Positions 1-64,000 of a stretch of 64,000 nt of DNA are shown one piece after another. Position 1 is the first letter of the stretch. Each line of letters opens with the position of its first letter. Origin of the DNA: Macrostomum lignano. Lineage: Eukaryota. Where the stretch lies: positions 93,850-157,849 of the forward strand of contig NIVC01002602.1 in assembly GCA_002269645.1 (NCBI GenBank), read 5' to 3'. The translations under genes and the position numbers were made by a program. The notes beneath the pieces were generated by a model. The model was not told where the DNA came from, did not search any database, and was given only the letters and a program-made list of their open reading frames with translations.

Positions 1-128
1 ACTCTGTAACTCATCTGATATATCCGTATTTGAGCACTCAGTGCCTCTGAATTCCATAAAAAATTATAAATATTTTAACTTTTTGAGTTTCCAACATGAT
101 ATGACAGCCCTAATAATCAGCTGACAAA

Positions 129-612
129 TACTCTCAGCCTCCCCTACTCTCAGCAATTCCCCTACTCTCACCCTTCCCTACTCTCACCCTCCCCTATCTC
201 ACCCTCACCTACTCTCACCCTTCCCTACTCTCACCCTCCCCTATCTCACCCTCACCTACTCTCACCCTCCCCTACTCTTAGCCTCCCCTACTCTCACCCT
301 CCCCTACTCTCACCCTCCCCTACTCTCAGCAATTCCCATACTCTCACCCTCCCCTACTCTCACCCTCCCCTACTCTCACCCTCCCCTACTCTCAGCAATT
401 CCCATACTCTCACCCTCCCCTACTCTCACCCTCCCCTACTCTCACCCTCTTCTACTCTCACCCTCCCCTACTCTCACCCTCTTCTACTCTCACACACCCC
501 TACTCTCACCCTCCCCTACTCTCATCCCTCCCTAATGCTCAACTCCCCTCTTCTCTCACTTGTCCTTTACCCTCTTCTCTACTCTACTCTCACGCCAAAT
601 TTACTCTCACCC
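129..612. repeat. 17-bp minisatellite CTACTCTCACCCTCCCC
   Basis: Direct tandem copies visible. Confidence 0.95.
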
Positions 613-1121
613 CAGACAAGACAGACAAGCAGAGACCAATGCTGGTTAGAGACTTAAAAAGGAAAGACAGTCAAGAACTGAGGATGAAGAGTGCAAAGCC
701 AGCTTCTAAAAAGGCAGAGAAATTGGCCTTTAAAGAAGAATATCAGGCGAAACCTTCTAGGTTTCTGGCTAGCAGAAAAGTTGAACATTTTCTCTCATCC
801 CTGCATGTCCTAAGCTTCCCCTAAAACTGTGTGAAGTCCCCAATCTGCGTGTACTTCTTTCTCTGTTCCCATTCATTTGGCTGCAAAACCAATGAGATTC
901 TCTCAGTCTCTCAGGCGATGTACTCAAAATCGCGTACAGTTACCAGCAATTGAAGCAAGCAAAAATTCCTTTCCTGCACTGTTTTGCCTCTGCTCAACCC
1001 CAAAATTCTGCTGATCCTTAGAACTAAAAACTCTGTATTCTTAGGTTGCCAAGGGTTTTATAAAACAATTTTTTTAATAAGCTTGTGTCTGTAATCTCTG
1101 CGTCTGAACATAAAACAAATC

Positions 1122-3716
1122 ATGTTAAAAAAACAAATTCTTTTAATAAAATCAATTGTGGCGAGCATATTTGTGATGGTGAGCTTTACAGTTTCTGCTT
1201 ATTCTGTGGTAGCTCCTTTTACCGGTGATACCAGGTGTACATGTACCGATAGCAGCTCAATATACCGGGTGTTGCAGCTACTCAATATACCGGTGATACC
1301 GGGTGTTGCAGCTACTCAGTATACCGGTGATACCGGGTGTTGCAGCTACTCAATATACCGGTGATACCGGGTGTTGCAGCTACTCAATATACCGGTGATA
1401 CCGGGTGTTGCAGCTCAATATACCAGTGGTACTGGGTGTTGCATACCGGTAATACCATCGTTTCAATGAACGTATTTTTTCGTTAAAAAAGGTTGTTTAG
1501 TGATCTGTGCTGATATTTATCCTCTATATGATGCCGAACCCAAAATTTTCAATTTGCAGGCCTTCCTCTACTTGCCTGTCAACAATTTCAAGATTCCAAG
1601 AGTAGCCAACTTTTCATTCTCGAAATTTTATCCCGCAAGAGACCGAAACAGCAGTGGTAGCAGGGAATTAACAGGGAATTACAGCACAATTCAAAGGCTC
1701 ATTATTACTGGCACTGGAAATCGACGAATTCCGAAAATTCTCCATTAAACTTTTTCAACCTCACGAGTGATAACGGCTTACCAAAAGTACATTGAGTCCT
1801 GCGTGAAGCTAAATCCCGACATGAAATATTACCTTTGGACTGACAGAGACATTGATCAGTTGATTAAAGTGCATTATCCCCATCTAGACTGGAAGTTCAA
1901 GGAGTTCAAGCATCCGCTGGAAAAGTCTGATGCCGCCAGATACTTCATCTTGCACAAGTTTGGGGGTGAGTTGCCTCTGTGCTGTATTCTGTACTGTATT
2001 CTGTGCTGTATTCTGTACTGTATTCTGTACTGTATTCTGTGCTGTATTCTGTGCTGTATTCTGTGCTGTATTCTGTGCTGTATTCTGTGCTGTATTCTGT
2101 ACCGTATTCTGTGCTGTATTCTGTACTGTATTCTGTGCTGTATTCTGTGCTGTATTCTGTACCGTATTCTGTGCTGTATTCTGTACTGTATTCTGTGCTG
2201 TATTCTGTGCTGTATTCTGTACTGTATTCTGTGCTGTATTCTGTGCTGTATTCTGTACCGTATTCTGTGCTGTATTCTGTACTGTATTCTGTGCTGTATT
2301 CTGTACTGTATTCTGTGCTGTATTCTGTGCTGTATTCTGTACTGTATTCTGTGCTGTATTCTGTGCTGTATTCTGTGCTGTATTCTGTACTGTATTCTGT
2401 GCTGTATTCTGTGCTGTATTCTGTGCTGTATTCTGTGCTGTATTCTGTGCTGTATTCTGTGCTGTATTCTGTGCTGTATTCTGTGCTGTATTCTGTGCTG
2501 TATTCTGTGCTGTATTCTGTGCTGTATTCTGTGCTGTATTCTGTTTTCGGTACTACACAATCTATGCTTCCTTCCATTCCAGGCATCTACATCGACATGG
2601 ACGTCGAGTGCAGGCGTCCCTTTTTTCCGAGCCTGGCCAACTACTCGGCCTTCGTGGACCAGGAGAACACCATGCAGGCGCAGATCGTGTGGAACCGCAG
2701 CTTCAACGCCATGAACTCCGGCATGGGCGCCACGCCGGGTCACCCATTTTTCAACCGCAGCATCGCCGAGCTGCTCAAGGTGCGCAAATTCGGCGACCCC
2801 GTGTCCTCGACGGGACCGGACCTGCTGACCCGAACGCTCAAGGCCTACTGGGAGGAGGGTCAGGACGGGGGTCTGCACCCGGTAGATCTGCTGCCCGATT
2901 ACGTCATGTCACCCGTGATGGACTTTAATCAGAATTATCGCTGGAGATGCTACCATCCGTCAGGAGAAAACAGTGAGCTTTTGGTTTTTAACATTGACAT
3001 TATGCGCGCGTAATAAACGACTCGCAACCCCTCTTTGTTCGCTGATTGGCCTGTTCAAAATATAGGACACCCTTCTGATCCCTCTGCCCGTGGCGCAGCA
3101 CGGTGATTGGCTGGGACCAGTTTATAAACTTGGACACACTCTCCTGTTTCCTCTGCCCGTCTCGAAGCACGCTGATTGGCTGGGACCACTTTTTTAACTT
3201 GGACACACTCTCCTGCTCTCTCTGCCCGTCTCGAAGCTCGGTGATTGGCTGGGACCAGTTGATAAACTTGGAAACACTCTCCTGTTCCCTCTGCCGGTCT
3301 TGTAGCTCGGTGATTGGTTTAGGCACAATCAGGATAGATATCCTTTTCTCAATCCCTCTAAGTTCCCCTATTATCTAGAACTACATTTACTTCTGCAAAA
3401 GATCATTCAATCCATTTACTATAAACTGTCAATTATATTCAACAATTTTTCAGAGTTATCAATCTTAGCGTCCGCAAACTTAAAGCGCCGTAACAAGCAG
3501 GCGCTATTCGAAGAAGAAAAAGGCTGCTTAAGGATGAAGTCCAAAGGTTTTCGATTGGACAGCGATGTCAGTAGCGGCACAATCGCCATTCACCGGTTCA
3601 GACACCTGGGCTACCCGCACAATGCTCGTACTGTTGCTTCGAATGTATTCGACGCTGCAAAGCTGTTTTCCGGTCGGATAAATTTCTTTACGAGTTCGAA
3701 CGGGTCGACTTTCTAG
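1122..3716 (+). CDS. Glycosyltransferase family 32 (DXD sugar-binding, SUR1/OCH1/IPC-mannosyltransferase-like), type II membrane protein; carries an in-frame TAA at codon 82 (nonsense allele, young pseudogene or base error)
   Basis: Phase-consistent GT-AG exons 1122-1178, 1560-1965, 2583-2972, 3454-3716 (372 codons). N-terminal signal anchor ILLIKSIVASIFVMAFLYL, IPKILH*TF motif, YYLWTD, KSDAARYFILHKFGG|IYIDMDVEC (GGIYxDxD), GATPGHPF, STGPDLLT, AIHRF. Confidence 0.85.
1221..1455. repeat. 34-bp minisatellite in GT32 intron 1
   Basis: Unit TATACCGGTGATACCGGGTGTTGCAGCTACTCAA. Confidence 0.9.
1977..2544. repeat. 12-bp minisatellite in GT32 intron 2
   Basis: Unit GTGCTGTATTCT; source of the ILCC/STEY/VLYS ORFs. 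Confidence 0.97.
3040..3320. repeat. 69-bp minisatellite in GT32 intron 3
   Basis: TGATTGG recurs at 3104, 3173, 3242 and 3311. Confidence 0.85.
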
Positions 3717-5087
3717 AAAAAATTTTTTGGCGATTTACCCATTCACGCGGCCTCAGAGAAACGTCAACTTATTAAGTCATAAAGGCACGAGCGAACATTT
3801 GCAGTTTGTTATTTGGCTGATTGATTCGCAAAAAAAGTATTTTATGTAAAACAAGAACTTCATATTTTTGACTGGTTGCTGTAGTTAAAAAGATTCTGTA
3901 TTTGTCACAACTAAATAACATATATCTGCATCTGTTAAAGTTTCAAATCAATCGTGGAACAATAACTTTGAGCATCCTATTTGAATTTTACTGATTTCTG
4001 CTTCAGAAAAACAAAAAAATTCATTTTTTATTTTCCTACTTTATGCCAAGCTCTCTGATTCTTTTTTCGCGTTTTTTTTACCAAAAAACTGCAATTTTCT
4101 TAAAGTCAAATAAAATATAAAAAACTGTTTTGTTTATCTAAAACAAACGTTTCCTGCTTAATAGGTCAGATATATATAGATTTTAATGAAATGTTTTTGT
4201 CTATTTCTGCATATGTTCATTCACAACTCGCATGTATCGCTTGAATAAGCGCGCACACTACGATCGACAGCAACTATGCAGACTAACAGCAATAAAATTC
4301 ATTTTTCGGTTTAATTTCTTTCCATTCCAATAACTGCACAATTTTTTGTTGTATAAGAAAATATAATGCAATTATATGTATTATGCGTTTTACGTTTACA
4401 AAGTATAAATATAAAATATAAAACTCTAGAATAAAATATTTGCTGCACAACTATATAACACACAATAAATTATTTTATTATATTTCGAAAATTAGCACAA
4501 AGTCATTTGTTATAATGGACAGTGCAATAAATCAAAAACAACATCGTCGAAGGACAATTAAAATTTTAAAATATAGATGCTGATTCATACGTTTCAAAAA
4601 CGACATTTACTATGAAATTATTGTTAAGTTTTGTTTTCAAATTTCAATAAATCACAAGAGTGTTTAGCTTTTTGAATGAAAAATACCAAAATCTTTAGAG
4701 CTTGGTGAATATGTAGTTGACAACGAATCTAATTGAAGCGTGTGAATAAAACAAGACGAAACACTGGTGTTAGTGAATAGCAAGAGAGACAAAATTTTCT
4801 GCATTTGGTGAACTGGCGAAATACTGGCGATATAATTCAGCGAAGATGGCGAATGAGAAAATAGGAATTTTTAGAGTTTGTGAATGGGGGCGGGCATATT
4901 TAAAATGGCATACAAATATTATTCAAATCTGTACAAATATTTGCATTAAGTGAATGAGAAGGTAAAAGAAACTGCAGTTGGTGAATCGCAAAAAGACTAA
5001 TTCGTGGCTGAATACCTGTAAAGTTTTTTCCAACAATCCTGGCTACGCGCCCAGTTTCACGATTCCAATCGTCTAGCATTAGGCTTT

Positions 5088-8000
5088 CTATTCAGCCGAG
5101 CTCGAAGTGGCACCAATTTCTGTTTCTCGCTGTTCGTCGAGAGTCTTCGATTCCAGTTGTTGAGCCGCTTGCTGCAGTTGCAGCGGCTCCGGCGGCGCTG
5201 TTAAAGACGGCAGAGGGGCGACTTCGAAATTCGGCGAGGACGCGGCAGCGATTGCGGCGGCGGTGGCGGCGGCGGGGGCGAGGCCCAGGCAAGATGCGCA
5301 CTGAGGTGAACGGGCACCGGGCGAGCAGCCACCGTCGGCTGCTGCTCCTACTGCATCGGCGGAGGCGGCCTGGCGGGCCTGCTTGAGTCGGCGCATCTTG
5401 CTGATGAGCTTGCTGTGCGTGCTCGTGCACAATTGACCGCCCTCATCGCCTCCGGCTGCCACCAGCGCAAGCTTCATCTTCAGCTTCTCCTGGAAGCGCT
5501 GCTGAGCTGCCCGAAGCTGCTCCAGCCACACCATCTGGGCGATTTGGGGTTGGTTGAGGATTGATTATCTGCTAGCGGCTCTTATATAGATAAACCCATT
5601 TGGTTATCGGCTCACGCCTCCCCCACCCCAGTTGGTTATCGGCTTGCCCCTCCCCCACCCCAGTTGGTTATCGGCTTGCCCCTCCCCCACCCAGTCGGTT
5701 ATCGGCTCGCCCCTCCCCCATCCCAGTTGGTTATCGGCTAGCCCCTCCCCCACCCCAGTTGGTTATCGGCTCGCCCCTCCCCCACCCCAGTTGGTTATCG
5801 GCTTGCCCCTCCCCCACCCCAGTCGGTTATCGGCTAGCCACTCCCCCACCCCAGTCGGTTATCGGCTAGCCACTCCCCCACCCCAGTTGGTTACCGGCTT
5901 GCCCCTTCCCCATCCCAGTTGGTTATCGGCTTGCCCCTCCCCCACCCCAGTCGGTTATCGGCTAGCCACTCCCCCACCCCAGTCGGTTATCGGCTAGCCA
6001 CTCCCCCATCCCAGTTGGTTACCGGCTTGCCCCTTCCCCATCCCAGTTGGTTATCGGCTTGCCCCTCCCCCACCCCAGTCGGTTATCGGCTAGCCACTCC
6101 CCCACCCCAGCCGGTTATCGGCTAGCCACTCCCCCACCCCAGTCGGTTATCGGCTAGCCACTCCCCCACCCCAGTCGGTTATCGGCTAGCCACTCCCCCA
6201 CCCCAGTTGGTTACCGGCTTGCCCCTTCCCCACCCCAGTCGGTTATCGGCTCGCCCCTCCCCCACCCCAGTCGGTTATCGGCTCGCCCCTCCCCCATCCC
6301 AGTTGGTTATCGGCTAGCCCCTCCCCCACCCCAGTTGGTTATCGGCTCGCCCCTCCCCCACCCCAGTTGGTTATCGGCTCGCCCCTCCCCCACCCCAGTT
6401 GGTTATCGGCTTGCCCCTCCCCCACCCCAGTCGGTTATCGGCTAGCCACTCCCCTACCCCAGTCGGTTATCGGCTAGCCACTCCCCCACCCCAGTTGGTT
6501 ACCGGCTTGCCCCTTCCCCACCCCAGTCGGTTATCGGCTCGCCCCTCCCCCACCCCAGTCGGTTATCGGCTCGCCTCTCCCCCACCGCAGTTGGTTATCA
6601 ATAACTAATTACTACAAGCGCCTACCATCGCATTCTCGTTGCCAGCCTGCAGTGTTAGCACTCCGGTCACCTGTCGGAAGCGGCTAATGTTAACCAGAAC
6701 AAAAGCGTGCCGTAGATTGACGGCTAAAACGATGCAAAGTGTAACTAATAGAGGCGCCGTATTTTCAATAAAAAGTTCTCATTTAAAATCATCTAGATTA
6801 CAATAGACATCAAAAGCGTAGCTATCCATAAAAAGCACAATAATTTTAATGAGACCTTTTTGATATACTTAGCTTGTTCTAACCAACAAATATCTAATGG
6901 TTCAAACGTATTTCGTTAAGCGGTAAAACTAAGCGTTCAGGCACTGGGGGATTGCTTGGCAACTAGAAATAAAATAAAACTCAAATTATTCTGTTTACTA
7001 TAGCAACAAAAATTATGATTGCGGGTATAGCGTTCATAAATGTATACTTCGTTCATAAATGTACAAAACAATAATTTATGACACTTCGCTCTTTGTGACT
7101 TTTTAATTGCTATATAAGTTGTAAGAGAAAAATGTGTGCTAATCTTGGTGTCAGATTGATAAACTGGCATGGGGTTTCAGGTTGCTAATATTAGGGTGTC
7201 AGGTTGCTAATATTGGGGTGTCAGGTTGCTAATATTGGGGTGTCAGGTTGCTAATATTGGGGTGTCAGCTTGCTAATATTGCAGTGTCAGGTTGCTAATA
7301 TTGGGGTGTCGGGTTGCTAATATTGCAGTGTCAGGTTGCTAATATTGGGGTGTCAGGTTGCTAATATTGGGGTGTAAGGTTGCTAATATTAGAGTGTCAG
7401 GTTGCTAATATTGGGGTGTCAGGTTGCTAATATTGGGGTGTCAGGTTGCTAATATTGGGGTGTCAGGTTGCTAATATTGGGGTTTCAGGTTGCTAATATT
7501 GCGGTGTCAGGTTGCTAATATTGGGGTGTCAGGTTGCTAATATTGGGGTGTCAGGTTGCTAATATTGGGGGTGTCAGCTTGCTAATATTAGGGTGTCAGC
7601 TTGCTAATATTGCGGTGTCAGCTTGCTAATATTGGGGTGTCAGGTTGCTAATATTAGAGTGTCAGGTTGCTAATATTGGGGTGTCAGGTTGCCAATATTG
7701 GGGTGTCGGGTTGCTAATATTGCAGTGTCAGGTTGCTAATATTGCGGTGTCAGGTTGCTAATATTGGGGTGTCAGGTTGCTAATATTGCGGTGTCAGGTT
7801 GCTAATATTAGGGTGTCAGGTTGCTAATATTGGGGTGTCAGGTTGCTAATATTGGGGTGTCAGGTTGCTAATATTGGGGTGTCAGGTTGCTAATATTGGG
7901 GTGTCAGGTTGCTAATATTGGGGTGTCAGGTTGCTAATATTGGGGGTGTCAGCTTGCTAATATTAGGGTGTCAGCTTGCTAATATTGCGGTGTCAGCTTG

Positions 8001-11000
8001 CTAATATTGGGGTGTCAGGTTGCTAATATTAGAGTGTCAGGTTGCTAATATTGGGGTGTCAGGTTGCCAATATTGGGGTGTCGGGTTGCTAATATTGCAG
8101 TGTCAGGTTGCTAATATTGCGGTGTCAGGTTGCTAATATTGGGGTGTCAGGTTGCTAATATTGCGGTGTCAGGTTGCTAATATTAGGGTGTCAGGTTGCT
8201 AATATTGGGGTGTCAGGTTGCTAATATTGGGGTGTCAGGTTGCTAATATTGGGGTGTCAGGTTGCTAATATTGGGGTGTCAGGTTGCTAATATTGGGGTG
8301 TCAGGTTGCTAAACTTGGGTGTCAGGTTGCTAAACTTGGGTGTCAGGTTGCTAAACTTGGGTGTCAGGTTGCTAATATTGGGGTGTCAGGTTGGTGATTT
8401 GGGTAACCAAGTTACCAAAATGGTGTCAAGATGCTAATTTAGGTGTCAGCTTAACTGATAAGCTGTCACGTTGTAAATTTTCGGTATCAGATCCTTTTCA
8501 TCCATCTATATACATGATACAGTATCAATTTTTACCATTGTATACTTGGAAGTACACGTAGCTATATGTGACTGTGTACATTGAATAACTAAAAAACAGT
8601 TTGTGAATAGAAGCTTGACCAGCTCGAGAGTTGAGGTTGCTCACAGGCTAGTTAGTGTACTTTAATACCTTGATTCTGCATCGGCATAAAAGATGTACAT
8701 TCGACCACACAGGTGGATGTTACAGATGAGTCTTGATGCGCATGCTTGGCTGCGGTTAAACAGGACAGTTTGTTATAAGAGCGTGTTTGAGTAGGGAGAA
8801 TTGACTCGCAATAGTCTTCAATCTTGTACTTAACCTAACCCTACCTGACATCACCTCACCTGACCTGACTTAACCTAACCCTACCTGACATCACCTGACC
8901 TGACCTGACTTAACCTAACCCTACCTGACATCACCTCACCTGACCTGACTTAACCTAACCCTACCTGACATCACCTGACCTGACCTGACTTAACCTAACC
9001 CTACCTGACATCACCTCACCTGACCTGACTTAAACTAAACCCTACCTGACATCACCTCACCTGACCTGACTTAAACTAAACCCTACCTGACATCATCTGA
9101 CGTCACCTGACCTGACTCAACCTAACCCTACCTGACATCACCTCACCTGACCTGACTTAAACTAAACCCTACCTGACATCACCTCATCTGACCTGACTTA
9201 AACTAAACCCTACCTGACATCATCTGACGTCACCTGACCTGACTCAACCTAACCCTACCTGACATCATCTGACCTCACCTGATCTGACTCAACCTAACCC
9301 TACCTGAAATCATCTGACCTCTCCTGACCTCAAATGACCTTACCTAACCTTTGACCTCTCCTAAACTCACATGACCTCGCCTGATCTCCTCCGCCTTTGG
9401 CTGACCTCACGTGACCTCGTCTGACCTAGCATGAGCTCACCTGACCTTCTTTGACCCTGCCTTACCTCACCTGACTTTACCTTACCCTACCTGAGATCAT
9501 CTGCCCTCATCTGACCACATCTGATGCCTACATGTGACTGATTATAATTGAAATGGCATGACGCAATCCAACATTAACAAGTTAGTTAGCGGCACGAGTT
9601 GAAAATTAAAAGCATTTACGATATTCTAGTCATGGAGTATTTTAAAGATCGAATGGATTGTAAAAAAATCAACAGAAAATGCTACCAATAAAAAAACTTT
9701 GTGTTTCAGGAGTAAATGTTTTAGGAAAAAACCGAAAATCAACACAAATAATAACTAAAGACGGTTACAAGCAGTCAATCAATGTGTTGTTAGATTAATT
9801 TGTAAGTAATACCAAAGATCATTGCAGCAACTCACCATTGGATTCCATGGCTGCAATGTCAACAATGCTGAATCTGTCAAGCGCGATTGGCTGTCGGTGA
9901 ACGACAAGCACCGCACCGTCTGTTGGAGTCGACGAGTAAGTCGACTCTTGAGAGCCACGCTGTCGGGAAGAAAAGGTACGTGGCACATACTTCGAGTACG
10001 CAATAACTCTTCTCCTATCTAAATACGAGTATATTGCCAACTCTACACTACTTTGGCACTCACCTTTTTTGGCTGCTTCTTTATTCTGGTCAGCAATAGC
10101 AGGTCGTCAAATAGAAAGCCGTAAATTTCGATTGTTTTGTTAATCTCTGTTGATTTGTTTTATTATCCTTTATTACAGCCATGTAAAATACGAGGTTTTA
10201 AAGGCATAGTTATTTTTAGCTTAATCACAGTTTTACTATTGTAGCACAGGCACTTCACGCCCAGCCTACCCCTCAACCCTCCCAGCCAATCCGGAGCCTC
10301 TGACTAATAAATTATCTCAGTCAAGCAGTTGCGCCCAGCCACCTCACGCCCAGCCTACCCCTCAAACCTTTCCAGCCAATCAGGAGCCTCTGACTAATAA
10401 ATTATCTCAGTCAGGCAGTTGCGCCCAGCCACCTCACGCCCAGCCTACCCCTCAAACTTTCCCAGACAATCCGGAGCCTCAGACTAATAAATTATCTCAG
10501 TCAGGCAGTTGCGCCTAGCCACCTCACGCCCAGCCTACCCCTCAAACTTTCCCAGACAATCCGGAGCCTCAGACTAATAAATTATCTCAGTCAGGCAGTT
10601 GCGCCTAGCCACCTCACGCCCAGCCTACCCCTCAAACTTTCCCAGACAATCCGGAGCCTCAGACTAATAAATTATCTCAGTCAGGCAGTTGCGCCTAGCC
10701 ACCTCACGCCCAGCCTACCCCTCAAACCTTCCCAGACAATCCGGAGCCTCAGACTAATAAATTATCTCAGTCAAGCAGTTGCGCCTAGCCACCTCACGCC
10801 CAGCCTACCCTCAAACTTTCCCAGACAATCCGGAGCCTCAGACTAATAAATTATCTCAGTCAGGCAGTTGCGCCTAGCCACCTCACGCCCAGCCTACCCC
10901 TCAAACTTTCCCAGACAATCCGGAGCCTCAGACTAATAAATTATCTCAGTCAAGCAGTTGCGTCCAGCCACCTCACGCCCAGCCTACCCCTCAAACCTTC

Positions 11001-14000
11001 CCAGACAATCCGGAGCCTCTGGATTTAAAATATACCAGTCAGCCAGTTGCACACAGCCACTCCAAGCCAAGTCCAAACCCTCTTAGTCCTCGCGGAACCA
11101 ATCTTGACCCAGACGCACCCAACAAGTAGAGATGGCCTTCGTACAACAGCTGCCTCTTAGGATTGGCAATCAGCTGTTCGCATGGCTGCGTGCTGAGGCT
11201 GCTGCGTAGAAATTCGGGAATAAATGCGCGCGGCTCCAGTTCAGATACTGGCGGCCAAATTAATTGCTGCTGAATATTTTGCAGCCGTTCAAAATTGCGC
11301 AGCCATTGCAGCTTTTCTTCTAGCAATTCTGGTTGGGGAGTTAGTGAAAGAGGTAATTTAGTAATTAGTTGGAATGCGAAAAGATCACACTCACTCCACT
11401 GTTGAAACTTACGAAGCGAGTGTTCAACCCGTTTAAGATAGTCTGTCAGCATCTCCTGCGCCGAGCTGTCATTCGTGTACTTGCGAATATTGGCTAGCAG
11501 CAGGGGCGTCTTGGTGCAGTGCTGCATTGGGGCTACGAGGAGGTCGGAGAGCTGAAGTCTGTGACACCGGCTGTCTTGCTGGCACCACTGCAAATTTAAA
11601 GTAATTCAACTTTTGTAGTTTAAAAGGATTAGTACTTCACCTGTGTGATTAGCTTTCTGCCTACCTGGGTCATGCTCGGTGCCACACCTGTTCTACCTGG
11701 GTCATGATCGATGTTCCACCTGTTCCACCTGGGTCATGATCGGTGCCACACCTGTTCTACCTGGGTCATGATCGATGTTCCACCTGTTCCACCTGGGTCA
11801 TGATCGGTGCCACACCTGTTCTACCTGGGTCATGATCGATGTTCCACCTGTTCCACCTGGGTCATGATCGGTGCCACACCTGTTCCACCTGGGTCATGAT
11901 CGGTGCCACACCTGTTCTACCTGGGTCATGATCGATGTTCCACCTGTTCCACCTGGGTCATGATCGATGTTCCACCTGTTCCACCTGGGTCATGATCGGT
12001 GCCACACCTGTTCTACCTGGGTCATGATCGATGTTCCACCTGTTCCACCTGGGTCATGATCGATGTTCCACCTGTTCCACCTGGGTCATGATCGGTGCCA
12101 CACCTGTTCTACCTGGGTCATGATCGATGTTCCACCTGTTCCACCTGGGTCATGATCGGTGCCACACCTGCTCTACCTGGGTCATGATCGGTGTCACACC
12201 TGCTCTACCGGTGTCAGAACTTGCACTAGAGAGCCGCCAGAACTTACCCTCTCATACTCAGCGAACTGCTCATTTCGTCGCAGAATGTCCAAATAAGTTA
12301 TAGCGCAGTGGTAGTTCAGGCAGTAGCTGTGATAAACATCGCCATTTCTTGAAGAGGCGTTCCACTGAAATTCCGTTGCAAAAGGGCTAAAGAAAATCCA
12401 GAATCAAGATAAATGTCTTTTATGAAGAGAGACACTCCATTGTCTCCCCTGACACCCCCACCGTCTCCACTGACACCCCCTGTCTCCCCTGACACCCCAC
12501 TGTCTCCCCTGACACCCACTGTTTCCTTTGACACCCCACTGTTTTCCTGACACCCCACTGTTTTCCCTGACACCCCACTGTTTTCCCTGACACCCCACTG
12601 TCTCCCCTGACCCCCACTGTCTTCCCTGACCCCCACTGTCTCCTCTGACACCCCACTGTCTTTCTTGACACCTCACTGTCTCCTCTGACACCCCACTGTT
12701 TTCCCTGACACCCACTGTTTTCCCTGACATCCCACTGTCTCCCCTGACACCCCACTGTCTACCCTGACGCCCCACTGTCTCACCTGACACCCCACTGTCT
12801 CCCCTGACACCCCACTGTCTCTTCTGACACCCCACTGTCTTTCTTGACACCTCACTGTCTTCTCTGACACCCCAATGTTTTCCCTGATACCCCACTGTTT
12901 TCCCTGAAACCCCACTGTTTTCCCTGACACCCCACTGTTTTCCCTGACACCCCACTGTTTTCCCTGACACCCACTGTTTTCCCTGACATCCCACTGTCTC
13001 CCCTGACACCCCACTGTCTACCCTGACGCCCCACTGTCTCACCTGACACCCCACTGTCTCCCCTGACACCCCACTGTCTCTTCTGACACCCCACTGTCTT
13101 TCTTGACACCTCACTGTCTTCTCTGACACCCCAATGTTTTCCCTGATACCCCACTGTTTTCCCTGAAACCCCACTGTTTTCCCTGACACCCCACTGTTTT
13201 CCCTGACACCCCACTGTCTCCCCCGACATCCCACTGTCTCCCCTGACATCCCACTGTCTCCCCTGACACCCCTTTGTCTTCCCTGACGCTCAGCTGTCTC
13301 GCCAAACAACACTATCAATGTCTCACCTGGATCCCTATTGCATCCAGTGGCTCTTCTAAACTTCCATAGGTTCATTTAACTACTCATAATAATCTCTCTG
13401 ACCTCCTTGCAATTTCTGACATTACCATACAATCTCTAACTAGAACTTCCCATCTTCAGCATCAAGTTGCACTCAACCCTTTTAAGGGACTTTGCCAGTC
13501 CACTCGCGGTGCCCAGCTGCTGACTGGCGGCCTCTTTGAGAAACACTGACAGCAGGTCGCGCGAGAATGTGTAGCTCACCTTTCGGGTAGAATATGGTGC
13601 GATGCTTGCGGGTTGCTAGGAGACAGACAATTGACTGGGACATTCGGGAAGCTGGGGTTGTCAGGAGAGACAGCGGGGTTTCAGTGGAGGAGACAGTGAG
13701 GTACGAGCGTATTATAGGGGCATTGGTGTTTTAAGGGAGACAGTAGAATGTGAGGGGGAGGCAGTGGGCTGTTGCTTCATCAGGGGGGACTTTAGTGTGT
13801 CAGGGGAGACAGTGGGGTGTCAGATGAGTTGTTGGGTGTCAGGGGAGACAGTTGGGTGTCAGGGAAGACAGTAGGGTGACGGGGAAGACAGTTGGGTGTC
13901 AGGGGAGACAGTGGGGCGTCAGGGGAGACAGTGGGGTGTCAGGGAAGATAGTTGGGTGTCAGGGGAGACAATGGGGTGTCAGGGGAGACAGTGGGGTGTC

Positions 14001-17000
14001 AGGGAAAACAGTGGGGCGTCAGGGGAGACAGTGGGGTGTCAGGGAAGACAGTTGGGTGTCAGGGGAGACAATGGGGTGTCAGGGGAGACAGTGGGGTGTC
14101 AGGGGAGACAGTGGGTCGTCAGGGGAGACAGTGGGGTGTCAGGGGAGACAGTGGGGTGTCAGGGGAGACAGTGGGGCGTCAGGGGAGACAGTGGGGTGTC
14201 AGGGAAGACAGTTGGGTGTCAGGGGAGACAATGGGGTGTCAGGGGAGACAGTGGGGTGTCAGGGGAGACAGTGGGTCGTCAGGGGAGACAGTGGGGTGTC
14301 AGGGGAGACAGTGGGTCGTCAGGGGAGACAGTGGGTCGTCAGGGGAGAAAGGGGTGTCAGGGAAGACAGTGGAGTGTCAGGGGAGACAGTGGGTCGTCAG
14401 GGGAGACAGTGGAGTGTCAGGGGAGACAGTGGGGTGTCAGGGGAGACAGTGGGGTGTCAAGGGAGACAGTGGGGTGTCAAGGGAGACAGTGGGGTTTCAA
14501 GGGAGACAGTAGGGAGTCAGGGGAGACAGTGGGTCGTCAGGGGAGAAAGGGGTGTCAGGGAAGACAGTGGAGTGTCAGGGGAGACAGTGGGTCGTCAGGG
14601 GAGACAGTGGAGTGTCAGGGGAGACAGTGGGGTGTCAGGGGAGACAGTGGGGTGTCAGGGGAGACAGTGGGGTGTCAAGGGAGACAGTGGGGTTTCAAGG
14701 GAGACAGTAGGGAGTCAGGGGAGACAGTGAGGCACAAGAAAGCTTGCACTTACGTAGCACAACTCGTCCACATTTCCAAACAAATCGTCAGGTTCAACAA
14801 TCATGAGATGGCCGTCGACTTGCAGCTTCTTTAGCGGCTCCAGAAAGCACTGCGGTGGAAAGTAATAATTTACAGTTCTATTGTCCTACATGTACTTTTC
14901 TGGGGTGAATCCCGAGGGTAATTCCCGAGGGAATCCGAGGGTAATTCCCGAGGGGAATCCCGAGGGTAATTCCCGAGGTGAATCCCGAGGTTAATTCCCG
15001 AGGTGAACCCCGAGGGTAATTCCCGAGGGGAATCCCGAGGGTAATTCTTGAGGTGAATCCCGAGGGTAATTCCCGAAGTGAATCCCGAGAGTAATTCCCG
15101 AGGTGAATCCCAAGGGTAATTCCCGAGGTTAATCCCAAGGTTAATTCCTGAGGTGAATCCCGATGTGAATCCCGAGGGTAATTACCGAGGGGAATTCTAA
15201 GTTGAAGAGAGTCCAGAGAATAATCATAAGTTGAATTCCATTATAAAACTCTGAAAGCAAGTTTCTGGTTTATAAATTGTACTGGAAAGCGCTCTTGAGA
15301 ATCTCAAACAGCCAGTTTCAACGGACGGAGCAAAAGGAAATTCAACTTACGTGTTTCAAGACCATCAGGTAATCCGTCAAGTAGATTAGCTCGGACCTGA
15401 AGAGCTCCCAGACAGCTTCGCGTCTCAAGCGCTCGGACTCGCTGATTTCTGAGTCCCAACTGTCAGACAGTTCCGTCCAGTGCTTCTTCTGGAAATTATT
15501 AAATAAAAAAAGCGTGTTGCTTTGTGCGGGTGGGGGGGCAGAGCAGCTCCCGACTTCTCTCGCACTGAAGTGCCCGGGTTCGAATCCGTGCTCAGGGACA
15601 TTGATTGAAGCTCGTGAAGTGCCCGGGTTCGAATCCGTGCTCGGGGACATTGATTGAAGCTCGTGAAGTGCCCGGGTTCGAATCCGTGCTCGGGGACATT
15701 GATTGGAGCTCGTGAAGTGCCCGGGTTCGAATCCGTGCTCGGGGACATTGATTGAAGCTCGTGAAGTGCCCGGGTTCGAATCCGTGCTCGGGGACATTGA
15801 TTGGAGCTCGTGAAGAAAGATTGAAGCTCGTGAGGTTAATGAGGACCAAAGCCAAATGCCCAGGGTGTGTGCATGCGAGACAGTAAGAAATATTGGGGCC
15901 GCTGTACACCTTTTATGAGTCCGTACTCAAGGGTGCATACTCAAGGGTGCATACTCAAGGGTGCATACTCAAGGGTGCATACTCAAGGGTGCATACTCAA
16001 GGGTGCATACTCAAGGGTGAATACTCAAGGGTGCATACTCAAGGGTGCATACTCAAGGGTGCATACTCAAGGGTGAATACTCAAGGGTGCATACTCAAGG
16101 GTGCATACTCAAGGGTGCATACTCAAGGGTGCATACTCAAGGGTTAGTGAAATGGGCATGACTTCTGGCTCTCTCGCTGGCTGAAGATTTTTTTGGAAAA
16201 TTGCGGACTTAGCCCACAACTATTTAGACAAAAGCACGTTAAACTACTTAAAGTAGTTAAATTGATGGAAACCTTGAATGAGATTAGGTAAGTGTCGCGA
16301 AATTCTGATCCAGGCAGAAGCAGCATCGCCTCCTGAAGGTTGCTTTGAGACGAGTCTTTACCGCGATTCCTTCGGATGTCAATCTGAAAGTTCAAAACTT
16401 TGAATCAGTACCGTCCTCTCTCCTACTCTTCACCCTCCTCTCTCCCTCTCTTCACCCTCCTCTCTCATTCTCTTCACCCTCCTCTCTCCCTCTCTTCACC
16501 CTCCTCTCTCCCCATTCTGTACCCTCCTCTCTCCCCATTCTGTACCCTCCTCTCTCCCCATTCTGTACCCTTCTCTCTCTCCCCATTCTGTACCCTCCTC
16601 TCTTCCCATTCTGTACCCTTCTCTCTCCCATTTCTGTACCCTCCTCTCTCCCCATTCTGTACCCTTCTCTCTCTCCCCATTCTGTACCCTCCTCTCTCCC
16701 CATTCTGTACCCTCCTCTCTCCCCATTCTGTACCCTTCTCTCTCTTCCCATTCTGTACCCTCCTCTCTCCCCATTCTGTACCCTTCTCTCTCCCCATTCT
16801 GTACCCTCCTCTCTTCCCATTCTGTACCCTCCTCTCTCCCCATTCTGTACCCTTCTCTCTCCCCATTCTGTACCCTCCTCTCTTCCCATTCTGTACCCTC
16901 CTCTCTCCCCATTCTGTACCCTCCTCTCTTCCCATTCTGTACCCTCCTTTCTCCCTATTCTGTACCCTCCTCTCTCCCTCTCTTCACCCTCCTCTCTGCC

Positions 17001-18665
17001 CATTCTGAACCCTCCTGTTTGCACCTCTACCACCTAATTTTTTCAGTAACTATCCGGCCACCTGCAAATCAGCTTTAAAAACTGACCAGTCTTAAAATTG
17101 ACTTTGACGCCCGTTTCCTCAGATCTGCGGGTTGGCAAGTTCAAAAGTACTAAGACATTCCTGCACTGACTCGTGTTCACAAAGGGTAAAGTAAGGCATT
17201 ACTAGTAGAAATATGGATTAGCAGAGAGGGATTAGCAGAATGGCGCTTGTTTGTGGATTCGAAAGACGTGGAGAGGACAGAGGTAACGAAAGTGGAGCAA
17301 TGATGAGCTTATTAATAACTTCTTCAATGGGGTAAGACTCAAAGAAAGCCCTTACTAGGGTAAGATTGGCATAGTCAATAACATAATGACTATAGTCATT
17401 AGGATAAATAAGGCTTATAGAAAAGTACAAGACAAAACTGCGTTCGTGTGCAGACCTAATTCATTTAAGTATTTGTTTCAGTCAGTTATGGGGAGAGTGG
17501 AAGGTACAGAATGGGGAGAGAGGAGGGCACAGAATGTTGAGAGAGGAGGGCACAGAATGGGGAGAGAGGAGGGCACAGAATGTTGAGAGAGGAGGGCACA
17601 GAATGGGGAGAGAGGAGGGCACAGAATGTTGAGAGAGGAGGGCACAGAATGGGGAGAGAGGAGGGCACAGAATGTTGAGAGAGGAGGGCACAGAATGGGG
17701 AGAGAGGAGGGCACAGAATGGGGAGAGAGGAGGGCACAGAATGTTAAGAGAGGAGGGCACAGAATGGGGAGAGAGGAGGGCACAGAATGGGGAGAGAGGA
17801 GGGCACAGAATGTTAAGAGAGGAGGGCACAGAATGGGGAGAGAGGAGGGCACAGAATGGGGAGAGAGGAGGGCACAGAATGTTAAGAGAAGAGGGCACAG
17901 AATGGGGAGAGAGGAGGGCACAGAATGTTGAGAGAGGACAGAATGGCACAGAATGGAGAGAGGAGGGCACAGAATGGGGAGAGACTAGGCACAGCAGTGG
18001 CTGACCCTCGCTGCTGGCGTATCTCTGCAGACTTTTCTGAGTCAGATCGGCAATGGTGTTCTGCTTTCTCAGCAGCTGCTTGCTTCGCTGTCGCAGAACG
18101 TCGACCCTCGGCAAAACCTCGATGTTCAAGGCCAAGGAGCTGCGCCTTCGATTCCTGGCTGCTTCCGCGTTGCTGAAATCGAGTTTGATGAAGGAAATTC
18201 GGTGCATAAAATTAATCTGAAGTGGCAGGACAATGCACTGCAATTCTGCCCATTCCGCACTCACCGAATCTCGGACAATAGGCTTCCCTTCACTCACTCA
18301 CCGAATCTCGGACAGCAAGCTTCCCTTCACTCACTCACCGAATCTCGGACAGCAAGCTTCCCTTCACTCACTCACCGAATCTCGGACAGTAGGCTTCCCT
18401 TCACTCACTCACTGAATCTTGGACAGTAGGCTTCACTTCACTCACTCACCGAATCTCGGACAGTAGGCTTCACTTCACTCACTCACCGAATCTCGGACAG
18501 TAGGCTTCCCTTCACTCACTCACCGAATCTCGGACAGCAGGCTTCACTTCACTCACTCACCGAATCTCGGACAGCAGGCTTCCCTTCATTCACTCACCTG
18601 CTTCCGTCGTCATCCTCTGTGATTGAATCGTCTGGACTGCGGTCAGGACTGCGGAGCTGACTGCG
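5088..18665 (-). CDS. PLEKHG7: PLEKHG7-like Rho guanine nucleotide exchange factor (DH + PH domains)
   Basis: Phase-consistent exons 18665-18598, 18172-18006, 17124-17087, 16383-16273, 15488-15351, 14849-14754, 13579-13478, 12364-12248, 11587-11413, 11328-11119, 10146-10064, 9959-9836, 6723-6626, 5534-5088. DH motifs REAVWELFRSELIY, LFGNVDEL, YHSYCLNY, RLQLSDLLVAPMQH; linker LIWPP; PH motifs LLYEGHLYL, IYGFLFDDLLLLT, QPIALDR, LRHAFVLV, QAGNENAMMVW. The pattern matches my recollection of the PLEKHG7 subfamily. Donors at 16272 (GTTTCC) and 13477 (GTTGAG) are weak. Confidence 0.8.
5599..6598. repeat. 32-bp C-rich minisatellite
   Basis: Unit CCAGTTGGTTATCGGCTTGCCCCTCCCCCACC. Confidence 0.95.
7171..8395. 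repeat. 22-bp minisatellite GGGGTGTCAGGTTGCTAATATT
   Basis: Direct tandem copies, with higher-order repetition of variants. Confidence 0.97.
8828..9330. repeat. 40-bp minisatellite (degenerate tail to about 9530)
   Basis: Unit CTTAACCTAACCCTACCTGACATCACCTCACCTGACCTGA. Confidence 0.9.
10253..11020. repeat. 90-bp tandem repeat, about 8.5 copies
   Basis: ACCTCACGCCCAGCC recurs every 90 bp (e.g. 10431, 10521). Confidence 0.95.
11660..12208. repeat. 32-bp minisatellite, two variants
   Basis: CCTGGGTCATGATCGGTGCCACACCTGTTCTA / CCTGGGTCATGATCGATGTTCCACCTGTTCCA. Confidence 0.95.
12435..13295 (+). repeat. 20-bp minisatellite TGACACCCCACTGTCTCCCC
   Basis: Tandem copies; reverse complement of the 13790-14730 array. 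Confidence 0.97.
13790..14730 (-). repeat. 20-bp minisatellite GGGGAGACAGTGGGGTGTCA (inverted partner of 12435-13295)
   Basis: Tandem copies with 20-bp period. Confidence 0.97.
14900..15200. repeat. 25-bp minisatellite GAATCCCGAGGGTAATTCCCGAGGT
   Basis: Tandem copies made of two related half-units. Confidence 0.9.
15566..15815 (+). repeat. 49-bp x5 tandem repeat, each unit containing GGTTCGAATCC
   Basis: Motif at 15577, 15626, 15675, 15724 and 15773. Confidence 0.95.
15924..16143. repeat. 14-bp minisatellite GGGTGCATACTCAA
   Basis: Tandem copies. Confidence 0.97.
16420..17010 (+). repeat. 23-bp minisatellite CCCTCCTCTCTCCCCATTCTGTA
   Basis: Tandem copies; reverse complement of the 17485-17985 family. 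Confidence 0.95.
17485..17985 (-). repeat. 23-bp minisatellite GGGCACAGAATGGGGAGAGAGGA (inverted partner of 16420-17010)
   Basis: Tandem copies, with a GTT/GGG variant. Confidence 0.95.
18260..18598. repeat. 37-bp minisatellite beginning at a 5' splice site
   Basis: Minus-strand unit GTGAGTGAGTGAAGGGAAGCCTACTGTCCGAGATTCG, about 9 copies. Confidence 0.92.
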
Positions 18666-18682
18666 CTACAAGTGCGGTGGGT

Positions 18683-19250
18683 GTCAGTCAGTCAGTCAGT
18701 CAGTCAGTCAGTCAGTCAGTCAGTCAGTCAGTCAGTCAGTCAGTCAGTCAGTCAGTCAGTCAGTCAGTCAGTCAGTCAGTCAGTCAGTCAGTCAGTCAGT
18801 CAGTCAGTCAGTCAGTCAGTCAGTCAGTCAGTCAGTCAGTCAGTCAGTCAGTCAGTCAGTCAGTCAGTCAGTCAGTCAGTCAGTCAGTCAGTCAGTCAGT
18901 CAGTCAGTCAGTCAGTCAGTCAGTCAGTCAGTCAGTCAGTCAGTCAGTCAGTCAGTCAGTCAGTCAGTCAGTCAGTCAGTCAGTCAGTCAGTCAGTCAGT
19001 CAGTCAGTCAGTCAGTCAGTCAGTCAGTCAGTCAGTCAGTCAGTCAGTCAGTCAGTCAGTCAGTCAGTCAGTCAGTCAGTCAGTCAGTCAGTCAGTCAGT
19101 CAGTCAGTCAGTCAGTCAGTCAGTCAGTCAGTCAGTCAGTCAGTCAGTCAGTCAGTCAGTCAGTCAGTCAGTCAGTCAGTCAGTCAGTCAGTCAGTCAGT
19201 CAGTCAGTCAGTCAGTCAGTCAGTCAGTCAGTCAGTCAGTCAGTCAGTCA
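18683..19250. repeat. Perfect (GTCA)n microsatellite, about 142 units
   Basis: Uninterrupted tetranucleotide run. Confidence 0.99.
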
Positions 19251-19819
19251 GGCAGTCAGCTGTATAAAACCTGTTTCAGGTCAGAGCTGTGCTTGAACCG
19301 TGCACCCCAAACTCAATAATGAAATATTCAGGAGCAGCAACACCCAAGGGAGTGCTTTGGCCGAAAATTCTACAGTGGATGGGCAAAAGGCAGAAATGAT
19401 GACATGGGGAGGGCAGCGAGGATAAGGTAAGTGCACAGGGGTTAGACAGGCAGCTGGCACTGCAGGCCTAAGATATCCATGAGTCTTGGGATTTCTTCGC
19501 TTAATCCACGGCTCGGGGTGCTTTGGCTGACGCAAGTGGCAGAGCGGCAGAGGAGCGCAGAGGAGCCATGCGCTGCTGCAAGTCAGCATTATTCGGTTTC
19601 TTTCTACCAGGGCCAGGTTACTGGGAGAAATAATATGCAGACTCTATAAATTAATTATTTCATTCCGCGCTGGAAATGGCGTGTGTCATCAATTCTGATT
19701 GACTTAAAAAGACGCGGCGATAAAAGGGGTCGGAAAAGACTCCTGAGATATAGAAAAGTGGACCGTGAAGACCTCAGACACATTAGAGTCGCTTGCGGAA
19801 AGGGTAGTATAGACAGTAT

Positions 19820-19825
19820 AGACAG

Positions 19826-19904
<79 letters not shown>

Positions 19905-19960
19905 TACGGACAGACCGAGACAGACAGACAGACACACAGACAGACACACAGACAGACAGA
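19820..19960. repeat. (GACA)n microsatellite
   Basis: Direct reading. Confidence 0.95.
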
Positions 19961-19975
19961 CAATGGGCCAGCTAC

Positions 19976-20113
19976 CTTGGAGTTGTAGATCGCAGCCCGC
20001 CGCCCCCTACGATGCAGAGTCTGCGGCTGCAGTTCGGCAGTTTCGAAGACGCCGCCGTCCTCGCCGCTTGAGACGCTGAGCTCGCTGTTGTGCCGCACCA
20101 GCTGGGCGGCCGC
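19976..20113 (-). CDS. Putative upstream exon of the PLEKHG7-like gene
   Basis: GC-rich open 138-nt segment AAAQLVRHNSELSVSSGEDGGVFETAELQPQTLHRRGRRAAIYNSK, ending in AAG|GTAGC (phase 0) compatible with exon 18665; acceptor position uncertain. Confidence 0.55.
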
Positions 20114-20374
20114 CTGATTCAATGGTTTCGACACGGTTGGTTAACTGCAGTGTGCTTGAAAATTGAATTGTGAATATTGAATATTGCTGAATTGCTCAAG
20201 TTCAAAAAGAATCTCTGAGGGGACATTTAGGAAATTACGTGATCTTGAAAAGTACTGTCACTTCAGCCAGGTCAAATTCGAGCTAAGCTATGACGTAATG
20301 TTATCAGGGCTTGTTAGGCACTATTTAAACACTATGACGTCACTTTCTGGGATTATTTATGTGACTAAAGTCAC

Positions 20375-20667
20375 TTCATCGAGGGTTATTTGAGAGACTG
20401 ACGTCACCTCATCCAGGGTTATTTGGGAGACTGACGTCACCTCATCCAGGGTTATTTGAGAGACTGACGTCACCTCATCCAGGGTTATCTGGGAGACTGA
20501 CGTCACCTCATCCAGGGTTATCTGGGAGACTGATGTCACCTCATCCAGGGTTATTTGAGAGACTGACGTCACCTCATCCAGGGTTATCTGGGAGACTGAC
20601 GTCACCTCATCCAGGGTTATCTGGGAGACTGATGTCACCTCATCCAGGGTTATTTGGGAGACTGACC
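20375..20667. repeat. 33-bp minisatellite containing TGACGTCA
   Basis: Unit GAGACTGACGTCACCTCATCCAGGGTTATTTGG. Confidence 0.95.
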
Positions 20668-21184
20668 TCATCCTATTCATGATGACATCACTATGTCTAA
20701 GTCTACAACAGGCTTACACTAAAGGATTCTTTTTAAACCTTGTACTTCAGTAACATTTCAAGCAGCTGCTTCAGGAAGCTGATGTCTTGCCAGCTAGATA
20801 CTAGCCAGAAGTATCCAAATGTAGTTAGTTTCTATTGAAGCTGACAAGAAGACGCCTTCTTAGGATACTGACACGCCTACAAGCAGGTCCCACGCGGTTG
20901 CTCCACCTCCATCGCCTATCTTGTCGTCAGCAACGAGAATTGAAGATGTAAACTGATTTCTTGGAGTTAGTTTGATTAGCGAGATAGCGGGAGGGATAGA
21001 ACAGGGGAGATTGATTACACAAGCTCAAGTGCACTTCATGGCGGTATAATTGACTAATTACTGGGCTGGGTCCAGCTGGAATCTGAGCGGAAAAGGGCAG
21101 CCTCTACAACCCCCATGACTCCCCCCCTCCCCCGCGGAAATAAGGCAAGACTTCACGCCTTAAAATCCCCCTTTTGCCGTATTG

Positions 21185-21730
21185 TCTAGTGCCATTCTGG
21201 CGCTATGTCTAGTGCCATTCCGGTGCCATGTCTAGTGCCATTCCGGCGCTATGTCTAGTGCCATTCCGGTGCCATGTCTAGTGCTATTCCGGTGCCATGT
21301 CTAGTGCCATTCTGGCGCCATGTCTAGTGCCATTCTGGCGCCATGGCTAGTGCCATTCTGGCGCCATGTTTAGTGCTATTCTGGCGCCATGTCTAGTGCT
21401 ATTCTGGCGCCATGTCTAGTGCCATTCTGGCGCCATGTCTAGTGCCATTCTGGCGCCATGTTTAGTGCTTTTCTGGCGCCATGTCTAGTGCCATTCTGGC
21501 GTCATGTCTAGTGCCATTCTGGCGCCACGTTTAGTGCCATTCTGGCGCCATTTCTAGTGCTATTCTGGCGCCATGTCTAGTGCCATTCTGGCGCCATGTC
21601 TAGTGCCATTCTGGCGCCACGTCTAGTGCCATTCTGGCGCCACGTCTAGTGCCATTCTGGCGCCACGTCTAGTGCCATTCTGGCGCCATTTCTAGTGCCA
21701 TTCTGGCGCCATGTCTAGTGCCATTCTGGC
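21185..21730. repeat. 23-bp minisatellite ATGTCTAGTGCCATTCTGGCGCC
   Basis: Tandem copies. Confidence 0.95.
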
Positions 21731-22085
21731 AACACCCAGCGAATGCCAGAACTCCAAATCGAGCTAGCTCATGATGATGAAGGAAAGAGAAAGAAGGTGA
21801 TGCTAGGGAGCAGGGGATCTAGCATAGGCAAAGGCAGAGAGGGGGCTCCAGCCAGATTCGATAGTCCTGTGAGGTGTGTCTGTTTGAACAGCTTCAAAAA
21901 GGGGTGGCTGACACACACCAAGTCGCCCAGGACTCTCAGCTCCACTGGGTTTTCTTTGCCGCTGCACTCGAATGCCGAGACAGAGCGGGTGAGACAGAGC
22001 GGTGGGATGAGGAGGCGGAGCTTCTGAGTGTGTCTTCGAATCTTTCATGTACTCTCTGTTCTTGAGTTCATCTGCTCCTGCCCGA

Positions 22086-22555
<470 letters not shown>

Positions 22556-23054
22556 TTGTATTTAGCCAATAGACAATAGCAAATACAAAGTATGCTATTG
22601 TCTGTCGAGTTGTACTTTTAATTGAAGAGAGCTATTTCTGAGATAATCGAAAATGATCAAACTAAATGAACAAAAATGTAATGCAAAAACCATTCAACAT
22701 GCTAGAAGCCACTCATTGTACATTTTAATCAAATTTAGCCTCAATATGGTGGACTAAAAGGAGTCTTCCCAGAAACAGGTGCCTTCATTTTCTGAGTCTT
22801 GTTTAAACAAAAAACAAAGATCTATTAGCTCAGGAATTCACGACCGTAATTAATACGATGTTCATTTGTAAGAAATGCCAAAGTTAGAAAGCAACAAATT
22901 AATTTCGCGTTTTTGTGTTCCCATGGTTGGTTTTATTGTGCTGGTCACGAATTACGATGCCATAAAACCGCTATGATTTTCATCTTCATATGGCTGTCAA
23001 ATGAGGCCTCTTCCCATTTTTCTGGAACAGAAGCACAGAAGCTAATATCATTTA

Positions 23055-23830
23055 GGTACAGTCAGACAGTAGAGAGTGGCATTGTCAGACAGTAGTGAGT
23101 GGCATTGTCAGACAGTAGTGAGTGGCATTGTCAGACAGTAGAGAATGGCATTATCAGACAGTAGAGAATGGCATTGTCAGACAGTAGTGAGTGGCATTGT
23201 CAGACAGTAGTGAGTGGCATTGTCAGACAGTAGTGAGTGGCATTGTCAGACAGTAGTGAGTGGCATTGTCAGACAGTAGTGAGTGGCATTGTCAGACAGT
23301 AGAGAATGGCATTGTCAGACAGTAGTGAGTGGCATTGTCAGACAGTAGAGAATGGCATTGTCAGACAGTAGAGAATGGCATTGTCAGACAGTAGAGAATG
23401 GCATTGTCAGACAGTAGAGAATGGCATTGTCAGACAGTAGAGAATGGCATTGTCAGACAGTAGAGAATGGCATTGTCAGACAGTAGAGAATGGCATTGTC
23501 AGACAGTAGAGAATGGCATTGTCAGACAGTAGTGAGTGGCATTGTCAGACAGTAGAGAATGGCATTGTCAGACAGTAGTGAGTGGCATTGTCAGACAGTA
23601 GAGAATGGCATTATCAGACAGTAGAGAATGGCATTGTCAGACAGTAGTGAGTGGCATTGTCAGACAGTAGAGAATGGCATTATCAGACAGTAGAGAATGG
23701 CATTGTCAGACAGTAGTGAGTGGCATTGTCAGACAGTAGAGAATTGCATTGTCAGACAGTAGTGAGTGGCATTGTCTGACAGTAGGGAGTGGCATTGTCA
23801 GACAGTAGAGAGTGGCATTGTCAGACAGTA
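23055..23830. repeat. 23-bp minisatellite GTGGCATTGTCAGACAGTAGTGA
   Basis: Tandem copies, two variants. Confidence 0.97.
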
Positions 23831-23841
23831 GTCAGTCTCAC

Positions 23842-23976
23842 CGTAGCGGCATTTTCAGCAGCCCGTATCCTAGCAACGAACTCGCTCGGACTGTAAGTGT
23901 TGGTCCGTTTAAGAACCCGCTGTTTTGCACCAGTGCGGACCGGCGTGGATGGTTTAAACGGTTGATGCTGCATTAC
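23842..23976 (-). CDS. Putative first/5' coding exon of the PLEKHG7-like gene
   Basis: TTCAG acceptor and ACG|GTGAG donor flank a 135-nt open frame (V)MQHQPFKPSTPVRTGAKQRVLKRTNTYSPSEFVARIRAAENAAT, phase 0; ATG at 23973. Confidence 0.45.
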
Positions 23977-24289
23977 CTGAAGAATGTCGAATTTAAACGT
24001 CAGTTTATAATGATTGACAACGTGTCCATCCTAGACTGTATTTTTCTTGTCTAAAATACTAATAGAATATGCGTGTAGCATTAGATAAAAATGTTGCTAT
24101 TGGTTGTTTATTGAGTAGCCAATAGCAATGCGCGTTTGGGGCATGCAGTGACCGCTGAAAATCTGGCATACAGGGCTTCTGAGATGCTTATCAGGTACAT
24201 GTGCATATAGGCTCTTAATGCGTTTGTACGTTGTTAGAAACTCATGCATGTACTTGTAAGCAACTGAATATGAGAAACTACAGAATATT

Positions 24290-24548
24290 CTGTGATGAGA
24301 AACTGATATAATTCCAGGTTTACGGGGATTAGAAACTGATATAAGGTCAGGTTTGAGGGCATGAGAAACTGAGATGAGGACAGTTTTGAGAGCATGAGAA
24401 ACTGAGATGAGACCAGGTTTGAGGGCATGAGAAACTGAAATGAGGCCAGGTTTGAGAGCATGAGAAACTGAGATGAGAACAGTTTTGAGAGCATGAGAAA
24501 CTGAGATGAGGCCAGGCTTGAGTGCATGAGAAACTGAGATGAGGACAG
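24290..24548. repeat. 33-bp minisatellite
   Basis: Unit GAGAAACTGAGATGAGGCCAGGTTTGAGGGCAT. Confidence 0.85.
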
Positions 24549-24964
24549 CTTACGTTTGCATAGCGACGCAAGTCTGTAAATGTCATGTATATATATTGAT
24601 TGTAACCACCACCATTTAACCTTAGTAAAAAACAGATTCCAAAATTTTATGAGTTATCTTTTATTGCTTAATAATCCGCCGAATATACATACATGCACCA
24701 GCCTACCTCGAGGCAGCCAGCGCACACAGACAGAGGGAGACAGACTCTGAAAGAAACCACCACTATCGATCGATACAGACCGAATACATGTATATATTAA
24801 TATCTATTGCCCATTTTTCTGCATCCCAATTCTGAGAAAAGAGTGCATTATCGGGAACAGAGTGAAGCAACTCTGCAACTTACTTAGCGATCAATGAGTA
24901 AGATTAGTAACAGAGCAACTCTCTTTATTAATCCCTAATGGACTGGGACGTCTCAATGCATATA

Positions 24965-25258
24965 ACAAACTCAGTTCATGACTAACTCAGTACATGAGCA
25001 ACTCAGTACATGAGCAACTCAGTGCATGAGCAACTCAGTGCATAACCAACTAAGTACATAACCAACTCAGTTCATGACCAACTCAGTTCATGATCAACTA
25101 AGTACATGACCAACACAGTGCATGACCAACTCAGTTCATGACCAACTCAGTTCATGATCAACTAAGTACATGACCAACACAGTACATGACCAACTCAGTA
25201 CATGACCAACTTAGTACATGACCAACATGACTGGTGACTAAATCAGTGCATGACCAAC
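24965..25258. repeat. 16-bp minisatellite CATGACCAACTCAGTA
   Basis: Tandem copies. Confidence 0.9.
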
Positions 25259-25424
25259 GCAAGCCTGCAAATGACCAAGTTTTACAGGAGATAATTTCTG
25301 TGAAAAAAGCAATTAAAAAACAAACCAAGCCAATGCAATTTTTGTTTAAGGTTTCAAATAAAAAAGGCCTAGCATTAGCATGCAGTATATTTATAATTAC
25401 CAAACAACGATAACAATAAAGAAT

Positions 25425-27685
25425 TTACAATTTCCTGTACAAGCAGAATCTCTCTTTACCAGCAAAGTCCGATTCGATGCGATCCAGGCGCAACGAGCCT
25501 CGATTTTGGAACCGATCTCTCAACAGTTGACCATGACTTGAGTCCATTTCGAATGCCAGCCACCTTAAAATAAAAAATTAACACTCATAGATCAAACATC
25601 TTTCTTACCATCAATATCAATGACCAATAATAATGACCCCAATTGTTATGACCAAAATTAATGACCCCAATTGTTATGACCAATATTAATGACCCTAATT
25701 CTTACTATCAATATCAATGACCAATAATAATGACCCCTATTATTAGGACCAATAATAATGACACCAATGTTATGACCAACATAAATGACCAAATGTGTTA
25801 AGACAAACAACAATGACCATATTTGTTATGACCAATATCAATGACCAAAATTTTCATGACCAATCTGTATGAACCCTAGAGAATTGACTGAAAGCTACCT
25901 TTTAGCCTACGACTTCATGACCTCAAAAGCTACCATACGCTTTACGACCCAGCCAATCCAAATGACTCACCCGCCAGTTGCTAATCGGGCATCGGCGAAC
26001 TCCATGAGCTGAACAATGACTCCCAAACCGTCGCCGCCGCCGCCGCCGCGCAAAGCAACGGGCGACTCGAAGGTCACTTCCGGTTGCAATTGTCGCATAT
26101 CGAGTTCCGGCACGTAGGGTGGATTAGCAACTATTAGCGAAAGTGGCGGAGCGCGTCCTAGTAACCCGGGCGTTGCTAGGGACGCGTTGATCAAATGAAG
26201 CCGATTAGAGACGCCGTTGCGATGGCAATTCTCCCAGGTCAGATGGCAAGCTTCGGGCAGAAGCTCGATGGCCAGGCAGTGCGCCTGAATTGTGCCGGTT
26301 TTTGGGATAATCTCATTAGTGATTTAGGATGATTTCATTAGTGATTTGGGATAATCTCATTAGTGATTTAGGATGATCTCATTAGTGATTTGGGATAATC
26401 TCATTAGTGATTTAGGATGATCTCATTAGTGATTTGGGATAATCTCATTAGTGATTTAGTATGATCTCATTAGTGATTTGGGATAATCTCATTAGTGATT
26501 TAGGATGATCTCATTAGTGATTTGGGATCATCTCATTAGTGATTTGGGATAATCTCATTAGTGATTTAGGATGATCTCATTAGTGATTTAGGATGATTTC
26601 ATTAGTGATTTGGGATCATCTCATTAGTGATTTGGGATAATCTCATTAGTGATTTGGGATGATCTCATTAATGATTTGGGATAATCTCATTAGTGATTTA
26701 GGATAATCTCATTAGTGATTTGGGATAATCTCATTAGTGATTTAGGATGATCTCATTAGTGATTTGGGATAATCTCATTAGTGATTTGGGATAATCTCAT
26801 TAGTGATTTGGGATAATCTCATTAGTGATTTGGGATCATCTCATTAGTGATTTAGGATAATCTCATTAGTGATTTGGGATAATCTCATTAGTGATTTGGG
26901 ATAATCTCATTAGTGATTTGGGATAATCTCATTAGTGATTTGGGATCATCTCATTAGTGATTTAGGATAATCTCATTAGTGATTTGGGATAATCTCATTA
27001 GTGATTAAGGATAATCTCATTAATGATTTGGGATAATCTCATTAGTGATTTAGGATGATCTCATTAGTGAGTTTAGGATAAGCTGTAGTGATTCAGGATA
27101 ATCGCATCGGCCATTTAGGATAATTTCAATATTGAGTTAAGATAATCTGATCAATTCTGGGAGACATTGTCAGCAGAGATAGTAACTAATATGATATCAA
27201 AATTAGCCAGCTAATTGCCAGACTCAGGTAACCGGGTGTCCAATTTCCTCATCATTAGGTAGCAAAAGCAAGTCAAAGCCAAGAAGCCGTTTTTCTTTGT
27301 AGGCGCTTTTTTAATCAAGGCCGTTCAAAGAAGAGAAATTCCCCAGGAAATTAGAAGGGCAACATTGACGGCGACACTACAGAAGCTTCTGCAGTTTTGT
27401 CTTAGAAGGGAAAAACTGTTGCAATAACATTGGAAAACATTTTGCTGACCAGCGGCAGGTCGCGAAGCAGACAGACGGACACGGCACCGGAGCCGGTGCA
27501 CACCTCGCTGAACAGGCGAGGGCGGGAGAGGCTGTGCGGATGCGATGATGAAGCTCCGACTGCGGACCAGCACTGCTTTGCCAGGTCTACCAGCTTCTGC
27601 GGGGATGGGGCAGACACTCTGGCTGATGGTAAGACAGACAGACAGACAGACACAGAGACAGACAGGCAGACAGACAGACAGACAC

Positions 27686-27720
<35 letters not shown>

Positions 27721-27721
27721 C

Positions 27722-27784
<63 letters not shown>

Positions 27785-28019
27785 GGCAGACAGTCATACA
27801 GACAGACAGACACAGAGACAGACAGGCAGACAGACAGACAGACAGACACAGAGACAGACAGACAGGCAGACAGACACAGACAGACACAGAGGCAGACAGA
27901 CAGACACAGAGACAGACAGACACACAGACAGACAGACAGACAGACAGACACAGAGACAGACAGACACACAGACAGACAGACAGACAGACAGACACAGAGA
28001 TAGACAGGCAGACAGTCAT

Positions 28020-28050
<31 letters not shown>

Positions 28051-29493
28051 CAGAGATAGACAGAGACAGACAGACGGCAGACAGACAGACAGACACAGAG
28101 ACAGACAGACAGGCAGACAGACACAGAGACAGACACACAGACAGACAGACAGACAAAGAGACAGACAGGCAAAAGCAAGACAAACAGAATGGAGATTTTA
28201 CATGTACCGGAAACCCACCTCCGTCTCGGGCCTGGGAATGAACACGGGAGCTCGCATAACCAAACTGACATCGCGAAAATCCCATTCTCCAAGAATGTAC
28301 TGCAGCGGCTCCCTTGAAAATTTTAATTACGAGAATTATTACGATATGACTTTAGGAGAAAATTTAAACTTGATTAGTTACCTTTGAAGTCTTCTGTTGC
28401 ATAGGCCAGTTAGCTTCGATAATTGTTGGGCAGTTAATTCTAAACGACTGTGCTCCCGGGTCAGCTAGGAGTAAACAAATAGTAAACATGCAGAACTCGA
28501 TAATTTGAATAGACAGGTAGATTAGATAAGAATAGATGGGTACTGTTATAAGTAAAGGAAGTCGAAGTCTAGTGCTTGATCGTAGCGGCAATTACATTTG
28601 TTGGTGTATATGCCAAACTAAAGCAGAAATTTTCCTTTTTGTATTAAGAAATAGCGGGGTCTTAACTTTAAGCTGCAGGATGGTCAGCAGAGCTTTAAAA
28701 GCTGATTTACTTTTACAAAGTGCTGTAGTGGCTATTGCTAGATATCGAGTGTACACACTGCATAATCTATATAGAGATCATTAAGTTAAAATGCACTTTG
28801 AAACTGCTTTTTTCGACCCTAGATTTGTCCAAGCCAAGTATAAAATGTCCGACCCTTCTCGGCTAGAGTGGCTTTGCACAGCGGGGCATTAAGATTATAG
28901 CTATAGTCTATGGCCAGCCCAGCTGACCATGTCGGCAGGAACGGAGCTTTTGCATTTCTAGCTCCGGCGCGGAAAGGTTAATGGCTCAGAAATAATAGCC
29001 ATAGACAATATACATGTATAAAAGGTCAAAACATATCTATAGCACGATATAACAGCTGTAATCTATAGCTCCATAGCAACGGATATCATTAGTTCCATAG
29101 CAACGGATATCATTAGCTCCATAGCAACGGATATCATTTGCCCCATAGCAACGGATATCATTAGCTCGATAGCAACGGATATTATTAGCGCCATAGCAAC
29201 GGATATCATTTGCCCCATATCAACGGATATCATTAGCTCGATAGCAACGGATATCATTAGCTTCATAGCAACAGGTTTATTAGCTCCATAGCAACAGGTT
29301 TATTAGCCCCATAGCAACGGATATCATGGCTTAGCTTCATTTCCTATAATTCCAGTAAAAGTGCACCTCTCACCGTTCGCTGGCCTATGCAGTGAGCCAA
29401 CAGGTACTTGGCGCTCGCTCCGGGATCGGGCACGCCGACCTTGGAAAATAGGCGATGCAGACGACTGCGTAGCTTGGATACACGTGTTGTCAT
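25425..29493 (-). CDS. HEMK1: HemK/PrmC-family release-factor glutamine N5-methyltransferase, intact copy A (about 298 aa)
   Basis: Exons 29493-29374, 28464-28382, 28312-28219, 27596-27450, 26284-25971, 25563-25425, all GT-AG and phase-consistent. Motifs [32 protein letters not shown] (SAM motif I), [30 protein letters not shown]. An additional upstream exon cannot be excluded. Confidence 0.9.
26304..27085. repeat. 22-bp minisatellite GGGATAATCTCATTAGTGATTT in HEMK1-A intron 4
   Basis: Tandem copies. Confidence 0.97.
27633..28170. repeat. Compound (GACA)n microsatellite in HEMK1-A intron 3
   Basis: Direct reading; paralogue at 36960-37365. Confidence 0.95.
29063..29330. repeat. 24-bp minisatellite CTCCATAGCAACGGATATCATTAG in HEMK1-A intron 1
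   Basis: Tandem copies; longer paralogue at 38985-39515. Confidence 0.93.
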
Positions 29494-29499
29494 AGCAAC
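29486..29499. promoter_or_regulatory. RFX X-box-like palindrome overlapping the HEMK1 start codon (copy B at 39674-39687)
   Basis: GTTGTCATAGCAAC (A) and GTTGCCATAGCAAC (B) fit the GTHNYYATRRNAAC consensus. Confidence 0.35.
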
Positions 29500-30544
29500 T
29501 GTTAATGCTGGCGCCTGCGACTAAAGGCCAGGCTGGAACAAGGAACAGGCTGGGTCAAGTAGTTAAACACGAAACGTGGAGTTAAACAATCGATTAAGCT
29601 GCACAGTAAGCTTTTTTTAACCAGAATCACCTTAGCAACGATATCAGTATCCGCATAGCAGCTGGAGTTTTTAGGCTTAGCAACGGTTGCATCCGCATAG
29701 CAACTAGTGTTTTAAAGCTTAGCAACGGTTGTATCCGCATAGCAACTGGATTCTTTAAGCTCAGCAATGGTTGCATCCGCATAGCAATTGGATTTTTTTT
29801 AGCTTAGCAACGGTCGCATCCGCATAGCAACTGGATTTTTTAAAGCATAGCAACGGCTGTATCCGCATAGCAACCGAGATGTAACTCTAGTAGCAGTAAA
29901 GCAACTAGTTGTAAAAGTTTGCTACTATCATGGACAAACAAATACTAGGAGGTACACTCGGCCCTAAGCAAACTCGAAATTATATTCCCAAAATACACAA
30001 GAATACATCTGCATTCGCCACTGCAGCCGCAGGACATCAAATGTGGCTCAAGTTAGTTAAGACGAAAGCAGGGCTATTGATAGACACAGCGGCAACAGCA
30101 AGAAGCCATACACCGAGCACCGAAGCCATAAAAATGTCGTCTTATCCGGAAACTATGAGCCGGCAATATTAATTACTAATATTACTATTATATAGCCTGC
30201 TCTTTGTTGCTCAAAGTCGCATACTGAACTAATGCCGTTGAGCTGACGTGTAACAGGCAAAATTAAGAAATGTTATTCTTTTCAATCGTGTACGACTGTA
30301 GTTTGCAATCAGTAAGATGACAGTTTTTGTAACAAGAGTTTATAATTATCACCTTTATCCGGTTGTGCAAACTTTTGCTCATCTTAGCCATTGACTCCGT
30401 TTATCAATAAGCTCAAAGTTGTCAATAGGTTGGCTTAATGCCAAAACAAGACAAGCTTTTAATAAGATTGATACATGGCTGAATGTTAATAAAGCTTATT
30501 AGTTTTTTTGCTAATTTTTCAAGTTTCTAAAGGTGGGAATTAAG

Positions 30545-30780
30545 TCAGGAGGAGCCACACAAAGCCTGGTTCGATTCCCTGAGCAGCCTGATCAGGGAGC
30601 TGTCGAGAGATCACAGCCATGAAGGCCAGCCCCCTAAGGCTCAGAGAGTGCACATGTCTGACGATTGGACAGTCAATGGAGACGCTGTACACCCTATAGG
30701 AGCGTGTGTTTGAGTATTGGCGCGCTTGTGTATGTTCAGGAGTCAGCGGAATTGGTCAAGGAAAATTCCCTAGAGAAGTT
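30545..30780 (+). other. GC-rich non-coding module with a B-box-like GGTTCGATTCCC (candidate SINE/Pol III RNA); further copies at about 32890, 40730, 43045
   Basis: B-box-like motif at 30568; diverged inverted relatives at 31730-31920 and 41885-42075; no ORF. Confidence 0.3.
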
Positions 30781-31357
30781 CTGTAGCTCAAGTTAGTTAA
30801 GACAACATTAGGCTACTGTTTAGAAGCCCAAAAAAATCATCTTATCCGGAAACTTTGAGCAGCAAGTAGAAATATTGTAGCCTGCCGATATGTTGCTAAA
30901 AAAACATTTTTTGTAGTTGCTTTAGCTGACGTGTTGACAGGCAAATAATAATAATTGATTACACCTGCCCCAATTAGGCGAAATTTGCAACCGACAGCTC
31001 AGCCGCAACTATTGCGCCGCGCATCTGAAGGCTGCTTACGGCTGATCAGTCCGAAGACTGGGGGGAGGTCCCCACACACACCCTCAATTACCCCAGCTAA
31101 TGCTGGTACTAGAATATGTGGGCTCGTCTGAGGGACTCCGAAGCTAAATATTATTACCATGTGATTCAACTGTGTGAAAAAGTAAGACAATTTGGAACTG
31201 TAAACAATCAATGAGGAGTGATTTTTATTAGCTAAAAGGAATAAAAACTACTGAACTAGTGCTTTTTTTCAATGAAGCAAAACTTTAAATTTTACATTCT
31301 GTTCGTGACTTCTACGACAGTGCATATTTTTGTTATTGTACATACGGGTTGGGAATG

Positions 31358-31730
31358 TCAGGAAGTGTCAATATAGGGTGTCAGGAAGTGTCAATATAGG
31401 GTGTCAGGATGTGTCAATATAGGGTGTCAGGAAGTGTCAATATAGGGTGTCAGGATTCGTCAATATAGGGTGTCAGCAAGTGTCAATATAGGGTGTCAGG
31501 ATTCGTCAATATAGGGTGTCAGGAAGTGTCAATATAGGGTGTCAGGAAGTGTCAATATAGCGAGTCAGGAAGTGTCAATATAGAGTGTCAGAAAGTGTCA
31601 ATATAGGGTGTCAGGAAGTGTCAATATAGGGTGTCAGGAAGTGTCAATATAGGGTGTCAGGAAGTGTCAATATAGGGTGTCAGGAAGTGTCAATATAGGG
31701 TGTCAGGAAGTGTCAATATAGGGTGTCAGG
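31358..31730. repeat. 23-bp minisatellite AGGGTGTCAGGAAGTGTCAATAT
   Basis: Tandem copies; also at 33697-34729 and 41511-41888. Confidence 0.95.
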
Positions 31731-33696
31731 ATGCCAGACGCGCACTCATACACGTACACGCTCATCCAGGGTGTACAACGGCCCAGACTTTCTAATCGTC
31801 AGACATGTACACTCTGTGCCTTGGGGGTTGGCCCTCGTGCATGTAAATCGCGCGAAAATCCCCCGATTCAAACCAGGGGTTGCAGCGCGAGTATTAGAAG
31901 ACACGCGTTTACCGCGTTGAACTTTTTTGACCTGGGCAAATTTATAAGCAAATAATACTACTTAGTATAGTATTATACACGTTAGTTAGTTTACTTTGTT
32001 AGTATATACGAATTTAAGACTAGCAACTATTCACTATCTGACAATCTATTTAAGTGAAATCAAAAGTCAATTAAAACGACAAAATAAGCACCATTTTTAA
32101 AAAAATATATATATACAATGATTACGAGGGGCGTCTAAAATGCAGATACTTTTCTCTATTTGATTTATAATTCAACAAGTTTGAAGTCAAAAGAAAAGCT
32201 GAAATTTTTCACTTTCCAATTCTTTGGACACCATTCTCAAGTACCTGGCAAAGCAGGTTGATTACAAAAATAAATAGTTACTACCTACAAGTCGTAGATA
32301 CAACTTGATATGATTGGTTTACAATCGCACAATGAGTGCAATGGTACTCATCCAGTGCCGCATTGACTCCACTATAGGAATTGTACTTCAACGTGATGAA
32401 AAACAAATGAGACCAATCCTAATAGCACGTGTAGGTCAAGTTAGTTAAGGCGACGTTGCACTAGTTGAGAAAGCCATAAAAATGTCGTCTTATCCGGAAA
32501 CTATGAGCCGGCAATATTAATTACTAATATTACTATTATATAGCCTGCTCTTTGTTGCTCAAAGTCGCATACTGAACTAATGCCGTTGAGCTGACGTGTA
32601 ACAGGCAAAATTAAGAAATGTTATTCTTTTCAATCGTGTACGACTGTAGTTTGCAATCAGTAAGATGACAGTTTTTGTAACAAGAGTTTATAATTATCAC
32701 CTTTATCCGGTTGTGCAAACTTTTGCTCATCTTAGCCATTGACTCCGTTTATCAATAAGCTCAAAGTTGTCAATAGGTTGGCTTAATGCCAAAACAAGAC
32801 AAGCTTTTAATAAGATTGATACATGGCTGAATGTTAATAAAGCTTATTAGTTTTTTTGCTAATTTTTCAAGTTTCTAAAGGTGGGAATTAAGTCAGGAGG
32901 AGCCACACAAAGCCTGGTTCGATTCCCTGAGCAGCCTGATCAGGGAGCTGTCGAGAGATCACAGCCATGAAGGCCAGCCCCCTAAGGCTCAGAGAGTGCA
33001 CATGTCTGACGATTGGACAGTCAATGGAGACGCTGTACACCCTATAGGAGCGTGTGTTTGAGTATTGGCGCGCTTGTGTATGTTCAGGAGTCAGCGGAAT
33101 TGGTCAAGGAAAATTCCCTAGAGAAGTTCTGTAGCTCAAGTTAGTTAAGACAACATTAGGCTACTGTTTAGAAGCCCAAAAAAATCATCTTATCCGGAAA
33201 CTTTGAGCAGCAAGTAGAAATATTGTAGCCTGCCGATATGTTGCTAAAAAAACATTTTTTGTAGTTGCTTTAGCTGACGTGTTGACAGGCAAATAATAAT
33301 AATTGATTACACCTGCCCCAATTAGGCGAAATTTGCAACCGACAGCTCAGCCGCAACTATTGCGCCGCGCATCTGAAGGCTGCTTACGGCTGATCAGTCC
33401 GAAGACTGGGGGGAGGTCCCCACACACACCCTCAATTACCCCAGCTAATGCTGGTACTAGAATATGTGGGCTCGTCTGAGGGACTCCGAAGCTAAATATT
33501 ATTACCATGTGATTCAACTGTGTGAAAAAGTAAGACAATTTGGAACTGTAAACAATCAATGAGTGATTTTTATTAGCTAAAATGAATAAAACTACTGATT
33601 TAGTGCTTTTTTTCAATGAAGCAAAACTTTAAATTTTACATTTTGTTCGTGACTTCTACGACAGTGTATATTTTTGTTATTGTGCATACGGTTGGG

Positions 33697-34729
33697 AATG
33701 TCAGGAAGTGTCAATATAGGGTGTCGGGAAGTGTCAATATAGGGTGTCAGGAAGTGTCAATATAGGGTGTCAGGAAGTGTCAATATAGGGTGTCAGGATT
33801 CGTCAATATAGGGTGTCAGGAAGTGTCAATATAGGGTGTCAGGAAGTGTCAATATAGGGTGTCAGGATTCGTCAATATAGGGTGTCAGCAAGTGTCAATA
33901 TAGGGTGTCAGGATTCGTCAATATAGGGTGTCAGCAAGTGTCAATATAGGGTGTCAGGATTCGTCAATATAGGGTGTCAGGAAGTGTCAATATAGGGTGT
34001 CAGGATTCGTCAATATAGGGTGTCAGCAAGTGTCAATATAGGGTGTCAGGATTCGTCAATATAGGGTGTCAGGAAGTGTCAATATAGGGTGTCAGGATTC
34101 GTCAATATAGGGTGTCAGGAAGTGTCAATATAGGGTGTCAGGATTCGTCAATATAGGGTGTCAGCAAGTGTCAATATAGGGTGTCAGGATTCGTCAATAT
34201 AGGGTGTCAGGAAGTGTCAATATAGGGTGTCAGGATTCGTCAATATAGGGTGTCAGCAAGTGTCAATATAGGGTGTCAGGATTCGTCAATATAGGGTGTC
34301 AGCAAGTGTCAATATAGGGTGTCAGGATTCGTCAATATAGGGTGTCAGGAAGTGTCAATATAGGGTGTCAGGATTCGTCAATATAGGGTGTCAGCAAGTG
34401 TCAATATAGGGTGTCAGGATTCGTCAATATAGGGTGTCAGGAAGTGTCAATATAGGGTGTCAGGAAGTGTCAATATAGCGAGTCAGGAAGTGTCAATATA
34501 GAGTGTCAGGAAGTGTCAATATAGGGTGTCAGGAAGTGTCAATATAGGGTGTCAGGAAGTGTCAATATAGCGAGTCAGGAAGTGTCAATATAGAGTGTCA
34601 GGAAGTGTCAATATAGGGTGTCAGGAAGTGTCAATATAGGGTGTCAGGAAGTGTCAATATAGGGTGTCAGGAAGTGTCAATATAGGGTGTCAGCAAGTGT
34701 CAATATAGGGTGTCAGCAAGTGTCAATAT
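33697..34729. repeat. 23-bp minisatellite (expanded array at the duplication junction)
   Basis: Same unit as 31358-31730. Confidence 0.97.
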
Positions 34730-35299
34730 CAATGACCAATTTTATATGATCAATAATAATGACCCCAACTGTTATGACCAACATGAATGACCAAATTTGT
34801 TAAGAGTAACAACAATGACCATATTTGTTATGACCAATATCAATGACCAAAATTTTCATGACCTATCTGTATGAACCCCATAGAATTGACTGAAAGCTAC
34901 CTTTTAGCCTACGACTTCATGACCTCAAGAGCTACCATACGCTTTACGACCCAGCCAATCCAAATGACTCACCCGCCAGTTGCTAATCGGGCATCGGCGA
35001 AGTCCATGAGCTGAACAATGACTCCCAAACCGCCGATGCCGCCGCCGCGCAAAGCAACGGGCGATTCGAAGGTCTCTTCCGGTTGCAATTGTCGCATATC
35101 GAGTTCCGGTACGTAGGGTGGATTAGCAACTATTAGCGAAAGTGGCGGAGCGCGTCCTAGTAACCCGGGCGTTGCTAGGGACGCGTTAATCAAATGAAGC
35201 CGATTAGAGACGCCGTTGCGATGGCAATTCTCCCAGGTCAGATGGCAAGCTTCGGGCAGAAGCTCAATGGCCAGGCAGTGCGCCTGAATTGTGCCGGTT

Positions 35300-36430
35300 T
35301 TGGGATAATCTCATTAGTGATTAAAGATAATCTCATTAGTGATTAAAGATAATCTCATTAGTGATTTGGGATAATCTCATTAGTGATTTGGGATAATCTC
35401 ATTATTGATTTGGGATCATCTCATTAGTGATTTGGGATAATCTCATTAGTGATTAAGGATAATCTCATTAGTGATTAAAGATAATCTCATTAATAATTTG
35501 GGATCATCTCATTAGTGATTTGGGATAATCTCATTAGTGATTTAGGATAATCTCATTAGTGATTTGGGATAATCTCATTAGTGATTTAGGATAATCTCAT
35601 TAGTGATTTGGGATAATCTCATTAGTGATTTGGGATCATCTCATTAGTGATTTGGGATCATCTCATTAGTGATTTGGGATAATCTCATTAGTGATTTAGG
35701 ATAATCTCATTAGTGATTTGGGATAATCTCATTAGTGATTTGGGATAATCTCATTAGTGATTTAGGATGATCTCATTAGTGATTAAGGATGATCTCATTA
35801 GTGATTTACGATAATATCATTAGTGATTTAGGATGATCTCATTAGTGATTTACGATAATCTCATTAGTGATTTAGGATGATCTCATTAGTGATTTAGGAT
35901 AATCTCATTAGTGATTTGGGATAATCTCATTAGTGATTTAGGATCATCTCATTAGTGATTTAGGATGATCTCATTAGTGATTTGGGATCATCTCATTAGT
36001 GATTTGGGATAATCTCATTAGTGATTTGGGATAATCTCATTAGTGATTTACGATAATATCATTAGTGATTAAGGATGATCTCATTAGTGATTTACGATAA
36101 TATCATTAGTGATTTAGGATGATCTCATTAGTGATTTGGGATAATCTCATTAGTGATTTAGGATGATCTCATTAGTGATTTAGGATAATCTCATTAGTGA
36201 TTTGGGATAATCTTATTAGTGATTTAGGATGATCTCATTAGTGATTTGGGATAATCTCATTAGTGATTTGGGATAATCTCATTAGTGATTTGGGATAATC
36301 TCATTAGTGATTTGGGATCATCTCATTAGTGATTAAGGATAATCTCATTAATGATTTGGGATAATCTCATTAGTGATTTAGGATAATCTCATTAGTGAGT
36401 TTAAGATAAGCTGTAGTGATTTAGGATAAT
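35300..36430. repeat. 22-bp minisatellite in HEMK1-B intron 4
   Basis: Paralogue of 26304-27085, longer. Confidence 0.97.
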
Positions 36431-36959
36431 CGCATCGGCCATTTAGGATAATTTCAATATTGAGTTAAGATAACTGATCAATTCTGGGAGACACTGTCAG
36501 CACAGATAGTAACTAATATGATATCAAAGTTAGCCAGCTAATTGCCAGACTCAGGTAACCGGGTGTCCAATTTCCTCATCATTAGGTAGCAAAAGCAAGT
36601 CAAAGCCAAGAAGCCGTTTTTCTTTGTAGGCGCTTTTTTAATCAAGGCCGTTCAAAGAAGAGAAATTCCCCAGGAAATTAGAAGGGCAACACAGACGGCG
36701 ACACTACAGAAGCTTCTGCAGTTTTGTCTTAGAAGGGAAAAACTGTTGCAATAACATTGGAAAACGTTTTGCTGACCTGCGGAAGGTCGCGAAGCAGACA
36801 GACGGACACGGCACCGGAGCCGGTGCACACCTCGCTGAACAGGCGAGGGCGGGAGAGGCTGTGCGGATGCGATGATGAAGCTCCGACTGCGGACCAGCAC
36901 TGCTTTGCCAGGTCTACCAGCTTCTGCGGGGATGGGGCAGACACTCTGGCTGATGGTAA

Positions 36960-36960
36960 C

Positions 36961-37027
<67 letters not shown>

Positions 37028-37030
37028 GGC

Positions 37031-37103
<73 letters not shown>

Positions 37104-37104
37104 C

Positions 37105-37151
<47 letters not shown>

Positions 37152-37152
37152 C

Positions 37153-37195
<43 letters not shown>

Positions 37196-37365
37196 CAGAG
37201 ACAGACAGACAGGTAGGCAGACAGACACAGAGACAGAGAGACAGACAGGCAGACAGACAGACACAGAGACAGACAGACAGACAGACACAGAGACAGACAG
37301 AGAGAGACAGACAGACAGAGACAGACAGACAGACAGACAGACACAGACACAGAGACAGACAGGCA
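36960..37365. repeat. (GACA)n microsatellite in HEMK1-B intron 3
   Basis: Direct reading. Confidence 0.95.
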
Positions 37366-38009
37366 AAGGCAAGACAAACAGAATGGAGATTTTACATGTA
37401 CCGGAAACCCACCTCCGTCTCGGGCCTGGGAATGAACACGGGAGCTCGCATAACCAAACTGACATCGCGAAAATACCATTCTCCAAGAATGTACTGCAGC
37501 GGCTCCCTTGAAAATTTTATTAACGAGAATTATTACGATATGACTTTATGAGAAACTTTAAACTTGATTAGTTACCTTTGAAGTCTTCTGTTGCATAGGC
37601 CAGTTAGCTTCGATAATTGTTGGGCAGTTAATTCTAAACGACTGTGCTCCCGAGTCAGCTAGGGGTAAACAAATAGTAAACATGCAGAACTCGATAATTT
37701 GAATAGACAGGTAGATTAGATAAGAATAGATGGGTACTGTTATAAGTAAAGGAAGTCGAAGTCTAGTGCTTGATCGTAGCGGCAATTACATTTGTTGGTG
37801 TATATGCCAAACTGAAGCAGAAATTTTCCTTTTTGTATTAAAAAGAAATAGCGGGGTCTCAACTTTAAGCTGCCGGATGGTCAGCAGAGCTTTAAAAGCT
37901 GATTTACTTTTAAATAAAATGATGCACTACTCGTATTAAAGAGGTGCAGTGCTTTTTCTTTCAAAAAGGCCTGCTTGCAGATTTCAAAGTGCTTTAGTGG
38001 CTATTGCTA

Positions 38010-38659
38010 TACTGTCCGTCAAAAGTTCCGGAACCCTTGCTACGATGTCTTCTAGCGGACATAATTTCAGTCTGTTTCAATTGTAACTTGATTCAAATGA
38101 AAGCTGCGGATCTCAGCTCCATGATGTGGTCAAGAAAAAGTTTATTCGAAGGAGCGCGTGTGAACAGGCCAGTGTTATGTACATAAAGGTTAGAGAAAAA
38201 AAGTGAGGAAAAGACCCACCACCGCGTCTCAGTGCTAACAACCGGCATTTTGCTAAGCTGGCTTGTTGACGTAGACCCTGTTTTTTACTCTCCCATGAAA
38301 GCTGACTGCACAAGAATCCATAAGAGCCTGTTGATTTCAACACAAGTTTTGGCCATAGACTAATGTTAGCCAGGCTGAACACTGCGCGCAAACCGTTTCC
38401 TTCCCATGTGTGTTTGCTCCATAGACTCAGCAACCAAAGACAATTGCTTGTTTGTCTTTTCCTCACTTTTTTTCTCTAACCTTTATGTACATAACACTGG
38501 CCTGTTCACACGCGCTCCTTCGAATAAACTTTTTCTTGACCACATCATGGAGCTGAGATCCGCAGCTTTCATTTGAATTAAGTTACAATTGAAACGGACT
38601 GAAATTATGTCCGCTAGAAGACATCGTAGCAAGGGTTCCGGAACTTTTGACGGACAGTA
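38010..38659. mobile_element. Tc1/mariner-type MITE, 650 bp, about 205-bp TIRs, TA target-site duplication
   Basis: TA|TACTGTCCGTCAAAAGTTCCGGAAC ... GTTCCGGAACTTTTGACGGACAGTA|TA; arms differ at 2 positions that I could see; empty site ATTGC-TA-GATATCG in the paralogous intron at about 28735-28748. Confidence 0.92.
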
Positions 38660-38984
38660 TAGCTATCGAGTGTACACACAGCATAATCTATATAGAGATC
38701 ATTAAGTTAAAATGCACTTTGAAACTGCTTTTTTCGACCCTAGATTTGTCCAAGCCAAGTATAAAATGCTCCCTTCTCGGCTAGAGTGGCTTTGCACAGC
38801 GGGGCATTAAGATTATAGTTATAGTCTATGGCCAGCCCAGCTGACCATGTCGGCAGGAACGGAGCTTTTGCATTTCTAGCTCCGGCGCGGAAAGGTTAAT
38901 AGCTCAGAAATAATAGCCATAGACAATAGTCAAAACTAGTCAAAAATAGTGAAAACATATCTATAGCACGATATAACAGCTGTA

Positions 38985-39515
38985 ATCTATAGCGCCATAG
39001 CAACGGATATCATTTGCCCCATAGCAACGGATATCATTAGCTCGATAGCAACGGATATCATTAGCGCCATAGCAACGGATATCATTTGCCCCATATCAAC
39101 GGATATCATTAGCTCGATAGCAACGGATTTCATTAGCTCCATAGCAACGGATATCATTAGCTCGATAGCAACGGATATCATTAGCTCCATAGAAACGAGT
39201 ATCATTAGCTCCATAGCAACGGGTATCATTAGCTCGATAGCAACGGATATCATTAGCTCCATAGAAACGAGTATCATTAGCTCTATAGCAACTGGTATCA
39301 TTTGCCCCATAGCAACGGATATCATTAGCTCGATAGCAACAGATATCATTAGCTCGATAGCAATGGATATCAATAGCACCATAGCAACGGGTATTATTAG
39401 CTCCATAGAAACGAGTATCATTAGCTCTATAACAACGGGTATCATTAGCTTCATAGCAACAGGTTTATTAGCTCCATAGCAACAGGTTTATTAGCCCCAT
39501 AGCAACGGGTATCAT
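38985..39515. repeat. 24-bp minisatellite in HEMK1-B intron 1
   Basis: Paralogue of 29063-29330. Confidence 0.93.
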
Positions 39516-41510
39516 GGCTTAGCTTCATTTCCTAGAATTCCAGTAAAAGTGCACCTCTCACCGTTCGCTGGCCTATGCAGTGAGCCAACAGGTACTTGGC
39601 GCTCGCTCCGGGATCGGGCACGCCGACCTTGGAAAATAGGCGATGCAGACGACTGCGTAGCTTGGATACACGTGTTGCCATAGCAACTGTTAATGCCGGC
39701 ACCTGCGACTGAAGGCCAGGCTGGAACAAGGAACAGGCTGGGTCAAGTAGTTAAACACGAAACGTGGAGTTAAACAATCGATTAAGCTGCACAGTAAGCT
39801 TTTTTAACCAGAATCACCTTAGCAACGATATCAGTATCCGCATAGCAGCTGGAGATTTTAGGCTTAGCAACGGTTGCATCCGCATAGCAACTAGTGTTTT
39901 AAAGCTTAGCAACGGTTGTATCCGCATAGCAACTGGATTCTTTAAGCTCAGCAATGGTTGCATCCGCATAGCAATTGGATTTTTTTTAGCTTAGCAACGG
40001 TCGCATCCGCATAGCAACTGGATTTTTTAAAGCATAGCAACGGCTGTATCCGCATAGCAACCGAGATGTAACTCTAGTAGCAGTAAAGCAACTAGTTGTA
40101 AAAGTTTGCTACTATCATGGACAAACAAATACTAGGAGGTACACTCGGCCCTAAGCAAACTCGAAATTATATTCCCAAAATACACAAGAATACATCTGCA
40201 TTCGCCACTGCAGCCGCAGGACATCAAATGTGGCTCAAGTTAGTTAAGACGAAAGCAGGGCTATTGATAGACACAGCGGCAACAGCAAGAAGCCATACAC
40301 CGAGCACCGAAGCCATAAAAATGTCGTCTTATCCGGAAACTATGAGCCGGCAATATTAATTACTAATATTACTATTATATAGCCTGCTCATTGTTGCTCA
40401 AAGTCGCATACTGAACTAATGCCGTTGAGCTGACGTGTAACAGGCAAAATTAAGAAATGTTATTCTTTTCAATCGTGTACGACTGTAGTTTGCAATCAGT
40501 AAGATGACAGTTTTTGTAACAAGAGTTTATAATTATCACCTTTATCCGGTTGAGCAAACTTTTGCTCATCTTAGCCATTGACTCCGTTTATCAATAAGCT
40601 CAAAGTTGTCAATAGGTTGGCTTAATGCCAAAACAAGACAAGCTTTTAATAAGATTGATACATGGCTGAATGTTAATAATGCTTATTAGTTTTTTTGCTA
40701 ATTTTTCAAGTATCTAAAAGTGGGAATTAAGTCAGGAGGAGCCACACAAAGCCTGGTTCGATTCCCTGAGCAGCCTGATCAGGGAGCTGTCGAGAGATCA
40801 CAGCCATGAAGGCCAGCCCCCTAAGGCTCAGAGAGTGCACATTCCTGACGATTGGAAAGTCAATGGAGACGCTGTACACCCTATAGGAGCGTGTGTTTGA
40901 GTATTGGCGCGCTTGTATATGTTCAGGAGTCAGCGGAATTGGTCAAGGAAAATTCCCTAGAGAAGTTCTGTAGCTCAAGTTAGTTAAGACAACATTAGGC
41001 TACTGTTTAGAAGCCCAAAAAAATCATCTTATCCGGAAACTTTGAGCAGCAAGTAGAAATATTTTAGCCTGCCGATATGTTGCTAAAAAAACATTTTTTG
41101 TAGTTGCTTTAGCTGACGTGTTGACAGGCAAATAATAATAATTGATTACACCTGCCCCAATTAGCTATTGCGCGGCGCATCTGAAAGCTGCGTACGGCTG
41201 TTCAGTCCGAGGACTGGGGGGGAGGTCCCCACACACACCCTCAATTACCCCAGCTAATGCTGGTACTAGAATATGTGGGCTCGTCTGAGGGACTCCGAAG
41301 CTAAATATTATTACCATGTGATTCAACTGTGTGAAAAAGTAAGACAATTTGGAACTGTAAACAATCAATGAGGAGTGATTTTTATTAGCTAAAAGGAATA
41401 AAAACTACTGAACTAGTGCTTTTTTTCAATGAAGCAAAACTTTAAATTTTACATTCTGTTCGTGACTTCTACGACAGTGCATATTTTTGTTATTGTACAT
41501 ACGGGTTGGG

Positions 41511-41888
41511 AATGTCAGGAAGTGTCAATATAGGGTGTCGGGAAGTGTCAATATAGGGTGTCAGGATGTGTCAATATAGGGTGTCAGGATTCGTCAATAT
41601 AGGGTGTCAGGATTCGTCAATATAGGGTGTCAGCAAGTGTCAATATAGGGTGTCAGGATTCGTCAATATAGGGTGTCAGGAAGTGTCAATATAGGGTGTC
41701 AGGAAGTGTCAATATAGCGAGTCAGGAAGTGTCAATATAGAGTGTCAGAAAGTGTCAATATAGGGTGTCAGGAAGTGTCAATATAGGGTGTCAGGAAGTG
41801 TCAATATAGGGTGTCAGGAAGTGTCAATATAGGGTGTCAGGAAGTGTCAATATAGGGTGTCAGGAAGTGTCAATATAGGGTGTCAGGA
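41511..41888. repeat. 23-bp minisatellite AGGGTGTCAGGAAGTGTCAATAT
   Basis: Paralogue of 31358-31730. Confidence 0.95.
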
Positions 41889-44744
41889 TGCCAGACGCGC
41901 ACTCATACACGTACACGCTCATCCAGGGTGTACAACGGCCCAGACTTTCTAATCGTCAGACATGTACACTCTGTGCCTTGGGGGTTGGCCCTCGTGCATG
42001 TAAATCGCGCGAAAATCCCCCGATTCAAACCAGGGGTTGCAGCGCGAGTATTAGAAGACACGCGTTTACCGCGTTGAACTTTTTTGACCTGGGCAGATTT
42101 ATAAGCAAATAATACTACTTAGTATAGTATTATACACGTTAGTTAGTTTACTTTGTTAGTATATATGAATTTAAGACTAGCAACTATTCACTATCTGACA
42201 ATCTATTTAAGTGAAATCAAAAGTCAATTAAAACGACAAAATAAGCACCATTTTTAAAAAAATATATATATACAATGATTACGAGGGGCGTCTAAAATGC
42301 AGATACTTTTCTCTATTTGATTTATAATTCAACAAGTTTGAAGTCAAAAGAAAAGCTGAAATTTTTCACTTTCCAATTCTTTGGACACCATTCTCAAGTA
42401 CCTGGCAAAGCAGGTTGATTACAAAAATAAATAGTTACTACCTACAAGTCGTAGATACAACTTGATATGATTGGTTTACAATCGCACAATGAGTGCAATG
42501 GTACTCATCCAGTGCCGCATTGACTCCACTATAGGAATTGTACTTCAACGTGATGAAAAACAAATGAGACCAATCCTAATAGCACGTGTAGGTCAAGTTA
42601 GTTAAGGCGACGTTGCACTAGTTGAGAAAGCCATAAAAATGTCGTCTTATCCGGAAACTATGAGCCGGCAATATTAATTACTAATATTACTATTATATAG
42701 CCTGCTCATTGTTGCTCAAAGTCGCATACTGAACTAATGCCGTTGAGCTGACGTGTAACAGGCAAAATTAAGAAATGTTATTCTTTTCAATCGTGTACGA
42801 CTGTAGTTTGCAATCAGTAAGATGACAGTTTTTGTAACAAGAGTTTATAATTATCACCTTTATCCGGTTGAGCAAACTTTTGCTCATCTTAGCCATTGAC
42901 TCCGTTTATCAATAAGCTCAAAGTTGTCAATAGGTTGGCTTAATGCCAAAACAAGACAAGCTTTTAATAAGATTGATACATGGCTGAATGTTAATAAAGC
43001 TTATTAGTTTTTTTGCTAATTTTTCAAGTTTCTAAAGGTGGGAATTAAGTCAGGAGGAGCCACACAAAGCCTGGTTCGATTCCCTGAGCAGCCTGATCAG
43101 GGAGCTGTCGTGAGATCACAGCCATGAAGGCCAGCCCCCTAAGGCTCAGAGAGTGCACATGTCTGACGATTGGACAGTCAATGGAGACGCTGTACACCCT
43201 ATATGAGCGTGTGTTTGAGTATTGGCGCGCTTGTGTATGTTCAGGAGTCAGCGGAATTGGTCAAGGAAAATTCCCTAGAGAAGTTCTGTAGCTCAAGTTA
43301 GTTAAGACAACATTAGGCTACTGTTTAGAAGCCCAAAAAAATCATCTTATCCGGAAACTTTGAGCAGCAAGTAGAAATATTTTAGCCTGCCGATATGTTG
43401 CTAAAAAAACATTTTTTGTAGTTGCTTTAGCTGACGTGTTGACAGGCAAATAATAATAATTGATTACACCTGCCCCAATTAGGCCAGATGTGCAACCGAC
43501 AGCTCAGCTGAAGCTATTGCGCGGCGCATCTGAAGGCTGCTTACGGCTGTTCAGTCCGAGGACTGGGGGGTCGCCACACACAAGACGCGTTTACCGTTAA
43601 ACTTTTTTGACCTGGGCAAATTCATAAGCAAATAATACTACTTATACTTAAGCGTCTGTTTTGAGTTTTCTATAAAAATTTGTGGAAGTAAAAATAGGAT
43701 TTTTTATTTTGTTCCAAAGCTTTGTCTATGGAGAAAGTAGTGCTTTACCGAAAATCCCCGACATTAAATGGTAAGTGTCGCTCAAATGAGTTTAGGTAAC
43801 GAGAAAGCAAATAGAGTGAGAACAATGCCACATAAGTTGCCCTATCCGGAAACTATGAGCGCTTATTTAAAAACAAATAATTATTACTGTAGCCTGTTTG
43901 ATTGTTGCGATAGCAACTAATTAATTAATCAAATATTTAAAGTCACTTTGCTGACGTGTAACAGGCATGGGTTGTTTTTTTACCTCAGTTCCTATCTGAC
44001 TATCAATTAATAAGTGAAATCAAAAGTCAATTAAAACGACAAAATAAGCACCATTTTCAAATATAAAAAATATACAATGATGACGATGGGTGTCTAAAAT
44101 GCAGTGATACGATATTGCCCATTTGATTTTTAATTGAACAAGTTTGAAGTCAAAATATGAGATGAGATTTTTCACTTTCCAATGACTTTAAACTTGTTAG
44201 CTTAAAAAATCTAATATGCAGAAAGTGTCACTTAATCTTAGACACCATTCGCAAAGTACCTGACAAAGCATGTTTATTACAAACATAAATAATACTACCT
44301 TGACACAACTAGACATGATTAGTTTACAGTTGCACAATTAAGTTAGAGCTATGTACAAAAACTAATTATTGTAAATACAGTTTACAAATTAAAAACAAAA
44401 ATATAATTGCAGTTTCGGACTTTTTCAGATCTAAAATGGAGAAATTGTAGACAGAAAATTGCTATTCACCTACTCATAGTAGGACAAACGACAAATACAG
44501 ACAACACTAACAAGATGCATAGAAAAATTACTATCGAAACACGAAACGAACAGCAGACTGCGTTGATAATAAAATTAATAATGACAAAATGAAAAAAACA
44601 GGCGTTCCAGCGTCAAATTCCCTACCAAATGGAGCCTGAAGTGCATAAAAACGATAATTAACTAAATACAAAATATATAAAAACTTCAGTTAGCACCATG
44701 ATGCAATAAATTAACTGCAAACCGTAAAAGAATAAAAATAACCC

Positions 44745-45092
44745 GGTATTTGAGCATCACTGAGCAGCAAACAACTCAGCATTTGAGCATCACACAGCAG
44801 CACACAACTCAGTATTTGAGCAGCACATTCAACTCAATATTTGAGCAGCACACAGCAGCACACAACTCAATATTTGAGCAACACATTCAACTCAATATTT
44901 GAGCAGCACATTCAACTCAGTATTTGAGCAGCACATTCAACTCAATATTTGAGCAACACATTCAACTCAGTATTTGAGCAACACATTCAACTCAATATTT
45001 AAACAGCACATTCAACTCAGTATTTGAGCAGCACACAACTCAATATTTGAGCAACACATTCAACTCAGTATTTGAGCAGCACATTCAACTCA
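44745..45092. repeat. 25-bp minisatellite directly after the SLBP stop codon
   Basis: Unit GCAGCACATTCAACTCAGTATTTGA. Confidence 0.92.
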
Positions 45093-46389
45093 GTGCTTGA
45101 GCTTCTTGGAGGGCGAGTCGGTGAGGGCGGAGGACCTCTTGCGGGTGAGTCTGGGACAGGCGGCTCCCACAGCGAGTCCCTGAACGTCGCTGGTCAAGCC
45201 GCTGTGCAGAGCGTCGGGCTGGACGCTGGAGGTGGCGGCAGGTGCAGCGGTGAGGGTCCGAGAGTCGCCGTCTTCATCGTCAGCCGGAAGCTTCGCAGGC
45301 GGTGGCGGCGGCGTGGACGATGGCGAGGACCGCGGCGAGATGCCAGCGCTGCTGCTGGCTGCGTCATCCCAGCGATGAAGCTGCAGCTTCCACTGCTTGA
45401 CGCAGCCGTCCCAGGCTCTGCGGGACATTCGCACGAACTTGTTCGGAGTTCGCGGGTCGCCCTTCTCCCGCAGAGGCTTCGGCACCGACTTCACGTAGTT
45501 CGCGTACGCCGTCAGGTTCTTCGACTTGTCGATGTCGCGCTGCCGACGCAGCAGAACCGCCTCATCGTCCTCCATCTCGAAGCAGCTGCCGTCTGAGGCG
45601 TTTGAGTTCAGCGATGAGTTCAAGTTGCCTCCCACGCTGCTGTTGAGGCTCTGCGACAGCCGCTTCTGCGCCTGCTTGGCCTCGTAGCGCTGCCTGTCGA
45701 GTCGCGTCGTCTCGAACAGCTCGTCCTGCTTGGCCCAGTCCGTGTACATGGGGATGCGCTCCTTCACCTGGGGATGGGGTGCGGCTGCTCAGTACCTGGG
45801 ATACCTGGGGATGGGGTGCGGCTGCTGAGTACCTGGGATACCTGGAAAGGGGTGCGCTCCTTTACCTGGGGATGGGTGCGGCTGCTCAGAACCTGGGATA
45901 CCTGGGATGGGGTGCGGCTGCTGAGTACCTGGGATACCTGGGAATGGGGTGCGGCTGCTGAGTACCTGGGATACCTGGAATGGGGTGCGCTCTTTCACCT
46001 GGGGATGGGTGCGGCTGCTCAGAACCTGTGATACCTGGGATGGGTGCGGCTGCTCAGAACCTGTGATACCTGGGATGGGTGCGGCTGCTCAGTACCTGGG
46101 ATAGGGTGCGGCTGCTCAGTACCTGGGATACCTGGGATGCTCCCAATACCCCAGCAAGCGCACGCACCTGCCGCAGCTCAATGCTTGGATCATATCGCAG
46201 TTGTCTCGGCACCCCGCCAGCCAGGCTGTTCCGCCCACCAGCAAAGCCGTGGCGCCGACCGCCCCTGCCAGCCGGTGAGGAGCTGGCGGCAGCGGAGGCT
46301 GGCAGCGATGGTCGCGAGATTCGACTCCGGGACCTGCTGGTGTCCCTGCGGCGCTGTGGCGAGGCCGCCTTCCTGTGACGGGTCTCCAT
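45090..46389 (-). CDS. SLBP: Histone RNA stem-loop binding protein (299 aa)
   Basis: Exons 46389-46168 and 45767-45090 (CAG|GTGCGT ... CCCCAG|GTG, phase 0). RNA-binding domain EDDEAVLLRRQRDIDKSKNLTAYANYVKSVP...PRTPNKF..MSRRAWDGCVKQWKLQLHRWD with the TPNK motif; basic C-terminal tail. Confidence 0.9.
45770..46140. repeat. Approximately 36-bp composite minisatellite filling the SLBP intron
   Basis: Unit about GGGATGGGGTGCGGCTGCTCAGTACCTGGGATACCT, with embedded copies of the acceptor junction. Confidence 0.9.
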
Positions 46390-47324
46390 GGGGCTTTTGG
46401 GATTCTTGAGATTGACGTTGAGTTTACGGGATGGTTTGGGGCTCGAGTGCTGCAGAATGTCAGATTAATAGAGATTTACCCAATTAAAATATACATGCAA
46501 GGTTACATATACATTGGTGAGCTATTAATTAATGCCGCATATGCCATCTTGCTTTTGCCATTGTCCCATAATGCAATCTGGAGATTTAGCTTTAATAGTA
46601 AGTTTTATCAGAGCTTGGTTGCGACTATGGAAGGCCCTCCTATTCTTGATTATAATTTTTTTCACAACTTAAATTTGTGCACAAACTCATATAAAAACAC
46701 TTTATAAAAAGCATGGATATAGTTTTTAAAAGGTAATTTGTGCATATGTATTTAATTTTATTAAAACTAAGTTAATAACTTGGTGAACCAATGTACTGTA
46801 GTAGTAGCAAAAAGATTCTGTCAAATTTAGAATTTTGCATGTGCAGTTTAATAAAAATATATATATATAATAACATACTTTTGAATTTATTACACTCAAA
46901 CCAGTTTTTTTTTTCATTTGGTATTTTATAGTTTCTTCTAATTACTAATAATAACTATGATGTTGTGCTCTGAGTTGTTCAATACCATGTCCATAGGCCT
47001 GAGCAAAGAATTTGTCCAAAGATCCATAGAGTTTTCATTTTATAGTTAGAAAAATTTGCAATTTCCCCATATAAGTTTTGACACTGACTTGCTAGTATTA
47101 TAGAGTTCAATTACAACATACATACATACAAGTACCATGTCAGTTTTAATACGCTCATATTAAGATAAATTGAGAGATTTGCATCACTGCTAATCAACAC
47201 AACAAAAGGATAGTCAATAGAGCGATTAAGCGCAAATTTAATAGTCCTAATATAAGTACACTAAGTTTCTTGTTGAATTGGACAAGCAAAATTGTCTCTA
47301 GTAAACTACAACTTTGTGGGTTTT

Positions 47325-47450
47325 GCTAGCAAACTTCGGCTAGCAAACTTTGGCCAGCAAACTTGTAAACTTTGGCCAGCAAACTTTGGCTAGCAAACTT
47401 TGGCCAGCAAACTTGCAAACTTTGGCCAGCAAACTTTGGCCAGCAAACTG
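47325..47450. repeat. 14-bp minisatellite GCAAACTTTGGCCA
   Basis: Short tandem array. Confidence 0.85.
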
Positions 47451-50074
47451 CGACTCTATCTGCTCGAATGCAGCTCTATCTTGTACTTGTGCATCTATCA
47501 TGCGCCAACACTGAAGTGGCATGGTGCAGATCTATTTTGTGCATGTATCATCATCATGTGCTACCACTGCGCAGCAGCAGCGCGCGCAGGTCTATTTTAT
47601 ACATGTATTATATGTTACCACTGCAGTGCGCAAAGCTACATTTTGCGACATAGACAACACCTGTGATGCGCACATAATCTATAGGTGTGCACGCAAGAAA
47701 ATCTATTGGCGCAAGATTTTCAAATTTTCACATGTGCACAAGACGCCATCCATGTATACCCCTATTTGCTACAATAGGGCCCAGGATAGAATTCTTGCTC
47801 GGGGATAGGAAAACATGTGCACACTTTTTTGGAGCAGCGTGCAAGCGTGCATGCCAGCTATAAAAATAAGTCATAATGTGGAGCATGACCCATGCGCAAA
47901 AAATGAAATTTCATTTTTTCAAGTTTTTGAATTCTATACCAACGTAAATTAAAAAATTATACTTCAAGTGTAAATTAGCTTGAACATAGTATTTTTTAGA
48001 AAAAATATTCTTTAAAAATTATAAGAGTTTTACTAAACTTTAAAGTAACTGTTTTTGCTAAAAACTGTTATTCTTTGTTTTACTTTTATTTTGAAATTTT
48101 CTGGCATAAAAACAACCTTCTGGACTATGAAAAGTAGGAAAACTTGAGTGCGCATATGCCACATGGCACATAACCATGTTGAATGCATTTAAAAGTCAAA
48201 TCCTGTCTGTGATTCTGTGGCAAACAGCTTCTTGCGCAAGCCCATATGATAGAGTGCGCACACATTTCTTTAAGAGCGTACAAGTAGGCTCCTTTTCAGT
48301 GCGCAAGTGCACAAAAATTTTACAAGCATCCTCGTTGCCAGGGCCGGCTAGCCAACTTTTGGAAGAGGAATGGTGGATGGTTGCTGCTTGGGCATACGCT
48401 GCCTGGCCAAACTCGGAACTGGAAGGCCAGTATAGCGGCAGGCCCTTGCTGCCACCCTGGACAATGCCCTGTACTGGCACCGCTGCCACCCTGGACAATG
48501 CCCTGTACTGGCACTGCTGCCACATTGACGCCAACTGGCAGTTGATGATTGGTGCCCTACCCCAGCCAACCGCCGCCCACCTCATCCTGTCATCCAGGAG
48601 GCCTGTGCGGAGGCCCTGCAGTGGCTCTGGCGACTTGGTGGCCCACAACCGGCTTTAGCCACCTTGTTTTTCTGGGCATACTGGGAGGCTGGGCTATTGC
48701 GACAGGGTCGCCCAGGCGAGCTCCAGCAACTTGCATGGTAAGCTGAGCACCAGACAAGCTGCCATGCCAGCCACCACCCCGACCTCGCAGCTGGCCACCA
48801 AGCGACGCCGCGGCCCGCCCAGTTCACAGTGATGGCCCTGACATGGGACTTTTGTAGTGCCTGCTGGGGGATATGGAAGCCGTGGCCTCCCACTGCTGCT
48901 CCTACTGAATGAAAGTTTGTTTTCACCGAGTGGATTTGCTCACTCAGTGAATTGCGCATTTTTATGACGTCATTCCCTGTGAGGAATCCGCTTTTTGCCT
49001 AATGTATTTTTCCTTCCCACCTCCTGTAATGTTTTGTTTTATTGTTTTCCCTAGGGTCCACCCTATGTTTAGTTGTCACTACCCATTGTACCTTCCTCTC
49101 TCCCCACCTAGTATCTCTCCTGTCCCACCCAAGCCCTAGGGTAACCACCCTTTTTCTCCCAGTGGCTCATGAGAGCACATTTAAGAGTCTGCGCCTTTCC
49201 TTTCTAGCCAGACTCTTGACTGGAACCCCCTTCTCATCTGAATTCACCCGTCCCAAACTCCAAGCTCCAGATATGCCTATTTGAGGGGACCCTACCTATA
49301 AGCCCAGCATCCCGACCCAACCAGCTCCTCACCTTGCCCATCAGTTTAACGATTAAGATTAAAGTTAGTCAATTGCTACTGTACATGAAACTATTGTTTT
49401 AATAACCGTCAATAATAAGATCCAGCTCAACTGGCCACTTAGTTACTCCGGCCCAGTTAATATTTGTGTGTGAAAAATGTCTTAGCCTTTGTGACCTTGG
49501 AAGCATTTATTTGACCCTTAGAGGTCTACTGAGAAGCGCTAGAGCAAACTCAAGCTAGTTTCAAGCTTTAGAGCTTTTCCTGCACACAATCGCGATGGTG
49601 GCAGAAACCTACTACTATTAGTAAGACTCTCAACAAATCTAGCTTATTTTGAAGTTCCCTTATTGGCTACAAATCTCTGCATTTGGCCTTTTGAATTTGA
49701 ATGTTGGCAAAACTTTAGACCACTCAGCCGCGACCACAGCTACCCTCCCCCTGAGCCTGAGGAACTTAGCAGCAGAGCTCCCCGTCTTCTGCAGGCCAAG
49801 GTTTTCATTTAAGTTTGTTTGAAATGTCAAAGTGCACCAATTTGAATGGCTGGGACGAACGAATTAAAACCCCACGGCCCCAAAAGTTTCTTTTAACCCC
49901 CCCCCCCTGACCTCAATTTATAACATTATTATTATGTACATTTAAACTGAAATAAAAAAATTAAAAATAAATTTTCTTTAAAATATGTCTAGAATAATGT
50001 CTAGACCCTAATAATGTCTAAAAAAATGCCTAAAATTAGAATTTCTTTTAGACTTTCTTAGAATTTCCTAGAAT

Positions 50075-51715
50075 TTGCTTGTTTTAGTTCTAGAACTAGA
50101 TCCAATTTGTAAAATATAACTTTTTGTCTCATAGACATAAACTAGACTAGACCTAGGCCTAAAGAGATTTATAAGTGATTTATAAACTAATTATAACTAT
50201 AAGTGCTATAAATTTGTAATTAGGCCTATTAAATGGCAATAGGGGCCTAGCCAAGAAGAAACTTAACTTTCTTCAAGAAAGTAAAAAAATTATGTTTAAT
50301 TGAGCCTTGAGGCTGTTAAGCAGTCAAAATTCAACAAAGTCAAATAAATAGGCCTAGTTATGCTGTTTTTTCTTAGAAAATTTGAACTGATTGTAGTAGT
50401 AGTAGGCCCTAGTAGGCCTAGTCTAGTAGTAGTATTAGTAGTAAGTTTGGCCTAGGCAAGAAGCTTGTTTGGCCAGTATACTTCAATGTATTTAATAAAA
50501 GATCAAGAGTAGAAGGAGAACCTTATGCATAAGTACGTACTAGTTTAGTTTTGCAATAATATGTAAAGAAAGGTTTGGTTTGGGTCTTGTTTGAATTTTC
50601 AAAATGCTGGGCTCATATGTGTACTGTGTACTAATAGTAGGATATAGAAACTAGGTGTGGTCGCCAATTATTTTCTTGGTTCTGGTTCTAGAATATGGTT
50701 CGAGAAATTTTCTCGAACTGTTGTCATGTTTACACTTTAACAGTAAAATATATTGGAAATCGTCAATTTTTTATTATTGTTATATAATTAGGCCTATTCC
50801 TTTTTTTGTCAAATCCAAGAGGAAACAAAGTCAAAAAATGAAAAGATTAAATTGTAAAGACTGTCAAACATAAAATGGGTTCGAAGCTCCTCATTTCACA
50901 CTGGTTCTGGTTCTAGAACTCGAATTTATTCTGGTTCTAGAACCGATTGCCGTGAAGAGGCTCCGAGTTGACCGTCGACGAACCGTCTTAGCGCGACGCT
51001 CTTTCCAATTTGAATATATTTCTTATAAACTAATTAATAACACAATAAGTTGATAACGTACGAATATACTACTACAATATTAGTACTGCAATGAAAAATA
51101 ATATAAATAAAATAAATATAAAATTAAGAAATTCTAAATAAAGTACAACATTCAAAATCGAGCTATAATTTCATTACAAATATAGTATTTGAAAGAGTGC
51201 CTAAATGTTATCTACGAAACTTTGAACGAGCTTTAACGACTAACGAAGCAAAAAGTAAGTAAGGAATTTAAAAAACAAGTATTGTATGAAGTTGATGTAT
51301 AGGAATTCGCTATTCAATTTATTCCATAAGTGATAAAAATAAGTCTATAGGTATCAATCAGAAAATAACAAATTTGTATTAAATATGGTATTTTTATGGA
51401 TTTTTTCGGTTTTTACGGACGAACTATATGGACTAACAACAGAACTAGGCCTTTCATATCACCGATTCCAGAACCATAATCGGTTCGGATCTTCTGAGAA
51501 AAAAGCAGTATAGGCCTAACGATTTAACTTTGATGAATGTTTTTTGACTGCCTTAACAGCCTCACGTTGCACTTTTTTAGTTTTCTTCATGGCTATTGCA
51601 AATTTTCAATAAATACAACTTTAAAGCACGTATATCCTTCCTTCTAGTTAAGGAGAGAAAAAGTTATACTTTACAAATTGGATCTGGTTCTAGAACCAGA
51701 ACAAGCAATATGAAA
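50075..51715. mobile_element. Old imperfect inverted-repeat (MITE/foldback) relic
   Basis: Nested reverse-complement pairs about 50075-50120/51665-51715 and 50309-50356/51511-51563; recurrent (G/T)TTCTAGAAC motif. Confidence 0.45.
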
Positions 51716-51933
51716 AGGCCAAACGACACGTCTATACTTTCAGTACCAGAACCAGTACCAGAACTAGTACCAAAAAATAAAACACAAAATACAAGTAAAA
51801 AACGAAAAATAACCAAGAAACATGTCTGAAATAGTACAAAATAAACTCTAGCAATTATTATATGCGTTAACACTGGTTTACCATATTTCGTTTAAGCGAA
51901 TTCTACATACATAATAACTTTATAACCAAAATA

Positions 51934-53697
51934 ACGTATGAAACATTCGCCGACACTTATTCAGACACTTCTACAGACACTTTAGTTTCTGTCGTACGGT
52001 TAGGAACAAGCATTAAATTTGTCTAGGACACTTCCTAATTCATATTTAATGAAATAAAGCAGTCCATGCATAGTTTTAATTTTGAAATTTTGTTTTTGTG
52101 CACTCGTTCCAGACTTTCAAATTATGGCTTTTATCGCGTAGCGTGCACATGCATCGTGTACAACGATTAGCTGCAGTGTGCTAAATAGTTCACTGAGGTA
52201 TTAAAAGCGTACAAGGAGACGAACCTCAAGTATTTGTACATTTTAGTTGAAGTTAAAAGTTCAAGCTTTTAGTGAATCATTGGAAAATAAAACTATCCAT
52301 TTTAAATCGTGCAACATATTGTTTTGTCTTGGACATTTGTGACACTGTCACTTAGGGTTGCAAGGTTTTTAAAAAGAGAAACTGTTGCTTTTCCAATGCT
52401 GAAGTATTTGTGTTGTATGGATCAGGGTTTTTCGTCAAAATTTGGATGCATGTATACATCTAAACATGTATATGCAGATGGAAATATAATAATCAAGATG
52501 CCATATGTATATTTGCCAACATTTTCAGATTTTGTATAAAAATGATCAAGGTTGAGGATTACCCTATGGTATAACTGTTTTCTCCATTTTACTATTTCAA
52601 AGTGCCCACGTGAAGTTAGATTTAGCATGCCAGCCTTAAAAAATAAAAAAATCTACATAGTGTATAATTGTATACTCTTTTATTTAAGGCTATATTATAT
52701 TCCCAATATATTTGCTTAGATAAATCAAAAAGTATTTACTTTACTTGAAAAAAATAATGTTCACTACAAATATTTCAATGTAGAAACCAGGAAACATAAA
52801 CCTATCAAGTCTTATATAGAAATGAAGGATAAAGATATGGATAGAATATAATAAAGCCATTGTGGGCATTAAATATAAAACAAAAGAACCACTTAAGGCA
52901 AAATTTGAAAAAAGTGAATTTTTGGCATGCTCCAAGAAAAGAGGCTTATAATTTGAAATATTTTTGCTTTTGTTTGACAAAAAATATGTATAGATTTATA
53001 CTTTTAGGCAAGGTTTATTTTCTCTTAAAATTCTAATTGTAAATTTGCCAGTAAGCTTAAAAATTGTTGTAAGTTGAAGCTCAAATAAAATTAGTCTTAA
53101 CTCCAATCTGACTTTCCAAAGTAAATCCCTAAATTATTTGTTACAATTGCTTTTAAAAACTTGCCATTTCATTCATTCATTAATCAAAATTTTGTTCTAG
53201 AAACTGATACCTATAGAAGGTTTATAGTTTTTAAGAAATCTAGTAACTAGTGTCAGAGAAATATGTTTATATAGGTTTTATATATATCAACCTTATATAT
53301 AAAAAAGGTTGCACACTGAGATTTAAATACAGCTTCTAACATGTGTGTCCAGAGGTGAGATTATGGCCAACTGCACACCAATGGCATACCAACTCCATAC
53401 TGACATGCCAACTGTATACCAACTGTATACAAACACCATATCAACTCCATACCAATATGCCAACTGCATACCAACTCCATACCAACTGCATACCAACTCC
53501 ATACCAACATGCCAACTGCATACCAACTACATACCAACTGTATGCCAACTGCATACCAACTCCATACCAACATGCCAACTGCATACCAACTCCATACCAA
53601 CTGCATGCCAACTGCATACCAACTACATACCAACTACATACCAACTATACCAACTGTATACCAACACCATACCAACTCCATACCAACTCCATACCAA
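51934..53697 (+). repeat. Left terminal inverted repeat (unique part about 51934-53380 plus about 320-bp 11-bp array)
   Basis: Reverse complement of 60728-63269; substitutions seen at 52299, 52330 and 52889; array unit CCAACT(G/C)CATA. Confidence 0.9.
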
Positions 53698-53907
53698 GAA
53701 TGTTAAATTGCGAGACTCGTAGGAACTTTTAGGTTCTCTTTTTGTACAACTCTTGGGATACTTCTGCCATGTTGCCATCTTTCCTGACTCTTTTGATGAC
53801 TAAAATCGCACTCTTCCATATTCTAGGACCAGTTATTACAAGGCCCACCGGATGCTGTTCTGCCTTGTGTAGGTGCGGTCCTACCATGCCCTTCTCTTTC
53901 TGTCATT

Positions 53908-54816
53908 GTGACGTTCAACAACAGCGATGAACTATCGATTCAGTCGGTTTGCCAGAGGCTTTGCGTTTGCTCACGTTCATTTAATTTTAATCATTCTAAT
54001 ATCCGTGTGCGAGACGGATTTCGTAGGTGCGGACGTGATCGAGTGTCTGTTGTCCAATTAATAACCGATCCTAGCAAGGTTGCATTTTTGCACGGTGTGT
54101 ATGGTTGTGGAAACAAAGGCCACCGTGGTAATGGCATTGCTTGGCTGCAGCGTGTAACTAAGCCACATCTGACGCAGTCAGTTGTCCTACGTCGAGAGAT
54201 TCCGGGTCACCATTTTCAAAGTTCAAAGCGACTGCGGAAGCAAGTTTTGCAGAGCTTTCGGCTCCTTATTTCTTCATGTGATGTGTCTGTTCTTCGTTCT
54301 CTGCTCGTTGTCTCGCGCGGCTTCAGTCAGCTACAATCGACTGTGCACCGTCGGCGTTTCATGCAGCGGCGATCACGCCCAACTGATGAGGAGCAGCGGC
54401 AGCACGCGCTGCAAGACGAGCAGCGGCATTTCGAGCTGGATGAACAGCGGCATCCGCAGATACAGGACGGCCAACGGCAACTCGCACTGCAGGAGGAGCC
54501 GCGGCAGCTCGAGCTGGATGAACAGCGGCATCCGCAGATACAGGACGGCCAACGGCAACTCGCACTGCAGGAGGAGCCGCGGCAGCTCGAGCTGGATGAA
54601 CAGCGGCATCCGCAGATACAGGACGGCCAACGGCAACTCGCACTGCAGGAGGAGCCGCGGCAGCTCGAGCTGGCTGAACAGCGGCAGTCCCAACAGTACG
54701 AGTGTCCCGCTCTTGGACCACTAAAACCAATGCGTCGGAGATCGCAGAGGCCCCAGAGATCTTTAAGGTCGGTCCAACCAGCGATGTCATTGCGCTCGCG
54801 AACGAGGCATGTGTAG
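53908..54816 (+). CDS. Transposon accessory ORF: F-box-like segment followed by three 25-aa Q/E-rich repeats
   Basis: 302-codon open frame (GTG start; first ATG at 54361; 5' end unresolved). GC-rich codons in the 75-bp x3 repeat (54436-54680); segment ISSCDVSVLRSLLVVSRGFSQL at about 54268-54333. Confidence 0.45.
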   Translation: MTFNNSDELSIQSVCQRLCVCSRSFNFNHSNIRVRDGFRRCGRDRVSVVQLITDPSKVAFLHGVYGCGNKGHRGNGIAWLQRVTKPHLTQSVVLRREIPGHHFQSSKRLRKQVLQSFRLLISSCDVSVLRSLLVVSRGFSQLQSTVHRRRFMQRRSRPTDEEQRQHALQDEQRHFELDEQRHPQIQDGQRQLALQEEPRQLELDEQRHPQIQDGQRQLALQEEPRQLELDEQRHPQIQDGQRQLALQEEPRQLELAEQRQSQQYECPALGPLKPMRRRSQRPQRSLRSVQPAMSLRSRTRHV

Positions 54817-54980
54817 TGTGAGCATCTTTTGCGTGTATTTTGTTAGGTAATTGATTGTATTAGTTTCTATATTGTTATTGAATTATTATTTTGCTTTAGT
54901 TAGTCATGCGTTTTTGATGTACTTTTCTCTTGTTAGTTAGAATCTAAAATTGTAAACAGGTTAGAGTTAGACGCCAAATT

Positions 54981-55993
54981 TGTGACTCAGCGGAGGGTTG
55001 AGTTTTCTGCGAACCCCAGCTTTGCGCGGTCAGCCAATCAGAACCGGCCTGGACCCTGGCACGCGGCAAGTTCCAGTTCTACCCGGCGCCGCGGGCACAG
55101 TGCAAATCGGCTTAAGCAAGCGGCCGGCCAGACGACCACCACCCGGCTTGAGGGGGGTTGTGAGGGTTTGACTCTGACTATATATGAAAGTGTATTTGGC
55201 AATCGGATCTCGCCTTCTTTTCCCGGTTCTTGGTTTTGTCCAGCTTCCCGGCCGGTGGCCTGTTTCCCTTTGGTTCGCGCTTTGAGGCGTTTTGAATTCG
55301 TCACCCCCGGTCCATACCTTTGTTCCCCGCCCAACCGCTTTAGTCTTGTAGCGTAACGATTCGGCATCCTTGTCTGACGTCGTCGCTATCAAGCGCGGTT
55401 TAGATAGAGACTGTCGGATCTGATCAAGTACGCGGCCTCGACCCGAGGGCCTCAGTGTCACACTGAAGGGCAGCGCTTATAGAATTTAGTCAGTGCTCCG
55501 TTGAACAGTCGATTCGGCAGTGCTCTTGTTTGAGAGTAGGTTCTGGTTTAGGCCAGGGGTTAGGAGTCTTCTCCGTGGTCGTGTTCGGTTCCTCTTCCTC
55601 TTCTTCTCAGCTGAGATCTGCTTGCCAGTTGCGTAATCTAATTATTATTGTTAACCGTTATCGTCGTTTTGTCAACTCAGTTATCTGCGCCGCTTTGAAC
55701 TTGAATCTTGTAACTATTGAATGTGTCAAATTAAACCGTCAAGTCAATTGCTTATTAGCTATTCTTATAGGATTATCACTCCCTAAATCTTTCGGTTCGT
55801 GTTCCCTCGTGTTCTTTCTTTTCTTGTACTGTACCTGCGGCTATTGGAGAAAGACTGGTAGGACTCGCCGACCGGCGATAGGCAATTAGGGCCAATAGCT
55901 TTAAAATCTCCGAACGCTTCAAGTAGGTTTGTCTAGGGCCTAAATAATTGCTCACCGTGCATGCTATTTATCTAATTGCCTTTATTTATCACA
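54981..55993 (+). mobile_element. Possible solo-LTR-like insert inside the transposon
   Basis: TGTGA...TCACA ends, CCAAT at 55034, TATATAT at 55179, no ORF; no matching TSD (AAATT vs CATGA). Confidence 0.25.
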
Positions 55994-56818
55994 CATGAGT
56001 AACATACTAGGATGATGCGTGACGGTATATCGGATGCGTGTTGAATAACAGTTTGTCCAGCTTCTTTTGCACGAAAATAAGAACGCTGGTATTCGAGCAT
56101 TAAACAAAGTCATACCTTCGTATAGCTTATTGGCTGATCTATTGTACCATGCAACAATTTTCATTGCAACAAAGTATGTAGTTGAATGACTTCAGCGTAG
56201 TAGTAACTATGAGACAAGTACCTTATGTGGTTTTTAATCTATACTTCCTTGAACGATTAATTGTAGTTTATACTTATATTTGAACAGTTTTATTTCCTTT
56301 ACTCGTATTAGTTGTCAGTCCTTGTGTTGAAATAAATTCTTTCGGATAAATAAAGCAAAGGAATGTTTCATGGCACGTATTTCGTTGATTGGAACAATTT
56401 TTTTGTGACATTTATTGGCCTATAAGTGATAAGTGACAGGTGTACAGGTTTCACAGGCCAAAAAAATTACGATTATACTCAAATGGAGAGTATTTAGCTG
56501 CCAGAAAAGAGTATATAGTAGACACTACAAGTTTTAGAACTCACGTTGTCCAAACGGTTTACTAACGGCGTTTAGTCCCAGCTTTTAGCGCATACAGAAA
56601 AATAGAGAATTATAAAATGGCGGTAAACTATAAAATGCAAATCCGTACATGTATATATGTAGACCTTTTCAACACAGTTAAAAGTTTTTGTTATCAATAC
56701 ATTACACAGCACGATCATCAGTTATGAATTTATACTTTCAACGGCATAATACCATTACAAACACGAATAAACTCAAGAAAATAAGTAAACCGTCCACATT
56801 ATGTTAATAACACGGAGA

Positions 56819-57916
56819 TCACCAACACGTTAGCCGTAAAAAAAGAGCGCAGCAGTTTCGCTTCACGTCATTGAATGCCGCTGACAAAGATACTTTTCGT
56901 ACAGTCAAATCACTGACACAGTAGCTAGTGCGGCCACAGAATACGTATGCAATATAGTGACCACTATTCACGCGACTACCAATGTGAACGATGAATGCAC
57001 GAAGCTTGTAGCTTCTGCCACTCAAAGTAAGCTTCATCTCGATGGGTACAACTTTAGTGTTCTTCTCGAATAGTACAGTTTGTCCCTTTCTGCGCTTGAC
57101 AGAGACTCGGCTAATTCCCATGCATATGTGCTCCGACGTTGTTGCAAGTGTTTGTGCATAGCTGCACCCCCGACGTCGCAAGTCGGACAACGGATGTCGG
57201 TGTGGTCTTGAGTAGAAAACAGTGACTGTCTAATGAGTGCCGGGAAATCAAGCGAGTCGTCGTGATCAGGATTGATAAACGTAGAATAGTTGCCGTGTCT
57301 CTAGGTAGCAGTCGTGTCACTTTGAAACAGGCGGAACAACTCAAAGTTGTAGAAATCTACGAAATAAAAAAGATGGATAGGAACAGTACTCATGGTGCAA
57401 CTGTGAAGACCAACACACAGTGGAAGCGCGATTGAAAGGTATTCTTTGCCTTCCCATAAGTCAGCAAAGTATATACTGTCTTCGAAGGTAACTTACAAAT
57501 AAATTTAGATTCAGGATGCAGGCTTAAATCACTTTACTAAAACGCATTTAAATAGTCATAAACTTAATAAACCGTTCACCCTTACCTCGCAGCTAAATCG
57601 CGGTTTGAGCTCAGAAAGAAACAGCATTCCGGTCAGAAACTCTAAGGCACAGTTTTGTGCCATAGGATCCATATGAAATGCTTTACTGCACCACTGAAAC
57701 GCGGCTGAATGCAGCAACAGAACGTCTTTGCCTGTCATTAGGCAGTTAAGGAACAGCGCAAGTGGTGAATCTGCATCACACGATAGTGCGCTCGTTAATG
57801 TTGCAACCAAGCATTGACTGGCGGCATTGAAAGCACAATACGTGCCCGTCGGATTCGGTGGCCCTCTGGCGACCGTGGCGATAGTGCAGGAAATGACACC
57901 GCAGTGTCGGCGCGTC
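56819..57916 (-). pseudogene. USP/peptidase C19 (ubiquitin C-terminal hydrolase) domain inside the transposon; two exons, frameshifted as written
   Basis: Exon 57916-57586 has the Cys box GPPNPTGTYCAFNAASQCL and QNCALEFL; exon from 57356 has CSAC, SLDFPALIRQ..RCPTC, and the His box YKLRAFIVHIGSRVNSGHYIAY..VSDLTV. The second exon needs three single-base corrections (about 57270, 57157, 56840). Confidence 0.75.
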
Positions 57917-58321
57917 CTAATAAAATTGGCGGTTAGGAACGAATTTACCATCAAAATGTCCCAGTGAACAGCCCAGTCACATCCATTTAACAACAAAAAA
58001 TGCGCCTCGACGTAAGCAAAAGAAACGAAACTTAAAAGTACAAATACTTATGGAAAGCAACATGTTGAATGCTAATTCATGGAAATTAGTAAAACTTAAA
58101 AGGGCATAATCGGTGACACGAAAAGCAAAAAATGATGGAATCATAAACTTTAGATCTCTAATCAGAGAACAATCACGTAACAGAAACGTGCATCATACGG
58201 AACATGTTGGATTGTGCAATATAAATACCTGTGCCAGTCGAGACGGAGGAGGCCTACAAAGAGAGTTGATTGATAAGGTTGCACCTTACCCACAAGTTGC
58301 TGAGACATGGCACATACATTA

Positions 58322-60658
58322 CTACGACAGATCTAGTGGGAGACGCAAATTGTGGCGGAGTGAGTGTACGGCGTATACACAATACGTAAACCAATACAAG
58401 GGTTGACTGAAGGTATTTCTAAACTGAAAAAATGCAATTTCATCACTCACAATTTGCTCATCTGGTAGGCTCTGACAGGTGGTATTCTGTGCTGTTGGTG
58501 CAGGTGAAATGCCCGAGCGAGACCCACTTGCAGCAGGCGCAGCTAGAGTACAGGTCGTGCGTGCAATAGCAGGCCGAACCTGGACAATGACGGGCTGGCT
58601 GCCCGAGCGAGACCCACTTGCAGCAGGCGCAGCTAGAGTACAGGTCGTGGGTGCAACGGCTGGCGGAATTGATAATGCCGATTGAATGAAGCTGGTTCTT
58701 TGTCTTTTTGAGGCTCTTGACCTTTTCCAGGGATCTCCAGGTGGGTTTAACGGAGCATCAAAGCCACATTTGCGTCCTCTAGCACGCTTCGGGGGGCGAA
58801 TTGGATGTTGCTCGTGCTGCAACCGCTTCAGTTGCAGTTTTACGGTTGTTAGTTGCGCACGGACAAATCTTGGTAACCTGAGCCGAGAACTTGGAGAAGG
58901 CAGTGCTTCGCTTTTGCCCCAGCTGAACCATGATTCAACAGCGGCGTTGGTCACGTGTGCGCTACGATTTCCTCCAAACACTGCCACACTCCAAAGAGGA
59001 AACAGTGACATCCACTTTCGCAATACAACCTGAACAGCCTGAGGGTAGAAAAGATTGTTCAGCACGCCATTGCCATCGCTTGCTGTCACTTCGCTTGTCA
59101 AATCGTTGAAGTACTTCGCAAAAGGTGATGAGGCTCGTAGTCCAGTCTCCAATTCAGCCAATGCGACGTCTTCTTGCACTGCATTTGAGACATTAGCAGA
59201 ATCTTCAGCCACTTGGTTTTCATCAGGAATCTCCAACGAACTGAAGTCGAACCTACCATGTAGAATTTGTAAAGCCTTCAAAGTGGCAGGACCTACTCGC
59301 CTGGAGGTAAACACCTCGACCATTGCCTTCCAAACAGCTTGGGCGCAACGCAAAGTTTTCGACGTCACTAATAGTGCAAAAGAGAGCATGAACTCGCGAT
59401 AAGTAACCTTATCGATTTTATTTGGTGACTTCAAAGTCCTGGCAACAGCGCGCAGCAAATGCGAGCTACAGATAAACACAACAGGAGATTCAGGTGGCTT
59501 CAGATCAGCACTCCGAAGTCGATTGTACTGTACACGCAGGTAGTCTGTAACACAGGTCGTACATGCGGCTCGGAGAATACCATGAATGAAAACCCAGCTA
59601 AAGTCAGACACGTAGATTTGCGGACCTTTCTTGGGTAGTTCCCACAGTCCTATGTTGCAGTGACGAGCGAAATCTGCTAAAAAATGCATTAGCCAACTGG
59701 ACACATTTTCCGAGCGCGTGACCTCCATGATGCTTTCTGATACAGCTGTTCTCTTTATATCCGGGGTTGCAACAACAGCACTGCACAGAAGTACAGTGCT
59801 CGGCACGTTCTGGGTCTGTCGCACAATTCCGCCGGTGGAGTCTAAGTGGAGAGGAGCAAGCTGATTGCCTTTCAGCACGTCGCGAAGCAAATCCAACTGC
59901 ATGGAGGTATGGAGAATCACACCAACTGGTGCAACGTCAATCTTTTGGATATAGCCGCTAATGACTCCATCCTCGTTTATAGTCAACTTCCAGTCTTTCA
60001 TTTGGAGTCTTAAATCTCTTATGTCGTCTGGAGACTTGTCGTCGGCAGCTTTTGTCCGACTAACAGTTGTACGGACAGCAGATAGAGAGCATGCTTCGCT
60101 ACCAAACAGCTCGATTGCTTTCACATAGATCTGCGTTGGCTTGGCAGCAGCGTTGTTGGCCTGAGATAAAACAAAGTTACGGCACTCTTGTGAACCTCGT
60201 TGCCACAGATAGCGATAAGAGGAACAACTTGATGGAACATCATTCCTCGAGTGCTCTGAGATTCTTCGTAGCGTCAGTGTAGAGGACTGCCCATCAGTCG
60301 GCGCCTTGTTTAAGGTGACGACGAATGCCATACTGCAACCAGAGCCTTCGGCACAGACTAGGCGCATCCAAAGAAAACTGCAGTCCTTCCGATGGCGCTT
60401 AAATGCACGCAGTCTAACCTTATTAACTGAGAACTGACAATACTCACCATGCTGTCTTAACAGTAGATAAATGACTTCATCAAACCAAGAAGGCTTAAGT
60501 TTACAAGTTCTTGTATCAAAGTGATTCACGAAGAGATTAGTTGATATGCATGATTCCACAAAAACACCTCCAGCAGAAAAAACTTGTGCACCAGCAGCAC
60601 CTGACTGGTCACCGCTAATGGCTTCAGAAGTGTCGTACACACTTTTCTTCGCTGCCAT
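58322..60658 (-). CDS. MULE/NOF-like DDE transposase (778-aa open frame)
   Basis: N-terminal Cys/His region (VCAEGSGC...SEH), GYIQKIDVAPVGVILHTSMQL, LHLDSTGG (D, about 59841), VSDFSWVFIH (D, about 59604), FICSSHLL (CxxH, about 59465), NAAVESWF (E, about 58935), which is the MULE catalytic signature. Confidence 0.85.
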   Translation of the reverse strand: MAAKKSVYDTSEAISGDQSGAAGAQVFSAGGVFVESCISTNLFVNHFDTRTCKLKPSWFDEVIYLLLRQHGEYCQFSVNKVRLRAFKRHRKDCSFLWMRLVCAEGSGCSMAFVVTLNKAPTDGQSSTLTLRRISEHSRNDVPSSCSSYRYLWQRGSQECRNFVLSQANNAAAKPTQIYVKAIELFGSEACSLSAVRTTVSRTKAADDKSPDDIRDLRLQMKDWKLTINEDGVISGYIQKIDVAPVGVILHTSMQLDLLRDVLKGNQLAPLHLDSTGGIVRQTQNVPSTVLLCSAVVATPDIKRTAVSESIMEVTRSENVSSWLMHFLADFARHCNIGLWELPKKGPQIYVSDFSWVFIHGILRAACTTCVTDYLRVQYNRLRSADLKPPESPVVFICSSHLLRAVARTLKSPNKIDKVTYREFMLSFALLVTSKTLRCAQAVWKAMVEVFTSRRVGPATLKALQILHGRFDFSSLEIPDENQVAEDSANVSNAVQEDVALAELETGLRASSPFAKYFNDLTSEVTASDGNGVLNNLFYPQAVQVVLRKWMSLFPLWSVAVFGGNRSAHVTNAAVESWFSWGKSEALPSPSSRLRLPRFVRAQLTTVKLQLKRLQHEQHPIRPPKRARGRKCGFDAPLNPPGDPWKRSRASKRQRTSFIQSALSIPPAVAPTTCTLAAPAASGSRSGSQPVIVQVRPAIARTTCTLAAPAASGSRSGISPAPTAQNTTCQSLPDEQIVSDEIAFFQFRNTFSQPLYWFTYCVYAVHSLRHNLRLPLDLS

Positions 60659-60727
60659 GCAAAGAAGCCTGAAACATGAAACAATGGTATGAATTTGCCA
60701 TGTTTTCGTTTAGTGTGGCATAATATA

Positions 60728-63269
60728 AGTTGGCATGTTGGTATGTAGTTGGTATGTTGGTATGGAGTTGGTATGCAGTTGGCATGCAGTTGGTATGGAG
60801 TTGGTATGCAGTTGGCATGCAGTTGGTATGGAGTTGGTATGCAGTTGGCATGCAGTTGGTATGGAGTTGGTATGCAGTTGGCATGTTGGTATGGAGTTGG
60901 TATGCAGTTGGCATATTGGTATGGAGTTGGTATGTTGGTATGGAGTTGGTATGCAGTTGGCATACAGTTGGTATGGAGTTGGTATACAGTTGGCATACAG
61001 TTGGTATGCAGTTGGCATGTTGGTATGGAGTTGGTATGCAGTTGGCATGCAGTTGGTATATAGTTGGTATAGAGTTGGTATGCAGTTGGTATGCAGTTGG
61101 CATGCAGTTGGTATATAGTTGGTATAGAGTTGGTATGCAGTTGGTATGCAGTTGGTATGGAGTTGGTATGGTGTTGGTATGCAGTTGGCATGTTGGTATG
61201 TAGTTGGTATGCAGTTGGCATACAGTTGGTATGGAGTTGGTATGCAGTTAGCATGTTGGTATGGAGTTGGTATGCAGTTGGCATGTTGGTATGGAGTTGG
61301 TATGCAGTTGGCATACAGTTGGTATGGTGTTGGTATACAGTTGGCATGTTGGAATATAGTTGGTATGGTCGTATGGAGTTGGTATGCAGTTGGCATGTTG
61401 GAATATAGTTGGTATGGAGTTGGTATGCAGTTGGTATGCAGTTGGCATGTTGGCATATAGTTGGTATAGAGTTGGTATGCAGTTGGCATGCAGTTGGTAT
61501 GTAGTTGGTATGCAGTTGGCATGCAGTTGGTATGTAGTTGGTATGCAGTTGGTATGCAGTTGGTATGCAGTTGGCATGTTGGTATATAGTTGGTATAGAG
61601 TTGGTATGCAGTTGGTATGCAGTTGGCATGCAGTTGGTATGTAGTTGGTATGCAGTTGGCATGTTGGTATGGAGTTGGTATGCAGTTGGTATGGAGTTGG
61701 TATGCAGTTGGTATGGAGTTGGTATGCAGTTGGCATATTGGTATGGAGTTGATATGGTGTTTGTATACAGTTGGTATACAGTTGGTATACAGTTGGCATG
61801 TCAGTATGGAGTTGGTATGCCATTGGTGTGCAGTTGGCCATAATCTCACCTCTGGACACACATGTTAGAAGCTGTATTTAAATCTCAGTGTGCAACCTTT
61901 TTTATATATAAGGTTGATATATATAAAACCTATATAAACATATTTCTCTGACACTAGTTACTAGATTTCTTAAAAACTATAAACCTTCTATAGGTATCAG
62001 TTTCTAGAACAAAATTTTGATTAATGAATGAATGAAATGGCAAGTTTTTAAAAGCAATTGTAACAAATAATTTAGGGATTTACTTTGGAAAGTCAGATTG
62101 GAGTTAAGACTAATTTTATTTGAGCTTCAACTTACAACAATTTTTAAGCTTACTGGCAAATTTACAATTAGAATTTTAAGAGAAAATAAACCTTGCCTAA
62201 AAGTATAAATCTATACATATTTTTTGTCAAACAAAAGCAAAAATATTTCAAATTATAAGCCTCTTTTCTTGGAGCATGCCAAAAATTCACTTTTTTCAAA
62301 TTTTGCCTTAAGTGATTCTTTTGTTTTATATTTAATGCCCACAATGGCTTTATTATATTCTATCCATATCTTTATCCTTCATTTCTATATAAGACTTGAT
62401 AGGTTTATGTTTCCTGGTTTCTACATTGAAATATTTGTAGTGAACATTATTTTTTTCAAGTAAAGTAAATACTTTTTGATTTATCTAAGCAAATATATTG
62501 GGAATATAATATAGCCTTAAATAAAAGAGTATACAATTATACACTATGTAGATTTTTTATTTTTTAAGGCTGGCATGCTAAATCTAACTTCACGTGGGCA
62601 CTTTGAAATAGTAAAATGGAGAAAACAGTTATACCATAGGGTAATCCTCAACCTTGATCATTTTTATACAAAATCTGAAAATGTTGGCAAATATACATAT
62701 GGCATCTTGATTATTATATTTCCATCTGCATATACATGTTTAGATGTATACATGCATCCAAATTTTGACGAAAAACCCTGATCCATACAACACAAATACT
62801 TCAGCATTGGAAAAGCAACAGTTTCTCTTTTTAAAAACCTTGCAACCCTAAGTGACAGTGTCACAAATGTCCGAGACAAAACAATATGTTGCACGATTTA
62901 AAACGGATAGTTTTATTTTCCAATGATTCACTAAAAGCTTGAACTTTTAACTTCAACTAAAATGTACAAATACTTGAGGTTCGTCTCCTTGTACGCTTTT
63001 AATACCTCAGTGAACTATTTAGCACACTGCAGCTAATCGTTGTACACGATGCATGTGCACGCTACGCGATAAAAGCCATAATTTGAAAGTCTGGAACGAG
63101 TGCACAAAAACAAAATTTCAAAATTAAAACTATGCATGGACTGCTTTATTTCATTAAATATGAATTAGGAAGTGTCCTAGACAAATTTAATGCTTGTTCC
63201 TAACCGTACGACAGAAACTAAAGTGTCTGTAGAAGTGTCTGAATAAGTGTCGGCGAATGTTTCATACGT
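60728..63269 (-). repeat. Right terminal inverted repeat (about 1.1-kb 11-bp array 60728-61830 plus unique part)
   Basis: Array unit TATG(C/G)AGTTGG; the unique part mirrors 51934-53380 (also visible as mirrored ORFs 52741/62224 and 52422/62575). Confidence 0.9.
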
Positions 63270-64000
63270 CAAAAATACGATTCTCGATGTAATGCCTATT
63301 TAAAAACTAAAACACCGTATGAAGAAACTGGGAGCCCTCTAATCAAAACTTAAAACAAACAAATAAAACCAAAAAAACCTATCAATAAAGGCTAAAATAA
63401 AAATATACCAAAAAGTGCATGTATAGGCTCTATAGGTTCAATTCTTGTAAATTTTAACGATATTATCACTATAGTGTACTTTGGCTTTGGTGAGTACGAA
63501 GCTGAAAGCTGAGATCTGGAAGGAAAACGCGCATTATCTGGAAGGAATTATCTGCAGGGCATTATCTGGAAGAAGAAGGCATTATCTGGAAGGAAACATT
63601 ATCAATCTAGAAGCCTGCAAGACGTCAAAGCTCCATCTGTTCCATACTCGAACTTACAGACTCCAAGTTCCCCTGCTTAGTACATTAATATGCAGAAAGT
63701 AGGCCTACTTTAGTGTACTTTGGCAAAAACCATTGTGAGTACAAAGCTCACAATGCGATTTAAAATAGGTAATTAAGCATTATTCTGTCAATGAAAAATA
63801 TTGAGTATAAGGATTGCTCATAATATTTGGCTTATTATAACGAAGAGCTTGCGTGCACGGCCGCCGTTCACGTAAGCTCAGAATTGGCACGGCAGAGCTA
63901 TATCTTATAGGCTTATACAGTAAGTCATATACTATTCGAATTAATATTCAAGTTAACAAAAAAACAATGAATTAAGATTTACATTTGCAGTCCATGGTGT

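What the first reader, a model, noticed from the sequence alone, without database searches (positions are those of the whole stretch)
51934..63269. Young foldback Mutator/NOF-like transposon with two convergent genes and ubiquitin-system cargo
Seen: about 1.45-kb TIRs with only three substitutions that I could find, inner 11-bp arrays, a candidate 8-bp TSD (1 mismatch), an uninterrupted 778-aa DDE ORF read inward from the right arm, a USP domain behind it, and a second ORF read inward from the left arm. Known: Drosophila FB-NOF has long internally repetitive TIRs around a MULE-related gene; maize MuDR transcribes two genes convergently from its TIRs; several DNA transposon groups carry Ulp1 or OTU proteases. 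Inference: a potentially active element combining a transposase, a C19 deubiquitinase and an F-box-like accessory protein, i.e. a TE toolkit for editing host ubiquitin marks (anti-silencing or transposase stabilisation). I cannot confirm novelty without a database search.
Basis: partly seen in the sequence, partly recalled or inferred. Interest (0 to 1): 0.85.

Follow-up and report, generated by a model that had tools for sequence, protein, structure and literature searches.

The report
Flatworm foldback transposon carrying a deubiquitinase
This 11-kb jumping gene of the flatworm Macrostomum lignano belongs to the already known NOF/Rehavkus group of foldback transposons, but its transposase is joined to a ubiquitin-removing (USP) domain, and this particular copy is partly broken.

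Summary
Window 51934-63269 is an 11,336-bp DNA transposon with 1.43-kb inverted arms (3 mismatches), inner 11-bp arrays and an 8-bp target duplication. Four more full-length copies lie at unrelated sites in Macrostomum lignano.

The 778-aa ORF has no Pfam match, but it is a Rehavkus-type transposase. It hits published Rehavkus cores (E 1e-10). Its family profile hits all six of them (1e-84 to 3e-25) and Drosophila NOF (2e-73), but not plant MuDR/Jittery cores. A confident AlphaFold model resembles the IS256-family transposase ISCth4 plus a WRKY zinc finger.

The USP is not a chance capture, because all five copies have it. In copy L001 a three-exon model gives an uninterrupted 1,086-aa transposase-USP fusion. 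About one relative in five carries a Ulp1, OTU or USP protease at the same C-terminal position.

The window copy is the oldest and is damaged. It has three 1-nt homopolymer frameshifts in the USP, ORF2's start codon reads TAG, and a 1.2-kb nested insertion is present.

The "F-box" reading of ORF2 has no support. ORF2 is lineage-specific and of unknown function.

Verdict: a new variant of a known kind, of moderate interest.

The parts
51926..51933 (.). Left target-site duplication, CCAAAATA
   Evidence: It differs by one mismatch from the right copy. The other four insertions have perfect 8-9 bp duplications.
51934..53366 (+). Left terminal inverted repeat, unique-sequence part (AT-rich, 1,433 nt)
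   Evidence: 99.7% reverse-complementary to 61838-63269. It is 96-98% identical to the arms of four other copies.
53367..53697 (+). Left subterminal array, about 31 units of the 11-bp repeat CCAACTNCATA
   Evidence: Tandem Repeats Finder and unit census. The ORF2-side array holds 22-88 units across the five copies.
53827..54816 (+). ORF2 remnant, read inward from the left arm. The start-codon position 53824-53826 reads TAG here and ATG in the four other copies, where ORF2 is 379 aa. It contains 78-bp in-frame repeats at 54394-54686.
   Evidence: It is annotated as a hypothetical protein (P0156) from RNA-seq-based models. It has no Pfam match and no outside homologue.
54816..55993 (.). Nested insertion of 1,178 bp, private to the window copy, flanked by the 8-bp duplication CATGTGTA / CATGAGTA (54808-54815 and 55994-56001)
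   Evidence: It is absent from L001, L002, L004 and L005. No TIR, Pfam match or second copy was found.
56819..57356 (-). USP exon 3: two CxxC zinc-ribbon pairs, the His box SGHYIAYV and an Asp. In this copy it is broken by 1-nt homopolymer differences near 57271 (T vs TT) and 57171 (G5 vs G6), and the C-terminal tail is changed by T7 vs T6 at 56844.
   Evidence: Pfam UCH gives 30.2 bits on the window piece and 33-36 bits on the intact L001 exon, against a cut-off of 23.9. The His box aligns to USP12 and USP30.
57357..57585 (-). Inferred intron 2 (GTAAGG ... TCGTAG, phase 0)
   Evidence: Canonical splice signals. Joining the exons restores the USP motif RFSCE|ISTTLSCSAC, which aligns without a gap to a solved USP. 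There is no transcript evidence.
57586..57916 (-). USP exon 2 with a Cys-box-like motif, NPTGTYCAFNAASQCL. In this copy it is out of frame with the upstream exon because the G-run near 57865 is G3, not the G4 seen in the four other copies.
   Evidence: The acceptor TTATTAG|GA is used by two independent gene models (P0001, P0152). The Cys box is identified by motif only and has no statistical support.
57917..58527 (-). Inferred intron 1, running from the donor GCTGCAA|GTGGGT inside the last minisatellite unit. An alternative donor, CAAATT|GTGAGT at 58450, is the one used in the RNA-seq-derived model P0001.
   Evidence: The UniRef model P0152 joins ...CTLAAPAA directly to RRADTAVSF....
58322..60658 (-). 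Transposase ORF, 778 aa unspliced (exon 1 of the fusion model is 58528-60658). The WRKY-like zinc module is about 60257-60562 (C74, C102, C108, H136). The DDE core is about 58814-59950, with D273 (59840-59842), D352 (59603-59605), C397xxH400 (59459-59470) and E575 (58934-58936).
   Evidence: No Pfam match. 572 relatives in the exhaustive HMMER search. Conserved residues from alignments. Published Rehavkus cores and NOF are hit. AlphaFold pLDDT 84. Foldseek gives ISCth4, the P element transposase and AtWRKY18.
58510..58668 (-). In-frame 90-bp minisatellite in the transposase C-terminal region (2 units here, 5-6 in the other copies). Each unit carries a candidate splice donor.
   Evidence: (family D5). 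A 'minisatellite in Cterm' is a listed Rehavkus feature (PMC6446971 Table 1).
60737..61837 (-). Right subterminal array, about 104 units of the same 11-bp repeat in inverted orientation. It ends 78 nt upstream of the transposase ATG.
   Evidence: The transposase-side array holds 93-260 units across copies and is always about 3 times the ORF2-side array.
61838..63269 (-). Right terminal inverted repeat, unique-sequence part
63270..63277 (.). Right target-site duplication, CAAAAATA

Best explanation
Window 51934-63269 is one copy of a cut-and-paste DNA transposon of Macrostomum lignano. It belongs to the Rehavkus group, the foldback lineage that also contains Drosophila NOF and is a distant sister of Mutator-like elements.

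Shown:
- The element has 1.43-kb inverted arms followed by inverted arrays of an 11-bp unit, and it inserts with an 8-bp (sometimes 9-bp) target duplication.
- The family transposed recently. Four other copies differ by 0.05-0.15% in the transposase.
- The transposase combines an N-terminal WRKY-type zinc finger with an IS256/Mutator-like DDE core (D273, D352, CxxH, E575) and a C-terminal coding minisatellite.

Inferred, about 60% likely: the gene continues through two short introns into a USP (C19) deubiquitinase domain, giving a 1,086-aa transposase-USP fusion. This parallels the Ulp1, OTU or USP domains fused at the same place in about one relative in five.

Inferred, weaker:
- The 11-bp arrays are phased binding sites for the zinc-finger domain, and together with the arms they provide inward-facing promoters for the transposase gene and for the convergent ORF2.
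- The protease removes ubiquitin from the transposase itself or from chromatin at the transposition site. That would stabilise the enzyme or counter a host ubiquitin-dependent restriction.

The window copy is an older insertion, 1.2% diverged. Its transposase ORF is intact, but its USP has three 1-nt frameshifts, ORF2's start codon is lost, and a 1.2-kb foreign insertion is present. At best it could be mobilised in trans.
For: - Architecture and mobility.
- Rehavkus membership: phmmer of the window protein against published Rehavkus-3_TC, -1_TC and -1_HR gives E 1.6e-10, 9e-10 and 7.7e-8 at Z=1e6. The family profile hits all six published cores end to end at 9e-85 to 3e-25 and NOF at 2e-73. 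Plant MuDR/Jittery cores score under 5 bits.
- Fold: AlphaFold pLDDT 84. Foldseek top hits are ISCth4 (E 3e-5, probability 1.0), the P element transposase (4e-4) and the AtWRKY18 DNA-binding domain (probability 0.99, TM 0.64).
- USP: Pfam UCH at 36.3 bits against a cut-off of 23.9. The His box aligns to USP12 and USP30.
- Fusion: the L001 product is uninterrupted for 1,086 aa. The independent model P0152 makes the same exon 1-2 junction. In the four young copies no in-frame ATG lies between the upstream stop and the Cys box, so that exon cannot be translated on its own.
- Precedents: Pfam on 80 relatives found Ulp1 in 13, OTU in 2, UCH in 1 and PHD in 13. In the clam protein XP_053374366.1 the USP Cys box lies in the same exon as the transposase C-terminus.
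- Transcription: the Mlig_3_7 gene models are RNA-seq-derived.
Against: - The RNA-seq-derived model P0001 uses a different donor (DEQI|GTGAGT). That donor puts the USP out of frame and ends the protein 40 residues later.
- Only one of five copies, L001, has the whole fusion open. The G5/G6 run near 57171 is in the broken state in three of five copies.
- The Cys-box exon has no statistical match to any USP, so the domain could be catalytically dead.
- Intron 2 has no transcript support.
- The 40%-identical sister family in the same genome has no USP.
- Divergence between the window copy and L001 looks neutral in the transposase (4 synonymous and 20 non-synonymous changes, pN/pS 1.5), so selection cannot be demonstrated.
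- The TSD is 8 bp in most copies, whereas published Rehavkus elements have 9 bp.
- No PHD finger is present.
- Promoter activity, repeat binding and deubiquitinase activity are all untested.
Confidence: 0.7

Rival explanations
1. The transposase alone is the functional product. The USP exons are a decaying passenger, either a formerly captured host fragment or a dead domain, transcribed only as 3' UTR.
For: - The RNA-seq-based model P0001 splices out of frame with the USP.
- USP frameshifts are present in four of five copies, and the transposase ORF itself is broken in L005.
- The Cys-box half is not recognisable statistically.
- The sister family lacks a USP.
Against: - The USP region is kept in all five copies.
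- Every frameshift is a 1-nt change in a homopolymer in PacBio-based or unknown assemblies, so each could be an assembly error.
- L001 reads through 1,086 aa.
- No close host USP paralogue exists that could be the source of a recent capture.
- The same transposase-to-USP order occurs in a clam relative, and motif spacing is collinear in NOF.
Confidence: 0.25
2. It is a MuDR-like two-gene system. ORF2 would be an essential accessory protein, analogous to MURB or an F-box adaptor, expressed convergently from the identical arm promoter.
For: - ORF2 is a 379-aa ATG-initiated frame in four of five copies, and all length differences between copies are in frame.
- It has an RNA-seq-derived gene model.
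- It starts 126 nt inside the left array, mirroring the transposase start 78 nt inside the right array.
Against: - No F-box or other Pfam domain is found.
- No homologue exists outside copies of this element.
- About 40% of it is tandem repeat that is also open in a second frame.
- There are too few substitutions to show selection.
- Published Rehavkus elements have one ORF.
Confidence: 0.3
3. The element belongs to the hAT or P superfamily rather than the Mutator/Rehavkus lineage.
For: The TSD is 8 bp in most copies. The P element transposase is the third-best structural match. Some foldback elements, such as Galileo, are P-type.
Against: No hAT or P Pfam models match the window protein or the 80 relatives scanned. 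HMM matches to Rehavkus and NOF are strong. The best structural match is the IS256-family ISCth4, and the N-terminal domain is WRKY-type, not THAP or BED.
Confidence: 0.03

Closest known systems
Rehavkus elements (Repbase: Rehavkus-1_TC, -3_TC, -1_HR, -2_NVi, -1_DY, Rehavkus1_AP)
   Same: The transposase core is homologous. Both have long TIRs, subterminal tandem repeats whose number varies between copies, and a minisatellite in the C-terminal coding region.
   Different: - The host phylum is Platyhelminthes, whereas Dupeyron et al. 2019 list only Arthropoda and Annelida.
- The TSD is mostly 8 bp rather than 9 bp.
- There is no PHD finger.
- A USP domain follows the transposase.
- A second, convergent ORF is present.
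- The arms are longer (1.43 kb unique sequence plus arrays, against 26-412 bp listed).
FB-NOF of Drosophila melanogaster (the NOF protein)
   Same: NOF matches the family profile at E 2e-73, and its core is almost identical to Rehavkus-1_DY. Both are foldback elements with internally repetitive arms. NOF's C-terminus has NTCPFDS, CKIC and GHYIAY motifs spaced as in the M. lignano USP (140 vs 142 and 216 vs 215 residues), with local similarity at p of about 0.01.
   Different: NOF's C-terminus gets no Pfam UCH or PDB USP match, so its USP nature is only a lead. Direct phmmer of the M. lignano fusion against NOF found nothing at Z=1e6, so the two are distant members of one family.
Mutator-like elements (maize MuDR, Jittery, Phantom)
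   Same: Both have an IS256/Mutator-type DDE fold with a CxxH motif and a WRKY-GCM1 zinc-finger DNA-binding domain. TSDs fall in the 8-11 bp range. MuDR has two convergent genes read from its TIRs (own knowledge).
   Different: No Pfam MULE, Transposase_mut, FLYWCH or DBD_Tnp_Mut match is found. Plant MULE cores score under 5 bits. Profile-profile comparison aligns only the second Asp and the CxxH motif (P 0.007). The spacing from the second Asp to the Glu is 223 residues, against roughly 110 in MULEs. ORF2 is unrelated to MURB.
Mercenaria mercenaria XP_053374366.1 (P0043)
   Same: It is a Rehavkus-family transposase core (27% identity) followed by a Pfam-supported UCH domain. Its Cys box GNTCW lies in the same exon as the transposase C-terminus.
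   Different: The two USP domains are not significantly similar to each other (BLASTP E 2.4; permutation 251 of 3,000). Shared ancestry and independent acquisition cannot be told apart. The clam gene is spread over 16 kb and may be domesticated or interrupted.
Other transposons with ubiquitin or ubiquitin-like proteases: Ulp1 in KI-MULEs and Ginger, OTU and VTD in Helitrons/Helentrons
   Same: A papain-fold thiol protease for ubiquitin or SUMO is encoded within, or fused to, the transposition protein (PMC9741609 and PMC2836005; KI-MULEs from own knowledge).
   Different: The protease class here is USP/C19. The papers I could search do not report that class as a transposon component.
ISCth4 transposase (IS256 family, PDB 6xgx)
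   Same: It is the best structural match to the catalytic core. IS256 is the accepted bacterial relative of Mutator transposases (own knowledge).
   Different: Sequence identity is 8-10%. It is a bacterial IS with no WRKY domain, no large helical insertion of this size and no protease.

Membership tests
Rehavkus DNA transposons | Transposase DDE core homologous to the Rehavkus reference transposases | tested here: met
   The window protein against Rehavkus-3_TC, -1_TC and -1_HR gives E 1.6e-10, 9e-10 and 7.7e-8 (Z=1e6). The family profile hits all six reference cores full length at 9e-85 to 3e-25. The plant MULE control scores under 5 bits.
Rehavkus DNA transposons | [quoted passage not shown] | tested here: met
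   The arms are 1,433 nt at 99.7% identity, followed by 11-bp arrays of 22-88 and 93-260 units across five copies.
Rehavkus DNA transposons | Minisatellite at the C-terminal end of the transposase gene | tested here: met
   A 90-bp in-frame repeat is present in 2-6 units. The sister family P0154 also has C-terminal repeats.
Rehavkus DNA transposons | 9-bp target-site duplication | tested here: inconclusive
   All five insertions share at least 8 duplicated bases, with one mismatch in the window copy. L001 has 9. L002 and L004 become 9 if the terminal T is assigned to the target. The length is 8-9 bp, not a clean 9.
Rehavkus DNA transposons | PHD finger in the transposase | tested here: not met
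   Pfam finds no PHD finger in the window ORF. Only 13 of 80 relatives have one, so it is a frequent accessory rather than a universal feature. Here a USP occupies the C-terminal position.
Rehavkus DNA transposons | Single ORF | tested here: not met
   A second, convergent 379-aa ORF with its own gene model is present in four of five copies.
Mutator superfamily in the strict sense (MuDR, Jittery, Phantom) | Sequence match to MULE transposase models or cores | tested here: not met
   No Pfam MULE-type model matches the window protein or any of the 80 relatives. The HMM scores under 5 bits on five plant cores. hhalign gives probability 5% and P 0.007. Phantom cores were not tested.
Mutator superfamily in the broad sense (including IS256) | IS256/Mutator-type RNase H-like DDE fold with a CxxH motif, plus an N-terminal WRKY-GCM1 zinc finger | tested here: met
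   Foldseek finds ISCth4 at E 3e-5 (probability 1.0) and the AtWRKY18 DNA-binding domain at probability 0.99, using a model with pLDDT 84. D273, D352, C397, H400 and E575 are invariant or nearly so.
USP/UCH (peptidase C19) deubiquitinases | Pfam UCH match above the gathering threshold | tested here: met
   The score is 36.3 bits against a cut-off of 23.9 (E 6e-9), but only profile positions 124-254, the C-terminal half, are aligned.
USP/UCH (peptidase C19) deubiquitinases | His box with the catalytic His and the downstream Asp/Asn | tested here: met
   YKLRAAIVHIGSRVNSGHYIAYV aligns to the His boxes of USP12 and USP30. An Asp follows in ...YCVSDLTV....
USP/UCH (peptidase C19) deubiquitinases | Cys box with the catalytic Cys | tested here: inconclusive
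   The motif NPTGTYCAFNAASQCL sits at the expected distance from the other motifs. The exon gives no Pfam or PDB match, and BLASTP against the clam USP does not align it.
USP/UCH (peptidase C19) deubiquitinases | Open reading frame through the domain in the window copy | tested here: not met
   Three 1-nt homopolymer differences shift the frame in the window copy. The domain is open only in L001.
USP/UCH (peptidase C19) deubiquitinases | Isopeptidase activity on ubiquitin | not testable with these tools
   This needs a biochemical assay.
   No F-box family appears at E up to 1 for the window ORF2. No homologues outside the element were found.

The most novel reading that the evidence does not exclude
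Rehavkus/NOF-type transposases as a clade depend on removing ubiquitin or a ubiquitin-like modifier. They would have recruited three different protease classes (Ulp1, OTU, USP) at the same C-terminal position, repeatedly or anciently. The classical Drosophila NOF protein would itself carry an unrecognised, highly divergent USP domain. In the M. lignano element, the choice of splice donor inside a copy-number-variable coding minisatellite would switch between a transposase-only product and a transposase-USP product.
Probability: 0.3. Interest if true: 0.65.

Novelty: new variant of a known kind. Interest (0 to 1): 0.45.

Why it matters
- It places a well-preserved, very recently active Rehavkus/NOF-type foldback transposon in a transgenic model flatworm. 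That extends the group beyond the arthropods and annelids reported so far. It also offers intact copies (L001) for functional work on a poorly studied branch next to Mutator.
- It adds the USP class to the ubiquitin and ubiquitin-like proteases found in transposons (Ulp1, OTU, VTD).
- About one in five relatives of this transposase carries such a protease at the same C-terminal position. That makes the long-standing question of why transposons carry these proteases testable in a single protein family.
- It gives a concrete lead that Drosophila NOF may have the same layout.
- The variable 11-bp arrays, next to a window that is otherwise a mosaic of minisatellites, bear on how foldback elements seed satellite DNA.

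Tried and rejected
- Pfam on the 778-aa ORF gave nothing.
- A sequence search of the PDB with the protein and with the family profile gave nothing.
- Single-sequence AlphaFold failed at pLDDT 33. It worked only with the 82-sequence alignment.
- The word-indexed homologue search found only a paralogue and one borderline hit. The exhaustive HMMER search was needed.
- The exact product of the window ORF is not on record. Copies had to be reached through the paralogues P0001 and P0156.
- F-box or any other domain in ORF2: rejected. ORF2 homologues outside the element: none.
- A close host USP as the source of a recent capture: none found.
- USP in the 40%-identical sister family: absent within 10 kb.
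- A standalone ATG-initiated USP gene: possible only in the window copy (G3 state). It is rejected as the ancestral state because the four young copies have no in-frame ATG.
- Cys-box exon against the PDB: no USP hit.
- NOF C-terminus against Pfam and the PDB: no USP hit.
- The semi-global permutation test was uninformative because free end gaps gave a trivial alignment. Only the local test is used.
- TIRs for the nested insertion: none found.
- Other elements in the window with the same terminus: none.
- Pfam on six long ORFs elsewhere in the window gave nothing. They lie in tandem arrays.
- The selection test on the transposase is consistent with neutrality and has too few changes to be informative.
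- Repbase and Dfam could not be searched, so I cannot exclude that this consensus is already deposited there.

Full report
**1. The observation.**
The described structure is present at the stated coordinates.
- The arms 51934-53366 and 61838-63269 are reverse complements, 99.7% identical over 1,433 nt. The outer 1,350 nt have 3 mismatches and 2 gap columns.
- Inside each arm lies an array of an 11-bp unit, CCAACT[G/C/A]CATA. There are about 31 units at 53367-53697 and about 104 at 60737-61837, in inverted orientation.
- The 18-nt terminus occurs only at the two ends of the element.
- The flanks are CCAAAATA and CAAAAATA.
- A 778-aa ORF (58322-60658, minus strand) starts 78 nt inside the right array.
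- A USP-like segment follows it on the same strand.
- An open frame (53827-54816, plus strand) is read inward from the left arm.

**2. It is a mobile element with several young copies.**
The nearest protein is a Macrostomum lignano hypothetical protein at 95% identity. Through that protein and the ORF2 product I retrieved four more full-length copies from assembly GCA_002269645.1. They are L001, L002, L004 and L005, of 12.3-13.5 kb.
- All have the same termini and unrelated flanks.
- Each has its own target duplication: GTACACTGT, TTATTAAT, TTCTGAAG and GAAAATAA. The TSD is therefore 8 bp, or 9 in some copies depending on how the terminal T is assigned.
- The four copies differ by 0.05-0.15% in the transposase, and their two arms are essentially identical. 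The window copy is 1.2% away from them.
- Array sizes vary widely (22-88 and 93-260 units). The transposase-side array is always about three times the other.

**3. What the transposase is.**
Pfam, PDB sequence searches and single-sequence folding gave nothing. An exhaustive HMMER search found 572 relatives.
- Alignments show an invariant or nearly invariant D273 (DATGS), D352 (DFSW), C397-x2-H400 and E575 (TNxxVENWF). They also show an N-terminal C...C...C...H module.
- The literature describes Rehavkus as foldback transposons with long TIRs, variable subterminal tandem repeats, a C-terminal minisatellite, a PHD finger and 9-bp TSDs. It is treated as part of, or outgroup to, MULEs (PMC6446971; bioRxiv 10.1101/2024.12.02.626372).
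- I took the six published Rehavkus cores from the supplement of PMC6446971. The window protein hits three of them directly (E 1.6e-10 to 7.7e-8 at Z=1e6). The family profile hits all six end to end (9e-85 to 3e-25).
- Five plant MuDR/Jittery cores from the same file score under 5 bits. Profile-profile comparison aligns only the second Asp and the CxxH motif (P 0.007).
- The NOF-FB protein from the same file matches the profile at 2e-73, and its core is almost identical to Rehavkus-1_DY.
- With the 82-sequence alignment, AlphaFold gave a confident model (pLDDT 84, pTM 0.75). Its best structural matches are the IS256-family transposase ISCth4 (E 3e-5), then the P element transposase. For the N-terminal module the match is the AtWRKY18 DNA-binding domain (probability 0.99, TM 0.64).
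- This fits the accepted kinship between IS256 and Mutator and the WRKY-GCM1 DNA-binding domain of that superfamily (own knowledge).

**4. The USP.**
In the window copy the USP pieces lie in three frames. Comparison of copies shows that every small indel is a 1-nt difference in a homopolymer.
- In L001 the C-terminal exon is one clean 175-aa frame. It has two CxxC pairs, the His box SGHYIAYV and an Asp.
- Pfam UCH scores 36.3 bits against a cut-off of 23.9, but only over the C-terminal half of the profile. The His box aligns to USP12 and USP30.
- An independent UniRef gene model (A0A1I8HZW9, P0152) joins the transposase minisatellite (...CTLAAPAA) directly to RRADTAVSF...NPTGTYCAFNAASQCL. That corresponds to the donor GCTGCAA|GTGGGT (phase 1) and the acceptor TTATTAG|GA.
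- Adding a second canonical intron (RFSCE|GTAAGG...TCGTAG|ISTT) gives an uninterrupted 1,086-aa transposase-USP protein in L001. The product stops at 1,018 aa in L002 and 1,048 aa in L004 (one G5/G6 difference each), at 636 aa in L005 (the transposase is broken) and at 750 aa in the window copy.
- In the four young copies there is no in-frame ATG between the upstream stop and the Cys box. That exon therefore needs an upstream coding exon.

Against the fusion:
- The RNA-seq-derived NCBI model P0001 uses the donor DEQI|GTGAGT, which puts the USP out of frame.
- The Cys-box exon has no statistical match to USPs.
- No close USP exists elsewhere in the database, so this is not a recent capture of a host gene.

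**5. The protease theme in the family.**
Pfam scans of 80 relatives found Ulp1 (C48) in 13, PHD in 13, YqaJ exonuclease in 4, OTU in 2 and UCH in 1. None matched a MULE, hAT or P model.
- The UCH case is a RefSeq protein of the clam Mercenaria mercenaria. Its Cys box (GNTCW) lies in the same exon as the end of the transposase.
- Ulp1 and OTU examples come from a beetle and a rotifer.
- The clam and flatworm USPs are not significantly similar to each other.
- NOF's C-terminus has NTCPFDS, CKIC and GHYIAY motifs with the same spacing as the flatworm USP. Local similarity gives p of about 0.01 (29 of 3,000 shuffles). It gets no Pfam or PDB support, so this is a lead and not a result.
- A 40%-identical second Rehavkus family in M. 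lignano has C-terminal minisatellites but no USP.
- The searchable papers on Rehavkus, MULEs, foldback elements and transposon-borne deubiquitinases do not mention a USP-class domain in a transposon.

**6. ORF2.**
In four copies ORF2 is a 379-aa ATG-initiated frame (MDQLLQGPP...), and all length differences between copies are in frame. In the window copy the ATG reads TAG.
- It has an RNA-seq-derived gene model (P0156).
- It has no Pfam domain, no F-box, and no homologue outside this element.
- About 40% of it is a 78-bp repeat that is also open in a second frame.
- Its function is unknown. A MURB-like accessory role is only an analogy.

**7. State of the window copy.**
The transposase ORF is intact. 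Four lesions are present:
- The G-run before the Cys box is G3 instead of G4.
- The run near 57271 is T instead of TT, and the run near 57171 is G5 instead of G6.
- ORF2 has lost its start codon.
- A 1,178-bp foreign segment (54816-55993) sits exactly at the ORF2 stop codon, flanked by an 8-bp duplication.

Some of the 1-nt differences may be assembly errors. Divergence from L001 in the transposase is compatible with neutral drift (4 synonymous and 20 non-synonymous changes).

**8. Mechanism, and how sure each step is.**
- Shown: cut-and-paste insertion with 8-9 bp duplications, recent activity, and a DDE enzyme of the Rehavkus/NOF kind with a WRKY-type DNA-binding domain.
- Inferred, about 0.6: a spliced transposase-USP fusion.
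- Inferred by analogy with Ac, Galileo and MULE subterminal repeats (and own knowledge): the 11-bp arrays, spaced about one helical turn apart, act as multiple transposase-binding sites. The identical arms drive the two inward-facing genes.
- Speculative: the USP protects the transposase from ubiquitin-dependent degradation, or removes a chromatin or restriction mark. This is the same idea proposed for OTU and VTD domains of Helitrons (PMC9741609).

**9. Verdict.**
The finding is real. The new elements are the host phylum, the USP-class domain attached to the transposase, the convergent lineage-specific ORF2, and the family-wide pattern of C-terminal ubiquitin and ubiquitin-like proteases. I rate it a new variant of a known kind, of moderate interest.

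Noticed in passing
window 1-47500: The rest of the window is a mosaic of more than 40 different short-period tandem arrays (periods 4-133 bp, each 0.2-1.2 kb). Several form inverted, foldback-like pairs, for example 12431-13287 with 13797-14729 (20-mer) and 16408-17016 with 17488-17984 (23-mer). None carries this element's terminus. They could be remnants of other foldback elements or satellites seeded by them.
   Followed up: partly
window 26301-31731 and 35299-41888: A direct segmental duplication of about 6-10 kb. The same 22-, 24-, 42- and 23-mer arrays recur in the same order.
   Followed up: no
window 54816-55993: A nested 1,178-bp insertion private to the window copy, flanked by the 8-bp duplication CATGTGTA/CATGAGTA, exactly at the ORF2 stop codon. 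It has no TIR, no Pfam match and no second copy in the sequence held. It is an unidentified mobile element or a filler insertion.
   Followed up: partly
NOF-FB protein (supplement of PMC6446971), residues about 790-1056: The classical Drosophila NOF protein is a Rehavkus-type transposase (profile E 2e-73). Its C-terminus carries Cys-box-like, CxxC and GHYIAY motifs spaced as in a USP. Pfam and the PDB give no support. This may be an unrecognised divergent USP domain.
   Followed up: partly
relatives P0010-P0150 (alignment A3): Four of 41 Rehavkus-family proteins carry YqaJ or viral alkaline-exonuclease domains. This is another recurrent accessory of the transposase family.
   Followed up: no
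L003:4617-7340 (NIVC01000130) and proteins P0003/P0154: A second Rehavkus family in M. lignano, 40% identical. It has long C-terminal coding minisatellites (8-aa and 11-aa repeats) and no USP within 10 kb.
   Followed up: partly
window 58510-58668; L001:12036-12396: Each unit of the 90-bp coding minisatellite carries a candidate splice donor (GCTGCAA|GTGGGT), and the unit number varies from 2 to 6 between copies. Copy-number change could therefore alter both protein length and splice choice.
   Followed up: no
L006:44050-54008 (Mercenaria mercenaria CM038769.1): The gene next to the clam transposase-USP gene carries a Ulp1 (Peptidase_C48) domain. This suggests a cluster of related elements or fragments there.
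   Followed up: no
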